A model generated the notes under the pieces. It was not told where the DNA came from and made no database searches. It saw nothing but the letters and a program-made list of their open reading frames with translations. A stretch of 63,573 bases of DNA, counting the filler, from Folioceros fuciformis (Eukaryota): assembly GCA_049999805.1 (NCBI GenBank). It is 5 parts of 4 records of this genome, joined end to end, with 100 filler letters (N's around TTAATTAATTAA, not from the genome) between each part and the next. Parts side by side here need not be neighbours in the genome. Positions count along the whole stretch, not along the records: positions 28,539 to 44,415 come from JBNGIO010005602.1; 4 more parts are not named here. One strand, written 5' to 3'. A program made the position numbers and the translations under genes. Shown here piece after piece: positions 1 to 63,573 of the stretch. How positions within the stretch are numbered: the first letter of the stretch is position 1; every line of letters begins with the position of its first letter.

Positions 1-451
1 TCTCCTCTCCTACACTTGCACGTAGATTGGAGTCGATCCTATTGACAGTAGCTACATGGTTCCAGTGCTGGGCCATGAACCCGAGGCCTAGCTCTTCCAC
101 CAGCCCTTCGGCTCTAACCCACCAGTGCTCCATGTTTGGCCAGAAGGCCACCTCAACCCGCGGCACTGGGGCTTGCTCCTCCTCCCTGGCCACTCCTGCC
201 GATGCCAGCTATGCAGCAACTCTCTCCCGCTTCATCTTCCTCTGTCTCCTCTTCGCTCTGCTTGACTCCGCTGGATTGGTTGTCGTCTACGCCGCCTCTA
301 TCTCGCTCAGCCGCTGTTGCGCCCGCTTGCTCTTCGCCGAGGTTGCGCTCTCCGCTCACGTCTCGTTTACCACTTCCGCTCCCTCACTTCTTAGTTGTGC
401 TCCCTTTTGAAATCGTAATTGGACCCTTCTGACCTTTCCTTAGGGTTTCAT
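1..451 (-). pseudogene. Degenerate ORF of unknown function, probably a transposon accessory gene (runs off the window start)
   Basis: One minus frame from ATG 451 reads MKP*GKVRRVQLRFQKGAQL...KRRQRKMKRERVAA*...VEVAFWPNMEHWWVRAEGLVEELGLGFMAQHW. All 4 stops are one C>T change from CAA/CGA/CAG. Confidence 0.35.
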
Positions 452-1202
452 ATTGTCAGGTCGCCTTGGTTCCACCACCGCCTGGAGCACTACTGCCGAT
501 TGGCCTTCCATGATGGTGGTTCACCTTCCACCACCGTTGCTGAGTAACGACATCCTTATTTTCTAGCCAAAGTCCACAACCCACCTANNNNNNNNNNNNN
601 NNNNNNNNNNNNNNNNNNNNNNNNNNNNNNNNNNNNNNNNNNNNNNNNNNNNNNNNNNNNNNNNNNNNNNNNNNNNNNNNNNNNNNNACATATATAGGCT
701 CCCTGGTGACACTTCCACTACCAAAGGCCAAGGACTACCCAGCTACCCCGGACACCTGGCCCGGCTCCTGGGTCATTCCAAAACCCCATGGTCCAAGGAG
801 GTCTTGGGTATAAATACCCGTCTTAATCTCAATCTAAGCTGCTTTCTTCACCATGTCACAAAAAAAATCAAATTCCACTCCATCTGTCACTCAAAAAGGG
901 GGTCACGAATATTATTTTTTTCTACAGCATGATTCGGCAGCGCCCCGGGACAAGTATAGAGCATATTGGAATTCGGCACAAGGGGGGGAATTGCTGGCTA
1001 AGGAGCAAGGCGAGAGGATCCTTTTGGTCAGTGGGCCAATTCGGGCAGCGGTGTGGGTGTGGGGTCCACATGGTAGGTAGGTCCCCTAGAAAAATGGTAG
1101 TGTTTCTTTTTTGGGGTTTTGATTGAGTTCCTTGGGAAAATAGTTAAGAAATTAGGCTAAGTAAGTCGATCAGGGTCTAGGTAGGAAGTGTGGTCAAAAG
1201 GT

Positions 1203-4200
1203 CACGGGCCTCGGTTCCCTTGGTTAGGGTGTCCGGATGTGTGTGGAACCCTAGATCTGTGAGCTCGATTCCCTTGGTTAGGNNNNNNNNNNCCCTTGGT
1301 TAGGGTGTCCAGATGTGTGTGGAACCCTAGATCTGTGAGTAGGAGGCGAATGGGTTCCTGGAGTGGGCAGGCAGGTACAACAATGGCGAGCCGGAACAGG
1401 GCAGAGTGGACAGGCAGGTACAACGATGGCAAGCCGGAACAGGGCAGAGTGGCTGCAGCAGCCGGAAAGAATGGCAAGCAATCACAGCGAGGAGAAGGAG
1501 GAGACCAAGCTGCGGGACCAAAAGCCTTGTGGGCCGTGCAAGCTGGAGTGGGCAGGGTTCAAGCCGGCTGGCCCGACAGGATGGCACGCAGCCTGGACTA
1601 GGGCCAGGCAAACCAAGCCTGCTAGTAGCTGGACCGAATCGGTAGAGGTCAAGAAAGAGCTGGATCGTGGCCAGGCAAACCAGTTGGGGAGCAAGGCACT
1701 GCTCTTGCGATTTTGGCTGGGTTCAGTTGGAGGCCGGGTCCGGGCGGTGGATCTAGGCCGGATGGCTAGTAGCCTCTAGGTGGCCTTGCTGGATTAGGTG
1801 ATTGGCAGGCGGCTGGTGGGCCAGTAGATCCAGTTAGCCAGGAGGCTGGGTGTAGAGCAAGGAGGCTGGGTGTAGAGCGAGTGGGTCGGCGGCTAGTGGG
1901 CCAGTAGATCCAGTCAACCCGGAGGCCGAGTGTAGAGCGAGGGGGTTGGCGGCAAGTTTCCTAGGCAGCCCAGCAGGCAGCTAGGCTAGTCCGACTGCAG
2001 GCAGGCAGCCCGGCCTGGCTGCAGACAAGCAACCTAGTAGCGGCAGTGGGGCAGGCTAGTTGGCTGATCCTGGAGCCAGGCATGCGGCCTGGCTGGCAAT
2101 TTAGCATCTAGGCGAGCGGGTGCCAAGAGCAAAGTTGTGGGGACCTGCAAGCTGGCAGCGGAAGTGATCAAGCTGGCTTGCAGGCGACTGGCAGGTGGCC
2201 GAGTCAGCAGCAGCCCGGCTACTGAGGACAGGCAAGCGCCCCAACAGCACGGCCAGCTAGTAGGCAGCCCCACAGGCAGGCGCCTGGCCGGATCGCTAGG
2301 CAGCCAGGCAGCCACCTAGCGATTAGCAGATGGTTGGGGGGAATCCTGGCTAGGCGGGCGGAGGTGGACCCATAGGCGTAGCAGGCCGGCATCGAATTCG
2401 GGTTGAGGACTGGCTGACTGCAGGCATAAGGGGCAGCAGGTGGCCCGGCCCGTCAGCAGACCGGTAGCCCAGACCGACCTAGCAACAGCAACGGCCAGTC
2501 CAACCCGGTCTGGTTGCAAGTAGGTAGCTAGCAGCGGCAGCCAGGCAGCCCCTGACGGCTGGCCAGAGGGGGAAATCCTAGCTGGGGAGAGATCTTGGCT
2601 GGCAGCCAAAATCAGCTGGGTGGCTGGCCGGATCCGAGAGGTAGGCAGGCTGGCTTGCAACCTCTGGGCAAGCGGACCCATCCGGCAGGTTACCCAGCAC
2701 TAGCAGAGCAGGCAGGCTGGTGGCTGATGTCTAGGGGGGGGGGGTCTGTTGGCTGGTGGCGGCCGCTGAAGAGCCTAGCAAGCAACCATCCTAGCCCAGC
2801 AGCAGGCAAGCAGCCGGGAGGGACCCAGACCGGCCAGGTGGGGTGCGGGTAGCCGGGCTGGTTAGGGCTGGAGGCAGGTGGATGGCGATGGATCCACCAG
2901 GGCTGGCTGGCTGATCACGGATGGCTGGAGGTGAACCTGCAGGCGGATCCGGCCAGGCAGCTGCTTGGCAGCGGTTGGCGGGCCAGGGGGATCCTTGCCG
3001 AGGGGGAATCCAGGCCAAGCCTGGCTGCTGGAGACCAGGTAGGCGGATCCAGGCACTGGCCGATTGGGCAGGCAAATCTAGCAGGCTGGCCGGGGCCGGA
3101 TCCCCAAGCCAGGTAGCGGCCTGGCTGCAGGATCCCAAGCAGAGGATGGGGCTGGCTGGGCGGGATCATAGCAGGCGGCCAACGTGTGGCTTGGTGGGCA
3201 GGCAGCCAAGCAGCTGCCAAGTGGCTGGCGGCTAGTTGAGGGGAGTTCGGGCTAGAATGGATCTTGGCGGGTGGCAGGCTGCTGAAGAGCCCAGGCAACA
3301 GCCCAACCCGGCCTGGCTGCTAAGAAGCAAGCAAGGGCAGCCAACAGCGGCCAACTCTAGGCGGCCTCACACCACGAACAACGGTAGGCAGCCGGTAGGC
3401 CGAGGCAAATGTATGGCAGCAAGCTATAGGGTCCAAGCCTACAGGCAGGCCGAGCCGGATCCAGAAAGAACGAGGCGGCTAGTGGCCTGCGGGCTGATCC
3501 AAGCCAGGTAGGCTGGCACGCCCGATCCTAGCCGCTGTCGGGGATGCCCATCCTGGCAGCTGGCTGGATTGCGGCCAGGCCAACCAGGCGGGGAGCAAGA
3601 CGCTGCCCTCACGACACGGCTGGGCTAGTGGATCCCGAGGGGTAGGAGGTTGGCTATCAAGCGGGTTGTATGGACGGATTAGTCGAATGGCGGCTAGCTA
3701 GCAAGCTCCAGGCGGCCTAGTCAAATCAGGCAGGTTGTCTGGCAGGCAGCCGGGTAGTCCAGGCGGGTGGCTGTCAGGATCGAAGGTAGGACACCGGAGA
3801 GGCAACCATGCTCTAGGCAAGCGAACCCATCCGGCAGGTGACCCAGCACCAGCAGCGCAGGCAGCCGCTCTGGCTGCAAGCAGGTTGCTGGTTAATGGGT
3901 GGCGGGGGACTGATGACTGGCGACCTTGCTGCTAGCCGGTCTGGCTAAATCCAACCTGCCAGGCCTGGCTGCCTCTCCCGGCCGCCTGCTTGTCCAGGCC
4001 AAGGGACCGGCCTGGTTGCAGTTGGGAGCAGCCAGGTAGATAGCCCAAAGGGCTGCACGATTCCAAGCAACAAATGGTGCCTAGCTGGGTGGGATCTAGG
4101 CAAGCCGGAGGACGATGGAACCAGGCAGCCAGGCCGGCTGGGTGGGTGGACCGTGGCCAGTCGGCGACTGGCTGAATCGTGGCCAAAGCAGCCGGGCTGT

Positions 4201-4440
4201 AGGAGGTGGATCCGGTTAGGATAGCAAGCTGGCTGGAGGCGAATCTAAGCAGGTAGGCACCTAGCCGGATCGCCAAGGTAGACTGTGCATTCAAGCAAGA
4301 AGGCAGGCTAGATTGGTAGGATTTGGCTAGGCTAGCGGGCAGGCAGATGGTAGGAAGGTCAAGGCGGCAAGCCGGCTGGTGATGGCAGCTATGGGAAGGC
4401 ACATGTGTTCGGTAGACGGCTAGGTCCGAAGGCAAGTGAT
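1203..4440. repeat. GC-rich, strand-biased degenerate repeat tract (ggcagg/ggctgg/gatcc motifs) with local ~54-bp and 43-bp tandem units
   Basis: cccttggttagggtgtcc... unit recurs at ~1217, 1271 and 1293; gagtgg(g/a)caggcaggtacaac... at 1361 and 1404; the many overlapping ORFs show no recognisable domain. Confidence 0.7.
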
Positions 4441-4836
4441 GGCGAAGGGCTCTGTTGATGATAGCGCTGTGGAGAGGTGCTACATCAGGGCAGTGCAAAG
4501 CGGGGGCTGGTGTCCAGAAAAGAATACGGGCCCTATGGTAACGACGTGTGCGATTGGATGGGGGGGCTGCATGCATCGGTGAGATGCGCCTTCAACCATC
4601 TACTGTTCTGGGCAACGTGCAGTTCTCTAACGTGTTGCAGGGGTACTTTCTGGATCTAGAGAATGAGCAGCAGTGGAAGTGTCGGCCAGTGTGGTGTTCT
4701 AGGTGCCCTCATTGAAGGAGGGGAAGCATTGGGCTCGAGTTCCAAATCCTGTTGGGGCCGAGAGGGAGTAGGGTGAGTTGTACAGCCTGGTGATCATGGG
4801 GGTTGGTTCATTGCACCAGCGAGCATGTTTGCGGAT

Positions 4837-4929
4837 CATCCTGGTGCACTGGAAGTAGGATTGCTTTTGTTCTTGTTAGCTTCATCTTGGTGCACTAGAA
4901 GTAGGATTGCTTTTGTTCCTGTTAGCTTC
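4837..4929 (+). repeat. 46-bp tandem duplication
   Basis: catc(c/t)tggtgcact(g/a)gaagtaggattgcttttgttc(t/c)tgttagctt x2. Confidence 0.9.
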
Positions 4930-5262
4930 CTGTCTAGGGGGAAGCAAATGGGGGTGTTCTGAGTGACACTCCAAGGATGACATGCCTTCCTAACAATATG
5001 AGGGAATGGAGCACTCCTAGTCTTGAGCTACTGTAAGCTCATTTTAGTGCATATGGGGCTCATGGAAGGTAAGGTCGTAGGGAACCACCCTCTGATCCCG
5101 CGGCTTGGGGAGAGGGAGTCATCCATTTTCAAGATGTGATCACAGTACTTGAAGAAGGTGGCGGTTTGAGGGAGTTATAGGGAAGTTTTAAGAGGCACTG
5201 ATGATTTTTGGTAGGGGCAACCAGCAGAGTCCAAGAGGCAGTGGGCAACCCCTCTTATGTCG

Positions 5263-5330
5263 GAGTTAGGGTTAGGTTTAGGTCAGAGTTAGGGCAGCTT
5301 AGGTTGGAGTTAGGGTTAGGGTTAGGTCGG
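5263..5330 (+). repeat. Cluster of telomere-like TTAGGG/TTAGG motifs
   Basis: gagttagggttaggtttaggtcagagttagggcagcttaggttggagttagggttagggttaggtc. Confidence 0.75.
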
Positions 5331-6208
5331 AGAGAGACTGTTGGGGGGGTGACTGAGGTTAACCCTATTAGTTAGAGATGGGGGTTTCTGGGCCAAGGTA
5401 GTATAAGAGGCCAAGCCTCATTGAGGAGGGGGTAGTCTTACTGTGTGATTCCCCTTGTTCCTTGTGTGTAGGCTATCGGGTTATAGTGCTGACTCGGTGT
5501 GAGATTGCACCAAGGGCTTATCTTTAGACGGTGGTGGATCCCTAGACTACCGAGATCTATGTGGCCAGATTCGCAGTGGTTGATCTTTTTTCATGCTAGC
5601 TAAGGTGAGGTTGTAGGGTTGTGAGCCAAGGAGGCTATCCAACCCTAGTCCTCACACCTCTGCCTTCAAGGCTACAAAAGGGGAGGCTGTTGTGTCCCAA
5701 ATTCCAGGAGTGAGGGGTTGAGCTGCAGGTTTTGGGAGTTGAAGTTGAAGTGAGGGCTGAAGTGTTGGAGTGACGTGCTGAAGCTGCAGTGAGGAGCTGG
5801 AGTGCTGGAGCTTGAGGTGCTGAAGTTGATGTGAGGAGCTGTAGTTGAGGTTGAGGTTCCCGTTCAGCTGCTGAGGTGGCTAGTACTTAGGGCTGAGAGT
5901 TGAAGGCCGAGCGAGTGCTGGAGTCTCCTTTTAGCTACAGAGGTGGCCGGTGCTTGGAGTTGAGAGTGGAGGCTGAAGTTGGTGCTGAAGCTTCCTTGTT
6001 ACAAAATGGATAATCTGCCCGTAACCCTGTTGACTAGCTAGTTACCATAGATCGTAATTAATAGTATTTAATAATTACGAACGGGTGTGCCTCTTCGAAA
6101 AAGACACCTAATGATGCTATTTAAGACACACTTTGTATACACTCTTTGGAGACTAACACTATGATACTATAGCACTATGACACTTTGTCTCTACACTATG
6201 GTCGGGCA

Positions 6209-6383
6209 TGATAGTAAGTATATATCTAACTTACTATAGGTTAGAGTACAGGTCCTAGGTTAGGTTTAGCTGATGGTTAATAACCATTTGTCGCGTGCAT
6301 GTGACACCGACCGTGTAAGACATTCATGACAATGCTATTAGCTTCCGACTACTCGTGCCCCTCGCGTGATCTTAGACTTGTCA
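6209..6383 (+). repeat. 5' LTR of copia A
   Basis: Direct repeat of 18887-19061. Confidence 0.95.
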
Positions 6384-6395
6384 GGGTATCAGAGC
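6384..6395 (+). promoter_or_regulatory. Primer binding site (tRNA-iMet) of A
   Basis: gGGTATCAGAGC directly after the LTR. Confidence 0.85.
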
Positions 6396-6753
6396 AGGAA
6401 TCTTTTTTATTCCTGATCTGGTCTAAGCGATTATGCTCATGCTATGCCTCGAATTTTTCGCGTTCTTGTGAGAAGTTCTTTTGTTGACGCGTAGCATTTA
6501 CAGCGTAGTTTGCTCTTCTTGATTCCCTGTCTACTCTGCGAGGTAGCAATGCATTGTTGGCTCTTTTACAAGATCTGAGCGCTGCAGTCTAAGGCAGTAT
6601 ACTTCCCATATTTTGTTCAGAATCCAAACTGAACATGTTCTGGATATGCCCTGCAAGTTGAAGGTGACCCTAGAAGTTTGTGAAGAGCAAAACGCATCAC
6701 CATCCTGCAAGGCAAACTGGCTGTTAGTGCAGCCCTAAGCTATCCTATCTACC

Positions 6754-6966
6754 ATGGCTCAACAACAGGCTACCACTACTACACCTACAATCAGCATCCC
6801 CAAAGAAGATAAATTCGATGGGGAGAATTACCATGTATGGAAAAAGAGCATGGAGGAGATTCTTAAGTCCAAAAAACTTTGGGCTCACATACATGGCACC
6901 GGCACACCTCCTGTGCCAACACCAAGGCCTGGTGCAGCTGCCACGCCAGAAGAAGTTGCTCAATGG
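6754..6966 (+). pseudogene. gag: Copia A gag N-terminus, interrupted by B
   Basis: MAQQ...EDKFDGENYHVWKKSMEEILKSKKLW; frame resumes as ...AQW|DEADQLAR at 14574. Confidence 0.9.
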
Positions 6967-7829
6967 TAAAAAGTTATGGTAACATGATCATAGCCTAGAA
7001 GATAACACACTTCTTAGCACATGAGAGAATGAATTATAGAGAGGTTTGAAAGAGTACAAAAAGTGTGTGAAAGGTCGTAACTGAAACAAAACCCTAAAAT
7101 GAAACTACAAGGCCAAAAACTTAATGACGTTTCAACTTCACCTCTAAATCTATTTATAATTATGAAGTTAGGGCTGGACTTATAAATAACAAACCTATCA
7201 TTTAATACCCCCTCTTAGTCCTAACCTTGGTAATTATGATAATAACCCGAAAAAATATGAAAAAAATAAGGTGGAAATATCGCGAGCGAATGCACGTGCC
7301 TTATCCACTCTTTAAGTGAGGCTCCTGATCCTGCCCTAGCCGCTCTCCACTGGCGTCTGTGTGATCTGATCCTACGCTGTGCATACCACATCACATGGTT
7401 GCCGTGCTAAATCAGATCGTAGTGAAGGTGGGCACAGGCTGTTGCTGTAGCTTGCAGCACAAAAAGGAGGCGCAGCCCCATTCACCTTGCTTGAGTCTGC
7501 CCGTGAGAGGCATGGAGCTGCACACCTTGATCGAACCGCATATGTGACATCGCTGTTGGGAAGGAAAAGGATTGGTGAGGATTTGCCGCTATTGCACGCT
7601 GATTAGATTGAAAGTTGAGCTTCCTCCATGGTGCTGCAGGCGAGTCCTGTGATGAATCTGTCTTGCGGCCTTGTTCAGTGTGCTAGTCTCACTTGTGGCC
7701 GTGTCTAACGTGTGTGCTGGGTCTACAGGTGGCTTGATAAGGGCTGAAGGTGTGCTTGTACCCTAGTGCCTGTGCTTGGTAGCAAGCATGCTAGCCTGCT
7801 GTTTCACCGTTGGCCATGAGTTGAGTGTC

Positions 7830-10800
7830 CTGCAGACACAGTCCCATTGATTTTCTGTGCTGCTCATGTAAGACTTTTGAAAGGCCTTTTGTTAGGAGAT
7901 GTGCCACGTTCTGGGTACATAAACTAGCTTGATCACCTTTTGCTCAACTGCTTGTCTTATATAGTGAAACTGGATCTCTATGTGTTTGATCTGGCATGTA
8001 GAATAGGGTTTGCTGACAGAGCAATAGCTGATTGGTTGTCACACTGGAGAGTAGTAGGAATCTTTTGCTGGACATGGATCTCGCTAAGAAACTGTCTTAA
8101 CCAGCTGATCTCTCTTGCTGCAAGTGATAGGGCACTATACTCTGCCTCCGTGGAGGAGAGGCTGATGGTAGAAAGCTTCTTACTCTACTAACTTACTGCT
8201 GATCCACAGAGCAAAGTGCAGTAAGCTGCAATTGATTTTCGACCATCAACTTCACCTGCCCAATCTGCATCCGAGTAGCAAGTTAGGATAAAATCTGTGG
8301 CCTTGGTGTATTTTAGGCATAAGTATCTGGTCCCTTTGAGATAGCGTAGGATTCTTTTAACAGCTACCCAATGACGTTTGCCAAGATTAGATAAATATCT
8401 TGATACGATCCCTGTTGCTTGTGATATATCAGGTCGTGTCCATCCTGCCAAATAGAGGAGGCTGCCGACTACCTCGCGATAAGGTATGCCTAACATTTCC
8501 TGTTTCTCTTCAGTAGTGGTTGGACAGTCCTGTAAAGATAGTTTCTCACCTGCAGCAACAGGTGTAGCAACTGGATTTACATCTTCTAACTTGAACTTGT
8601 TTAGTATTTGCCTGATAAAACGTTCCTGGTGTAAGGTTACGAAGGAGTCTATTGGATTAAAATGGAACTGTATCCCAAGGGCAAATCGAAGAGGACCAAC
8701 ATCCGTCATGTCCCACTCATCAGATAAGTTCTTCTTAATCTTGGCCATGACTTCTTGGCTGTTGGCAAAGATGAAATTATCATCTACATATAACGCAATA
8801 ATACACAACTCTTGAGCTGTTCGCAGGATGAATACACTGCAATCAGCAGTTAGTGGCACAAAACCTAATGCCTTGAGTTTTGCAGCAGCCCTACCGTTCC
8901 AAATATGGGCTGATTGCTTAAGTCCGTACAAGGATTGGAGCAACTCGCAGACCACAGAAGGGTCCTGAACGTATCCTTCCGGTTGCGGCATGAAAATAAC
9001 TGTGTCCAGCGGCCCATTCAAAAAGGCTGTCTTAACGTCCATTTGGTGGACTAATAGATGGATCTGGATGGCATAACAAAGCAGGATACGCATGGATGTT
9101 GGTTTAACTACTGGACTGAATGTTTCATCATAGTCAAGTCCCTAAACTTGTGTGTATCCACGGGCTACTAGACGGGCTTTATAACGAGCAACTATCCCAT
9201 CAAGGTTGAGCTTTAATTTAAAGACCCATTTAGATGAAATGGCCTTACGTCTTGCAGGTAATTTCACTAGTTTCCACGTTTTGTTATCTATCAAGGACTG
9301 GTATTCACTGTCTATAGCCTTTTGCCATTCTGCCTTTTGTGGTGATGAAAGTGCGTCTTTATAAGTCATAGGAGTATTTGGTGGCTCCATAACTGCTAAT
9401 GCCATGTGGTGTGCCATTTGTGTTAGGGAAACACGCACATTGTCTGAAGCAACTACTGCACTGTAGCTTGGGCAAGAAACAAAACTATCACCTGGTACAT
9501 AAGGAGGCTCAAGCCATTTAGATCTAGGTCTGTGCGGCCTGGCTGAATGGCGCAGAGGTAAGGGATCATGTGTAGGGTCCCTGTTATCAGCCTGAAGTTC
9601 ATCTCTTGGTCTGGTTGATTAGGCTGATCTAAAATTTCTTCCCGTGTAGGCTCAAGCTCCTGTTCATAATCCAAGTCTAGAAATTGCAGATCTGGTGGCT
9701 GGATATCCTATATGTCCTAGTCAGGAATAATTGGATCCTGATCTAGAGGAGGAGCAATTGCTGTAAAAGGTAAATTATTTGTGGCCTCATCAAGTTCATA
9801 GAGTGATTCATGATAATCCTCATCACTTGTATCATAATCTTGATTTGAAGCTGATTGAGGTGCATGCCCATGAACAGACGCTGGTGGCAACACATCGTGG
9901 CTGGATATGGCATGAAGATGAGACTTCAAAATGTAAGTCTCATTGAAACTTACACTTCTGGCAATAGTCAATTCTTTTGTTAAGGGGTTATAAAGTTTGT
10001 ATCCCTTAACAGTATCTGAATATCCTACAAAGATATGCTTGGTGGCCTTGTTGTCCATTTTGCGTGTTTTATCCTCAGGTACACAAGAATAGGCCAAATG
10101 TCCTTAGATGGCTAATCCGGGGCTTGTTGCCAGTCCACCTTTGATAGGGTGTGGTATGATAGAGTGGTTTCAAAGGTAATCTGTTGGCCACATAATTAAC
10201 TAAATCCACTGCTTCAGCCCAATATCCCCTTGTAAGTCCAGCAGCTATAAGAGTTGCCCTTGTCCTTTCCTGAATTGTCCTATTATATCTTTCAGTGTAG
10301 GGATTTTGTTGTGGATGGTAGGGGACAGTGAGCTGATGTATGATCCCCTTTTGTTTGCAGAAAGTTATGAATTCTGCACTCAGATATTCCTTGGCGTTGT
10401 CACTACGCAGCCGTTTAATAACATGTCCTGTTTGTGCTTCTGCCATAGCTACGTAGATATTCAGTAAACTTGGAAAAAGTCTGCTGTCGGCTATGTAGGA
10501 AATATAGTTGGCAGTAGTGACTCCATTCATCTAGGAAGGAGAGAAAATAGATTGCTCTGCCAAAAGAGTGAGTGGACATTGGTCCACACATATCTGAATG
10601 GATTACTTCCAACAATTGTGTAGCCCTAGTAGGAGATGGATCATTATAGGGTTTTTGAGAGAGCTTCCCAAACTGGCAGCTTTCACAAAACAAGTTGTTA
10701 TCAGCTTTAAAAGTAAGTCCATCCTTATATGGGTCTGGATGCCTGAGAACGTGCTGTAGGTATCCATGGCTAGGATGGCATAGTCTGTTGTGCCAAAGGA

Positions 10801-11199
10801 AAGTTGTGCTCACTCCAGGTTTAGCATTTGAAACTAAGGCTTGTTTCTCACCACGTGTGTTAGTGGCTGGTGTGATTTGCAGACTGTACAAGTCATGGTA
10901 AGGGACTCCTAAAGCTAAGACTAGCTTAATGTCATAAGCAGGAGTCACAAAACACGACTTAGGTGTAAAGGTAATATGCAAGCTGTGATCTAAAGTTAGC
11001 TTGTGAATTGAAAGTAAAATTTTGGTCATCTTTGGGACATGTAGAACACCTTTTAAAGTGATCTCGTGACCATGATTGAGTTGCAATCTAACATCTCTAG
11101 ACCCGTGGATAGCAAGTCCACTATCATCCCCTAAGAGGACAAACTGGCTGGTAGTTGGTATGATGTAGGTATAAACATATCGTGGGACTGACAAATATG
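7830..11199 (-). pseudogene. pol: Copia B pol (protease C-terminus, integrase, RT, RNase H), disrupted
   Basis: LWHNRLCHP, CESC, IHSDMCGP, LRSDNAKEY, YKARLVARG, QMDVKTAFLNG, LYVDD, YSDADWAG; stops and frameshifts. Confidence 0.95.
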
Positions 11200-11265
11200 A
11201 TTAGTGATGAAAGAACAAGGATTTGACCAGAAGAACATCTGAGTTTTATCGAACCNNNNNNNNNN

Positions 11266-11565
11266 GATGATAAGGTCTTGTGCCTTCTCGTCCCTGACGT
11301 CCCAGGACGTTCGAAGGTGTACTTCAAATCTTTCAGTGGGTCTGGGAAGTCTTCCTTCGACTATGTCCCAGAGATCTCGTTGTCGCAAGGCTCCTTTCAT
11401 CCGTATAGCCCAAACATAATAATTCTTTCCATTGAACCTATCCTTCTCTTTGAAGCTGTCACCATAATGATTAATCAAGGTATGATTAGAACTCCTAGAA
11501 GGATCCATCATGGGTGTATTTGGTGACGCTGAAAATTCTTCTTCAATATTAGATACTCCAGCCAT
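11266..11565 (-). pseudogene. gag: Copia C gag N-terminus
   Basis: KEKDRFNGKNYYVWAIRMKGALRQRDLWDIVEG. Confidence 0.9.
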
Positions 11566-11575
11566 AGCAGGTGAT

Positions 11576-12151
11576 CTAGAGGACTAAGCCTCGGCGGTAC
11601 AGCTTTCCATCTTCTCTATTGCAAGCTCGAAACTCCTCCCTTGCACGGTAACCTGCATCAGGAGATGATGACCTACTAGAAAGTTCCTGCACATCTTTGA
11701 ATTTAGAGAGATTGGACACCCTTACCCCAAGTTCTGTTAGTTTTCTCTTGAATTCAAGATGTTGAATTGTTAGAGAAGATAATTCTCTATCTAGGTCATG
11801 AATTTGGTGAGTTTCTATATTTTGGCCTTGTAGACAAAAGAATTTAGAAGCGTTAGCACCAGCTCTCAAATTAGGGATATGTTGAATAGCTAATTCTAAG
11901 GCCTTAACATGGATTGGGCTAAATACTTCTAGCAAATCACATCTAGCAAGCTTAATCAACTTCCCTTGGTCTGGTTTAGAAATTAGAATAGATGCAATGA
12001 AGTTAGCTATGCGAGAAGATATCTCATCTATCTCTCTTGCTATAATTTGTGAACTTCTATTGCTCTTAATCCTAACTTGATCTTGTTGTCTTGCAGGGCA
12101 ATTTCTTTTCCTAATTCTAGGCCTCCTCCTATTAAAAGAAATCAAATCCAT
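11576..12151 (-). CDS. Accessory ORF0 of copia C (191 aa, basic N-terminus, heptad-like C-terminus)
   Basis: Intact ATG-to-stop ORF between PBS and gag; MDLISFNRRRPRIRKR...FSPIHVKA...TIQHLEFKRKL. Confidence 0.7.
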   Translation of the reverse strand: MDLISFNRRRPRIRKRNCPARQQDQVRIKSNRSSQIIAREIDEISSRIANFIASILISKPDQGKLIKLARCDLLEVFSPIHVKALELAIQHIPNLRAGANASKFFCLQGQNIETHQIHDLDRELSSLTIQHLEFKRKLTELGVRVSNLSKFKDVQELSSRSSSPDAGYRAREEFRACNREDGKLYRRGLVL

Positions 12152-12465
12152 AAAGAGGAGACGAAGAATTAGTGCATATGAACATTATGGGAAAAGAGAT
12201 ATTTGCATGAGAAGAAAACATAAGAGAGCAGCAATTATAAAAGAGACACAATCCATCTAGCTAGGTGCTAGATTGGAAAAGATGTCTCCTAGATGCGCTC
12301 CTTAAATGCTTAAAGCTGCACTTGCATAATGAAGAGCAAGATGCTCTGATACCATGATGAAAATCTAGCCTTGCTCTTAGATGCAAATCTTAGAATGTAA
12401 TTGAATGTATATAAGAAGTAAAGTACAAGCCTTTATATAGGCTAGGTAGTTGGGCGGTTACAACT

Positions 12466-12547
12466 ATAAGTGGTTGTAACCATAAGTAGTTGTAACCGTA
12501 AGTGGTTGTAACCGTAAGTGGTTGTAACCGTAAGTGGTTATAACCAC
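12466..12547. repeat. 16-bp tandem repeat x5 inside the LTR of C
   Basis: taagtggttgtaaccg units. Confidence 0.9.
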
Positions 12548-12644
12548 TATAGCTAATAACTACCTAAGTAACCCTAGGTAGATAATTAAAGTTAAGAGGC
12601 CCTAATGAATAGTGCCCTAAATCTAGACTTATTTCATCAATTAG

Positions 12645-13734
12645 TAGCTCCAGAATCCAGAAACCACATGTGTCTACCTGCCCTGGTCAGTGAGAGGAAG
12701 ACAGCTAAAATGGCTGGTGTTTTTGAATTGCTGTTATTTGGTCTAACAGCAACATTTGTTTCTGCTACAAGGAGTCTAGGTTCCCCTACAAGTTTCTTCC
12801 GGCACTCATGTTTAAAATGACCCAGAATACGACACCAGTTGCAAGGGCCCTTAATCCTACGTGGTGCAGTTGATGTACTGCCTAGTCCTGAATAAGGACG
12901 TTGTGGATTAGGATAAGGTTTGTATCCTCCACGGCCTCTGCCTCTACCTCGGGAGGTAAATAAGACATGTTGTGGGTGATGGGAGGGTCGTCCCAAACTC
13001 ACCGTGCTGGATTCTTCTTCAAGTAAAGCCCCAATAAGCTCGGATAAGGTATAGCTCGGTGTTTTTCTCATTAATGAAGCTTGTGTGCTTACAAAACTCC
13101 TTCTCATTAATNNNNNNNNNNTTCTCATTAATGAAGCTTGTGTGCTTACAAAACTCCTTCTCATTAATGAAGCTTGTGCGCTTACAAAACTCCAATAGCT
13201 GTTAGGTAGGGAAGTCAGCAAAATTGTTGCAGCTGCTGATTCTGTTATATCATGTCCCGCAGAGGATAACTTAGCTCGGAGGGTGCGAAACTTATTTACA
13301 TATTGTTCCACAGTATCTGACTCCTTCATATGGAGAGTATAAAAGAGACAGGTAGAATTAACCAGGGACATCGGGTCCTTGGCAGCAAACATATCATTGA
13401 ATACTTTCCAGATAGCAGCAGCAATCTGCTGGCCTTGAGTATGATGCATCATATTCCTATCAAGTGCTGATAGGAGGATACTGCGAGCTCGTTTATCCTT
13501 TTTGTGCCATGCGGTAATAGCAAGGGATGCTGGAGATCCTGCTATAGGTGGTGGAATAGGATTTTTAGGTTGAGCAAGAGGCCCAGTTACAATATCAATC
13601 AGGTCATGTTCTTCAAATATGGCTTCCATTCGCATTCGCCATATCGCAAAATTTGTACAGTTAAACATATCCCTATCCTTGATTTCAACTTTAGTTGTAT
13701 GTATTTGTGTTATTGTGGGTTGATTGGAGCCCAT
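12645..13734 (-). pseudogene. gag: Copia B gag and start of protease
   Basis: DMFNCTNFAIWRMRMEAIF, zinc knuckle CNWCRILGHFKHEC, WFLDSGATN. Confidence 0.93.
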
Positions 13735-13959
13735 TTTGTGTTGCTTTAAAATTCTAACCCTACCTTGGAGCAGGTTCTAAGCTTAGTTAGTTTTTTTTTT
13801 TTTTTTTGTAGGTGTACTACAAGAGTGTTCAGTCTGACTTCAAAAGGTCAATGATGCTGCTAAGTACCTTTTCAGTTGGCTCTAGAAGTTGTAACATTTT
13901 TCTAGAGGTTAAGGCTGCTGGTTCAAGATTAGGTTGATATGGGCTGCTACAAGGTATGT

Positions 13960-14492
13960 AAGAGACTACAGGATCACAACTAGAGTAAACTGGTTTTGAT
14001 GTGGGTTCCAAAAGATATGTTTGGTTTCTAGCCAGTTTAATTTAGATACTAGTTGACCTAGTTCCTTACGTAGCAGAATATTATCAACTTTTGCTTTGCT
14101 CTTCAATTTGGAAAATTTCTCTTCTAACACCTGGATTTTATATGGTAAAGGTGTGAGGAGATTCTAGACAAATTTACTATATTTTATAGTGCCTTGCTTA
14201 CCTCTATTGCTATTATCCTGATTTAATATGAATTGGGGAAAATGACAAGGTGTGTTGTGACAATGACTGTTACAACATCTGGTAACACAAGTAGATGTTT
14301 GAGGTACGCTGCATCTACAGGGTTATAATTTGTGATTCCTTGTCATTTCCACTGCCAGGTTAGGTAATTAGCATAGATGTTGAGTAATGTTTGAAGAAAA
14401 AAGTGCTAATTTCAAGCAACATTACTGAATTCTGCCTGATTTCCTTGTATGTAGTCACTGGAAAGATCTCAAGTGACAAGAGAGGGAGCGCC
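13960..14492 (-). pseudogene. Degenerate ORF0 homolog in the copia B leader
   Basis: Frameshifted fragments FSPIHIKS and KIQVLEEKFSKL match FSPIHVKA and TIQHLEFKRKL of C ORF0. Confidence 0.55.
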
Positions 14493-14573
14493 TCAACTTC
14501 ACCTCTAAATCTATTTATAATTATGAAGTTAGGGCTGGACTTATAAATAACAAACCTATTATTTAATAAATGG

Positions 14574-17500
14574 GATGAGGCAGACCAACTGGCGAGGATC
14601 ATGCTGCATTTTAGTGCGCGGAGCAGTCACACCGGTGTTTTCCAAGGAGCTGAGGAGAACGCCGCAGCCTGGTGGAGACAAGTCAATATGTTGTACGACT
14701 CTAGAGATCTCATGTTGCAAACTTTTGTTCTTAAACAATTTATGAGCCTAAAAATGAAGGAATCCGACCTAGTGGACAAACATGTCCTCGACTTTTGTAA
14801 TGTGAGAGCAAAGATGGTGTCGGCAGGATTTAACCTTGAGGAGGAGCTGCTTGCTTGTGTTCTCCTAAACACACTGCCAGAAACATGGACAAGTGTTGTC
14901 CAAGGTTTACAAGATGTAAGACCCATCTCAGTAAATCGGGTCATAGCTGCAATGCTCACAGAGGAGTCGAGGAGAAAGATTGCACATACCACTTTGTCTG
15001 CTGGAGGAGACAGAGCTCTTTGGACTGGCAGGCTTGGTAGAGGCCGGGGACATGGGCGTCCCTTCATAAGAGGCAGGGGTAGAGGCAGAGGCATGCCCCC
15101 TAGGCCTCAAGGATTTAGCACACGCAAATCCAAACCCCCATGTGGGTTTTGTGGCATGACTAACCATACTTGGGAAGTATGCCGTAAATGTCTTGGACAA
15201 GAAGGCGGTCAGTCAGGGCACTTGGCAATGACTATGCAGAAGTACACACGAGCATTCTGTACCACTGTGGCCCCAGCAGCGAATGTGGCTCTCGGAGATG
15301 ATCATAGCTTCCCTTTGAGTAACGTCGCCACATGCTTTGCTAGCCATTCGGAGCACACTTGGTGCATTGACAGTGGGGCTTCGCAGCATATGACCCCTCA
15401 CGCTGCCTACTTTACTGACATCCAGGAGAGTAGCCCTGCAAAATATGTTTGTTTAGGAGACAATTCTCAGCATCCTATTCAAGGACAAGGCACAATTCAG
15501 CTTGACTTGAGACTAGAGCAGCACCTGGAAATTCCAAACGTCCTTTATGTGCCTGGCCTTGCTAAGAACCTTGTTTCTATCAGAAAGATAGATCAGTCAG
15601 GATGCTATGTCTGTTTTGGTGAGGGGAGATGCGTTGTTGAGACCAAAGAGGGTACACTCTTAGCAACTGGCCACCTGAAGGAGGATGACTTGTATCATCT
15701 TGATATGAAGGCTGAGCAAGCATATGCTGCTTCCCTAGTGCAGATTTTTCACATCCCTCATTGACGTACCTGTGGCATCTCCGCTTGGGACACGTCAACT
15801 TCAACAAGCTCATCAATATGTACAAGGATCAGCTCATTGACGGCATTCAGCTTGACATCCTCCAAGATTTCGGGGTCTACGAAGCATGTGTCCTAGGCAA
15901 ACACAAGCGGGCGTCGTTCCCTGTAGGGCAAGCAACCAGAGCCACAGCAACATTAGAGCTCGTACATACAGATGTGTGTGGCAAACTGCCAACTTCATGA
16001 GGAGGGAAGGAGTACTTTACCACCTTCATAGATGATTACACTCGATTTTGTGTAGTATACTTCTTGAAGCATAAGTCGGAGACTTTTGCTTGCTTTGTGG
16101 AGTACAAAGCCTGGGCTGAAACCCAAACTGGCCACCGTCTGAAAGCTTTAAGATCTGACAATGGAGGTGAATACCTATTTGGTGATTTTGTTTCCTTCTG
16201 CAAGACCCACGGCATTAGCAGGCAGCTGACAAATGCACACACACCCCAACAGAATGGGGTTTTGGAAAACAAAAATCACTCACTGGAGACCTCTGCATCC
16301 AGTATGCTACACTATGCAAACTTGCCCAAGTGCTGTTGGGCCGAAGCAGTGGCCTATACAGCATATATCCAGAACCGCATTGCCCACAAATCGGTGAAGG
16401 GCAAGACACCTTACGAGCTGTGGACAGGACGTAAGCCGAACCTCTCGCATCTTCGGGTGTTTGGGTCCACAGTCTACGCTCAGGTGCATAAGGATCTGCG
16501 GAAGAAATTTGAGCCTAAGTCAGCTTCATTTATTTTTGTTGGCTTCACCGAGGGCATCAAAGGTTATAAAATCTTGGACAAGCGGACACGAAGAATTACC
16601 CATACTCGGGACGTTGTGTTCGTGGAAGGAGTGGAGTCCCAGCAGCCAATGGGAGCTCCCCCTGAATTGTCAGATTCCGATGCTGACTCCGCAGGAGAGG
16701 CGGAGGAGATCATGGTGGGACAACTCCCAGTGCCTCTACCTGTTGCGCCAGCTGCACATCTGCAGCAACCTACACATTAGCAGCATACAGTACCTCAGCA
16801 TCAAACAGTCCAAGGGGCAGCTCCCAGACCACCTGTAGCTGCACACTCACCTCATGTCCAAATGCCCCTGAGGACTCCCGGCAGGCCTGTGAGCAATAGG
16901 AGTCTGTTTGACTCACCATTTGCTAGGTCCCTTAACTTTGAGGGGCCTGAGATTGTCATTCCCTCGGCTCCACCTGAAGGTCAGCACAGGAGGCATGCAA
17001 AACACGCTCATCTCGAGCCTCGGCATTCCTCCATACATCACAAGCCTCCGGATATCTATGTCTTTGAAGATTTTCGGCATCCAAAATCTCATTTGACATA
17101 TTGTCTAGCAGCCAACACTGTATTGTATGAGCCACCCACATACGAGGATGCACTGAGCTACCTAGATGCGGAGCATTGGCATGCAGCCATACAATCAGAG
17201 CTGGCTTCTTTGTATGAAAATAATACATGGACGATTAACAGTCTGCTTGTGGACAGGAAGCAAGTGGGTGTTCAAAATAAAACTCAAGGCTGATGGGAGC
17301 ATAGCAAGGTACAAAGCCAGAGTTGTAGCCAAGGGGTATTCTCAAATACCTGGTGTCGATTACGACGACACATTCAGTCCGGTGGTGAAGCTGACCACCC
17401 TACGCATGTTCGTAGCCCTGGCTGCAGTCAACAATCTTGAGTTGGAGCAGTTAGACGTGGGCCACAGCCTTTCTGTACGAGAACCTACAGGAGGAGATTT

Positions 17501-18744
17501 TTATGCAGGTTCCCTTGGGAGTGCCAGTACCTACAGGCACCCCTCGTCCAGTCTGTTGGCTTCAGAAAACATTATATGGTTTAAAACAAAGTCCCCGAGC
17601 TTGGTTTGAGAGAATAAACACTTACCTGTAGGAGCTCGGGTATGCAAGCCTGCACGCTTACAGCAATGCATATGTAAAACAGGAAGACACTGACTTTCTA
17701 GCCCTAGCGATTTACGTGGATGATATAATCTTGCTAAGCAGCTCTATGCGCATGATCTATGAATTGAAGGAGCAGTTAAGAAGAACTTTCAAAATCACAG
17801 AAGCAGGGGCACTTGCCTACTGCTTAGGTATGCAGCTTCAGCGAAATAGAACTGCAGGGACGATCTTCTTACACCAGCATACATATGCCCTTCAAATCCT
17901 AGCAAGGTACGGGATGTCAGAATGCAGACCTATTGCTACGCCAGTGGAGCAGAATGTGAAATATTCACAGCAAATTGGAGACATACCTGAAGAAGACCTG
18001 CAATGCGTTGAACTGTATCCATCAATGAATGGGAGCATGATGCACCTGATGATTGGAAGCAGGCCTGACCTAGCTTTCTGTTTGGGCCTGACATCTCGCT
18101 TTGTTTCAAATCCAAACAAGCAGCATGGAGAACTAATGACCAGGGTATATCGCTATATCTCTGCAACAGCTGATTGGGGCATCTTGTACAGCTCCAGGGA
18201 GAAGGATGCACTACAATTGGCGGTGTACAGTGACGCTGACTGGGGCGGGGACCCCGATAGTCGGAGAAGTATCTCCAATTATGTAACTATCCTGGCAGGA
18301 GGAGCCATCTCCTGGAGCAGCTGAAAACAGCCCTCGATCGCTCTGTCATCAACTAAGGCATAGTATAAAAGCTTAACAGAGGCATGTAAGGAGGTTACCT
18401 GGTCAGTGGGAGCTTTGACGGAGCTCGGCATCAATCAGTAGCTTCCAATCAATCTTCTTTGTGACAATCAGAGCGCAATAGCACTGACTATGAACCCTCG
18501 CTTTCATGCGAGAACAAGGCATATCAAAATTGAGCATCACTATATCCGGCAAACAGTAGCTCAAGGTTTGGTGAGAATTTCATATTGCCCCACTGTTGAA
18601 ATGACTGCAGACATATTGACCAAAGCTCTCGGGCGCATCAAGCATTACGAGCACTCGAGCAACATGGGGCTACGATCTGCAGGCAAGCCATTGAGCTGGA
18701 GCAAGGTGGCAGATCGGCGGATCAGCTGGAGGAACGAAGACTGA
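14574..18744 (+). pseudogene. pol: Copia A gag-pol remainder, disrupted
   Basis: [76 protein letters not shown]. Confidence 0.95.
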
Positions 18745-18886
18745 AGACCTTTCAAGCTAGTTTTAGGGCTCACGAGTTTCTTTGCTAGTGTAGAAGTTTC
18801 TTTAGTTTAGATAAGCGTTTCTTTAGCTATTAGACCTATAAAAAACTATAAACTAACCATCGCTAACACTAAGACCTGAGTGGGAG

Positions 18887-19061
18887 TGATAGTAAGTATA
18901 TATCTAACTTACTATAGGTTAGAGTACAGGTCCTAGGTTAGGTTTAGCTGACGGTTAATAACCGTTTGTCGCATGCATGTGACAACGACCGTGTAAGACA
19001 TTCATGACAATGCTATCAGCTTCCGACTACTCGTGCCCCTCGCGTGATCTTAGACTTGTCA
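18887..19061 (+). repeat. 3' LTR of copia A
   Basis: Direct repeat of 6209-6383. Confidence 0.95.
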
Positions 19062-19066
19062 GGGCA

Positions 19067-19252
19067 TTTGTTGTCGAGTAGTGTACGACCTCTTGGCTCT
19101 CTGCACTATAGTCGGGCATCTGTTGTCGAGTAGTGTACGACCTCTTGGCTCTCTGCACTATGGTCGGGCATCTATTGTCGAGTAGTGTATGACCTCTTGG
19201 CTCTCTACACTATGGTCGGGCATCTATTGTCGAGTAGTGTACGACCTCTTGG
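19067..19252 (+). repeat. 52-bp tandem array (~3.6 copies), target of element A
   Basis: Units start at 19067, 19119, 19171 and 19223; the unit end ctctacactatggtcgggca also precedes A at 6189-6208. Confidence 0.95.
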
Positions 19253-21416
19253 CGACCCCCTACATAGATCTGTAGAAGATAGCATGGACACAATCCATCA
19301 ATAGAAATCAAATCCAAATTGATGGATGGACAAAAAAAAAAAAAAAGACAAATACATCCTAGAATGGCCAGGATGGGCTTGCCCCCCCCTGGGCCATATC
19401 AAAAGGAAAAGAAACATTGCATAAATTCTAGTTGAGGATCCCCCATCCAGGCCCTGATCGAGCTCAAGGGCGCTCAACCGCGGAGTTCGAATGTGACTTA
19501 TGACACCAATCCCCGCTATCCTTTGGGTTTGTGTTTTGAGGTTCTTAGATTCAATATATCAAGGGTCAGACCTATATATGGATTTAAAAGGGAAGACGGG
19601 GGACAAGCAGGGCATCCCTCCCCCGTCCCCCTCCAATTCCTGCACCTCAGCCCGCCATCGCGATGGATCGGCGCCGCGACCTCACCCTCCGACAATCCTC
19701 CTACACTAAAATTCGCAAGTATCTCAGGCACCTCAAATTGCTCAGGCGCCGACGGGCAGGGGCCAATGTGCAAATTCCCAGATAGGACGACGTTGATGAC
19801 ATTGCACTTGCTATTTATCCTCTAGCCCCCGTGTGGATTGTCTCCTTCACGGGTTCACGGAGGATGGCCCAGGAATTGCAGGAGGCTACCTGGCCCCCTG
19901 CAATTTGCAGCCCAAGACCTGGGAGAGGAGTTCCTGCATTTGCCCCTCATAGGGAGGGCTGGACAACTGCCTCCCCATGTTTCCTGTGCCTGCACTTGTC
20001 CATCTCCGCAGATTTCTCGAGGAGNNNNNNNNNNATTGCTTTCAGCACGGATTCTCTGAGGACGACATGTCCCTGGGAGCTTCACGAAGCCCTCTGCCTC
20101 TTTCGATCGATGGAACGCCTTAGGATCATCACAATCGCTGGAGAATTGGCCAAGGATTTGGGCCCAATCTTGAGCACCTTGCTTCCTGCAATCCGGTAGA
20201 TCTAGCCCCAAATTCCGTGATTTTAGGCTCCAATTCTGAGCACAAAAGCGCCCCAAGGCATCCAACCCTCAGGGCACCAGCATCTGGAGGCATCAAGGAG
20301 GACAAGCTCCTCCGGGCGCTCCAATCGGCTTCCTTTTTGCGCTCAAATTACTGATCCCTTCCCTGCTTGTGATTTAGCTCGAGCCACAGGGTGGGCACAT
20401 CTTCCGAGCACCTTAGATCATCATGAGGATCATAATCCATCTCTAAAGATCGAGCCTCCTTCACCTGTTGCTGAGCATTCCCAAGGACCCCTTTTCGACC
20501 TGGCAGAGGAGCTAACAGAAGCAAACACCTCGGTCAACACGTCGACTCTCTGGGATCAACTCGCTTTCAATTAACGCTCCGGCTGCCATGGCTAGTACTT
20601 TCTCCACCAGCTCGATTCCCGTCTTTACTGACCACATCAGAGAGAAAGATCGATTCAACGGTAGCTATGTGGTGCGTTCGGATGAAGTCGATCCTTATTG
20701 GCCGAGGTGTTTGGAAGATCGTCGACGACACCCTTCCAAAGCTCAACCCTTCTACCACTCCACCCCCGCCAGTCGTCGTCGTTGAGAGATGGGACTATTT
20801 GAATGGGATAGTTGTGGCACTCCTGATCAGCGGCCTGGATTCAAGTCTTGTGCCTAGTGTTGAATTTCTCTCAGATGCATCTGCCATTTGGGACCAGTTG
20901 TCTAACACCTACAATGTTAACAATGTTCTAACCTTGTATAGTGTAAGGTAGGAATTCAACTCCTTAAGGATGAAGGAGACAGATACAATCTCTGCTCACA
21001 CCTTGAAGTTCCGACCACTGCGAGGGCAGCTCGCCTCCCTTGGCTCAACCATGTCGGAGACCAATGCCGCTACACAGCTGCTTATGAGCTTACCATCGTC
21101 TTACTAGAATTTTGTTACCAGCTTGATGTTGGTATCAACTTAGGGTAAGATAGGTACCGCCCTAATAAAAATATACCTTTAGTTAGGTATGTAACCTAGA
21201 CATATGACGAAAGTTATTTAGGATTATTAAACAAATACTTTATATATGACTCTTTTGTTTCTTTTTTCTTGCTGAACGTTACTATTCAAGTCTTCTTGTT
21301 TTTAGCTCTCGCGCTCTATGTTTCATGATGTCAAGCTGCCTTGACTACAAACCCGCGTTTCCTATTCTTGTTATGGTATTAGAGCCTGGCTCACTGGTAA
21401 TTATGTTCTAGATGCG

Positions 21417-21929
21417 ATGCCGAGGAATAGGTCCACCAACGGATCTGGAGGTAGAGGAGGTTTTTTGAAATCCTTCTCTAGGCTTGCCCACAAATCGCCT
21501 GTTTGCTCGTGTACCCCTTGGCCTGGTGCTGATTTTCAACCTGAACGAGACCACTCTCATTCAGAAAGATGCTTTTCTTATGGATGTCACAACAAATTCT
21601 CTACGGCATCCCATACAACTGTTGTAATACCTTGTGACACTTGCGGGCGCCTATACAGACCTAGTCAATCTTCTTTGAGGCGATCCCCTTGAGCACCTCA
21701 TCCCTGCACAAGGAGCACTGTTTCCCCATCGACCTCAATTGGAATGTTGGAAGGATTATTAAATGCAGTAGTTCAGCGACAGGAATCTTTCGGAAAGCGG
21801 CTAGACTCAATAGATCTCAAGATTCACAGATTTGCTGTCAGATTTTCATCTGAAATCATGAAATTGACTCAGCAACTTCATATCTTTAATGACATTTTGC
21901 GTTCCTCTACTGAGGAGTGCCTCGATTAA
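21417..21929 (+). pseudogene. Accessory ORF0 of E, one premature TGA at 21690
   Basis: ORFs 21417 and 21744 share a frame; MPRNRS...PHPCTRST...LEGLLNAVVQRQESFGKRLDSID...SSEI aligns to F ORF0. Confidence 0.65.
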
Positions 21930-22387
21930 TTTCCTGTTTTTCCAGTTGCTCTAGGGATGGTGAATGATCATGGTGACTTCTCCAGGTGTTGGAATCTTTG
22001 TGTCTCCCCCACATCTCTTGCTTCTGTTGGCCTAGCACTAACTGTTAATAACCGTTTCCATTGAACTCGCCAGTGCCCTAGAAAAGATGTTAGTATGTTA
22101 GTTTTCTTTTTTCCAAACAACCTGCTGACAAGTCACAAAACCCTAACTGCTTACATGTCAGATGGTCGAGGACACCCCAGATGTCGACAAGGGACTATTT
22201 CTTTAACTTCCCTGCGACTCCTCATCTACGTCATAGATTAGACACTGAATATGATGATCTAGGTACCCCTGCAGCTAGTACCATCAATCCTACTCGTGCT
22301 CCTTCACCAATTCCACCTATTCTTCCTCCTGTGCCACCTCCTCTGAACCCACCTTTGTCACCAATACCACCCGTTTCACCTACCAAC

Positions 22388-25300
22388 ATGGCTGCTGCTT
22401 CAACACCAACCTTCACAGCAGAGCTAAAAGAAAAAGACAGGTTTAACGGGAACCAGTATGAAGTATGGCGTGTTCCGATGAGGTCCAATCTTCGTGCAAG
22501 AGGAGTATGGGTAGTAGTAGATGGCTCATCCCCACAACCTATACTACCTATTGCTGGAGTTGCTGCTCCAACTGGAGGAAATCCAGTGACACAAGACAAT
22601 GTGGACAAGTGGAACAATCTTAATAGCGTTGCTGTTGCTATTTTAATCTCTGGACTTGATGAAGTCCTAATCCCTGACGTAGAGTACCTAACCAAGGCCC
22701 ATGAAATATGGAGTTAGCTTGAGAACACATATGCCGTCAAAACTATGTTGACCTTATGCGCTGCAAAGCAAGAATTCTATGCTCTAAGGATGCGAGAAGG
22801 AGAAAGTGTGGCTGCCTACACAAGCAAATTTTGTCACCTTCGCTCGCGCCTTATCCAGCTGAACTCCACTATGACTAAAGAGGATGCAGTTGCCCAACTA
22901 TTGCTCAGCTTGCCTGCCTCGTATCACACGTTTGTATCACTCCAGAATGGACCCCTTGCTACAGTAGGTCAGAGTAGATAAGTAGGAAATCAAGTTAATC
23001 TAACTCTGGAGAGCATTATAGCTGCACTTTACCAGGAGGAGCATAGCCGACTTCGATTTCATTCCAATGGCTCTGGAAAGACCCGAGCAAATCGAGTTAT
23101 GTACACCTCACGTCAGCGTGGAGGTTTCGGGAGAGGACGTGGCAGAGGAGAAAAGTTCTCATCTTCTGGACAACAACAACAACAAACCTCCATTGCTAGT
23201 CCTTCTTCTTCTACTAAGAAACCCGGCAATTGCAACTGGTGTAACACCCCTGGGCATTGGGAGCGGGACTGCCGCAAAAGAAGGCTAGAGAGCCTCGTCG
23301 ACCCAAGCTAGAGGTTAACTCTGTGACCAAAGAGAAATCCCCAATCGAAGGAGGCAAAGCACTTATCAAGATTTTCACTATCTGCCTATCCTCATCTTCA
23401 AGTGATCCTAGAAGCTCGTATCTTGACTCTTGCGCTACTGCGCATATCTACAAAGATAAACGCCTGCTCAGCAACTACAAGGAGATCTACAACTCTAATC
23501 AGACTGTTCTACTCGAGGATGAACAGAAATCGACAAGTTTGGCGATCAAAGGTCATGGTACATGCCGTTTTTTAATGACAGACAATTCAGTTCTGCATGT
23601 TCCAGGGATTCTTTATGTACCTGGTATGGCGAAGAATCTCCTCTCTGTTAGGTTGCTCGCCATTCACCACAACTTGAAGTTTCATTTCTTTGGCACCACT
23701 TGCGAAGTATTCAGATGAGGTTCAAGTCCATGCATCGGCAAAGGAATTCCTGACGCAGAATTATATTGCCTGGATGCTATATGTCAAGTCCCCTCTGCAG
23801 CTCCGGTTGGTTCAGCAACCTCTCCAGCTTACCTACCAACAACAGAACAAGCCAAGTTATGGCATGCTCGCCTTGGACATGTGAACAAGAATTCACTAAT
23901 TAAAATGTCGACTGGAGACTACTATGCTAAGCCCTTGCCATCTTGCTTCAAGGACTTACCTTTATGCAAAGCCTATTTAATTTCTAAACAACGAGAGAAG
24001 GCCTTTACACATTTTGGTTTTTGCACTTCTGCCATTCTGGATTTGATACATACTGGATTTGCATCTCTGGCAAGTTGCAGACCAAGTCCATTGGTGGTTC
24101 TTCATACTATTTGACAATCACAGATGACTTTAGTCGCTACACCTGGACTTACCCAATGGCTAAAAAGAATGATACATTCACCTGTTTTCAAGAGTGGCTT
24201 CCTATGGCGCAACAACAATCTAGACGTTCTCTCAAGTGCAGACAATGGGACAGAGTTCTGCGACAACTCTTTTGACCAGTACCTCCAGGAGCGTGGCATC
24301 ATCCATCAGCTCACAGTTCCTTACACCCCACAACAAAACGGGGTTGCGGAGCGTAAGAACCAAACTCTGATGGGTATGACGAGAAGTATGCTTAACTGGG
24401 CAAATTTACCTGCTCCGTATTGGGCCGAAGCAATTGTAACAGTGACCTACATTTTGAATCGACTGCACACGACATCCCTCATAGGCAAGACTCCTTTCGA
24501 AATGTTTTGGGGTCGTAAACCTAGCATTCTTCATCTTAGGGTTTTTGGATCCACTGCTTTTGCCTACATACCACAAGCAAAACATCAGAAGCTAGATGAC
24601 AGGTCTAGATCCTTGCTATTTGTAGGCTACAGTGAAGAAGCCAAGGCTTACAAACTCATAGATCCACTTACCCTTATCCCTACTCTCGCTCGTAGTGTGG
24701 TTTTTAAGGAACTTTTAGAGCCTGGCTTCCCCACGCGACCTGGTGTCAATGTTGATTCCGATTTCTCTGACAATGATGATGTCCCTCCTGATACCTCTGA
24801 CTTTGATCCTAATCCTGCTCAGTTTCCACAAGGGGATCCCATTGGTGCTCCACTCGTCCCAGCTCCTGCACAGCCTATTGGTCATGACCCTGACTTGGAC
24901 CCCAATTTTGTCACGGTTCTTGACCCTGTCCATCCTGATCTCGACCAACCTCTTGATGCACCCCTCCAGCCTCTTGAGCCTCCCCTTGACTTACCAGCTC
25001 AAGAGGAGGTCCCTGCTGCTCCGCCTGTTGTAGTTGATCCTCCCGTAGCTCCCCCTAGACGCTATCCCCTCCAAACTAGGCTTCCTTCTTCTCAATGGGC
25101 TAAACCTCCTTACTCCTCCATTGATTTTCGCCCCTCCGCCAGTGCTGCAACTCCAGCTCGGAGTTCTCCCCTTTTACTTGACCCTGCTGCTATGGATGAA
25201 GCCTATTTTGGCCCAGATGCTCACCATTGGCAAGTTGCAGTAGAGGAGGAATACCAGTCTATCCTTAAAAATAAGACTTGGATACTTACAGACTTGCCAC

Positions 25301-26761
25301 CTGGTCGGAAAGCCGTGACGTGTAAATGGGTCTTTAAGACCAAGTTGAATGATGAAGGTGACATAGTCAAATACAAGGCCCGTCTTTGTGCTCGTGGTTT
25401 TACTCAGGTCTTTGGTTTGGACTACCAGGAGACCTTCTCACCTATTGTCAGAGCACAATCTGTTAGGATACTGCTTGCTGCTGCTGCTGAGATGAACCTA
25501 GAATTACACCAAATGGACATGTGTACAGCATTCCTGCATGGTGAAATAGAAGAAGAAATATATATGGAACAGCCCCAAGGTTACGTGGACAAACGTTTTC
25601 CAAATAAGGTTCTAAAACTGCTAAGGGCCCTGTATGACCTAAAGCAGAGGGCTATGCTATGGAATAAGAAGCTGGATGAGGAGCTCAAAGCATTAGGTTT
25701 TGTACAGAGTGCTGCAGACTCATCTGTTTATTATTTGGTCAATGACACAGCCTTCTGTATCCTCGCTGTTTATGTTGATGATTGCATGTTTGCATGCTCC
25801 GACATCAACCTGCTCAACAAAATCAAGAATCTTCTTAGTAGCAATTTTGAAATGAAGGTATGTGGGGGCTCTTAAATTCTGCCTTGGTGTTCAAGTACTG
25901 AGGAATAAGGAGCAAGGACTCATCGTTATTCACCAAAAGAAGTATCTCACGAAAATCCTGAAGCGTTTTGAGTTGGACCAGGCTCGACCAGTCTCCACTC
26001 TAGGCTCTGTGGGAGTTAAGCTTACCTCTGACCAGTGCGCCAGTACCCCTGAAGAAATAGCAGACATGGAAAAGGTTCCATACAGACACGCAGTTGGGTG
26101 TTTGATCTTCATTTCCAATTGGACCCGCCCTGACATTGCACACTCTGTTAGCTGCGTCTCACAATTCCTAGAAAAACCTGGACGTGTTCATTGGGCAGCT
26201 GTGAAGAGGATTTATCGTTACCTGAAGGGTACGATGCATTTTGGCATAATCTAACCAGTAAGGTTCTTCTCCTGGATTAATTCTTTCGGCATATACAGAT
26301 GCGGATTGGGCATCTGACTCATATTCCCGGAAGAGCTTATCCACCTATTGTTTCCTGCTTGCCGGAGGAGCTGTAAATTGGTCCTGCAAGAAGCAAACAT
26401 CTATAGCTTTATCTTCTACCGAAGCAGAATACATCTTCCTCACTGATTCTGCAAAGGAAGCAGAGTGGGAAAGGTCCTACCTGAAGGATCTTCACCTAGA
26501 GCAGACAGATCCCACCACTATCTTTTGCGACAACAACTCTGCTATTGCCCTTGTCGCCAATCCTCGTTCCATGCAAGGACAAAGCATTTCGAGATTAAGC
26601 ATCATTATATACGAGATATTGTATCAAGAGGAGTAATTACGGTGGTATATATTCCGACTACTTAGAACACTGCAGACATCTTGACGAAAACGTTGCCTAA
26701 GTTGAAGCACTCTATTCACAGAGAGTCCCTAGGGCTTAGAGACTTTAGCTACCTACTTTGA
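22388..26761 (+). pseudogene. pol: Copia E gag-pol, disrupted
   Basis: KEKDRFNG, CNWCNTPGHWERDC, YLDSCATAH, DNGTEF, QQNGVAERKN, YKARLCARG, YVDD. Confidence 0.95.
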
Positions 26762-28482
26762 AAGCTATGAGCTTTGCTTATTGACCTGAAGGGTGTGGGG
26801 GGGGTGGGGACCTAAGTCCCCAGATCTTCAAGATCTATGTAAGTTATGTCCTGCAGATCACAGCCTCCGCTGGTTTCCCCTCTCCACCAGCTTTCCTTTC
26901 CAGTGTGTCTTGTGACACAATGCACGTACAACGATTAGGTTAGCTAGGCAGTCTACTCATGGGTGACAAGTTGAAGCATAGATGGAGCTCACAGGTTTTG
27001 TTTCTAGTCTTTCTTCTTCTATCCTTCGTCGTTCTATGGGAGTCTCTTTTCTTCAGTGCCCACAACTTTCTTTGTGTCTACCTTTGTCTTCTCCCCTTCG
27101 TCTGCTGGTAGCGGCGTGCTCACGGTTTCTGTCCATCTCACTCTCATGCCCCTGAGAGAGTCGGTTCCCCTAGCAAGTCGGTGGTGGGCTCCTTCTTCAC
27201 TCCTCTTCACTTCGACCTTGTATTTATTTCGCACTGTGATTCTTGCTGCAACATCCACTTCCCATTAGCAGCTGGACATGAGCTGCTGGAAGCTGAAAAG
27301 GCTTCCATTCCATCTGTTTCCCCAGCTGGTTTTGGTCAGCCTGCACCCTGGCTGTACGTTTTCTCTTGGGCCCTGTCGCCTCCAGTCCTCCCTCTGGTCT
27401 GTAGCATCATCCACTTTTGGTAGCCATATTTTCACGTCAGTAGACGAACGCGAAGTAGGCAGCTAGCAGGACAACGACAAGTGCAAGTGTTTGAGATATG
27501 GCGCCGCCAGGGAATTTGCCCGTGATCACACTAAGGGGAAAAGCGCCCGTTACGTGTACTGCCTAGGTTATGTGGGAGTGATAAAAATATACCTTTAGTT
27601 AGGTATGTAACCTAGACGTATGATGAAAGTTATTTAGGATTATTAAACAAATACGTTATATATGACTCTTTTGTTTCTTTTTTCTTGCTGAACGTTAGTA
27701 TTCAAGTCTTCTTGTTTTTAGCTCTCGCGCTCTATGCTTCATGATGTCAAGCTGCCTTGACTACAAACCAGCGTTTCCTATTCTTGTTACGCCCCCACCC
27801 TAACAGTGGAGGACAACATTGGTGCTCTGTATCAGCAGGAGCAGAGCCGCTTATGCAGGAGGGTCCAAGCCCGAAGCAGACAGGGCGCTTTCCACCCGCT
27901 TCAAGCTCGGGAGGAATTCGAAGGGCGAGGCAAATTTCACTCCTGAAGGTGATTTAACCTCTACCTCTCCTCGTCGAGCTCGAAACTGCAAATGGTGCGG
28001 AGCTGCCGGCCATTGGGCACGAGAGTGCTGCAAGAAAGAGGCCAGAGAGCCGCAGACGGCTGACTTGTGACAGGCAGCCAGTATTGCAATTAAGGGGAAC
28101 GCCAGCACAGTGGAGACAAGAACCGTAAAGATACTTACGGCTTGCCTCAACACCCAGTTGCATCAGGATGGGGGTGGTATCTGGACAGTGGAGCCACCGC
28201 CCACATATGCAATGATCGTACTCTATTCACCAAGCTGGATACTTGTCTTCTTAAGGAAAGGGTTTTACTTGGTGACAAATAGAGTAGATCCAGCCCGCCA
28301 ATCATGAGACAAGGCACTTGCGAACTTCCCCTCGAGGACGGTTCAGTGCTTACCTTGGAGCATGTGCTCCTAGTCCTACAGATGGGCAAGATGTTGAGAG
28401 TAAAAGCCAACACATAGTCTAAGTAACGTTAGGGTTAGNNNNNNNNNNNNNNNNNNNNNNNNNNNNNNNNNNNNNNNNNNNN

Positions 28483-28494
28483 TTAATTAATTAA
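28483..28494. other. Artificial contig linker TTAATTAATTAA inside Ns (also 44460-44471, 52650-52661, 61484-61495)
   Basis: Identical six-frame-stop 12-mer centred in N runs at four sites. Confidence 0.95.
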
Positions 28495-28663
28495 NNNNNN
28501 NNNNNNNNNNNNNNNNNNNNNNNNNNNNNNNNNNNNNNTTTAAACAATTTTGTTATGCTTATTATTGTAACTTTAACTGTCAGAATTTCTCTATGCTCTC
28601 GCTCCACTCAACCTTCTCATGGTATCAGAGCCATGCTTTGGTTCTTGAGTGATTCTCTCAAAA

Positions 28664-29314
28664 ATGCCGAGACAAGGCAGATCTAATAGAGGTTTACGTT
28701 CTGGTGGATCATCACGAAGACAACGTCGTGAGGGACGTCCACCAAGACAAAATACAGCACTAGTACCTTTGGATACGGTGCTTGACCTTTATGAACACGA
28801 TTACCCTCATCTTTGGCAGCAGCGATTCATTGCTCAAAGGCAGATATCACCTGGCCCATCTTGGGAGTTGAATAGGAACCAACAAATTGACAGGCTCTAC
28901 AGGGAGCGTTGCCACAGAAGGGGACAGAATCCCGACCTATTCTACAGCCCTCCAACAAATTCTGTATCTGCCCCTGACATTCTGATTGCCCGACGGCCTG
29001 AATCTTCCCGTCGGCCTCAACCCTGCACACACAGCACAAATCGCGGATCAAACAGTGTTGCTGATAGAGCACATGCTATTCTGATTCGTGTGGAGAAAGT
29101 GTTGTCTCTATCACTTTCCAACCAGGAGATCCTCAAGAACAGAGTGGAGACTCTTGATGCTTACACAGAGCAAGCAATTTCAACTTGCAAGAACGAAATT
29201 CAGAGGGACATCAATGACTCATCTGAATTCTTGCTTATGATGCACCTAAAAATCCAGGAATTGGAGCTTGGGTGCCCATATGCTGATGATGATCAGCCCA
29301 TTCTTGCTCTGTGA
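28664..29314 (+). CDS. Accessory ORF0 of F (216 aa, Arg-rich N-terminus, coiled-coil-like C-terminus)
   Basis: Intact ORF starting 33 bp after the PBS; MPRQGRSNRGLR...PQPCTHST...VEKVLSLSLSNQEILKNRVETLD...KNEI. Confidence 0.75.
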   Translation: MPRQGRSNRGLRSGGSSRRQRREGRPPRQNTALVPLDTVLDLYEHDYPHLWQQRFIAQRQISPGPSWELNRNQQIDRLYRERCHRRGQNPDLFYSPPTNSVSAPDILIARRPESSRRPQPCTHSTNRGSNSVADRAHAILIRVEKVLSLSLSNQEILKNRVETLDAYTEQAISTCKNEIQRDINDSSEFLLMMHLKIQELELGCPYADDDQPILAL

Positions 29315-29893
29315 GATCTTCCGCTGCCATTGAGCGGAGTGCCCTGGATCAGGAGCAATTTTCTGCTCAGATCTGAAGCGTCACCTTTCAGACGGTGCCT
29401 GTTTCGTTTAATCTCTCTTCCTGTGTGTTGATAGGTTCTTGCGTAGAGCTGCACTTGTTCACAGGCAAGGGACATCACAGTTAGGGTTTTGTTTTTGTTT
29501 TTTTTCTTTGTGCATGCTTTCTTGTAAATTGAAATGTCATGCAAATGCTGGTTTGAAACCCTAACGACATAACTTAAACGTTATTCTTGAAAGGAGGTGT
29601 CTGTTCACACCTGCGCACCTAGGAAGGTGGATGAGGGAGCTAGCCTGTGAGGGATTAGATGCGTCTGTATTTACCCCCCCCTCAGGCTGTCACCCTCACC
29701 CAACCCCCTGGAGACGCATCGTTAGTCTGCAAGAGACATAGTCTAGCAGCTTGCACATATGAGCACTTACCTGTCCAGCAACTACCATAGTTTTCGCTGT
29801 CTTTCAAGTGCCTTATGTCCACAGCTCCTCAGCTGAATTCAGGGTTACCCCACCACAGCTCCTCAGCTCCATTTGCTGTAAGCCCAGATCAAC

Positions 29894-32800
29894 ATGGCCA
29901 CTCACTCTGTCTCTTTTAGTTCAGATGTAAAGGACAAGGACAGGTTTAGAGGTACTGGCTACTCAATCTGGCATGTCCGGATGAAAACCATACTTACAGC
30001 GCGTGGTGTCTGGTCTAGTGTTGATGGTTCTCTCACGAAACTTGACCCACAATCTAAACCTGATGAGTATGCCAAGTGGGAGCACAATAATGGAGTTGCT
30101 ATGGCCGTCATTGTCAATGGGCTGGATGCCGCACTTATTCCTAATGTAGAATTTCTTGCAACGGCGAAGGACATCTGAGATCAGCTGGAAAAGACCTATC
30201 ACACCACCACAATGGCCACATTGTCAGTTGTGCGCATGGAGTTCTACACTTTACGCATGAAGGAAGGAGACAAAATGGCTGCACATACCAGCAAGTTTCG
30301 CCACCTTTGAGCACAAATTCAGTCCATCACCAAAACACAAATGACAGAGTCTGAAGCTATCTCCCAACTCCTTACCAGCTTGCCACCCTCTTATCAATCT
30401 TTCGTTACAAGTTTCCAGACTGGTCCAGTTGCCGCAGCCGCAGCTGCTGGACAGCAGGCTGCCCCCATTACCATGGAGGACATGATCGGAGCCCTCTACC
30501 AAGAAGAGCAAACTCGTTTGGCCTCAGCTGGCCTGCACAAGCAATCCAAAGGGGAAAGGGCTTTAGTTGTGAATTTTTGCCCTAAAGGAAAGGGCAAATT
30601 CAGAGGGGGAAATTCCCCAGGACAAGCCAAGGATAGGATTGAATCTTCAAGTTCTAAACGACCAGGCACATGCAACTGGTGTGGCATACCTGGCCACTGG
30701 GCACGCGAGTGTCGCAAGCGTAAAGTTGGTGAGCCCCAGAAGCAGGCTAAACCTGCTGCAAGTGTTGCAGTGAAGGGCAAACCTGTTGAAAAGGCGCTAG
30801 TCAAAATCCTCACCATATGTTTGTCAAGCTCGACACATGATGATGAGAGCTGGTACCTTGACTTCGGGGCTATCACACACATCTGCAAAAAGAGGGAGTT
30901 GTTTACCTCACTCAACCTTGTTCATGTCCATGAAAAGGTACTCCTTGGTGATGAGCAGTCTAGAACTAGTCTGCATATTGAAGGCAGAGGCACGTGTTTT
31001 CCATCTGAAAGATAACACAGACCTCACCATCGAAGATATTCTCTTCGTACCCAGCATGGCTAAAAACCTCATGTCGATGAGTCAGCTCATGCGTCTACGC
31101 ACCTTCACTATGTATGCTGACTCTAAGCACTGCTTGTTCTATAGAAAGGAATCTCCTAGTAGGTGTGTCTTTAAGGGGATTTTAGATAACTCCCTTTACC
31201 GCTTGGACATAACCTGTTCACAACAGGAAGCTAGTCAACATGTTGCACACTCCACTGGTACCCCTTCCCTCAGTCCTGAGCAGGAAGCAGTGCTGTGGCA
31301 TGCGAGACTAGGACATGTGAACAGACGAAAATTGATTGATATGCCCATTACAGAGTGTCACAGAGAACCCCTGCCCAAGTTTTTTAAAAATTTACCTCAA
31401 TGTGAGTCGTGCATTCTAGCTAAACAGAAGGAATCACCCTTTCCGAATGCACCTGCACAAAGAGCTACACAAGTACTTGAGTTAGTCCATGCAGATATCT
31501 CAGGCAAGATCCATTCCCCATCTTTAGGTGGATCTCAATACTTTTTCACATTAACAGATGATTATAGCAGGTATACATAGACATTTCCCATGCGCCTAAA
31601 GAGTGAAACTTTTGAGTATTTTAAGGACTGGCTTCAAATCGCACAAAGGCAATCTGGAATGCTGGTCAAAACTCTAAGGACTGACAATGGCACGGAGTTC
31701 GTCAACTCATCTTTTGACAGTCTTCTTCAGGAACATGGAATTCTCAGGCAGCTTATGGTTCCCTACACACCCCAACAGAATGGTGTGTCAGAACGCAAAA
31801 ATCAAACTCTACTCGGGATGACTAGAAGCATGCTCATCTGGGCAGGTTTACCTCAAGGTTATTGGGCGGAGGCTGTGGTGACAGCAACCTACATCCTTAA
31901 CAGGATATTGACAAGTTCAGTTCCCAACAAAACACCTTATGAGGTCTTTTGGCGCAAGAAACCATCATTGCTACATCTGCGAGTGTTTGGATCACAGGCA
32001 TTTGCTTACATACCTGTTGAGAAAAGGCGGAAACTTGACCCTCGAGCACAAGGCTTGCGTTTTGTTGGGTACAGTGAACAAACTAAAGCATACAAGCTAT
32101 ACAATCCTAAATCTGGATCCATGTTGCTTGCTCGAAGTGTTACTTTTCTTGAGCCACATGCCCCTGTTCCACAATCCTACACAGGGACAGATGCTTTAGT
32201 TCAGAACATCTCTAAAACACCAGATCCGGATGACTTGGAGAACGAGGGGGCTTCCACTTACCCTCTTGACGATATGGATCCTGAAGACATAGTTCCAGTG
32301 GAGGATTTCGCAGTTGAACCTGCCAATGATGCTGCTGCCGATGATCAACCACCTCCTGCACTTGATGTGCCTCACCCTGATGTTGCTGCTGGTCATCACG
32401 ACAACTTCAATCTGCAGGATGACCTGGATCTTCACTTGGGCGATCACCACCCTCCTGACAATGAGGGGGATGCTCTCCCCATTCCAGACAACGCAGGGGG
32501 ATGCTTTTAATGCGCTTAATGATCATGTTGATGTTGCCCCTGTTGACGAGCCACCGGCAGAGGAGCCTGTACTTCGACGTTCCACTCGGCACAGGCCCCC
32601 TCCCGACCAATGGGCAGAGCCCCGCTACCAGTCTATTGATTTTCGTAAAACCTCTTTTGCTAGAGCTGCTGCCTTGGCTACTGCTCGCCCCGATATTCCA
32701 GAGGAGCCAACTACTTTACAGCAGGCCTTTACTGGTCCACAGAGTGAACAGTGGAAGGCTGCAGTGGAGGACGAGTACCAATCTCTCATTAAAAACGAGA

Positions 32801-34287
32801 CTTGGGCACTTGCAGACCTCCCACCTGGACGAAAGGCAATCAGCTGTAAGTGGGCTTTTAAAATAAAGCTTAATGCACAAGGACAAGTGGCCAGATATAA
32901 AGCAAGGCTCGTGGCTCGTGGGTTTACCCAAGTTGAAGGTCTCGACTACCAAGAGACTTTCTCTCCCGTCGTTCGCACGCAGTCCATAAGAATCCTTCTT
33001 GCATATGTTGCCGAATTTGATCTGGATTTACAGCAAATGGATGTTTGCACGGCCTTCTTATATGGTGCCCTTGAAGAAGAGCTATATATGTTGCAGCCTG
33101 AAGCCTATGAAGACAAGCGGCACCCGAACAAAGTGTTAAAGCTTCTTAAGTGCATATACGGTTTGAAACAAAGCGGGCGTGTCTGGTACATTACAATGCA
33201 TGTGTACCTGATCAGCATCGACTTCATCCAAAATGCAGCTGACAGCAATGTGTACAAGCTCACACAAGGAGTTTCGATTGTCATCCTGGCTCTTTATGTG
33301 GATGACGTCATATTTGCTACAAACGATCAAAAGCTGTTAGCAAGTGTGAAGGACAAACTCAGCAGCAGATTCGACATGAAAGACATAGGGGAACTTAAAT
33401 TCTGTCTTGGAATACAACTGCTTCGTGTAAGGGAAGAAGGGTTACTCTTTATCCACCAGTATAAGTACATAAATGAGATACTCAAACGATTCAACCTTGA
33501 CGAGGCCAGGCCAGCCACCACTCCTTATGCTGCTGGTACAAAACTGACCAAGTACCAGTGCCCACAGTCACAAGCTGAGAAATTGGACATGCAGGACATA
33601 CCTTACAGGCATGCTGTGGGGTCCCTAATTTTTGTTGCGAACTGGACGCGCCCTAACATACAGTATTCTGTTAGTACAGTTTCGCAGTTCTTAGAAAATC
33701 CTGCTAGGGTACACTGGGTAGCTGTCAAGAGAATATTTCGTTATCTCAAAGGTACGCACAAGTATGGACTTATGTATAAGAGCACAGGACAAAAACAAGT
33801 TATCTTGAGGGGCTTCACTGATGCCGACTGGGCATTGGATTCAGATTCACGCAGGAGCCTATCCACATACTGCTATTTGCTGGGTTCAGCAGCAGTCACA
33901 TGGAGCTGCAAAAAGCAGGCGTCTGTTGCCCTGAGTTCTTCTGAAGCTGAGTACAAGTCTTTTACTGAAGCAGCAAAAGAGGCTGAATGGGAACGCAGCT
34001 TCCTCAAGGACTTGGGACAGCCGCAGGAGAAACCAACCCTTGTGCTCTGCGACAACACTGCAGCCCTTGAGTTAGTTGAAAGCTCAAAATTCCATACCCG
34101 AACGAAGCACATTGAAGTGCAACATCATTACATACGGGATGTGGTCCACAAAGGTGTTCTTAAATTGGATTACATACAGACAGATGAGAACAGTGCTGAC
34201 ATCCTTACAAAAGGATTGCCTAAGTACAAGCATTACTATCATATGGAAGGCATGGGACTGCGGGATTGTTCTGCCTATTTCGAGTGA
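29894..34287 (+). pseudogene. pol: Copia F gag-pol, few stops and frameshifts
   Basis: DKDRFRG, CNWCGIPGHWAREC, WYLDFGAITH, LRTDNGTEF, YVDD, FTDADWA, RTKHIEVQHHYIRD. Confidence 0.96.
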
Positions 34288-34499
34288 CAGTCTCTTATTT
34301 GGAGGTGTTGGGGGGGAGCCTTTTGCTTCCTGATGATTCATTAAGCTTGCCACTCCCCGGCAACCAGATTGTTGAGCCTGCACAAGGAACGGCAGTATCA
34401 GTCGCCATGAACCCTCACTCACAGCACATGGAACAGGAGCAGGTGGATGAAGCGTCCACGACCTACCTAATCACCTGGCTGTCTGTGCCCTGGGCAACC

Positions 34500-34904
34500 C
34501 TACTCCTCATCCCTCAGCCTGCTGAGCATCTTTGCTACACCTTCTAGCTGCTCCACCAGGCTCTGCTTGCCCTCCTTGTCTTTAGCAGGTGTGGGCGGGT
34601 TGACAACAACCTCCTCTTCTGCCATCTTGCCCCACACAAGTGAAATATTCAGCTCCACGTGGTATCCACCAATGCATGTGTGCTGGCCGGTGCAGTAGCG
34701 GCTCTCCCACTCCCAGTCTTTGGCCATATCCTCCCGGGACGCCGGTTGGGTGACCGAGTTGAGTAGTGAATCCACAGAGTCCACAAACGCGTGAGGATGA
34801 AGAGCGCGAGTTGAGATTTGGCGGTTAGCACAGCCAAGTGGAGCCCCATCCTTATAGTCGCGACCTTGATTGCAGAGCAGAAGCTGGATCGCCAGCCCAA
34901 CCAC
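34500..34904 (-). CDS. Candidate antisense ORF (134 aa) in the 3' region of F
   Basis: Open antisense frame between the pol stop and the PPT; no homolog recognised in the window. Confidence 0.35.
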   Translation of the reverse strand: MVGLAIQLLLCNQGRDYKDGAPLGCANRQISTRALHPHAFVDSVDSLLNSVTQPASREDMAKDWEWESRYCTGQHTCIGGYHVELNISLVWGKMAEEEVVVNPPTPAKDKEGKQSLVEQLEGVAKMLSRLRDEE

Positions 34905-35467
34905 CGGATTACGTTCAAGCGCGTGAGGGAGAGACTGTTCCTCGTGACGTCCAGCTGCCTGGTTCTCGTGAGAAGCCCTTCGTTTTCAGGGTTTTGTGTT
35001 TTACTTAACCGTGGTTAGTTTAAGAGGGGGTGTTAGCGTAGGAGTTAAGCCTAACGCACAGTTAATAATATTTATGTTATATGGATTAGGGTTGTCTAGT
35101 GAATAGACACGTACATAGTATTTAAACAATTTTGTTATGCTTATTATTGTAACTTTAACTGTCAGAAGTTCTCTACGCTCTCGCTCCGCTCAACCTTCTC
35201 ATAGGGCCAGGAGCTCATTGGTGGCAGGATGTGCTAGAAGTCTAAATAAGTGGCTGGTGATAGACGGCTAGGCTAGTGGTCCTATTAAAATAATATTTCT
35301 CAAGTTAGAGAGAGGTGAAGTCAGAGAGAGAGAGGCTCCTATAAGATCAGGTGAGCCTGTAGGGGGAAGTAGTCATTCACTTTGGGAGTCAATCTATCAC
35401 TTCGTGAGCTCTTGGAGGTCCTCTCTTCACGAGCTCTTGTGGTCTGTCCCTGCTTGGTTTAGGACCT

Positions 35468-35629
35468 GCAGTGTGTTGCCGGCTATGCAATGTCTGGTAG
35501 GATCGCAAGCCGCGTGTTGCCGGCTATACAATGTCTAGTAGGATCGCAGGCAGCGTGTTGCCGGCTGTACAGTGTCTTGTAGGATCGCGGGCAGCGTGTT
35601 GCCGGTTGTGTAGTGTCTGGTAGGATCAC
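35468..35629 (+). repeat. 41-bp tandem array x4 in LTR N copy 1
   Basis: gcagcgtgttgccggctgtacagtgtctggtaggatcgcag-like units. Confidence 0.92.
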
Positions 35630-35955
35630 AAGGTGTAATGACCAGGGTGAAGGGGCTTGCCCCTAGCTCTTGATTGTAAAGGATGTGTCTTTCTCTCGAC
35701 CTGTCCACTCTTGTTCCCTGTTTGGACAAGTGCTGTAGGCCGGCCATGTTTCATGGCGTCTGGTAAGGTTGTGGGGAGGAGATACCCGAGAGGGGAGTGT
35801 GTTCCCATCTTTCTTTTCTTTGGGGTTAGTCTAGTGACTCTTGCCGGGTAGGAGGAGTCAGTAGGGAAGTGTAGAAGGTAGTGGTGTCATTGTTAGTTGC
35901 TGGTGTTGGTGCTGGAGTGAGAGAGTGAGTGAGGGAAGCTGCAGATCTAAGAGGT

Positions 35956-36177
35956 TGTCAGGATATATAATGCATTTAGGCATAAACATAATATGTTAAT
36001 TAAACCCAGCTGAAACGATGCGGCCAGCAGAACGGCGTGGATGGTAGACCGTTTCGCGTGACAAGTAGGCAGTTATTTAGTAAGGGTGGTTGATGGCATT
36101 TATTATTATTGCAAGACATTCTCATGTGAACAAAAGTATTTAATTTGTATTCTACTCCCTAGATCACATCTCTGACA
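35956..36177. mobile_element. 222-bp solo LTR inserted in LTR N copy 1
   Basis: TGTCAG..CTGACA termini; TSD GAGGT; absent from copy 2 (empty site at ~45461). Confidence 0.93.
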
Positions 36178-36457
36178 GAGGTTAGGGTCGTTGTAGTGAC
36201 TGGAGTGAGTTTGTGGGCACCGAGAGAGGTGCAGCTGACCGCTGGACAGCGAGGCCTCTCCTAGGCCTGATTGGAGCTGGAGGGGAGCCCTCGAATCCAT
36301 CATTGAGTCGATTGAGTCCGACCCTCCATCCACAGCAGCAAGGAACCCCATTGCTCTTTTGTGGGAACGAAACCCAATGTCTCAACGACAGTGGGATAAG
36401 TGTGGCCACTAAAGGTGGAACCCGTTGGCAATCAGTGCCTGGGGTTTTGCCTCCACA

Positions 36458-36868
36458 GTGGCCGACTCAAGTCCTTATTGCGCCATAGAGAGAGCTAGGC
36501 ACCCGGAAGGGTGGCCAACATAGGCAGATAGAAATTTGCTCTCACACGTCATGTTGACCCTGAAGAAGATGGAGGAGCTTGACCACGATCTTCAGTTAGC
36601 CAAACTGAAATCACTCAAGCTGGAGGAACTAGTGGGTAGAGTCCCTTCCCGAGTTCCTCGCATGTTTCCACTTACAGTCCCTGAGATCCAGCAGATGGTC
36701 AAGGAGCTGAAGAATATGGGCTTCGAGAGCACACTTGGAGACAACGAGTCTGGTACAGGTCAGCATCAAAACTCTGCCTTCCTCCTCATCATAGTAAGCA
36801 AGGCGCTGCCACTGTTTGTGTTGATAGTTGATACAGGAACAGCTCACGACTGGATTTTTTACTATTAG
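36458..36868 (+). pseudogene. Antisense accessory ORF of copia I (5' end cut by LTR N; one TAG at 36521)
   Basis: PT*ADRNLLSH...KKMEELDHDL...PLTVPEIQQMVKELKNMGF aligns ungapped with the ORF at 47667-48068. Confidence 0.75.
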
Positions 36869-37096
36869 CTTCATCCATTGAGTGACCCTATTTACATGTG
36901 CAGATGGAAAGGCTGCACAAACATGAGGAATACCACCTAGTGATACACCTATATGTTAACCTACATACAACATAGTAACAGCATAAAGGAATTTCTGTTC
37001 ACAAGAGTGCCAAAGACCTAGGTTGTAAAGCAATCCCTGCGAGGACATGCAACTATTCTTGTGTTGTAACTTTTGCTGGCATAGGTTAGTGGATTT

Positions 37097-37370
37097 CTAG
37101 GTTGCAGTAGGCATAGAGAACACCCTCGGTCCTAAGGCTGCAAGGTGCTTGTAGTGCTTTGGCTTACTTAAGCCCTTTGTGAGGATGTCAGCAATATTAT
37201 CTTCAATACTAACATACTCGACTTTGCCTATGCCCCTTTCAACAACATCTCGGATGTAGTGGTGATACAACTCAATATGCTTGGTTCTAGCATGGAAGCG
37301 AGGGTTAGACACCAAGGCAATAGCTAACATATTGTCACAGAGCAGCAAAGTTGGCTCCTTCAGTGGTAAG
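37097..37370 (-). pseudogene. pol: Copia I RNase H C-terminus, interrupted by H
   Basis: CDNMLAIALVSNPRFHARTKHIELYHHYIRD...ADILTKGL. Confidence 0.92.
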
Positions 37371-40025
37371 TGAAGGAACGCTCAAGGAGCTACATGGTGA
37401 AGGAGAGGAGAGAAGGAGGCAAGGAGGAGAGGAGAAAGAGAGGTCACACTCTCACAATAGAGTCCCACATACAAGGGAGCTCAAGGGGGTATTTATACCC
37501 TCTAGAAGAGTTCCCTAGGAAGCTTCACAAGAAGCCCACAGGAAGCTGCACAAGAAGCTTCCTAGAGATTAAGCTAATCTCAACTAATGATACTTAACTA
37601 GACACTAATCTTAGACTAAACACATTAGTCTAGGCACATTGGGCTCCTACAATCGCCCCCTTAAAGGCCAAATTACCTTGATAGGAGAGTGATCTACCTC
37701 ATGCCCATGAGTGTCCGAGCTTGTGCGAATTGCTCCGAAGAGAGCCCCTTTGTGAGAACATCTGCAGGGTTCTGACTGGTGTGAACTTTGACAAGTTGTA
37801 CCCTCTTGTCTTCCAACACCTCTCGAATGAAGTGATACTTCACTTCCACATGTTTGGTCTTCGCATGAAACACTGGATTCTTCGCCAATTGGATAGCACT
37901 CTGGCTATCACAATGCAACACTGGCAGCTCAACCTTGATCCCCAAATCTCCCACTAAACGAGCAAGCCACATGGCTTCCTTGCACGCCTTAGTCGCTGCA
38001 ACATACTCGGCCTCTGTGGTAGATAGCGTTGTGCAGGATTGCAAACGCGATCGCCATGAAACTGCACCTCTAGTGGACATGAAGACATAACCTGATGTGG
38101 ACCTCCTTTTGTCTATATCCCCTGCATAATCAGCATCCGTATAGCCCACGACAGATGCATGTTCACTACCAAAACATAAGCACAAAGCTTTTGTACCATT
38201 CAAGTACCTCATAACTTCTTTCACTGCCTCCCAATGCTTCCTGCCAGGGTTTGACATAAACCTGCTAACCACTCCCACTGCAAAGGCAATGTCAGGACGT
38301 GTAGCAATCATTGCATACATCAAACTCCCTACAGCTGATGAGTATGGAACCTTCTCCATTTCCGCTTTGTCCTCCGCAGAGCTTGTGCAATCCTTGCTCG
38401 ACAGTTTCACATATGGAGGCAACGGAGTACTTAATATCTTCCCCTTCTCCATATTGAAGCGTTGAAGCACCTTGTTAATGTATTCAGTCTGAGACAAGTA
38501 CAGAAAACGCTTCTGTCTGTCTCGACGAATACGCATGCCAAGAATATGGCTTGCCTCTCCGAAGTCTGTAATGTCAAAGCGACCATTCAACTTTAACTTC
38601 AACGTTGAAATCTCATCACTGTTAGTCCCAGCAATTAGCATATCATCCACATAGAGGACCAGAATGAGCAAGCTTCCATCCTTAGCTTGCTTCGTATAGA
38701 GGCAATGATCCTCATCGCTACGCTTGTAGCCTTGAGAAAGCATAAATGAGTGGAACTTGAAATACCACTCCCTGGGTGCCTGCTTCAAACCATAAAGGCT
38801 CTTCTTTAACCTGCACACCAGATTCTCTTTGCCCTTCTCAATGAAACCCTCTGGTTGTTGCATGAATACCTCTTCCTGAAGATCACCATGCAAAAATGCC
38901 GACTTCACATCCATTTGGACAAGTTCCATGTCGAGCCTCGCAACCAGACCAAGAACACATCGCAAGGTGGTCATTTTGACAACCGGTGAGAAAATCTCAT
39001 CAAAGTCAATACCTTGCTGTTGCTTAAAACCCTTCGCAACCAATCGTGCCTTGTACTAGGGTTTGCCATAATGGGGTATGTCCTTCATCTTATACACCCA
39101 TTTGCATGGCAACGCCTTTTTGCCCTTAGGTAACCGAACCAATTCCCAAGTTTGGTTCTTGTGGAGTGAATCCATTTGCGACTGCATTGCCTTCTCCCAC
39201 TTGTCCTTGTCAGTCACTGACATGGTCTCTTGGTAACAAGAGGGCTCCCCACAATCCGTCAGCATGACATAATCAAGAGATGCAACATACCTGCCAGGAG
39301 GACGTGAAATCCTTCCTGACCTGCGAAGTATTGGCGCCTCGACCGGAGCTGGTTGCACTCTCTCCTCTTCTACAAGTGGAGGAACTTGTTCCTGCACATC
39401 ACGACGTTCAACCTACGCAGGACGGTCAAATCCGTCTTCTTGGAAGACCACCCGTCGCACCTCCACAATTGGAGTAGGTTTCTTGTGCATCTTGGTCTCA
39501 TTGAAGAATACGTCATTGCTGCGAACCATCCTCTTGGCTGTTGGATCCCATAGATGGTATCCCATCTCACCAGATTCACCATAGCCAAGAAAAATACATT
39601 TATTGGACTTGGGTGCCAACTTGTCCCGAAACTCCTTTGGAACATGGTAGTATGCCTCGCAGCCAAATACTCGTAGATGCTTATATGACGGCTGGTTTCC
39701 AGACCACATCTCCTCTGGAACCTGTTCATCCACAGCCCTATTAGGAGATCTGTTAAAAAGATGCACCGCAGTAGCCACTGCTTCTGCCCAAAATCTGTTA
39801 GGCAATCCAGAGTTTGATAACAAACTACGCATCCTCTCCTGGATGGTCCTGTTCATCCGTTCGGCCACACCATTCTGGGGAGGAGTATACAGGGCAGTCA
39901 ATTCTCTCCTGATTCCCTTGGAATCACAGAATGACTGGAAAGCCTTCGAAACATACTCTCCCCCATTGTCTGTCCTTAGACACTTCAGTCGCAGGCCAGA
40001 CTGATTCTCCACAAGGGTGACGAAC
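37371..40025 (-). mobile_element. Ty1/copia element H, 3' part; a distinct lineage resembling Tnt1/Tork
   Basis: 3' LTR 37371-37651 (TGTAGGAG..TCCTTCA), PPT 37652-37664, pol 37694-40025 (LRTDNGGEY, IFSPVVKMTT, YVDD, YTDADYAGD). Confidence 0.92.
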
Positions 40026-43000
40026 TGTTAGAGTTTTCTAGAGCGGAGAGCTTGAGAAAATCAGAACAATGGTAGGCAAAAGAATAATACATTACAATTA
40101 ACAAAAATGTTTAAATACGTAAGTAAAGTGTCTCTTCATATTAGGGCTAATTAATCAAGGCTAATTATGGTAAATATATTATCAACCCTAATCTAATGAC
40201 GTGGTTACCAAGACCTCGTAGGTCTCTTAACACACCCCCTTAACCACGACAGACTAACGCAGTTCGGAGGACACGTCATACAGCCACGGTCAAACAAGCA
40301 GCAGGAAATCGCGATTAAATACAGCAAAGGAGCTTCATCCGCGAGAGCCTGATGCGCCTAACGTGAAGCAAGTCAAGAGTCCAAAACCTGTTGAGAGGCA
40401 AAGCCAACATAATCCACAAGCCCCATCTGATCACGAAAGAAAGAATGCTTGGATGTCGGCAAGGCCTTGGTAAGCAGGTCAGCAACATTGAAATCTGTTG
40501 ATACATAAGAAATCTTGACAATTTGCCTTTCAACGGAGTGTCGCACAAAATGATGCTGAATTTCAATGTGTTTTGTGCGGGCATGGAAACGCGGGTTTCC
40601 AACCAAAGCAATGGTAGACTGATTATCACAAAACACCGTTGTGGGTTGTGCTTGTGGAAACAAGAGGCCAGCCAAGAAACTACGCTCCCACTCTGCCTCC
40701 TTAGCAGAGTCTGTAAGAGCCTTATACTCGGCTTCCGTGGAGGACAAGGCCACGGATACTTGTTTCTTTGAGCTCCAATTTACAACAGCTCTAGATAAGA
40801 AGAAGCAGTAGGCTGACAAACTCCGACGGGTTTCAGGGTCTGTGGCCCAATCGGCGTCGGCATACCCAACGAGTGTGAAATTTGAATCAGGTGAGCCAAG
40901 CCGATAGCAAAGACCATAAGTTGAAGTTCCTCTAAGATATCGCATTACACGCTTGACTGCACTCCAATGATCTTTACCAGGTTTTTCCAAAAATTGGGAC
41001 ACTGAACTAACTGCATGTTGAATGTCAGGCCGTGTCCAGCAAGCAATGTAATTAAGGCATCCTACAGCATGCCTGTATGGAACATCCATCATGGCCTGTT
41101 GCTCTTCTTCACTTTGTGGTGACTGCTGTGAGGTCAGCTTAAAACCTACAACCCCTGGTGTGCTAACAGGTTTCGCTTTGTCCAGATTGAAATGCTTCAA
41201 GGTCTCATTGATATATTTAGATTGATGCAGAATAAGAGTCTTATTGCCGCGGTCTCTGATTAGTTGAACACCAAGTACAAAGGTAAGTGCGCCAATATCC
41301 CTCATAGTATATCTTTTGTGAAGCATTTGCTTTACCCAATCCAAGAGCTTGCGATTATCAGAGGCAAAAATAGCGTCATCAACATAAGGCTAAGATGACA
41401 ACATGGCCATCTCTGGAATACAGATAGACATTCACATCAGCAGGGTTCTTGACAAAACCTATGGACTTAAGGTAAGCGTCTATGTTCTTGTACCATTCAC
41501 GGGCACTCTGCTTCAGCCCATAAATTGTCTTCTTGAGTTTACAAACCCACGTAGGATGTTCAGCGTCAACAAATCCTTTAGGCTGCTCTAGGTAAATTTC
41601 CTCCTCGAGCTCACCATACAAGAAAGCTGTTGAGACATCCATTTGTTCCAAGTCCCAATCGCGTGCAGCAGCTAGGGCTAAAATCATTCTGATGTCCACT
41701 GCATTTTGACTACAGGACTGAAAGTCTCAACATAATCTACACCAGCTACCTGCGAAAAACCTCGAGCGACCAATCTGGATTTATACCTAGCTATCTGGCC
41801 TTGAGCATTTAGCTCGTGTTTAAAAATCCATTTACAACTCACGGCCTTCCTTCCAGCAGGTAGGGGGCATAGCTCCCATGTTTCATTTTGTATAAGAGAA
41901 TTATACTCATCTTGTATGGACGGGATCCAATGATCCTTATCCTTACCAGTGACAGCTTCCTGATAACTGTGGGGTTCGGCAGGATGATCTGTACAGGAAG
42001 AGAACACTAGAGATGGGTTTTGTGTCAGCTTGGACGATTTAGGGATTCTAAAATCCACTGACTCATATGGTTTCTTTTGCCACTGATCCCTAGGGTTTCG
42101 GATTCTGCTTGGGTATCTGCGTTCTTCAGTCACTGGGACGGGAGCATGTAAGACAGGGGACTCAGGAACATCAGGAACTGAGGTGCCTGGGGCTTCATCA
42201 ACATCATCATCAGAAGACGCAGAGGAATGAAGAAGATCAGGTGAGTCTTCAACTAAAGGAAATTCGCCTAAGTCATCAATCTGTGCTGCAGGGGGTTCAT
42301 TGTCTTCAGCATAGTCTTCAGCACTTGCATCACTTGGCAGCCCGTGTGTGTCATTTAATTCAGCGGGATCATCTGGCTGGACAAGAGAATGACCTAAAAC
42401 AGGCAAGTCAAGTGGTGCGGAGGAAGATGACGGTGCAGGGGACTGAGAACCACCCCCTGAACCACCAGCAGCAGCAGCAGGAGGAGCACCCCCTGAAAGG
42501 GGAACCATGTAAACATCCTGAGGATACTCCGAAACTTCAAGGTCAAAGTCATCAGCAGGAGAAGAAACAGCCGAAGAGTCAGCAAAATGAGGAACGGCCG
42601 GGCGGGTAAGCTCCTTGAAAGTAACACTGCGAGCAAAGGTGCAGGTACGAGACAGAGGATCATATAATTTGTAGGCCTTGGTCTCCTCACCATAACCCAC
42701 AAAAATGAGAAGCTTTGCCCGGTCGTCAAGTTTCTTGCGTTGTTTCTTAGGGATATAAGCATAAGCCGGTGAGCCGAAAACACGCAAGTGGAGGAGGCTG
42801 GGGCGGCGGTGCCAAATGACCTCAACAGGAGTCCGAGTCTCCACAGAACTAGTAAGAAGTCGATTTAGAATGTATGTAGCCGTGACAACAGCTTCAGCCC
42901 AGTAGGATTTATCCAAACCTGACCACTCCAGCATGCTGCGTGTCATTCCAAGTAATGTCTGATTCCTCCTCTCAGCCACGCCGTTTTGCTGCTGTGTGTA

Positions 43001-44415
43001 GGGGTTTGGAAATGATACAGGAAATGTGTCAGATTTACGCTCAAGAGGGAAAGTCCATGAATAGCGACTGTAGTCATCGGTAAGTGTCAGGTAATAGTGG
43101 GAACCGCCTAAAGAAGGCACTTGAATTTTGCCTGAGATATCTGTGTGCACCAGATCCAAGACGTTGGAAGTACGGTGAGCAACCGTAGCTGGAAAGGGGA
43201 GTTCCTTTTGCTTAGAAAGGACGAGGGAGTCACACAAGGCAAGTTCCTTAAAACAAGTTGCCAGCGGCTCACGATAACAGTCAGTGTTGGACATCTTAAT
43301 AAGTTTGTTCTTATTTGCATGGCCCAAACGGGCATGCCACAATTGTGCTAATTCTGACTGTGTGTAAGCAGCTGCAAAAATGCTGTGAGCAGATTGGCAA
43401 CATATATCTAGGCGATATAAGTCATCAACCAGAAGCCCACAAGCCACTGGACCATCAGCACCTTTATGGGTGAGCATGCAACCATCAGCTGTAAATAGCA
43501 GGTCAAACTGCCCAAGTTTCATCAACTGGCTAACCAAAAGAAGATGCTTTGCCATGGTAGGAACGTAGAGAACGTTGTCCAACTGCAGTGCAGAGCCATC
43601 CTTAAGTCGGAAAGTACATGATCCTGTACCAAGAATTCTCAAACCTGTTCGGGTAAGTTCATCTCCCAACAACACCTTCTCATTAGTATGTGTTGGAGAA
43701 AAGTTACTAAGCAAGTGACGATTATGGCAAATATGGGTTGTGGCACCCGAATCCAAATACCAAGAATCTGGCTCACAGATTGTGTTGGAATGGCAGACGG
43801 TCATCACAACTGGCTGCTTGCGAGAAGAAGAGGTCGGTGAAGACCTGTCCTTGGAAACTGAGTGGGCCTCAACCGTTTTCTGGGGTTTCTCGGCCTTCCT
43901 CGGTTCTCCATTTTTCTTCTTCTTGCATTTGCGCTCCCAATGCCCTGGAAACCCACACCAGTTGCAGATCGTTTTCCTTGCCCTGGCTTGGATACACCAA
44001 CACCAAGTATATTCTTAATTTTCCCTTGTGGTTTGTTCTTGTTAGAATACAGGACCTTATCAGCTTTTGTCTTTCCTGGTGTATGCATACTGCGACTTTG
44101 CTCTTCCTGTAGAAGGGCACCAACAATATCTGTGAAGGATATGTTGGGTACTTGTCCAGCAGCAGCAGCTTGTTGGGCAACACAAAGAGCTGCCCCATAG
44201 CTTGAAACGAAGGACGGATAACTATGGGGAAGACTAGTTAGAAGTTGAGCCACAGCGTCAACCTCGCCCAGCTGAGAACCAAGTGAGATCAGCTGTGATC
44301 TCAAGTGTCTGAACTTAGCCACGAAGGTGGCTACTTTCTCTCCCTCCTTCATCCGTAATGAGAAGAGTTCCCCACGTACTGTGCACAGTGTAATGATATT
44401 CCTCACATCATAAGT
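40026..44415 (-). mobile_element. Ty1/copia element J inserted in the H integrase; 5' end lost in the gap
   Basis: 3' LTR 40026-40232 (TGTTAAGAG..CTCTAACA on minus), PPT 40233-40242, gag-pol 40373-44415 with WYLDSGATTH, RT and RNase H motifs. Confidence 0.93.
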
Positions 44416-44515
44416 NNNNNNNNNNNNNNNNNNNNNNNNNNNNNNNNNNNNNNNNNNNNTTAATTAATTAANNNNNNNNNNNNNNNNNNNNNNNNNNNNN
44501 NNNNNNNNNNNNNNN

Positions 44516-45741
44516 CTTCTCTATCTTTCCCATTGCGCATGCTCCTCCCCTAGAGGCTGGCTCAGCCACCAAGGGTGAACAGTTGCAGGGGAAGACTAGC
44601 GGGCGACCATCCAGCAAGGAAGAGGCGGCGTCCGCAGATCTTTGAAGATCGGACATCCTCCGAAGTCTGTGGATAGTCTAAGAGGTGGTAGATCCTTGTG
44701 GTGGTAGGGCCAGAAGCCCATTGGTGGCAGGTTGTGCTAGAAGTCTAGATAAGTGGCTGGTGACAGCCGGCTAGGCTATTAAAATAATATTTCTCAAGTT
44801 AGAGAGAGGTGAAGTCAGAGAGAGAGAGAGATAGGCTCCTATAAGATCAGGTGAGCCTGTAGGAGGAGGGAGTCATTCACTTTTGGGAGTCAGTCTATCT
44901 CTTTGTGAGCTCTTGGAGGTCCTTTCTTCATGAGCTCTTGTGGTCTGTCCCTGCTTGGTCTAGGACCTGCAGTGTGTTGCCGGCTGTGCAACGTCTGGTA
45001 GGATCGCAAGCCGTGTGTTGCCGGCTGTACAGTGTCTGGTAGGATCGCAGGCAGCGTGTTGCCGGCTGTACAGTGTCTGGTAGGATCGCGGGCAGCGTGT
45101 TGCCGGTTGTATAGTGTCTGGTAGGATCACAAGGTGTAATGACCAGGGTGTAGGGGCTTGCCCCTAGCTCTTGATTGTAAAGGGTGTGTCTTTCTCTCGA
45201 CCTGTCCACTCTTGTTCCTTGCTTGGTCAAGTGCTGTAGGCCGGCCATGTCTCATGGCGTCTGGTAAGGTTGTGGGGAGGAGATACCCAAGAGGGGAGTG
45301 TGTTCCCTTCGTCCTTTTGTTTGGGGTTAGTCTAGTGACTCGTGCCGGGTAGGAGGAGTCCGTAGGGAAGTGTACAAGGTAGTGGTGTCGTTGCTGGTTG
45401 CTGGTAGTTGTTGGTGTTGGTGCTGGAGCGAGAGAGTGAGTGAAGGAAGTCGCAGATCTGAGAGGTTAGAGTCGTTGTAGTGACTGGAGTGAGTTTGTGG
45501 GCACCGAGAGAGGTGCAGCTGACCGCCGGACAACGAGGCCTGTCCTACGCCTGATCGGAGCTGGAGGGGAGCCCTCGAATCCATCATCGAGTTGATCAAG
45601 TCCGACCCTCCATCCACAGCAGCAAGGAACCCCATCGCTCCTTCGTGGGAACGAAACCCAATGTCTCAACGACAGTGGGATAAGTGTGGCCACTAAAGGT
45701 GGAACCCGTCGGCAATTAGTGCCCGGGGTTTTGCCTCCACA
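44516..45741 (+). mobile_element. Long LTR family N, copy 2, inserted in copia L
   Basis: Same sequence as copy 1, 41-bp array at 44969-45130, ends CCTCCACA, followed directly by the copia linker RPRSEW..YEFVDF. Confidence 0.8.
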
Positions 45742-48485
45742 AGGCCAAGGTCAGAATGGACAGAAGTATCATATGAGTTTGTTGATTTTTGAAAATCAGC
45801 ATGTATGGCAGACTTATCTGTCCCATAAGTGAGGCCTGATCCTTAGTCGTACAATGAAGCCGTCAATGGCCCTGATGGTGATCATTGGAGGGTTAGTACA
45901 AATGAGGAGTATAATAGCTTAATTAAGAACAATACATGGGAATTGATGGACTTACCTTCTGGATGTAAACCCATCACCTGTAAGTGGGTGTTTAAAACAA
46001 AGCTAAAGTCTAATGGCACAATTTCTCGCTATAAGTGTCGACTGGTTGCAAGAGGGTTTAGCCAAATCCCTAGAGTGGATTATGGGGAGACGTTTTCTCT
46101 TGTTGTTAAACCACCATCTATTTGGATTTTACTCGTTATGGCTGCAGAGTTTGACCTTGAGGTTCATCAAATGGATGTTTGTACAGCGTTTCTCCATCGT
46201 GAGCTGGAGGAGGTCCTGTACATGGAGCAGACAAAGGGCTTTGTTAGTACCTAGTGGCCTCAACGAGTATGTAAGCTCCTGAAAACTCTCTACGGATTGA
46301 AACAGATCTCGAGGGCTTGGTATAAACGAATTATGAAGTACCTCAAGCAGAAGGGCTTTATGCAGTGTGGGGCAGACTCCAATGTGTTTTATTTCTCAGA
46401 AGGGGCCGTCTTCGTTATTCTTGCCCTTTATGTCGACGATGCCATCTTGTTGAGTAACAGTAAGTAAGGCAATGTTAAGTAAGGCAAAGGCCTTGCTTCG
46501 AGCAGAGTTTGAGATGATAGACCAAGGAGAATTATAGTTTTGCCTTGGAATTCAGATCCTACGGGATAGGCTTGTTGGAGCAATTATACTACATCAAACC
46601 AAATATCTCAAGGAGATTTTGAAATGTTTTGGTCTTGATGCTGCTCGTCTTGTATCCACTCCCTCAGCAATGGGAGTAAAGCTAATAGCAGACATATCCC
46701 CAACAACTGCTACAGATCTTGCTGACATGCAAGATGTACCTTATGCTGAGGCTGTGGGTTGTCTTATCTTCATTGCCAACTGGACTCGCCCCAATATCTC
46801 CTATGCAATGAGTATTGTTAGTCAATTTCTCAAATGCCCATGCAGAGCTCATTGGGCTGTTGTCAAGAGGATTTATCGATGTCTTAAGGGAACAATTCAT
46901 CTTGGCTTGCATTATACAGCCAATGGACATAAACAGATGGTACTTACCTCTTGGGCTGATGCCGACTGGGCTTCAAATGCCGATACGAGATGGAGCCTTT
47001 CAGCCTATGTGTTGCAACTAGCATCAGGATCTGTAAATTGGTCCTATAAAAAGCAAGCATTGGTAGCGCTGTCAAGTACTGAAGCTGAGTATAAAGCCTT
47101 AACAGATGCTTGTAAGGAAGAGGAGTGGGAGAGGCAATTCCTGGATGGTATTCACTTACCTCAGAAGGAACCAACCCAACTCTTCTGCGATAATGAGTGC
47201 CACTGCCTTGGTCTCGAATCCAAGATTTCATGCACGTACAAAACACATAGAGTTGTATCATCATTTTATACGTGATGCAGCAAAAAGAGGAGTTGTAAAA
47301 GTTGAGTACATACATATAGACAGCAACACTGCCGATGTTTTGACTAAGGGGCTTGTTAAGACAAAGCACTACAAACATGTGGCAGCTCTTGGGTTGAAGG
47401 ATTTTGTTATGCCTACTCCCTCTTCTACAACTTGAGGCCATTACTTGCCCTACGGGAAGGATAAAGAAACCCAAGGACTTGATGTGTTTATTGTCAATTG
47501 GTTAAGGAGGTCTAGACTCCCAACCTGTCCGCTTAAATATCTTCCCGTTGTTGTCCTTCCTGATACAGGCAAATTCAGGTAGTAATAGTTTAGTAGACGA
47601 AGCCAACAAGTTAGAGTACGAAGCATAATTGTCTGCAGTAAACTATATGGTAGCAGTCTCAGTCACTTACCAGTAAACGTGAGTGGGATTATAAGGTTTT
47701 CCACAGTCAACCTCTTCAACGTAACCCATCAGGATTAGCTCCTTCACCAAGTGCTGACACTCTATCTCTGTCAAAGGATGGTTAAGATCCTTAGGATCAG
47801 GCCTGGGAGATAGCAACTCTTGCAACTCATATAGTCTGCAGCTTGACTCCTTTAAGTCCTCTTTCAACTTGTCATACTTCTTCTGAACAACGTGTAGGTG
47901 ACAGAACATGTTCCTGTTAGCCAAAGTCGGTCGTCGCTGAGAATTTGGAAGCGAGGGTTCTTATGTGTCTTTGGTCTTCATCAGACTTGAGCTTGGATGG
48001 CCTATTCCAGGTTGGTGCACAGGAGGTTGCTCTTGGCGAGGTAGAACGCGATTCCTGGTCGGCGCCATCTTGCTGATCAGCGCTACTTCAACTCTGCATG
48101 TTAGAAGTGTGGTGAGCACACATATAAAGACAGTCAGAAATGACTCCATCGCTCATAGCCTTGAAGCCGCACGAGTCAGTGACAATCAGAAGAGTAGGTG
48201 CAACTCTTGAAGAGTGGGAGTAATCACTGCCCGATCTGTTCAGTCGTGGAGAAACCCGTGTAGCCCAAGCGTAACGAGTTTTAATGGTTGTTAATCATTA
48301 ATCTGTGTCTACGTCTAAGTGGGAGTGTTAAGGGTAATAAAAGATATCCTAACACAGATTAACCAGTTATAACCTACTGCTAGTTAGGTTAAAGTGAATA
48401 GACACTTTAGTAAGTATTTAAACATACAGGATTTTGTATTTAGTTAATTCATTCAATGTTTACAACAAGCTGCCGCTTATTATCA
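45742..48485 (+). mobile_element. Ty1/copia element L, 3' part (RT/RNase H 45742-47435; 3' LTR from 48326 to ~48485)
   Basis: YKCRLVARG, YVDD, WADADWA, RTKHIELYHHFIRD; PPT aagtgggag before TGTTAAG; LTR end uncertain. Confidence 0.88.
47667..48068 (-). pseudogene. Antisense accessory ORF of L (~133 codons, one TAA at 47961)
   Basis: MAPTRNRVL...KDT*...RRPTLANRNMFCH...PLTEIECQHLVKELILMGY; homologous to 36458-36868. Confidence 0.78.
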
Positions 48486-49291
48486 CAAAATGATAGCACG
48501 GAGATTGGCATTGCTTGGCGTTGACAATAGGCGTTGCTCAAGGTTCTCTAGGGTTCCAAAGGCATACCCCCCAAGGTCGAGATCATGGTCTGGTGTTTCT
48601 TTCAGGCTTGCTGGTGGCAATCGAAGAAGAGTTCAACCGATTATGTACTGCGGATGTGGCTCAGAAAAATCAACACATCTTCTTTCATTGTGACTATGCT
48701 CGAGCCCTATGGCAGGAGATTAAGCTATGATTGCAAGGCCTTTCCCCAGACGCAAACATCGTCATCACAAAGCAAGTGGCGCTTTTTGGCCTCGATGAGG
48801 CATCTGGTAACCTGCTTCTTCAATTTCAGTGGTGGCTTGTGGTATGGAGCTTGTGTCTTTACAGCTTACAATGTAATAGGACGTCTGGTGTCTATGGGGG
48901 CAAGCCTCCTATGACTACAAGAGCCTTGTTATGGCTAGCCTGGGAACAAATTCTTGTCGCAACTGAAGGTTTAAGGGTGGTAAGTCCTCACAAATTCAAG
49001 CGTAGAGATTGGAGGGTGGGCGGTTTTCTGACCCTTGGGAGAGAAACTCACTGGAACCATACTTGCCCATGGAGTGGGTGACAAAATGAGGGGGGGTGCT
49101 CACGTTCTCTCTTTCTTGAGATTGGGTGCAAGGCTATCTTGCCTCCAAGTCATCGGAAACTGCAGATAGGTGGTCCTTAGTCATGGGGTTCGTGGGTGGC
49201 GAGTCATCCCGAATGGCGTCTTTGTGTCCTCTATGTAACCCCCCTAGCCTGCATGAGGCTATATTAATCCGCTTTTTTCACAAAAAAAAAA
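48486..49291 (+). mobile_element. LINE 3' fragment (zf-RVT-like C-terminus, 3' UTR, poly-A)
   Basis: ARRLALLG..RC..., HIFFHCDYARALW, Trp-rich tail, A-run ending at ~49291. Confidence 0.7.
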
Positions 49292-49683
49292 TGGGAATAC
49301 CGTTTATCTAGAAACGGGAACACCCTTACCTATAAATGGGATTTGAAGTGTTTGCCACAGAAGGTTTGAATGTAGCCCGCAAACTATGGCAATGACGTCC
49401 TTTGAGTTTGGACTCTACCATACATGAGTGTATGTGAGTTGGAAGTCTAGATGAACGACGATGCACATCTATACGAGGTAATGACTATGCGCACATGCCA
49501 CACTCCACCGAGCACATGCGCGTTCCACTGGCTACCGGTGTCAAAGTGGTGGATCACACATGCTTATATTCATAATGTGACGAGTTTTGGGAGTCGTCAT
49601 CCCCACTCTCCTCGATGGTACACGATAATGAACCATAATGCAAACGCACGTATTGGCCCATACATGAGAATGTAACTACTGTT

Positions 49684-50242
49684 TTGCGTGAGATGAGCAA
49701 CGCAACTGGCTTTGGTGAGTTTCTGCAAACCAAGTATCCATCCACTTTGCAGCAGTGGGAAATCTATGGCATGGCAGCCATAGGTTGTGTTGTGAGCTCA
49801 GGGATTTCTTCGCAGATTGCAACGCATGGCTGGAGGGGCCAAGTTGCTTGGGCAAAGATTGTGAGCTCCAGAAAGGAAAGCTTGGCGGCAAGGGTGTCCA
49901 GCAACTCACAACCTGGTGGGGTGCAGCTGGTCAGGGATGATCTGTTGGACCTGATCGTAGGAGAAGAGAGGGGATTGAAGACACAGAAGGATACGCAAAA
50001 GTGGGCACAAATAGTCAAGGCTGCCGATGCTCTAGTAGCGTGGGGAGCTCACACCATTACTACAGATGATTCGCTGATAGCAGCATGGAGGATGTTGTGG
50101 ACTTCTGAAAAGGAGCAGCTCTTTATTGTGGAGATGGCGCCGTTGTTTGGAACTGAAGTGGAGGACATCCTCCAGGTTCGTGCAACATGGTTGGGGCCGT
50201 GCAATGTGCTATGCGTATTGTGCATCGTGCATAGGTGCATAG
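49684..50242 (+). CDS. Unassigned ORF (~186 codons), ending at the next LTR
   Basis: Long open frame with protein-like composition; no motif recognised. Confidence 0.3.
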
Positions 50243-50534
50243 TGTTACAATAATAGTATCCCTAGCATTAATTAGGGCACGATTCACTTGATACGAAACG
50301 ACATGCTACTAAGCGGTTGCGTTCGAAGGCACCACTTTACCAGAACACATAACCTGTACAGACCACGAACGTAATTGATTCTCTTGCTTGCACGCTGATC
50401 GATCACGGATGCATTGAACATTTTCATGGTATCAGAGCAGGTCGCAATCGCGCACCTGCCATCTCTGCCACTCAATCACGACAAATAAACCCAACCATCA
50501 TGCCTGGCTCTAAAAAGAAAGAGCGCAAGCTTAG
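50243..50534 (+). mobile_element. LTR (~50243-50426), PBS (50427-50438), leader and ATG (50500) of an LTR retroelement
   Basis: TGTTAC..TTTTCA followed by a perfect TGGTATCAGAGC; MPGSKKKERKLR. Confidence 0.75.
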
Positions 50535-50613
50535 AATGATTAATAGGGACAGTTGGGGGCATTCGTATTTCATTGTCAGAGGTGAAATTCATGGATTTAT
50601 GAAAGACAAACTT

Positions 50614-50654
<41 letters not shown>

Positions 50655-51211
50655 TGAAAGTTGGGGGCTCGAAGACAATTAGATACTGTCCTAGTCTCAA
50701 CCATAAACGATGCCGATTAGGGATTGGCGGATGTTAATTTGATGTCGTTGCCAGCACCTTATGAGAAATCAAAGGTTTTGGGTTCCGGGGGGAGTATGGT
50801 TGCAAGGCTGAAACTTAAAGGAATTGACAGAAGGGCACCACCAAGAGTGGAGCCTGCGGCTTGAGTTGACTCAACACAGGGAAACTTACCAGGTCCAGAC
50901 ATAGCAAGGATTGACAGATTTAGAGCTCTTTCTTGATTCTATGGGTGGTGGTGCATGGGCGTTCTTAGTTGGTGGAGTGATTTGTTTGGTTAATTCCGTT
51001 AACAAACAAGACCTCAACTTGCTAACTAGTTACACGAAGAACCTTCTTCGTGGCCAGCTTCTTAGAGGGACTGTTGGCTTCTAGCCAATGGAAGTCTGAG
51101 GCAATAACAGGTCTCTGATGCCCTTAGATGTTCTAGGTTGCACGCGCGCTACACTGATGAATTCAACGAGTTCAACCACCTTGTCCGAAAGGAACGAGTA
51201 ATCTTTTGATT

Positions 51212-51243
<32 letters not shown>

Positions 51244-51322
51244 ATTGATCTTCAACGAGGAATTCCTAGTAAGCACGAGTCTTCAGCTCGCGTTGATTAC
51301 GTCCCTTCCCTTTGTACACACT

Positions 51323-51359
<37 letters not shown>

Positions 51360-51417
51360 CTTCGGATTGCGGCAACGACGGCGAGCAACCGCCGGCGACG
51401 TTGTGAGAAGTTCATTA

Positions 51418-51473
<56 letters not shown>

Positions 51474-51487
51474 AGGAAGGATCATTG
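50535..51487 (+). rRNA. 18S: 18S rRNA, 3' half, pseudogenised
   Basis: aaacttaaaggaattgac, gtcgtaacaaggtttccgtaggtgaacctg..ggatcattg; many CpG-decay changes at invariant sites (ttgacAgaagg, aacAaacAagacc, acacTgcccg). Confidence 0.97.
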
Positions 51488-51846
51488 ACACAAATCAAAC
51501 AAATGAAATCGCGAACTGTTTTCGTTAGAGGAGCGGCGTTCAGAGGCCCCGCCGGCACACCCAGTGCCCCTCCCCCATCGCTTGTGATGGGGGAAGCCAA
51601 TCGGCGCACGCTGGCCTCGGCGATGCGGTGTGTCGGGACAACCCCCCACTGTGGCGTGTGTCCCGTCCCTCGATGGGGCAGGACCGGGTTGGACCCCCTA
51701 CTCCCGGGAGCTGCAGCTGCCGGGGGTCCCCTTTTGCCCTCAAAGCACAAGAGACAAGTGTGCACGAGTCAGGAGGCCCATGTTGGAGCCTGAAGAAGTG
51801 CGTGCGTGCTGAAAAGCCGCACACAAGAAAGAGACTAAAGCAAGTT
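51488..51846 (+). other. ITS1
   Basis: Spacer between the 18S end and the 5.8S start. Confidence 0.9.
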
Positions 51847-52002
51847 TACTCTCAGCAACGGACATCTTGGCTCTTGCAACGATGAAGAACGCAGCGAAAT
51901 GCGATACGTAGTGTGAATTGCAGAATTCCACGAATCATCGAGTCTTTGAACGCAAGTTGCGCCCGAGGACTTGTTCCAAGGGCATTTCTGCCTTAGCGTC
52001 GT
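51847..52002 (+). rRNA. 5.8S: 5.8S rRNA
   Basis: actctcagcaacgg..gatgaagaacgcagcgaaatgcgatacgtagtgtgaattgcagaattcc..tctttgaacgcaagttgcgccc. Confidence 0.97.
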
Positions 52003-52285
52003 GTGCTCGCAAACGCCCGTCCCCTCACCTGTTGCTCTTGCTGAGGGGTGGGGGAAAAGATGCGGCGAAGTGAATGGCTGGCTGTTCGGGAGCGCCCCCA
52101 AAGCTCGAAGGAAAAAAAGGAGGGAGATGTCCCGGTCGGCTGAAATGCAGGGAGTCTGGGCAAGGCGTGGCAAGGCCCCGCGGCCAAGGTGATTTTGCCC
52201 GACTGGGCGGAAATTGTTTGCGCGCCCGACCTGAAGGTACTCGAATCAGGTGGGCACGGTGATCGCGCTGGTCTGGCATCCAATA
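52003..52285 (+). other. ITS2
   Basis: Spacer between 5.8S and 28S. Confidence 0.9.
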
Positions 52286-52329
52286 TGACCTCAGATCAGG
52301 CAAGGCTACCCGCTGAGTTTAAGCATATC

Positions 52330-52361
<32 letters not shown>

Positions 52362-52363
52362 TC
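52286..52363 (+). rRNA. 28S: 5' end of 26S/28S rRNA, interrupted by LTR N
   Basis: gacctcagatcagg..acccgctgagtttaagcatatcactaagcggaggaaaagaaactaac. Confidence 0.95.
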
Positions 52364-52605
52364 TGTGGAGGCAAAATGTGGAGGCAAAACCCCGGGCACT
52401 GATTGCCGACGGGTCCCACCTTTAGTGGCCACACTTATCCCACTGTCGTTGAGACATTGGGTTTCGTTCCCACGAAGGAGCGATGGGGTTCCTTGCTGCT
52501 GTGGATGGAGGGTCGGACTTGATCAACTCGATGATGGATTCGAGGGCTCCCCTCCAGCTCCGATCAGGCGTAGGACAGGCCTCGCTGTCCGGCGGTCAGC
52601 TGCAC
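52364..52605 (-). mobile_element. LTR family N copy 3 terminus, with a duplicated 13-bp end
   Basis: Reverse complement of the copy 2 end; TGTGGAGGCAAAA at 52364 and again at 52377. Confidence 0.88.
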
Positions 52606-53011
52606 NNNNNNNNNNNNNNNNNNNNNNNNNNNNNNNNNNNNNNNNNNNNTTAATTAATTAANNNNNNNNNNNNNNNNNNNNNNNNNNNNNNNNNNNNNNN
52701 NNNNNGCAACACATGCTCTCAAGGCTTTGAGGAGATATTCATCTCAACTCCACTATACTGAACTTTTTCTTAGCCCTTGGGCTAGGTCCCCTTTTATACA
52801 CAAGCTCAAGTCACTAACTTAGCAACTACTTACTTAAGCACTTACTTAAGCCTTAAGCTATTATTCACTACCACACACTTTTTCTAGGGCTGCATGCTTC
52901 TCATGCTCTTAGTAACCTGCTTTGCTAAACATGCCTCTGCATAGAGCTTACTTGCTTGGCACTCAAACCAACGTTGTTACTTCCTCCCCCACTAGGAAAG
53001 AATCAGTGCCC

Positions 53012-54668
53012 TCAGTGATAACCAGTGTAACGAGCAATCATCCAGGAGCCTCTCTGGATATCCTCTAATATTACCCAAAATGGTGTTGAGATCCCACGCA
53101 ACTTTACCATATACTGTGGTAGAGTTCCACGTCTGGTAGCCACGCTACCTTCTGCAAGAAATTCCTCAATCTCTCGCAGTCCTTGATCATGCTTCACCAG
53201 GATGTTGTACTTCTTTCTGTCCATATCCTCTTTCTCTTTGCTTAGCACAAATGGTTTCAACATAGATACATGAAACACATTGTGTGCAAAAATCCAATCA
53301 GGCAAGTCCAACTTGTAAGCCACTTCTCCAATGCGCTTCAAGACAACATATGGACCTCCATACTTTGGTCTCAACTTTAAAGACAATCCTTAGGGTAGTG
53401 TGAAATGCTTTAGTTTCACCCAAACTTTTTCCCCAACATTGAAGACAGTTTCTCTCCTGTGCTTATCAGCATATCTCTTTTGACGTGCTTGAGCCTTGGC
53501 TAATATCGTTTGGGCAACCTCATGCCTAGCCTTCAATTGCTCAATAAATTGGCGTGGATCTCCAGTGGTAGTGTCGAAAACTTCAACATTTAGCATGGAT
53601 ACCACATCCAAAGCTGAATTTCCACTCATCTCAAAGGGACTACATCCCAGGGAGCTATGTACTGTGTTATTGTAACAAAACTCCGCATCATCAAGATGAT
53701 CAGCCCAATCTCTCTCTGATCAATCTGCACATAGTGCCTCAAATATTCTTCTTGGATTGGGTTGACTCGTTCAGATAATCCTTTAGTATCTGGATGGTAT
53801 GCAGTACTCATGCATAGCTGCACATTCAAGCTCTTCATCAAGTGCTGCCAGAACTCTCCTGTGAATCTTGGATCTCTATCGCTCACAATCTGTACGGGCA
53901 AGCCATGATACTTGTACACATACTTTTTGAACAAGTTTTCTGCCTCAGAAGCGGTCACTCGCTTCTTGGTGGGGATGAAGTGTGCTTGTCTGGTGAATCT
54001 ATCCACCACTGTCATGATAGTTGTAAATCCATTACTTGGAGGCAAGGGCATAATGAAGTCCATAGAAATACTTTTCCATGGGCCTCTTGGGATAGGTAGG
54101 GGCTGTAATAAACCTCTCGGCTTAGCCTGCTCATCTTGTCCTGCTGACAAACAGCACATGCCTTGATATAATCCAATGTATCTTGATACATTCCTTGCCA
54201 ATAAAACAGTCTCCTCAACTTCTCATAAGTTGAATCACCTCCACGGTGACCAGCACTTGGCACATCATGACACTCAGCAAGCAATTTCCTCTTCAAGCCT
54301 ACAGAGTTAGGGATCACAACTCTCTTCTGTTTGTATATCAACAAACCATCTCTGAGTTTGAACTTGCTTCCTTTCTCTGCCACCCCATTCATCCAGTCCT
54401 GCACTTCAGGATCTTGCAGATAAGCTTCTTTTATCTCTTTGTGAGCATCCAAAGGTTCAAACACAGTTGCCATTGCTTTCACGTCTTGACTCTGCTTGCG
54501 GCTCAGCGCATCTGCAACCTTATTCTCTTTTCCAGGTTTATATCTAAGAGTCACGTCATACATAGCTAGGAAATCTTGCCATCTAGCTTGCCTCGCATTC
54601 AACTTCAACTGGTTTGAGAAGTACGTCGTGCTGATATTATCAGTATACAGCACAAAAGACCTACCCAA
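53012..54668 (-). pseudogene. pol: K RNase H, integrase and chromodomain-like tail (frameshifted)
   Basis: YKPGKENKVADALSR, HDVPSAGHRG, ISMDFI, IVSDRDPRFT, GPY motif, [15 protein letters not shown]. Confidence 0.92.
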
Positions 54669-54680
54669 GAGATAGTGTCT

Positions 54681-56416
54681 CTAAGCCTTCAGACAGTGGA
54701 TGATAGCAGTCATTTCCTTCTTGTAGGTGGGATACTTCCTCTCATAAGGATGCAACTTCCTTGACTCAAAAGCTAACGGCTTTTGGTCATGCATCAAAAC
54801 TCCACCTATAGCCATATCTGAGGCATCACAATACACTTCCACATCTCTGTTGGGGTCATACATTCCCAACACCGGAGTCGTGCTCAACTTCTTCTTCAAG
54901 CATTCAAAGGCTGCTTGACACTCAGCATCCCATTTCCAAGCTTTTGCTATCTTCAAGAGGTCAGTTATGGGGGCTGCTATCTTAGCAAACATATGTACAA
55001 ACTTCCTATACACAGAAGCCAAACCCATAAAACTTTGCACCTCATGAATATTTCGAGGGGGCTGCCAATCTTGAATGGCCTTAACTTTATCAGGATCCAT
55101 CCTGATGCCCTCGGCAGAGACAATGAAACCTAAGAATGAAATTTCTGTCTTGACAAAGTCACACTTCTTGATTGCCAAGAACAAAGAATTCTCTCTTAGT
55201 CTCTGTAACACTTTCCTCAAGTGTTCAACATGTTCCTCCAAGGTATGACTATAGATCAAAATGTCATCTAGATAGATTACAACACACTTGTCTACCAGAT
55301 CTATGAATATAGTATTCATAAGAGTCTGAAATGTAGCAAGTGCATTAGTAAGTCCAAATGGCATGACAAGGAACTCAAAAGATCCATACCTTGTTCTACA
55401 TGCTGTTTTGTACTCATGCCCCTCAGCAATCCTGATCTGATAGTACCCTGCCATCAGGTCTAGCTTGGTGAAATACTTGGCACCCTTCAACCTGTCAAAC
55501 ATGTCGTCCATTCTCGGCAAAGGATATGCATTCTTGATTGTGATCTGGTTCAAAGCTCTGTAATCCAGACACAATCTAAGTCCTCCATTCTTTTTGCGCG
55601 TGAATAACACAGGCGCACCAAAGGGAGACTTAGAAACTCTGACATATCCCTTTGCCAACAGGTTGGATAGTTGTCGCTTGAGTTCTTGCAACTCATCTTG
55701 TGACAATCTATATGGTGCTCTTGAAGGAGGTGTACTCCCTGGCCTCAACTCAATTTCATGATCCACAACTCTACGAGACAGCAATGGTGGCAACTCATCT
55801 GGCATCAAGTCCTTGAACTCATCTAGTACAGCTTGTACTTCTTTGGGACGTCCTTCTCCTCTGTGGAATCTTCTTCCAGACCATCCTCTAGTCCTTGGAG
55901 TACAACCAAGTATAACTCCTTCTTTTTCCTGAGGTCTTTCTTGAGCTCTCTTTTTGTAATCAGCTGTACTGATACGCTCTCAAGCCTCTGGCTACTGCTA
56001 GCACAACTCACTTTGTGCTTTCTGGATATCTCGATAGTACGTGACTTAACATCCATTTGCACTTCATTAGATCTCAACCACTCCAGACCTAGGATGATAT
56101 CATGGTCATACATCTCCACGACTGTAAAACTCACACTTCCTTGCCACGCATCAACTTGCAGCTTTACTCCATGCAATTCACCTAGAAATTGCAGAGTTCT
56201 TGTAGCTTGCTTGATTCTATATGGGGTGGAAGTTTCAGTCCAATCAAGGCCAAGCTCTCTTGCCTTATGTGGAGTCACAAAATTATGGGTGGTTGCAGAA
56301 TCTAACAATAGCTCAACATCCAAGCCATTGATCTTGCCACATATATACATCAAGTCTCCACCCTCCCTGGAAATAGTGTCATCCTTGACACTCGATGACT
56401 CACCACATGTCCTCAC
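54681..56416 (-). pseudogene. pol: K protease and reverse transcriptase
   Basis: [36 protein letters not shown]; stop at 55823. Confidence 0.95.
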
Positions 56417-56434
56417 AACATGTGGCCCCTGGCG

Positions 56435-57550
56435 TCACCTAGACTCTTTAGGGAGCTCTTGGATCCTGGCTCTAGGAACAGGTGGATTTGCGGCAACTAG
56501 ATTCAAGTTGGGAGCTCCTGCATGTGGACAATTTCTAGTAAAATGTCCCTGCTCTCCACAACTATAACATACACCGGAGGTAGGCGCTACACGTCGTCTT
56601 CCACGACTCCTGTTATCACCTCTACCCCGGCTTCTGGCAGTAGTCTCAGTAGTTGCACTGTTCCCAGTGGTGGTGGCTCGTCCTCTGCCTCTAGATCTAA
56701 CCTGAGATCTAGGATATCTCCCCCTGGAGATTGGAGCCTCCTGGACAAACATGTTCGGTATGGCATCTGCTGCTGCCATAGCCTCTTGCAACGTTTGAGG
56801 ATTAGTCAATGCAATCCTGTTTTGAGCCCATCTCTTAAGGCCAGTAGTAAACTTATGGAGTTTGTCCTGCTCATGCATCTCAGGACATTGCAAGACAATA
56901 GAGCTGAATTCACTCACATACTCCCGCAAAGTTCCAGTATGCTTGACATTGTCGAGCATCCTTCGCGCCAAACACGCAGCATTAGCTGGTTGGAAACGGA
57001 GTTGCTGCGCTTCCTTGAAGTCTGCCCATGTGAAGATTGTTGCTCTACGATTGCCTTGCCTTACGTTCTCTAAGTAAGTCCTCCACCAAATAAGAGCATA
57101 CTCGTCCAAGAAGTTCGTGACGTGCTTCAAGTACTCGTCTTGCGGCACTCCGCATGATTCCAAGTACGCTTCCAAAGAGAAAAACCAAGAACTGATTTTC
57201 TCTACGTCACGCTCGCCTTTGTAACTCTTAGGCGCAGGAACACTCAATCTCAACTTCTTGGCGTTCTTAGGAGCACAGATCTCAGGCTCGGGCTCCACTT
57301 CTTCTGGCTCATCTTCAACGAGCCTACGTTTGCCTTTGATCTCTTGATCTAGAGCATCAAGTCTCCTCATGATTTTTTGGAGCTGGTCCTCTATGGTGGT
57401 ACCGGTCCTTTGCTCCAAAGTTCCTTCCTCCGTCGTTCTCACGACTTGAGGATCTGCCTGTGGCTCTTCCACAACGGCTTCGGTAAGTGGGGCCTTATCC
57501 TTCCTGCGGCGCACCCTCTTTGCTCTCCCTAGCTCAGCAGGATCTACCAT
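56435..57550 (-). CDS. gag: K gag (371 aa)
   Basis: ALIWW, WADFK..RF, LREYVSEF, zinc knuckle CYSCGEQGHFTRNC. Confidence 0.92.
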   Translation of the reverse strand: MVDPAELGRAKRVRRRKDKAPLTEAVVEEPQADPQVVRTTEEGTLEQRTGTTIEDQLQKIMRRLDALDQEIKGKRRLVEDEPEEVEPEPEICAPKNAKKLRLSVPAPKSYKGERDVEKISSWFFSLEAYLESCGVPQDEYLKHVTNFLDEYALIWWRTYLENVRQGNRRATIFTWADFKEAQQLRFQPANAACLARRMLDNVKHTGTLREYVSEFSSIVLQCPEMHEQDKLHKFTTGLKRWAQNRIALTNPQTLQEAMAAADAIPNMFVQEAPISRGRYPRSQVRSRGRGRATTTGNSATTETTARSRGRGDNRSRGRRRVAPTSGVCYSCGEQGHFTRNCPHAGAPNLNLVAANPPVPRARIQELPKESR

Positions 57551-60500
57551 TGTTAACCAGCGTACTAGTCAAGGATGCTTCAACCTATGCTCTGATACCA
57601 ACAAGTAACACCCCCTTCAACGGGGTGGGGCAGAACCACGCAGTTAGAAGCCAAAGCAAGAATCAGTTTTAAACACCGGACACAGCACTAGGCCTCCAAG
57701 TAGCCCGCCCTCCTCTTCTAGGAGGACTCGCAGCCAGCACCCTTGCTGCTGCTCTTTATTCAAATCACGAGTCACCAAGAACATACAGAGCTGGAGGGCT
57801 AGAGAGAACTCCCCATCTTTGCCTAAGCTAGGAGTTTAGCTCTCCCCTTCTCTTGGCCTCCTCCCACAGCTCCTTCACAGCACCTTTCATGTGCTCTCAC
57901 AGCCCAAGCAACACATGCTCTCAAGGCATAGCCCAAGCAACACATGCTCTCAAGGCTTTGAGGAGATATTCATCTCAACTCCATTGTACTGAACTTTTTC
58001 TTAGCCCTTGGCTAGGTCCCCTTTTATACACAAGCTCAAGTCACTAACTTAGCGACTACTTACTTAAGCACTTGCTTAAGCCTTAAGCTATTATTCACTA
58101 CCACACACTTTTTCTAGGGCTGCATGCTTCTCATGCTCTTAGTAACCTGCTCTGCTAAACATGCCTCTACATGGAGCTTACTTGCTTGGTACTCAAACCA
58201 ACGTTGTTACTAGTATGTGGTTTTGTAATAATGTGAGTGTTTGTTGTAACGTTCAGATGTATGGAATATTCATTTGGACACGGCCCACACACTCAAGTTT
58301 TTTTTCTCTCATATGTATTTTATATGAGAATATACACTAGAATCTACCACATATTCCCATACTCATCATCGTCATGAGACCTATCGTCATCACTATAAGG
58401 GGCATGTGGGCCGATACCGACACATCCCTTTGTTCTTTTAAGGATCGTGCACCCTCATCATTAAAGATCACAGTGGCACACAATCACACTCATACGAAAC
58501 ATTACAAGGGTTATGGATCAATAGGGTTTTATGGATCGACCGATACACACCACCAGGGTGTGAATCATGTAGGGGTGGTAGCCTCTTGGGCCTTCCCTCC
58601 GGTCCACGGGTTACGCCAAGACATTTGGAACGTGAATTAGGTTCATTTATGCATGCTACCCTTCACCCCCTTTAGTCAAGTGCATGGCCATCTTGAAAAT
58701 GTGGATGCTGCCTTTCTTCGGAACCCGCCACATCTAGTTGCTATTGCGAAACTGGCAACACAAACAATCTAATCAAGTGCTTCGCAAAATCCACTCGATG
58801 CCTGTAACAAGCCCTTAGGGGTTTCTAGATGTGCAAGGATTTTGGGCCTCTACCATCCCCACTTAACAAAAATTTTCAAGCCTACATTCCCATCCTACTA
58901 CAGCTTTAGGTTGCTCCAACAGTTCTCTACAAATGATAGCTTAAGAATTGCGCATGGAACAAGCCACAACAGCAATTACCGCTGCCCTTACAAGGTTTAC
59001 AAGAACCTCAAGTTCATTACGCTGCAACACTAAGACAAGAAGGCAACCTACACCACCTTGCACAAAACATATACAAACTATCAGCGTTGTTGCTACAAGA
59101 TCAGTCTACCAACACAGATTCATGAAAAACACTAGAGGTTCACCATCTTTAGAGCACCAAGGGTAGTGCCTCAAACCTGCTTACACCTCCACACCCTACA
59201 TGCCACATGCATCCCTAAACCTCGCGATCCCTAGCACGAGAGGCAGCCTCTACATCTGCTACACAGTCACGTATATTTACCCTTAGCTTGCGCAGATTAC
59301 CTTTCAGCAACTCTACCAAGCCTAGGCTGTCGTGCAGAGCATGCACCTCATCCACTAGGTCCGCGACATTGCCTCTATTGCTGCCTCCTTCTGTTGCGCG
59401 TTGGCCTTGTCTGCCGCGGGCGGCACCTTGTCGTGCACGCACATGCACCTAAACCCTCATCCTCCTCCTCTCTAGACAAGCACACCTTAGAGTAGGAGAG
59501 CTCGCGCCACCGCTTTCGCACCCTCCTCATTGGCGGGATGTTGGACCTTGAACTTCGATCTACTTCACCACCCCACGATGCATCATGCCTTGCACCATTG
59601 CTTGGGGTCCCCCAAGGACCTCCTCCGCCACCTGCAGTGTGTCTAGCAATACTCACCTCCACCACATCCAGCTCCATCTACAAAACGTGCTACTCCTCCC
59701 CCCCACAGCTAGGTCTACCGAGCTTCCTGCTCAAGTGCTGCTTTCGAATAACATCGACGTACCTCTGCCACTGGAATTGCCCATTTTCACTATATGCTGC
59801 CTTCTAGAGCCTCTCTCAGACGGTCTAGTTCCATGTGCGTGCTGCGGTCCTAGCCATCACTTATGGGGTTGGCTCTCCTCCAACCATCGCCTCAACATCT
59901 GGGTCTGCTGTTGTAGGGTTTGTTCCCTTCTCGACCATGCTAGGAATTTGATCCCTTCTCCCCACCAGGGTGCCTCCTCTTGTTGGGACGGAAGGTGTTC
60001 TAGGAAACACATGAAATGTTTGGGTATAATGGACACACAGTCCAAACCTTTAACCTAATACTCACCCTAGCAGCCTTAGGGTCGATTTAAGATAACCTTA
60101 AAATCTTAGCCCAAAAATTATTGTCTTACTATTTTTCAAGTAAAAATAATATTTAAGCAGTATTTATGTAATTAAAACATTAAATTCCCTTAGCACCAGA
60201 GGCACCTACGAAAAACATGTTTGATATGTCCTGGGAATTCCTCACATGAGAGACTTGCTATCTTTTCCTCTTTAGGTTGGAGCATGTCCTATGTAGGATC
60301 CTTAGGCACTTCTGTTTCAGCTTCATCCTCCGAGGATGAGGTCATATCAATGATGGATGTAGGAAGTTTCTTTTTGAAAGGCTCCAAGAAAGACGAGGTC
60401 TCTGGAGGCAGAGACTCTTCATCAGTAGCAGGAATATGACTATGGGCATCGGCAGGTGCGGGCGCCCTCCTATCCTTCTTACATGAGCGCTTAGCAAAGC

Positions 60501-60940
60501 ACCCGTGGGTGTTCCTTGCCTACAAGGACGCCCAGACAGATTGAGCGCTAGGAGGGTGTGCACGGCCTACGGCGCCGTAGCCGCGTGGTGGAGAGGGGCC
60601 ACGGGGCTCTGGATAGGGGTGCGATGGTGCCCCCACGTGGGCGCCTCCTCCCGTGGGCGGGATTGAGCGCGCCTTGCTCCGGGTGGACATTCTCCCTGCC
60701 ATCCTGCACATGTACCCACCAACAAAGTGTCAGAATCGCTAGTCGCGAAGTGGAGGAAGGAGGGGTATTACCTATTATCCATTTGATTTTCTTTTTTGGA
60801 AATTAGGCTATTTTCTGGAATTTCCCCTATATATAAATTCCCTTAAATATAATTTAATTAGTTTTAATCCAACCTAATTACTAAAGTTGGGATATTAGCT
60901 TCTAAAAAAAAATTCACCCCTAGTTCATAGTGAGTGGAAG

Positions 60941-61160
60941 TGATAAAATAACTTACTATTAGGGCACTCTTCACTAGGGCACCTAGGACTTAATAATTAA
61001 TTTAGTCCTTAGGGCTCTAGGTAGTTTCTTTTAGTAGTTATTTAATTGATTAGTTGTTACAACCACTTCACGATTACAACCTTGCCTACATGAAGGCATG
61101 TACTTTCTATTATGGATCAATGCAACACATATTGCTTGAGCTTGTGTATGATTCTCATCA
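60941..61160 (+). repeat. LTR related to the LTR of copia C (probable 3' LTR)
   Basis: Preceded by PPT-like gagtggaag; TGATAAAA..CTCATCA; shares tagggcact..tagggc, ttacaaccactt and aaggc.tgtacttt with the reverse complement of 12355-12639. Confidence 0.65.
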
Positions 61161-61539
61161 ATGCATTGCATTGCAGGTGCATTGCATTCACCCAATGCGT
61201 GTTGCACCCGATGCAGCGACCAATACTGCAGTGTCCGACCTTCCTATGCCCTACACATGCTCATGGCAACTAGCACTCCAAGTTGCCACGTTTGTCGATC
61301 GTGACACCCCACACACACTATGCTCAACCACGGTGGCTTCCTTCCTATCGTCCATCAGGCAGTACGAGAGGTTTTTCAAACAATGGTGGGCCTCAATTGC
61401 AGGGCCGACGCATGCACCGTCCACATCTCTTTGGTTTTTNNNNNNNNNNNNNNNNNNNNNNNNNNNNNNNNNNNNNNNNNNNNTTAATTAATTAANNNNN
61501 NNNNNNNNNNNNNNNNNNNNNNNNNNNNNNNNNNNNNNN

Positions 61540-63573
61540 TCACATTGCTGGGTGTTTTACATGTACCTAGCATGAAGAAAAATTTATTGTCAGTCAGGAA
61601 ACTTGTAACAGATCATGACCTGCAAGTTTCACGCCAAATGGTTGTTTAGTAACCTATATACATGATCATTCAGTCGTACTCGGAGAAGGAATCACTTACA
61701 ATGACCTTTATCATTTTGAGTGTACAGCCAATTATGCGTACGGGCTAGTGACTGATGCCAAGAGTGATGTGGATAAGACTTCTCTTTGGCATCATCAACT
61801 CTGCCACCCTAGCATAACATACATACGTCAAGTTGTTAGCAAACTAGAATTGTATAAGGATCCAATTTCTTTTAAACTGAATGATCACCTTTTCTGTGAA
61901 GACTGCCAAGTTGGGAAGTGGCACAAAAGCCATACAATGATCCTGAACCTACCAAGGCTACTGGGCTGTTAGATGTGGTGCATACTGACATTTGTGGCCC
62001 GATGTTAACGGCATCGTTTGGTGGGGCAATTTATTTTTTGCTGTTCCTTGATGAATGGAGCCATTACAGCCACATTTACTTTCTGCATAATCGTAGTCAG
62101 ACATATGATAAGTTTGTCGACTACGTACAACTAGCAGCTGTATTCTTAAGAAGCTAAGAAGTGACAATGCGAAAGAATACCTTAGCGAGGATTTCCAATC
62201 ATATTGTCGACAAAAGGGTATTTTTCACCAACTCATGGTACCCTACCATCCTGCACAAAACTCATATGCTGAGAGATACAATCGCACTTTGCAAGAACGT
62301 TGTAGAGCTACTCTTTCATTAGCAAGACTTACAAGAGGATACTGGGCAGAAGGTATAGCTGCTGTTAATTATATTCAGAACAGGCTGCCTGTAAAGCCAC
62401 TCTTCAACTACATACCCTTTGAGCGATGGACGGGGCACAGGCCCAGGATCAGCCATCTACGCATCTTTGGCGCGGCAGCCTATGCATACACACCAGCGGA
62501 GAAGCGTGGTAAGATGAACAATCGAGCTACAAAACATATTTTTGTTGGGTACTCTGAACAGACAAAGGGTTATAAGCTGTATTGTCCATATACAAGGCAA
62601 CTTACCCTAGCTAGAAGTGTGAGTTTCAACGAGAGCTTCATCCTTGCCTCTCATCTTCAGTCTGTTACAAGCCACAAGCCCTTATCAGAACCTTCAATCT
62701 ATGGTCATACTCCACAACAACACTTAGAAGAGGACGAAGTAAACAAAGATATTTCTGTTTTTTCCTTTAGAGTTCCTTGACAACTTAGCTGCTCCCAGAG
62801 CACCATTAGGGCCTGTACACCAACAGCAGCCTTTGCTAGCAGCACCTCCTCTACCAGACCCTGCAGATGGTTTGGATAATCCTCCAGAGATTGAACCCCC
62901 AGCACAAGAACCTGCTGCAGAGGTAGATCAAACCAATGACCCTGTAGAGTTAGATGAAGATCCTCATCCAGAAGAACATGAACAATTGGCAGTAGATGAA
63001 CAAGAGGTACCTTTACTTCGTAGATCAGCTAGGATTCATCGCCCTAGGTCAGAATGGATTAAGACACCTTATGAACCAAGTGACACCTTTGTTTATGTTC
63101 CACCTAGGACATCCCTAGCAACTCTAGCTACAAATGCAGCTGCTTCAATACTTGATCATGGTGCTACCCACAGTGATTCTGGTCACGCGATAACTACGCG
63201 TCTACCCAACCAGTTTTGTATCATTGCATTGTATGTTGATGATAACTTTCTTTTCGCTAGTGACACCCACATTTTGACAGAAATGAAAGAAGCCCTGTCA
63301 CAAGAATGGGACATGACAGATGTAGGTCCCTTGAAGTTCGCCTTAGGCATTCAATTTAGCTTTAGCCCTGATAGGACCTGCGTCACCATCCACCAGGCAC
63401 ACTTCATAAGACAGTTGCTGTCCAAATTCAACCTTTCTGCATTACATCCCGTTACCACCCCTATAGCATCTAGAGAAAAGTTATCCATAGAGGACTGTCC
63501 TACCACACCAACAGACGTTGCAGAAATGGCAAAAGTACCTTACAGAGAAGCAGTAGGTAGTCTCTTGTACTTG
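61540..63573 (+). pseudogene. pol: Copia M pol fragment, a relative of B, with an internal RT deletion
   Basis: LWHHQLCHP, VHTDICGP, LRSDNAKEY, YAERYNRT, CIIALYVDDN, WDMTDVGPL. Confidence 0.92.

Follow-up and report, generated by a model that had tools for sequence, protein, structure and literature searches.

A putative extra gene ahead of gag in two related Ty1/copia retrotransposons of Folioceros fuciformis

We ask whether a lineage of Ty1/copia retrotransposons in Folioceros fuciformis carries, or once carried, a protein-coding gene ahead of gag. The question arises from an open reading frame, referred to here as ORF0, that follows the primer binding site (PBS) of two elements, E and F, in a window of 63,573 nucleotides made of five parts of the genome joined end to end (GenBank assembly GCA_049999805.1; features are listed in Table 1). 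Extra open reading frames (ORFs) are common in plant LTR retrotransposons, almost all of them with no assigned function, and copia elements tend to be seen as plain gag-pol units; a 5' sense ORF open in two copia families whose reverse transcriptases are 53% identical would show accessory-gene evolution in copia. Our answer, held at a probability of roughly two in three, is that one Ty1/copia lineage has in ORF0 a real, protein-coding extra gene, or had one before these copies died, and we read it as fast-evolving and now decaying. Its position, the openness of its frame, a protein similarity specific to that frame and a predicted helix are established; expression, binding, oligomerisation and function are what we infer. 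The material consists of two DNA copies, both in dead elements and that of E already with a stop, and one 134-aa database fragment (P0002). As the evidence is thin, the value of ORF0 is that of a lead and not of a settled finding.

Both carriers are Ty1/copia LTR retrotransposons, with the gag - protease - integrase - reverse transcriptase order and copia-type domains. Each measures about 6.6 kb and has an LTR pair (LTRs of about 170-250 nt) and a tRNA-Met-type PBS beside the 5' LTR; tRNA-Met is the primer used by most copia groups according to the available text of Neumann et al. (2019, PMC6317226). With at most two mismatches allowed, the PBS pattern occurs 6 times in the window against 6.1 expected, so the weight of the PBS call comes from its position next to the LTR. 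Pfam domains in E were Retrotran_gag_2 (22094-22714), Pol_BBD (23245-23715) and SH3_retrovirus followed by RVT_2 (24115-25872); those in F were Retrotran_gag_2, zf-CCHC and Pol_BBD (30311-31012), gag_pre-integrs (30801-31577), rve with SH3_retrovirus (31581-32507) and RVT_2 (32293-34284, E = 2.5e-70). The reverse transcriptase of a third element of the lineage, G2, truncated on its 5' side by a contig spacer, is 56% identical to that of F. E and F are old, related copia-type elements, and both copies are dead. The gag-pol of F, described as disrupted in an earlier, sequence-only reading of this DNA, indeed falls into five frame pieces with 4 disruptions. At that rate (4 in 4394 nt) about 0.6 disruptions are expected in the 651 nt of ORF0, so that the odds of finding it intact are roughly even and its intactness beside a broken gag-pol carries no evidential weight.

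Table 1. Features of elements E and F and of the leader ORF of element C, in window positions
Feature	Position	Strand	Basis and remarks
E 5' LTR	21127..21373	+	start approximate; direct repeat 21165-21373 / 27581-27789, 97% identical; alignment
E primer binding site TGGTATTAGAGC	21374..21385	+	one mismatch to tRNA-Met type
E ORF0	21417..21929	+	170 codons, one in-frame TGA at 21690-21692; homologue of F ORF0, judged from protein similarity
E gag-pol	22388..27090	+	broken; end approximate
E 3' LTR, well-aligned part	27581..27789	+	direct repeat; alignment
Contig start at F 5' LTR fragment	28539		preceded by N44-TTAATTAATTAA-N44 spacer; N runs
F 5' LTR, 3' part	28539..28619	+	82-nt direct repeat 28539-28620 / 35121-35202, 96% identical; alignment
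F primer binding site TGGTATCAGAGC	28620..28631	+	tRNA-Met type, exact match, directly after LTR end
F ORF0	28664..29314	+	216 codons, ATG-to-TGA, intact
F ORF0 regions			Arg-rich N-terminus; middle poorly predicted; long predicted C-terminal helix (residues 132-202); AlphaFold2, charge, heptads
F spacer, ORF0 stop to gag ATG	29315..29893	+	no alignment with E spacer
Inverted repeat GTTAGGGTTT / AAACCCTAAC in F spacer	29480-29489 / 29556-29565		
F gag-pol	29894..34287	+	gag ATG at 29894; gag, zinc knuckle, protease barrel, integrase, RT/RNase H; five frame pieces
F 3' LTR	35031..35201	+	start approximate; direct repeat; alignment
Element C leader ORF	11576..12151	-	191 codons, intact, basic N-terminus; third copia element

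The sequence-only reading had placed an intact 216-aa ORF just after the PBS of F and an ORF with a single TGA at the equivalent position of E, and both were recovered as described. The frame begins 32 nt past the PBS in F and 31 nt past it in E, and both starts read ATGCCGAG. The F frame contains no stop in 216 codons against 10.9 expected, a count as low in 0/20000 shuffles; the E frame contains one in 170 codons against 8.6 expected, which 23/20000 shuffles equalled. Stops in the other two frames of the same stretches number 6 and 17 (F) and 9 and 11 (E). An ATG-ORF of F's length appeared in 2/2000 dinucleotide shuffles of the F leader, and Tandem Repeats Finder detected no tandem repeats inside either ORF0.

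The two ORF0s also resemble each other as proteins. The shared features that had been pointed out were all found: the MPR start, the PxPCTxST motif (PQPCTHST in F, PHPCTRST in E) and an ungapped, heptad-like block of 23 residues followed by 12 residues and then EI. The TGA of E sits within a short motif common to F and P0002. Smith-Waterman alignment of the F and E products scored 66, against 30.8 +/- 5.0 in shuffles, a score reached in 0/2000 shuffles in a first test, in 1/20000 global shuffles and in 26/20000 window shuffles; the C-terminal parts alone scored 55 (16/20000). BLASTP gave E = 1e-4, and in tblastn over the whole window the two ORF0s were reciprocal best non-self matches. Among the nine leader frame pairs, ORF0 against ORF0 had a z of 6.8 and the other eight a z of at most 1.0. 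Nucleotide local alignment of the leaders was not significant (26 versus 22.6 +/- 2.3, largest 30), and the remainders of the leaders, including the spacers after ORF0, gave no alignment between E and F. Taken at the level of the protein, the two ORF0 frames are homologous, with a similarity specific to the ORF0 reading frame. The earlier proposal of an ORF between PBS and gag common to two copia elements therefore holds, for carriers 53% identical in reverse transcriptase and with a frame-specific similarity. A further suggestion, that antisense ORFs place these elements in a complex-retrovirus-like lineage, was not supported: the antisense ORF of F is not conserved in E, and between pol and the 3' LTR no similarity was found in 18 frame pairs on both strands (largest z 1.5). 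Pfam had nothing at cut-off for the F antisense ORF or for a fragment of element B.

Could the leader be non-coding, with frames open by chance and a similarity that is leftover nucleotide homology? Several observations are compatible with this. A score of 66 alone was reached by 95/1000 neutral replicates at 42% nucleotide identity and by 409/1000 at 46%. Split by codon position, nucleotide identity between the aligned ORF0s (0.37 / 0.50 / 0.39) lacks the third-position drop of the gag control (0.61 / 0.72 / 0.35), with third positions not exceeding first ones in divergence. In a stop-free codon-usage score, F reached +0.047 and E -0.056, against a largest value of -0.029 among 25 open non-coding frames, so E lies within the non-coding range; the control is itself biased and the test a weak one. 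The database family, moreover, amounts to one fragment at most. Against the non-coding explanation stands the joint pattern across frames: in a neutral, indel-free simulation, a score of at least 66 in the ORF0 frame together with at most 40 in both other in-register frames had a probability of up to 0.03, and neutrality is thus rejected only modestly, at about 0.03. The openness of both frames beyond shuffles, next to frames with 6-17 stops, counts against it as well, as do the unalignable adjoining leader sequence and the 26 control frame pairs with z no higher than 1.5. We consider a non-coding leader unlikely.

The protein encoded by ORF0 is predicted to contain a long C-terminal helix. 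In the AlphaFold2 model of the F product, the helix spans residues 132-202 and the conserved block has a pLDDT of 90-98; the mean over the whole model is 66.5 and prediction is poor outside the helix. In both elements the top-scoring heptad window coincides with the aligned block, in identical register, and the heptad score was reached in 1/500 shuffles for E and, being weaker, in 40/500 for F. The prediction thus agrees with the heptad-like block noted earlier, which lies in a helix at pLDDT above 90 with heptads clear in E and weaker in F: a long predicted helix with heptad-spaced hydrophobics, as in a coiled coil. Prediction of a two-copy complex of F residues 125-216 gave 0.02 against a mark of 0.32, a value obtained without controls that speaks neither for nor against self-association. 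The first 35 residues hold 10 K/R against 1 D/E in F and 6 K/R in E, and the computed pI of the F product is 12.0 for the first 35 residues and 4.7 for the last 90. Such a composition might suggest nucleic-acid binding. Judged by eye against the consensus, a hydrophobic pattern where the helix begins is reminiscent of a nuclear export signal.

Another copia element of the window, C, has a leader ORF of similar build, on the opposite strand. Its PBS lies at 12343-12354 and the ORF stops 11 nt ahead of the gag ATG (11564). The length of this ORF was matched in 0/2000 shuffles and its heptad score in 2/500. It shows no similarity to ORF0 of F or E (score reached in 904/2000 and 1042/2000 shuffles), so it was rejected as a family member and is treated as an analogue only. 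AlphaFold2 without an alignment was uninformative (mean pLDDT 41), the word-based search returned nothing (77 candidates) and the ESM Atlas gave no usable match.

ORF0 is separate from gag in both elements examined, E and F. A match to a gag N-terminal domain had been named as the observation that would speak against an extra gene; we searched Pfam for one and found none, the gag families Retrotran_gag_2 and DUF4219 being absent from ORF0 of F and E even at E up to 10, and Retrotran_gag_2 begins downstream of ORF0 in both elements. By these sequence comparisons, ORF0 is not gag. It could still be a detached part of it, i.e., a former N-terminal extension of a longer Gag, or a segment spliced to Gag. 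An in-frame ATG at 22181 upstream of E gag would give a proline-rich N-terminal extension, and the gag frame is open up to that ATG, which implies that gag N-termini vary within the lineage; the ORF of element C, in addition, almost abuts gag. However, ORF0 stops well ahead of gag in E and F, the spacers cannot be aligned, the gag ATG of F has an in-frame TAA 12 nt upstream, and the absence of a gag-family match applies here too. We regard a detached gag part as highly improbable.

Searches for relatives in databases returned very little. At curated cut-offs, Pfam assigned no family to ORF0 of F, E, C or P0002; the only match to ORF0 was FoP_duplication (E = 0.084; 14 bits, cut-off 24.6), and the plant mobile domain, Transposase_28 and Athila ORF-1 (PF10536, PF04195, PF03078) gave none. 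HMMER against 1.84 billion representative proteins retrieved only P0002 and one tandem-repeat artefact. P0002, encoded on a 1170-nt Logan contig, is 47% identical to residues 1-85 of F (E = 8e-11), and its motifs are partly common to ORF0 of E too. The other HMMER match, P0003 (1229 aa), was rejected as the product of a tandem repeat. The word-based search found nothing for F ORF0 (150 candidates) and, for P0002, only itself. Pattern matches in metagenome contigs (17) and viral contigs (10) included none confirmed as a related locus. Against the PDB, the single match by sequence was a designed repeat protein (E = 0.57) and Foldseek gave 0 matches at E of at most 0.001. The best ESM Atlas score for F, 0.79, was discounted, one third of shuffled proteins getting there. 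These results bear on the view that a piece of a cellular gene was transduced into the leader of an ancestral element, where it does the element no service. Transduction by LTR retrotransposons is documented (PMC7264820), and the extra ORFs of copia form 45 unrelated groups, read as multiple sources in the available text of PMC6317226. Yet no cellular relative appeared among the 1.84 billion representatives or in Pfam, and transduced pieces are usually present in one or few copies (PMC7264820). Furthermore, an ORF common to elements 53% identical in reverse transcriptase has been retained over a long transposition history. The capture of a host piece seems to us very improbable.

As a real gene, ORF0 would be a sense-strand frame, the first long one on the genomic RNA transcribed from the LTR, starting 31-32 nt behind the PBS. 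Its product would be a basic protein of about 25 kDa in three parts: an arginine-rich N-terminus, probably disordered, that may serve as a patch for nuclear targeting or RNA binding; a fast-evolving middle that carries a few short conserved motifs; and an amphipathic C-terminal helix of about 70 residues that might pair as a coiled coil. Provided that the gene is real, the likeliest role, at somewhat less than even odds, would be that of an oligomeric accessory factor binding the element's own RNA or Gag, which could serve nuclear handling, packaging, or a switch between translation and packaging. The main alternative role would be countering host silencing. Such a protein would be a small, tractable candidate, with a basic tail and one long helix, for a part in RNA handling, nuclear targeting or anti-silencing.

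The position of gag counts against an ORF0 gene. It lies 460-580 nt beyond ORF0, with 19-20 AUGs ahead of it, and a translated 216-codon ORF followed by 19 AUGs should block translation of gag in the absence of a bypass. Some bypass is therefore needed; candidates would be a spliced or second transcript, shunting or internal entry. The same layout would suit a translational regulator, in which ORF0 is a very long upstream ORF metering ribosomes to gag and its peptide is of little importance. Besides its place as the long frame nearest the cap and the many AUGs before gag, both elements have a 17-18-codon upstream ORF overlapping the start of ORF0, and the 11-nt gap of element C would suit re-initiation. 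On the other hand, the gap in E and F, with its many AUGs, is poor for re-initiation, and amino-acid similarity in one frame together with an amphipathic helix in conserved register point to constraint on the peptide. We judge a purely regulatory ORF very unlikely. Candidate signals near ORF0 are the sequence GGTAAT at 21396 of E, which is donor-like, and, in both elements, a T-rich tract with AAACCCTAAC and then AG. No hairpin common to the two leaders was found; inverted repeats number six in F and 0 in E.

Rev and Rex are small, basic, arginine-rich and multimerising helical proteins made from spliced 3' exons. ORF0 is alike in composition and model only, as an ORF of the 5' leader with no homology to them. 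One long-shot extension of the extra-gene reading is that ORF0 would be a Rev/Rex-like regulator: a nuclear, arginine-rich, multimerising protein made from unspliced genomic RNA that steers what becomes of this RNA (its export, its packaging, or which of ORF0 and gag is translated), with gag-pol made from a spliced or shunted form. If so, a plant retrotransposon would have gene control in the style of complex retroviruses, and the non-homologous, similarly built ORF of element C would suggest that factors of this type were invented more than once. In the review PMC7264820, such roles are put forward as a suggestion only, and for antisense 3' ORFs only.

How does ORF0 compare with known extra ORFs? 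Ogre ORF1, in plant gypsy elements of the Tat clade, is a sense ORF 5' of gag. Ogre elements are giant gypsy elements, whereas E and F are copia elements of about 6.6 kb; an extra ORF with the plant mobile domain occurs in 57% of them (PMC6317226, available text), and ORF0 gave no match to that domain. The sequence-only reading had called 5' extra ORFs typical of Ogre, a statement that needs widening, Tekay chromoviruses having 5' sense ORFs as well (sunflower Tekay 13-2; rice RIRE3, RIRE8 and Retrosat-2), as described in the accessible part of PMC11728184. According to that same part, the Tekay ORFs are, like ORF0, in sense orientation between 5' LTR/PBS and gag and without known domain; the proteins have a predicted nuclear localisation signal and few well-predicted helices, are otherwise disordered, and show no sequence similarity between species. 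The likeness is one of description only; the Tekay carriers are gypsy chromoviruses and ours Ty1/copia. The sunflower protein is about 400 aa long and proline-rich, and its ORF occurs in 500/523 elements (PMC11728184, accessible part); ORF0 has 216 / 170 codons and only two known DNA copies. A functional analogy, limited to non-enzymatic proteins with predicted dimerisation via a single long alpha-helix, may be drawn with the anti-silencing factor VANC21 and the TnpA-like protein of SPM, which belong to DNA transposons and thus to a different class (bioRxiv 10.1101/2024.04.02.587720, in the portion available).

For copia itself, the statement that canonical elements have no ORF before gag needs amending: extra ORFs of at least 250 codons are reported in 582 Ty1/copia elements, in 45 groups, and a 5'-forward class (eORF-5'F) is defined (Neumann et al., 2019, PMC6317226, available text). 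These share superfamily and concept with ORF0, and are heterogeneous, most of them without conserved domains. ORF0 agrees with the eORF-5'F definition in its upstream position, forward orientation and lack of tandem repeats; at 216 codons (F) and 170 with a stop (E), it falls short of the 250-codon length. It would therefore have escaped that survey, and thresholds of 250 codons, a practical gap, overlook ORFs as short as these. A 3'-forward ORF in SIRE (74% of SIRE elements) is the only copia feature to which the available text draws attention, and a 5' ORF of some copia group may already be in the per-lineage tables of that paper. Full-text literature searches found no sense ORF between PBS and gag described for copia, which is not proof of absence. 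ORF0 is a variant of a known extra-ORF theme, with a layout known from some gypsy elements and hardly described for copia.

Among the sequencing runs, X5, guessed to be RNA, gave three short, poor matches on pol and 0 on ORF0 and is uninformative on expression. Across the runs with this DNA, depth was 10-20 over the leader (28600-29883) and 100-400 in gag-pol bins, the latter from copies 80-90% alike; the low leader depth relative to gag-pol implies relatives without this ORF0 or with an ORF0 diverged by more than 20%. PBS, ORF0 and gag are contiguous, with 0 differences, in a 2042-nt Logan contig that possibly derives from the source sample.

Transposon-rich DNA from a plastid-bearing eukaryote makes up the window, and two of its elements, E and F, carry an extra sense frame, ORF0, between the PBS and gag, at the positions claimed in the sequence-only reading, whose quoted motifs are all found in both frames. 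E and F are Ty1/copia elements, each with the domain order gag, protease barrel, integrase and RVT_2 and with a tRNA-Met-type PBS adjoining the 5′ LTR. The LTR pairs are 97% identical over 209 nt in E and 96% over 82 nt in F; gag-pol lies in five frame pieces in F and is also broken in E, and both elements are dead. A contig spacer cuts the 5′ LTR of F, of which the last 81 nt alone share a contig with ORF0, and the 43 nt ahead of this spacer resemble the start of the F 3′ LTR only loosely. A 2042-nt Logan contig (assembled from public sequencing runs), possibly from the source sample, spans 28600-30597 with no difference and thus confirms the PBS-ORF0-gag contiguity of F. Separately, E and, across the spacer, F are seemingly inserted in a fourth copia element, D, whose gag is interrupted by E; the stretch directly ahead of the F LTR start reads as copia protease (WYLDSGAT...).

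The ORF0 ATG lies 32 nt after the PBS in F and 31 nt in E, with ATGCCGAG read at both, and from the ORF0 stop to gag there are 580 nt in F (gag 29894) and 459 nt in E (gag 22388). Against an expectation of 10.9 stops in 216 codons, F has none (0/20000 shuffles as low), and E has one in 170 against 8.6 (23/20000). Other frames of the same stretches hold 6-17 stops each, and no tandem repeats that could cause the openness were found in either frame. The intact ORF0 of F beside its broken gag-pol, remarked on in the sequence-only reading, carries no information, because four disruptions in 4.4 kb leave 651 nt intact at about even odds.

Coordinates of the features discussed in the text
Feature	Position	Strand	Remark
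ORF0 of F	28664-29314	+	ATG frame, 216 codons, intact
ORF0 of E	21417-21929	+	170 codons, one TGA at 21690-21692
Short upstream ORF, F	28633-28686	+	17 codons
Short upstream ORF, E	21412-21468	+	18 codons
Donor-like candidate signal GGTAAT	21396	+	E, between PBS and ATG
Candidate signal, T-rich tract + AAACCCTAAC then AG	F 29556, E 22138	+	both elements, 3′ of ORF0
AAACCCTAA(C)	F 29556-29565, E 22138-22147	+	telomere-repeat-like
Inverted GTTAGGGTTT	29480-29489		F, 66 nt upstream of AAACCCTAA(C)
Antisense ORF of F	34500-34985	-	161 codons, between pol and 3′ LTR
C leader ORF	12151-11576	-	191 codons, intact; between PBS 12343-12354 and gag ATG 11564, ends 11 nt before gag ATG
Contig joins (N44-TTAATTAATTAA-N44 spacers)	28439-28538, 44416-44515, 52606-52705, 61440-61539		neighbourhood across joins not assured
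Element D	20475-21126, 27790-28395		copia
Element G2	40315-44415	-	copia
Composite insertion in A	6975-14568	-	terminal repeats 7132-7207 / 14493-14568; 10-N gaps at 11256 and 13112
Complete gag of composite insertion	13776-12637	-	
LTR-like stretch of composite insertion	12440-12561	-	16-nt tandem repeats
Tandem array	19062-19253		52-nt unit, adjoins 3′ LTR of A
PAP_fibrillin-like ORF	49639-50250		E-value 1e-11
tRNA-Met PBS motif	50427-50438		exact
Ty3/gypsy element	52775-58211	-	LTRs 52775-52981 / 58005-58211; PBS 57589-57600

With a probability of roughly two in three (0.68), we consider ORF0 to be a real extra gene that belongs to one copia lineage and evolves fast; few copies were available. 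The F and E translations align with a Smith-Waterman score of 66, reached in 1/20000 global shuffles (30.8 ± 5.0) and in 26/20000 shuffles keeping local composition; their C-terminal parts alone score 55 (reached in 16/20000). BLASTP gives an E-value of 1e-4, and with tblastn across the whole window the two frames are reciprocal best non-self matches. When each frame of one leader (the PBS-to-gag stretch) is set against each frame of the other, nine pairs in all, ORF0 against ORF0 alone scores (z 6.8); the remaining eight, the two in-register shifted pairs among them, stay at z ≤1.0, and all 18 frame pairs of the pol-to-3′ LTR regions, used as control, at z ≤1.5. Local nucleotide alignment of the leaders is not significant, and the spacers 3′ of ORF0 are unalignable except at the gag start. 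Residual nucleotide homology could in itself account for the score: in an indel-free neutral simulation run at several identity levels, 42-46% identity alone yields 66 in 10-41% of replicates. Neutrality less readily produces the observed pattern, where one frame scores high and the other two give nothing: its neutral probability is at most 0.03 over the levels tried, and the rejection of neutrality is modest. Identity by codon position (0.37 / 0.50 / 0.39) lacks the fall at third positions that the gag control shows (0.61 / 0.72 / 0.35). A codon-usage score, whose control is biased, favours F (+0.047) and the leader ORF of another copia element, C (+0.066), and not E (-0.056).

The F product has a computed mass of 24.9 kDa and pI of 9.2, with 10 K/R and 1 D/E in its first 35 residues. 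AlphaFold2, run on a three-sequence alignment as the structural check proposed earlier, predicts a single helix at residues 132-202 (pLDDT 90-98) with the remainder low; the mean over the whole protein is 66.5. The heptad-like block described as common to both proteins holds up: the best heptad windows, from residue 130 in F and 105 in E, coincide with the aligned blocks and agree in register, with a signal strong in E (1/500 shuffles) and weak in F (40/500). We infer a basic tail, probably nuclear or RNA-binding, joined to a coiled-coil-forming helix, and the product may act as an oligomeric adaptor on the element's RNA or Gag. ORF0 would be expressed as the first long frame of the genomic RNA; in each element the only ORF ahead of it is a short one that overlaps its start in another frame. 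With 19-20 AUGs ahead of gag, expression of gag must rely on splicing, shunting, internal entry or else a second promoter. The telomere-repeat-like AAACCCTAA(C), which follows a T-rich tract and in F pairs with the inverted GTTAGGGTTT, may represent either a promoter element of the telobox type or a candidate branch point plus acceptor.

HMMER against 1.84 billion representative proteins gave two matches to ORF0, one of which (P0003) was rejected as a tandem-repeat artefact. The other, P0002, comprises 134 aa from one 1170-nt Logan contig and aligns to F residues 1-85 with 47% identity (E-value 8e-11). Several short motifs are common to F and P0002; one is present in E too, and the E stop sits within such a motif. 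P0002 probably stems from a damaged copy, as its second half diverges and lacks the helix. Word-based searches, Pfam, PDB, Foldseek, ESM Atlas and metagenome and viral contig scans gave no further relatives. In sequencing runs containing this DNA, leader depth is 10-20 versus 100-400 in gag-pol bins, from contigs 80-90% alike, and one contig, 85% alike over gag, continues upstream into sequence not fitting the F leader; therefore either ORF0 changes much faster than gag-pol does, or the closest families lack it. A small run, X3, labelled as a different organism, contains a 238-nt contig from the middle of ORF0 (28800-29037, 3 differences), for which a close relative, hybrid origin or mislabelling could account. 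In RT (56%) and integrase (62%), element G2 stands as near to F as E does; a contig spacer cuts off its leader and the N-terminus of its gag.

Extra ORFs are well documented in plant LTR retrotransposons, in upstream or downstream and sense or antisense forms (PMC7264820). The text of Neumann et al. 2019 (PMC6317226) counts frames of at least 250 codons, a threshold below which ORF0 falls, in 582 elements of the copia type and 3372 of the gypsy type, defines a 5′-forward class and among copia singles out only the SIRE 3′-forward ORF. In Tekay chromoviruses, sense ORFs at the 5′ end are described whose products combine a nuclear localisation signal, a few helices and disorder (PMC11728184), whereas the ORF0 carriers are copia; for DNA transposons, dimerising regulators with a long helix are predicted (bioRxiv 10.1101/2024.04.02.587720). 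ORF0 would work like these, yet belongs to none of the families tested: Pfam gave no match to plant mobile domain, Transposase_28, Athila ORF-1 or gag, the last named in the sequence-only reading as refuting. Full-text literature searches turned up no copia element for which a sense ORF is described in the interval from PBS to gag, though the REXdb supplements, outside that search, could list one.

The sequence-only reading had also pointed to antisense ORFs. That of F has no Pfam match and is not common to both elements, since none of 18 frame pairs brings out a resemblance in the E counterpart region. A complex-retrovirus-like lineage is a low-probability possibility.

The C leader ORF reaches a length seen in 0/2000 shuffles; its N-terminus is basic (11 K/R in 35 residues), and one segment is rich in heptads (2/500 shuffles). 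It has no similarity to ORF0 of E or F and no relatives in Pfam, protein search or ESM Atlas, and no such ORF is present in the short leader of element A. Copia elements of this genome may therefore have gained similarly built leader ORFs more than once, which is suggestive only. The Ty3/gypsy element, with LTRs 96% alike, has no leader ORF, as gag begins directly after the PBS.

The composite insertion inside A, with 76-nt terminal repeats 99% alike, holds a complete gag, then an LTR-like stretch, PBS, the C leader ORF and a second gag start; it is either a recombinant or a mis-assembly. The PAP_fibrillin-like ORF is a fragment of a host gene, located beside or within another element; an exact tRNA-Met PBS motif follows it.

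Follow-up and report, generated by a model that had tools for sequence, protein, structure and literature searches.

A putative small antisense accessory gene downstream of pol in two anciently diverged Ty1/copia fragments of Folioceros fuciformis

Introduction

Little is understood about the additional genes that LTR retrotransposons carry. The described systems closest to the locus reported here are the aORF-3R genes, known in Ty3/gypsy from maize Grande (gene23), rice RIRE2, Silene Retand (TRP28) and Phaseolus PvRetro13, and additionally from the fungal element Boty of Botrytis (PMC7264820, PMC11963269). A sequence-only reading of the DNA studied here had stated that antisense ORFs are described mainly in Ty3/gypsy elements. 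The available portions of these sources document them only for gypsy lineages and one fungal element (PMC7264820, PMC11963269). For copia elements, the parts available report only sense "env-like" ORFs and antisense promoters (PMC7264820, PMC6317226). In the SIRE lineage of Ty1/copia, the sense, "env-like" eORF-3'F is given for 74% of elements in the available text (PMC6317226). No account of a conserved antisense ORF carried by a copia element was found in the limited set of full texts searched.

We analyzed a 63.5-kb window of Folioceros fuciformis DNA (the whole stretch of DNA under study, interrupted by N blocks at 44416-44515 and elsewhere), in which two copia fragments carry a conserved 70-codon block whose coding strand lies opposite gag-pol. 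Like the aORF-3R, as far as the accessible text of PMC7264820 and PMC11963269 characterizes them, it is an ORF opposite gag-pol, downstream of pol, apparently inherited within a lineage and of a function that is not known. Unlike them, it is carried by a Ty1/copia element (RVT_2), lacks a match to Transposase_28 or SMC, and resembles no sequence in the databases searched. The frame spans about 100-135 codons, whereas the Retand survey, in the part of the source available, took ORFs of more than 600 bp in pol-3'LTR regions of 2.9-6.6 kb. Furthermore, aORF-3R sit before their own 3' LTR, whereas here the LTR of the carrier was not located and the block is placed with respect to pol alone, downstream of it. 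AtRE1 of Arabidopsis and Mdoryco1-1 of apple are comparable in that antisense transcription from copia is on record, but the available text reports promoters there and no conserved coding sequence (PMC7264820). The eORF-3'F of SIRE is likewise an extra ORF downstream of pol in copia, but it is a sense ORF counted at 250 codons or more, whereas the sense frames here are closed and unconserved.

A further parallel is offered by the retroviral proteins HBZ (HTLV-1), a bZIP protein, and APH-2 (HTLV-2), which are small and encoded antisense close to a retroelement's 3' end. Unlike these proteins, the block matched neither bZIP nor any other family in the searches reported below, and transcription from a 3' LTR is here only a proposal. 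The long predicted helix of the block is reminiscent of a zipper, and the retroviral analogy is drawn in the available part of PMC11963269.

Results

The two copies are referred to as copy C, which the sequence-only reading had called element I, and copy L. Their features are as follows.

36515..36724, plus strand: conserved 70-codon block of copy C, antisense to the adjoining copia RNase H stub (tblastn, tblastx)
47721..47930, minus strand: conserved 70-codon block of copy L, antisense to the L pol (tblastn)
36458..36868, plus strand: whole frame of copy C, 137 codons including the internal stop (translation)
47667..48068, minus strand: whole frame of copy L, 134 codons (translation, sequence)
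37097..37381, minus strand: RNase H end stub of copia element C (tblastn with the pol proteins of the window)
45742..47434, plus strand: what is left of pol in copia element L, frameshifted and spanning RT to RNase H (RVT_2, tblastn, sequence)
36869..37096, no strand: spacer between the convergent stops of C, 228 nt
47435..47666, no strand: spacer between the convergent stops of L, 232 nt
35202..36457, no strand: very abundant LTR that truncates the C frame, outside the feature (self-blastn, depth)
37371..39993, minus strand: high-copy copia fragment inserted in the C RNase H, outside the feature (tblastn, depth)

Translation of the opposite-strand ORFs at 36458-36868 and 47667-48068 reproduced the products given previously, including one premature stop per copy, at 36521-36523 in C and 47963-47961 in L. 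The C frame ends at the stop 36866-36868 and loses its upstream end at 36457/36458 to an unrelated LTR; the L frame runs from an ATG at 48068-48066 to a stop at 47669-47667. No intact copy was found: neither of the two window copies has an intact frame, and both carrier pols are broken. The pol stops lie at 37099-37097 in C and 47432-47434 in L, and the layout is collinear, with convergent-stop gaps of 228 and 232 nt. The block starts 287 nt (L) and 372 nt (C) beyond the pol stop. Within the L spacer, the minus strand reads AATAAA at 47492-47487 and the plus strand has a purine-rich run at 47453-47468, 20 nt after the pol stop; either might act as a signal.

The RNase H ends of the two carriers, described in the earlier reading as very similar, are 72% identical over 75 residues (37330-37106 versus 47193-47417). 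In L, RVT_2 is found at 45847-46254 (Pfam, E 5e-31) and the tblastn match continues collinearly to the RNase H end at 47408, so that the carrier shows the Ty1/copia arrangement, an RVT_2-type RT with RNase H behind it as the last part of pol. Only the final ~95 codons of pol, the RNase H stub, remain in C. The carriers are truncated at 45741/45742 in L, where a high-copy LTR ending at 45741 cuts the 5' side, and in C at 36457 and at ~37371, where the LTR end of an unrelated high-copy element cuts the RNase H stub. The window contains neither an LTR pair nor a primer binding site or target duplication belonging to the carriers themselves.

The 26 identities over 70 ungapped residues that had been counted by hand were recovered by tblastn, which paired 36515-36724 of C with 47930-47721 of L at 37.1% identity (E 3e-9 and 7e-9). 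Elsewhere in the 63.5-kb window there was no tblastn match better than E 0.19, and the other copia elements of the window have no related antisense frame downstream of pol. The Smith-Waterman score of 102 compares with 26.0 +/- 4.7 in residue shuffles and with 27.4 +/- 4.1 in DNA shuffles (best of three frames), and was reached in 0/5000 and 0/1000 trials, respectively. The significant match is limited to the antisense frame (tblastn, tblastx), and blastn within the block returned a match of only 20 nt. Conservation ends sharply at both edges of the 70 codons, and the tails are unequal in length (46 versus 17 codons). This comparison rests on two sequences, both with internal stops.

Several measures point to coding constraint in this frame. 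Identity per codon position is 0.49/0.60/0.36 in the block (permutation p 0.014) and 0.77/0.81/0.37 in the adjacent RNase H end; third positions are randomized in the block (36% identity) as in the RNase H end (37%). Over the same 210 nt the BLOSUM62 sum is 110 for the block frame, -12 and -33 for the other two frames of the antisense strand, and -4, 49 and -21 for the sense strand of the element, on which the frames over the block hold 1-4 stops in each copy. In a null that fixed the observed DNA divergence and redistributed the substitutions at random, the score was -3.7 +/- 17.8 with a maximum of 69, and 110 was reached in none of 20000 trials; with the roles of the copies swapped, the null likewise never reached the observed score. 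The amino-acid similarity thus lies about 6 sd above the DNA-level null. The same null expects 3.4-4.0 stops per 70 codons, compared with the 0 and 1 observed.

Conservation of the block at the DNA level also exceeds that of its flanks, one of the comparisons named in the sequence-only reading. The alignment z is 9.0 for the block and 0.27 versus shuffles for the stretch between pol and block (36725-37105 versus 47418-47720, global alignment), which is not alignable. Of the 57 nt lying upstream of the block, 9 match between the copies. For the block pN is 0.45 and pS 0.80, and for the RNase H end pN is 0.19 and pS 0.92. The latter values indicate that the C and L lineages diverged while active, and therefore that the block was copied along for the whole time. 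As to the purifying selection proposed earlier, the 0/20000 nulls support a coding constraint; dN/dS has no numeric value for the block because synonymous sites are saturated (pS 0.80).

Element I had been taken for a single element, and this part of the reading failed: it is a mosaic of at least four elements. The LTR at 35202-36457 belongs to a very abundant family (summed depth 55000-135000) with further window copies at 44705-45741 and, inverted, at 52377-52605. It abuts the C frame without a polypurine tract, and at the junction 36457/36458 the depth in run X1 falls from ~135000 to ~84. The fragment at 37371-39993 comprises part of an integrase, RT, RNase H and a short LTR. Its summed depth is 10000-40000, whereas the block region has 64-185. 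A tRNA-iMet primer binding site, in reverse complement, is present in the loose end before 37371. Pairing 35202-36457 with 44705-45741 as the LTRs of one element was rejected: they are only 91-94% identical, 45513-45741 is closer to the third copy at 52605-52377 (98.7%), and the junctions of both LTRs lack a polypurine tract or primer binding site. Moreover, these supposed LTRs lie on different contigs of one scaffold because of the N blocks. A candidate primer binding site of another element at 50427 was also discarded, as it lies inside an 18S rDNA fragment. The location between pol and the 3' LTR given by the earlier reading therefore holds in its first half, the block being downstream of pol in both copies, but is not supported in its second, since the LTR touching the C frame is foreign and that of L could not be delimited. 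Depth, here only a rough guide, is 64-84 for the block and 78-185 for the RNase H stub, where at least double the abundance would be expected of an LTR; this weakly suggests that the block is internal rather than part of the carrier LTR.

Further copies were sought in contigs from X1 and X2, DNA runs of the same organism from one sample. The contigs of one sample hold several further copies of the block region at 80% likeness or more. Among these is a 420-nt contig showing 54 differences across 294 nt. The site of the internal stop of C is a sense codon in 4/4 X1 contigs (depth 44/44) and in 53 of 67.9 depth in X2. Among the best-supported variants (937 further ones exist), eight are not bisulfite-like; five of these are synonymous, all at third positions, and the other three are the stop, a K-to-E change matching the L residue, and V-to-I. 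The family is low-copy, and its abundance does not demonstrate selection for transposition. Contigs of run X4, presumed to be RNA, fall on the high-copy LTR with zero depth over 36631-37161 and have no bearing on expression.

A helical product had been anticipated, and an AlphaFold2 model from the two-row alignment is indeed mostly helical, with helices at 13-50 (block-mean pLDDT 83-96), 56-60 and 65-78 and a mean pLDDT of 71.9. The predicted product would begin with a variable, proline-rich, basic N-terminal part, followed by a core helix of ~38 residues with heptad-like hydrophobic spacing, and end in a proline-rich linker and a short helix closing with VKELxxMG[FY]. The composition of the helix is simple, and the frames are rich in lysine, glutamate and leucine. 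A homodimer prediction of the block scored 0.01, which is no evidence either way. The Foldseek check suggested earlier gave no PDB match (three rows, at E 5.6 or above), and a search of PDB by sequence found none (one row, E 0.92). ESM Atlas leads to HA2_C/OB_NTP_bind (L) and XPG_N (C) were set aside, with scores below 0.9 and families that disagree between the copies.

Searches for homologues were negative at every level covered. Word-indexed protein searches with the open pieces of both copies gave zero matches. Pfam gave no family at E <= 0.01 for either copy; at E <= 10 neither copy matched Transposase_28 (PF04195, hmmscan) or BTRD1 (PF17660), and only copy C gave hits, to Cullin_Nedd8 (0.068), UBA_NBR1_C (0.2) and TRM (0.28). 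The MG[FY] motif resembles UBA, but a UBA-like domain was rejected, as the UBA_NBR1_C hit amounts to 12 bits over 13 residues in C alone, with none in L. An exhaustive HMMER search of 1.84 billion representative proteins returned one match and no accepted homologue. That match, the bacterial protein P0001, spans only profile positions 60-96 and owes its 58 bits to 8 near-identical BTRD1 repeats of ~7 bits each. The repeat motif NLTxxxxQQLVxDLxxxGF resembles PLTxxExQxxVKELxxMG[FY] of the block; P0001, unlike the carrier here, is bacterial with a lysyl oxidase domain, and we treat the likeness as a chance motif. Block patterns in metagenome contigs (596 pattern stretches) and viral contigs (85) confirmed no relative, and an RNase H-end scan of metagenome contigs found two distant loci (41-45% identity), neither with the block (best tblastn E 0.15).

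Discussion

Together, these sequence comparisons support a protein-coding constraint that acts on the antisense strand with respect to pol; the constrained stretch occupies corresponding places beyond pol in two copia fragments that diverged long ago. We read the locus as a lineage-specific small antisense accessory ORF with a putative helical product. Probably, the block represents the core, preserved in both copies, of a small antisense extra gene that one low-copy Ty1/copia lineage kept under purifying selection, and as part of the same explanation this selection would be weaker than that on RNase H. Such a gene, of about 100-135 codons on the antisense strand downstream of pol, would have been inherited by sublineages C and L as they diverged as active elements until synonymous sites were saturated. 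It would be transcribed convergently with pol, starting at a promoter towards the 3' end of the element. The L copy has an ATG in the context AAGATGGCG, preceded at 53-60 nt by a TATA-like TTTATATG, and an AATAAA follows 175 nt after the stop, a set that may represent its signals. By analogy with other antisense retroelement genes, the protein may be a trans-acting regulator or adaptor serving the life cycle of the element itself; the roles in anti-silencing or trafficking suggested by the earlier reading gained no support. The window copies are now dead, with internal stops, broken pols and, in C, a frame truncated by a nested LTR. The fuller proposal, that the locus represents an undescribed family of small helical proteins, antisense in Ty1/copia, selected since before synonymous saturation and acting in trans on the element, is offered tentatively, with the balance slightly against it.

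The block could instead be a passenger, a fragment of a host gene or of another mobile element that the common ancestor of C and L acquired in reverse orientation, by capture or nesting, and that has no role and is now decaying. Transduction of host sequence by LTR retrotransposons is on record in the available text of PMC7264820, and the absence of a homologue or known domain, the broken state of both copies, the low copy number and the restriction of conservation to 70 codons would all suit such an origin. Neutral decay, however, erased the alignability of the adjacent spacer, would have added ~3.4-4 stops per 70 codons, and reached the similarity of the block in none of the 20000 divergence-matched nulls, while the RNase H pattern implies that the block was copied throughout an active divergence; we regard a passenger as unlikely. 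A little less likely still is a larger, spliced antisense gene of which the block would be a single exon, in which case the 134-137-codon frames would not be the real protein. The abrupt end of similarity at MG[FY] fits an exon border, and the end stop of L lies inside CTG|GTAAGT, which we take to be a strong splice-donor-like site and which MAFFT pairs with GTAAGC in C. But the two donor-like sites differ in phase and in their distance beyond the block (50 and 69 nt), and a second conserved antisense block is absent between the block and pol and in the 630 nt beyond the L ATG.

We give very little weight to a conserved non-coding element (an antisense promoter, U3 enhancer or RNA structure) over which the open frames would be incidental. 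LTR-proximal regions do contain cis elements, antisense promoters are reported for the copia elements AtRE1 and Mdoryco1-1 in the available part of PMC7264820, and the purine-rich run 20 nt past the L pol stop could place the block inside the L LTR. Such an element would account neither for the three-base phase (p 0.014) nor for an amino-acid similarity ~6 sd above the DNA null where blastn matches only 20 nt, and the depth of the block, as a rough guide, does not exceed that of the RNase H stub. A chance likeness between two frames rich in lysine, glutamate and leucine might be invoked for a compositionally simple helix, but is refuted because neither residue nor DNA shuffles reach the score, and both copies have the block in a collinear place with respect to pol; it scarcely figures among the explanations. 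We retain the small antisense extra gene of a copia lineage as the best explanation.

If this explanation is true, the antisense-gene strategy arose in both superfamilies, copia and gypsy; under the fuller proposal, the protein would be a copia counterpart of the Grande gene23 and Retand TRP28 proteins or of retroviral HBZ. Short extra ORFs would then have been overlooked by length cut-offs, such as the 250 codons given in the available text of PMC6317226. At 70 residues, the block would provide a compact test case for the roles of antisense retroelement proteins.

Results

Two opposite-strand frames lie downstream of copia pol, one in what a sequence-only reading had called element I and one in copia element L, and both translate as that reading described.

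36458-36868 (+): antisense frame in element I, one internal stop (36521-36523)
36515-36724 (+): its 70-codon conserved block
37330-37106: RNase H end beside it (stub C), pol stop 37099-37097
47667-48068 (-): antisense frame in L, one internal stop (47963-47961)
47930-47721 (-): its block
47193-47417: RNase H end of L, pol stop 47432-47434

Within the block, 26 of 70 residues are identical without gaps (tblastn, E 3e-9 and 7e-9), and elsewhere in the window block queries returned nothing below E 0.19. The Smith-Waterman score of the pair was 102, compared with 26.0 ± 4.7 for residue shuffles (0 of 5000 as high) and 27.4 ± 4.1 for DNA shuffles scored as the best of three frames (0 of 1000 as high). 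In both copies the copia pol end precedes the block on the opposite strand, with convergent stop codons 228 nt apart in C and 232 nt apart in L, and the RNase H ends are 72% identical over 75 residues. Conserved columns read PT.A.RN...H, KK...L..DL, L.EL, P and PLT..E.Q..VKEL..MG[FY]. A splice-donor-like GGTAAGT overlaps the end stop of L's frame (47667-47673, -), and MAFFT pairs it with GTAAGC in copy C (36794-36799, +); the two sites differ in phase and are located 50 and 69 nt past the block.

Block DNA is 48% identical over 210 gapless nt. Identity by codon position in the antisense frame was 0.49/0.60/0.36 (phase heterogeneity p 0.014, permutation test) and in the adjacent RNase H end 0.77/0.81/0.37; third positions behave alike in the two regions. 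Synonymous sites are saturated in both, since pS was 0.80 in the block (pN 0.45) and 0.92 in the RNase H end (pN 0.19). Conservation of the block exceeded that of its flank: the stretch from pol to the block was unalignable (z 0.27 against shuffles), whereas block DNA gave z 9.0. Neutral sequence as old as the C/L split is erased.

A divergence-matched null was built in which DNA divergence stayed fixed and the observed substitutions were reassigned to other positions. The antisense frame had a BLOSUM62 sum of 110, against a null of -3.7 ± 17.8 with a maximum of 69; none of 20000 trials was as high, and the same held with copy roles swapped. Under this null, 3.4-4.0 stops are expected in 70 codons, where 0 and 1 were observed. 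The remaining five frames gave sums of -12, -33, -4, 49 and -21, sense-strand frames carry 1-4 stops per copy, and tblastx detects the block solely when both copies are read in the antisense frame. We conclude that nothing but constraint at the protein level, acting on the antisense strand, fits these results. This constraint supports the earlier proposal of purifying selection on an antisense protein; dN/dS is unusable at saturated synonymous sites.

The product was modeled with AlphaFold2 from a two-row alignment, with residues numbered on the 97-residue L piece. The expectation of a mostly helical protein held, with a predicted helix over residues 13-50 (block means of pLDDT 83-96), followed by a proline-rich break and short helices at 56-60 and 65-78; overall, mean pLDDT was 71.9 and pTM 0.37. 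By eye, hydrophobic residues recur at 3-4 spacing along the long helix in both copies. Searches of Pfam, protein databases, the PDB, Foldseek and the ESM Atlas returned no family, homologue or fold for the block product.

The surroundings of the first copy did not bear out element I as a single element, because three different copia pol remnants lie on the minus strand between its supposed LTRs.

44014-40376 (-): remnant A, protease to RNase H; gag at 44463-43804
39889-37697 (-): remnant B, integrase part to RNase H
37381-37097 (-): remnant C, last ~95 codons of RNase H

Among these, C alone closely resembles L (tblastn); the RNase H of A is 58% identical to that of C and 51-54% to that of L. 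Remnant B belongs to a high-copy copia fragment (37371-39993, short LTR of at most 323 nt), and by summed depth its family outnumbers C ~100-fold. In other B copies, contig loose ends carry before 37371 the reverse complement of a tRNA-iMet primer binding site motif, which makes 37371 the terminus of the short LTR of B, with B inserted in the RNase H of C.

The LTR at 35202-36457 represents a third family, still more abundant than B's, and joins C's frame at 36457/36458 without a purine tract. Its left edge adjoins the 3' LTR end of another element, whose matching 5' LTR end and primer binding site lie at 28539-28631. Since this LTR belongs to another, abundant family, C's frame is truncated by a foreign LTR 19 codons upstream of the block. 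Of the proposed placement between pol and a 3' LTR, the data bear out for C only the position downstream of pol, the adjoining LTR being foreign. The plus-strand copia at 30659-34284 has a 161-codon antisense frame downstream of pol (34500-34985, -), probably within its 3' LTR ending at 35201; this frame is unlike the block and matches no Pfam profile.

The abundant family has three window copies (35202-36457, 44705-45741 and an inverted copy at 52377-52605). The first two were rejected as the LTR pair of one element, being 91-94% similar while the second is 98.7% similar to the third. The window is assembled as a scaffold, with four blocks of 44 N, 12 letters and 44 N (28439-28538, 44416-44515, 52606-52705, 61440-61539), and since contigs terminate within LTRs, order over long distances holds at scaffold level only. 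It also contains one 100-N block and four 10-N blocks. Positions 2001-4000, unlike the remainder, are 65% G+C and carry long proline-/alanine-rich frames on both strands.

In L, no LTR could be delimited within the window, and the abundant LTR family truncates pol at 45741/45742. Given a purine-rich run (47453-47468) 20 nt past L's pol stop, the block could be part of the LTR of L itself; in C, the similar depths of block and RNase H stub speak weakly against this. L's minus strand has TTTATATG (48128-48121), an ATG (48068, context AAGATGGCG) and AATAAA (47492-47487), which would be compatible with a small convergent gene. A 185-codon open frame antisense to L's RNase H end (46944-47501, -), closed in copy C and without a Pfam match, is probably just the open complement that coding regions commonly show.

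Beyond L's frame follow ~1.8 kb without assignment, a PAP_fibrillin-like ORF (49639-50253, +; domain ~49933-50179, profile positions 4-85 of 198 at E 1.1e-11) and then, on the plus strand, an rDNA fragment (50184-52382) cut by the inverted LTR copy. The PAP_fibrillin match stops a few bases before the 18S fragment begins, an odd juxtaposition; it hints that the DNA is from a photosynthetic eukaryote. The SSU rRNA (50184-51487) carries deletions, because the whole model 1-1831 is matched within 1304 nt; the fragment further holds 5.8S (51847-52001) and the beginning of the LSU (52309-52382). The 5.8S motif was detected at 51915-51928, presumably in a form other than that of flowering plants.

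Contigs from four sequencing runs, X1-X4, were placed on 36100-41400 at 80% likeness; two DNA runs come from one sample and others carry the same species label, and the run search listed none of RNA.

Summed contig depth in X1 (not equivalent to copy number)
LTR left of 36457: 55000-135000
36631-37338, block, spacer and RNase H stub: 64-185
37339-39993: 10000-40000
40171-41400: 64-600

Variant contigs in the block are each ~10 deep, so the block region seems to have only a handful of copies; a 420-nt contig spans 36463-36756 and shows 54 differences plus 3 gaps. The internal-stop site of I is a sense codon in all four X1 contigs (depth 44/44) and, in X2, at 53 of a total depth of 67.9. In X3, C>T (170) and G>A (301) places far outnumber other changes over 36100-41400, and the variants of this run were set aside because this pattern looks bisulfite-like. 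Among the best-supported variants, nine fall in the C frame (937 further variants lie outside that set), one being a C-to-T in X3 only. Five of the remaining eight are synonymous third-position changes; three change a residue (the internal stop, V to I, and K to E, which gives L's residue in the same column). This best-supported subset from one sample fits purifying selection inside the C family.

Discussion

Together the results show, on the strand opposite pol, a coding constraint passed down to two sublineages whose divergence took place while they were active elements. We consider it probable that the block is an accessory ORF which the element keeps under selection. A transcript running antisense to pol and converging with it would encode a helical protein some 100-135 residues long, and this product may act in trans on the element's own cycle; by analogy, a trans-acting regulator is a possible but tentative assignment.

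The evidence base is limited to two dead copies and the read variants of one sample. A functionless passenger, to be set against the protein-level constraint, seems unlikely. That the block is a single exon within a bigger antisense gene that is spliced is somewhat less likely again; in the tblastx comparison of the C and L regions there was no further antisense-strand conservation besides the block. A non-coding element would account for conserved DNA, but we hold it to be very improbable beside the codon-phase pattern, and chance resemblance, to be judged against the shuffle scores, is hardly credible.

A selected accessory ORF has its nearest analogies in antisense ORFs carried by gypsy elements and by deltaretroviruses, for which the accessible portions of two sources report nuclear localisation or predicted DNA binding, with function not established (PMC7264820, PMC11963269). 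The block resembles aORF-3R, the antisense additional ORF between pol and the 3' LTR, in orientation relative to pol; in position, C's frame has a foreign LTR next to it and L none delimitable. Neither copy matched the Pfam profile of TRP28, the Retand antisense proteins (Transposase_28), and the block matched no UBA or BTRD1 profile in Pfam. The carrier copia lineage is poorly sampled, because L's RT-RNase H relatives reach at most 55% identity in a collection of 5.8 billion proteins, where those named come from diverse eukaryotes.

In the portions accessible, the conserved antisense ORFs mentioned belong only to gypsy elements and to Boty (PMC7264820, PMC11963269), and for copia nothing is named besides sense ORFs in SIRE (PMC6317226) and antisense promoters (PMC7264820). 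The available part of a survey of 582 copia elements counts extra ORFs at ≥250 codons and classes them by orientation (PMC6317226). A conserved antisense ORF in copia would add to the gypsy and Boty cases named in those portions (PMC7264820, PMC11963269).
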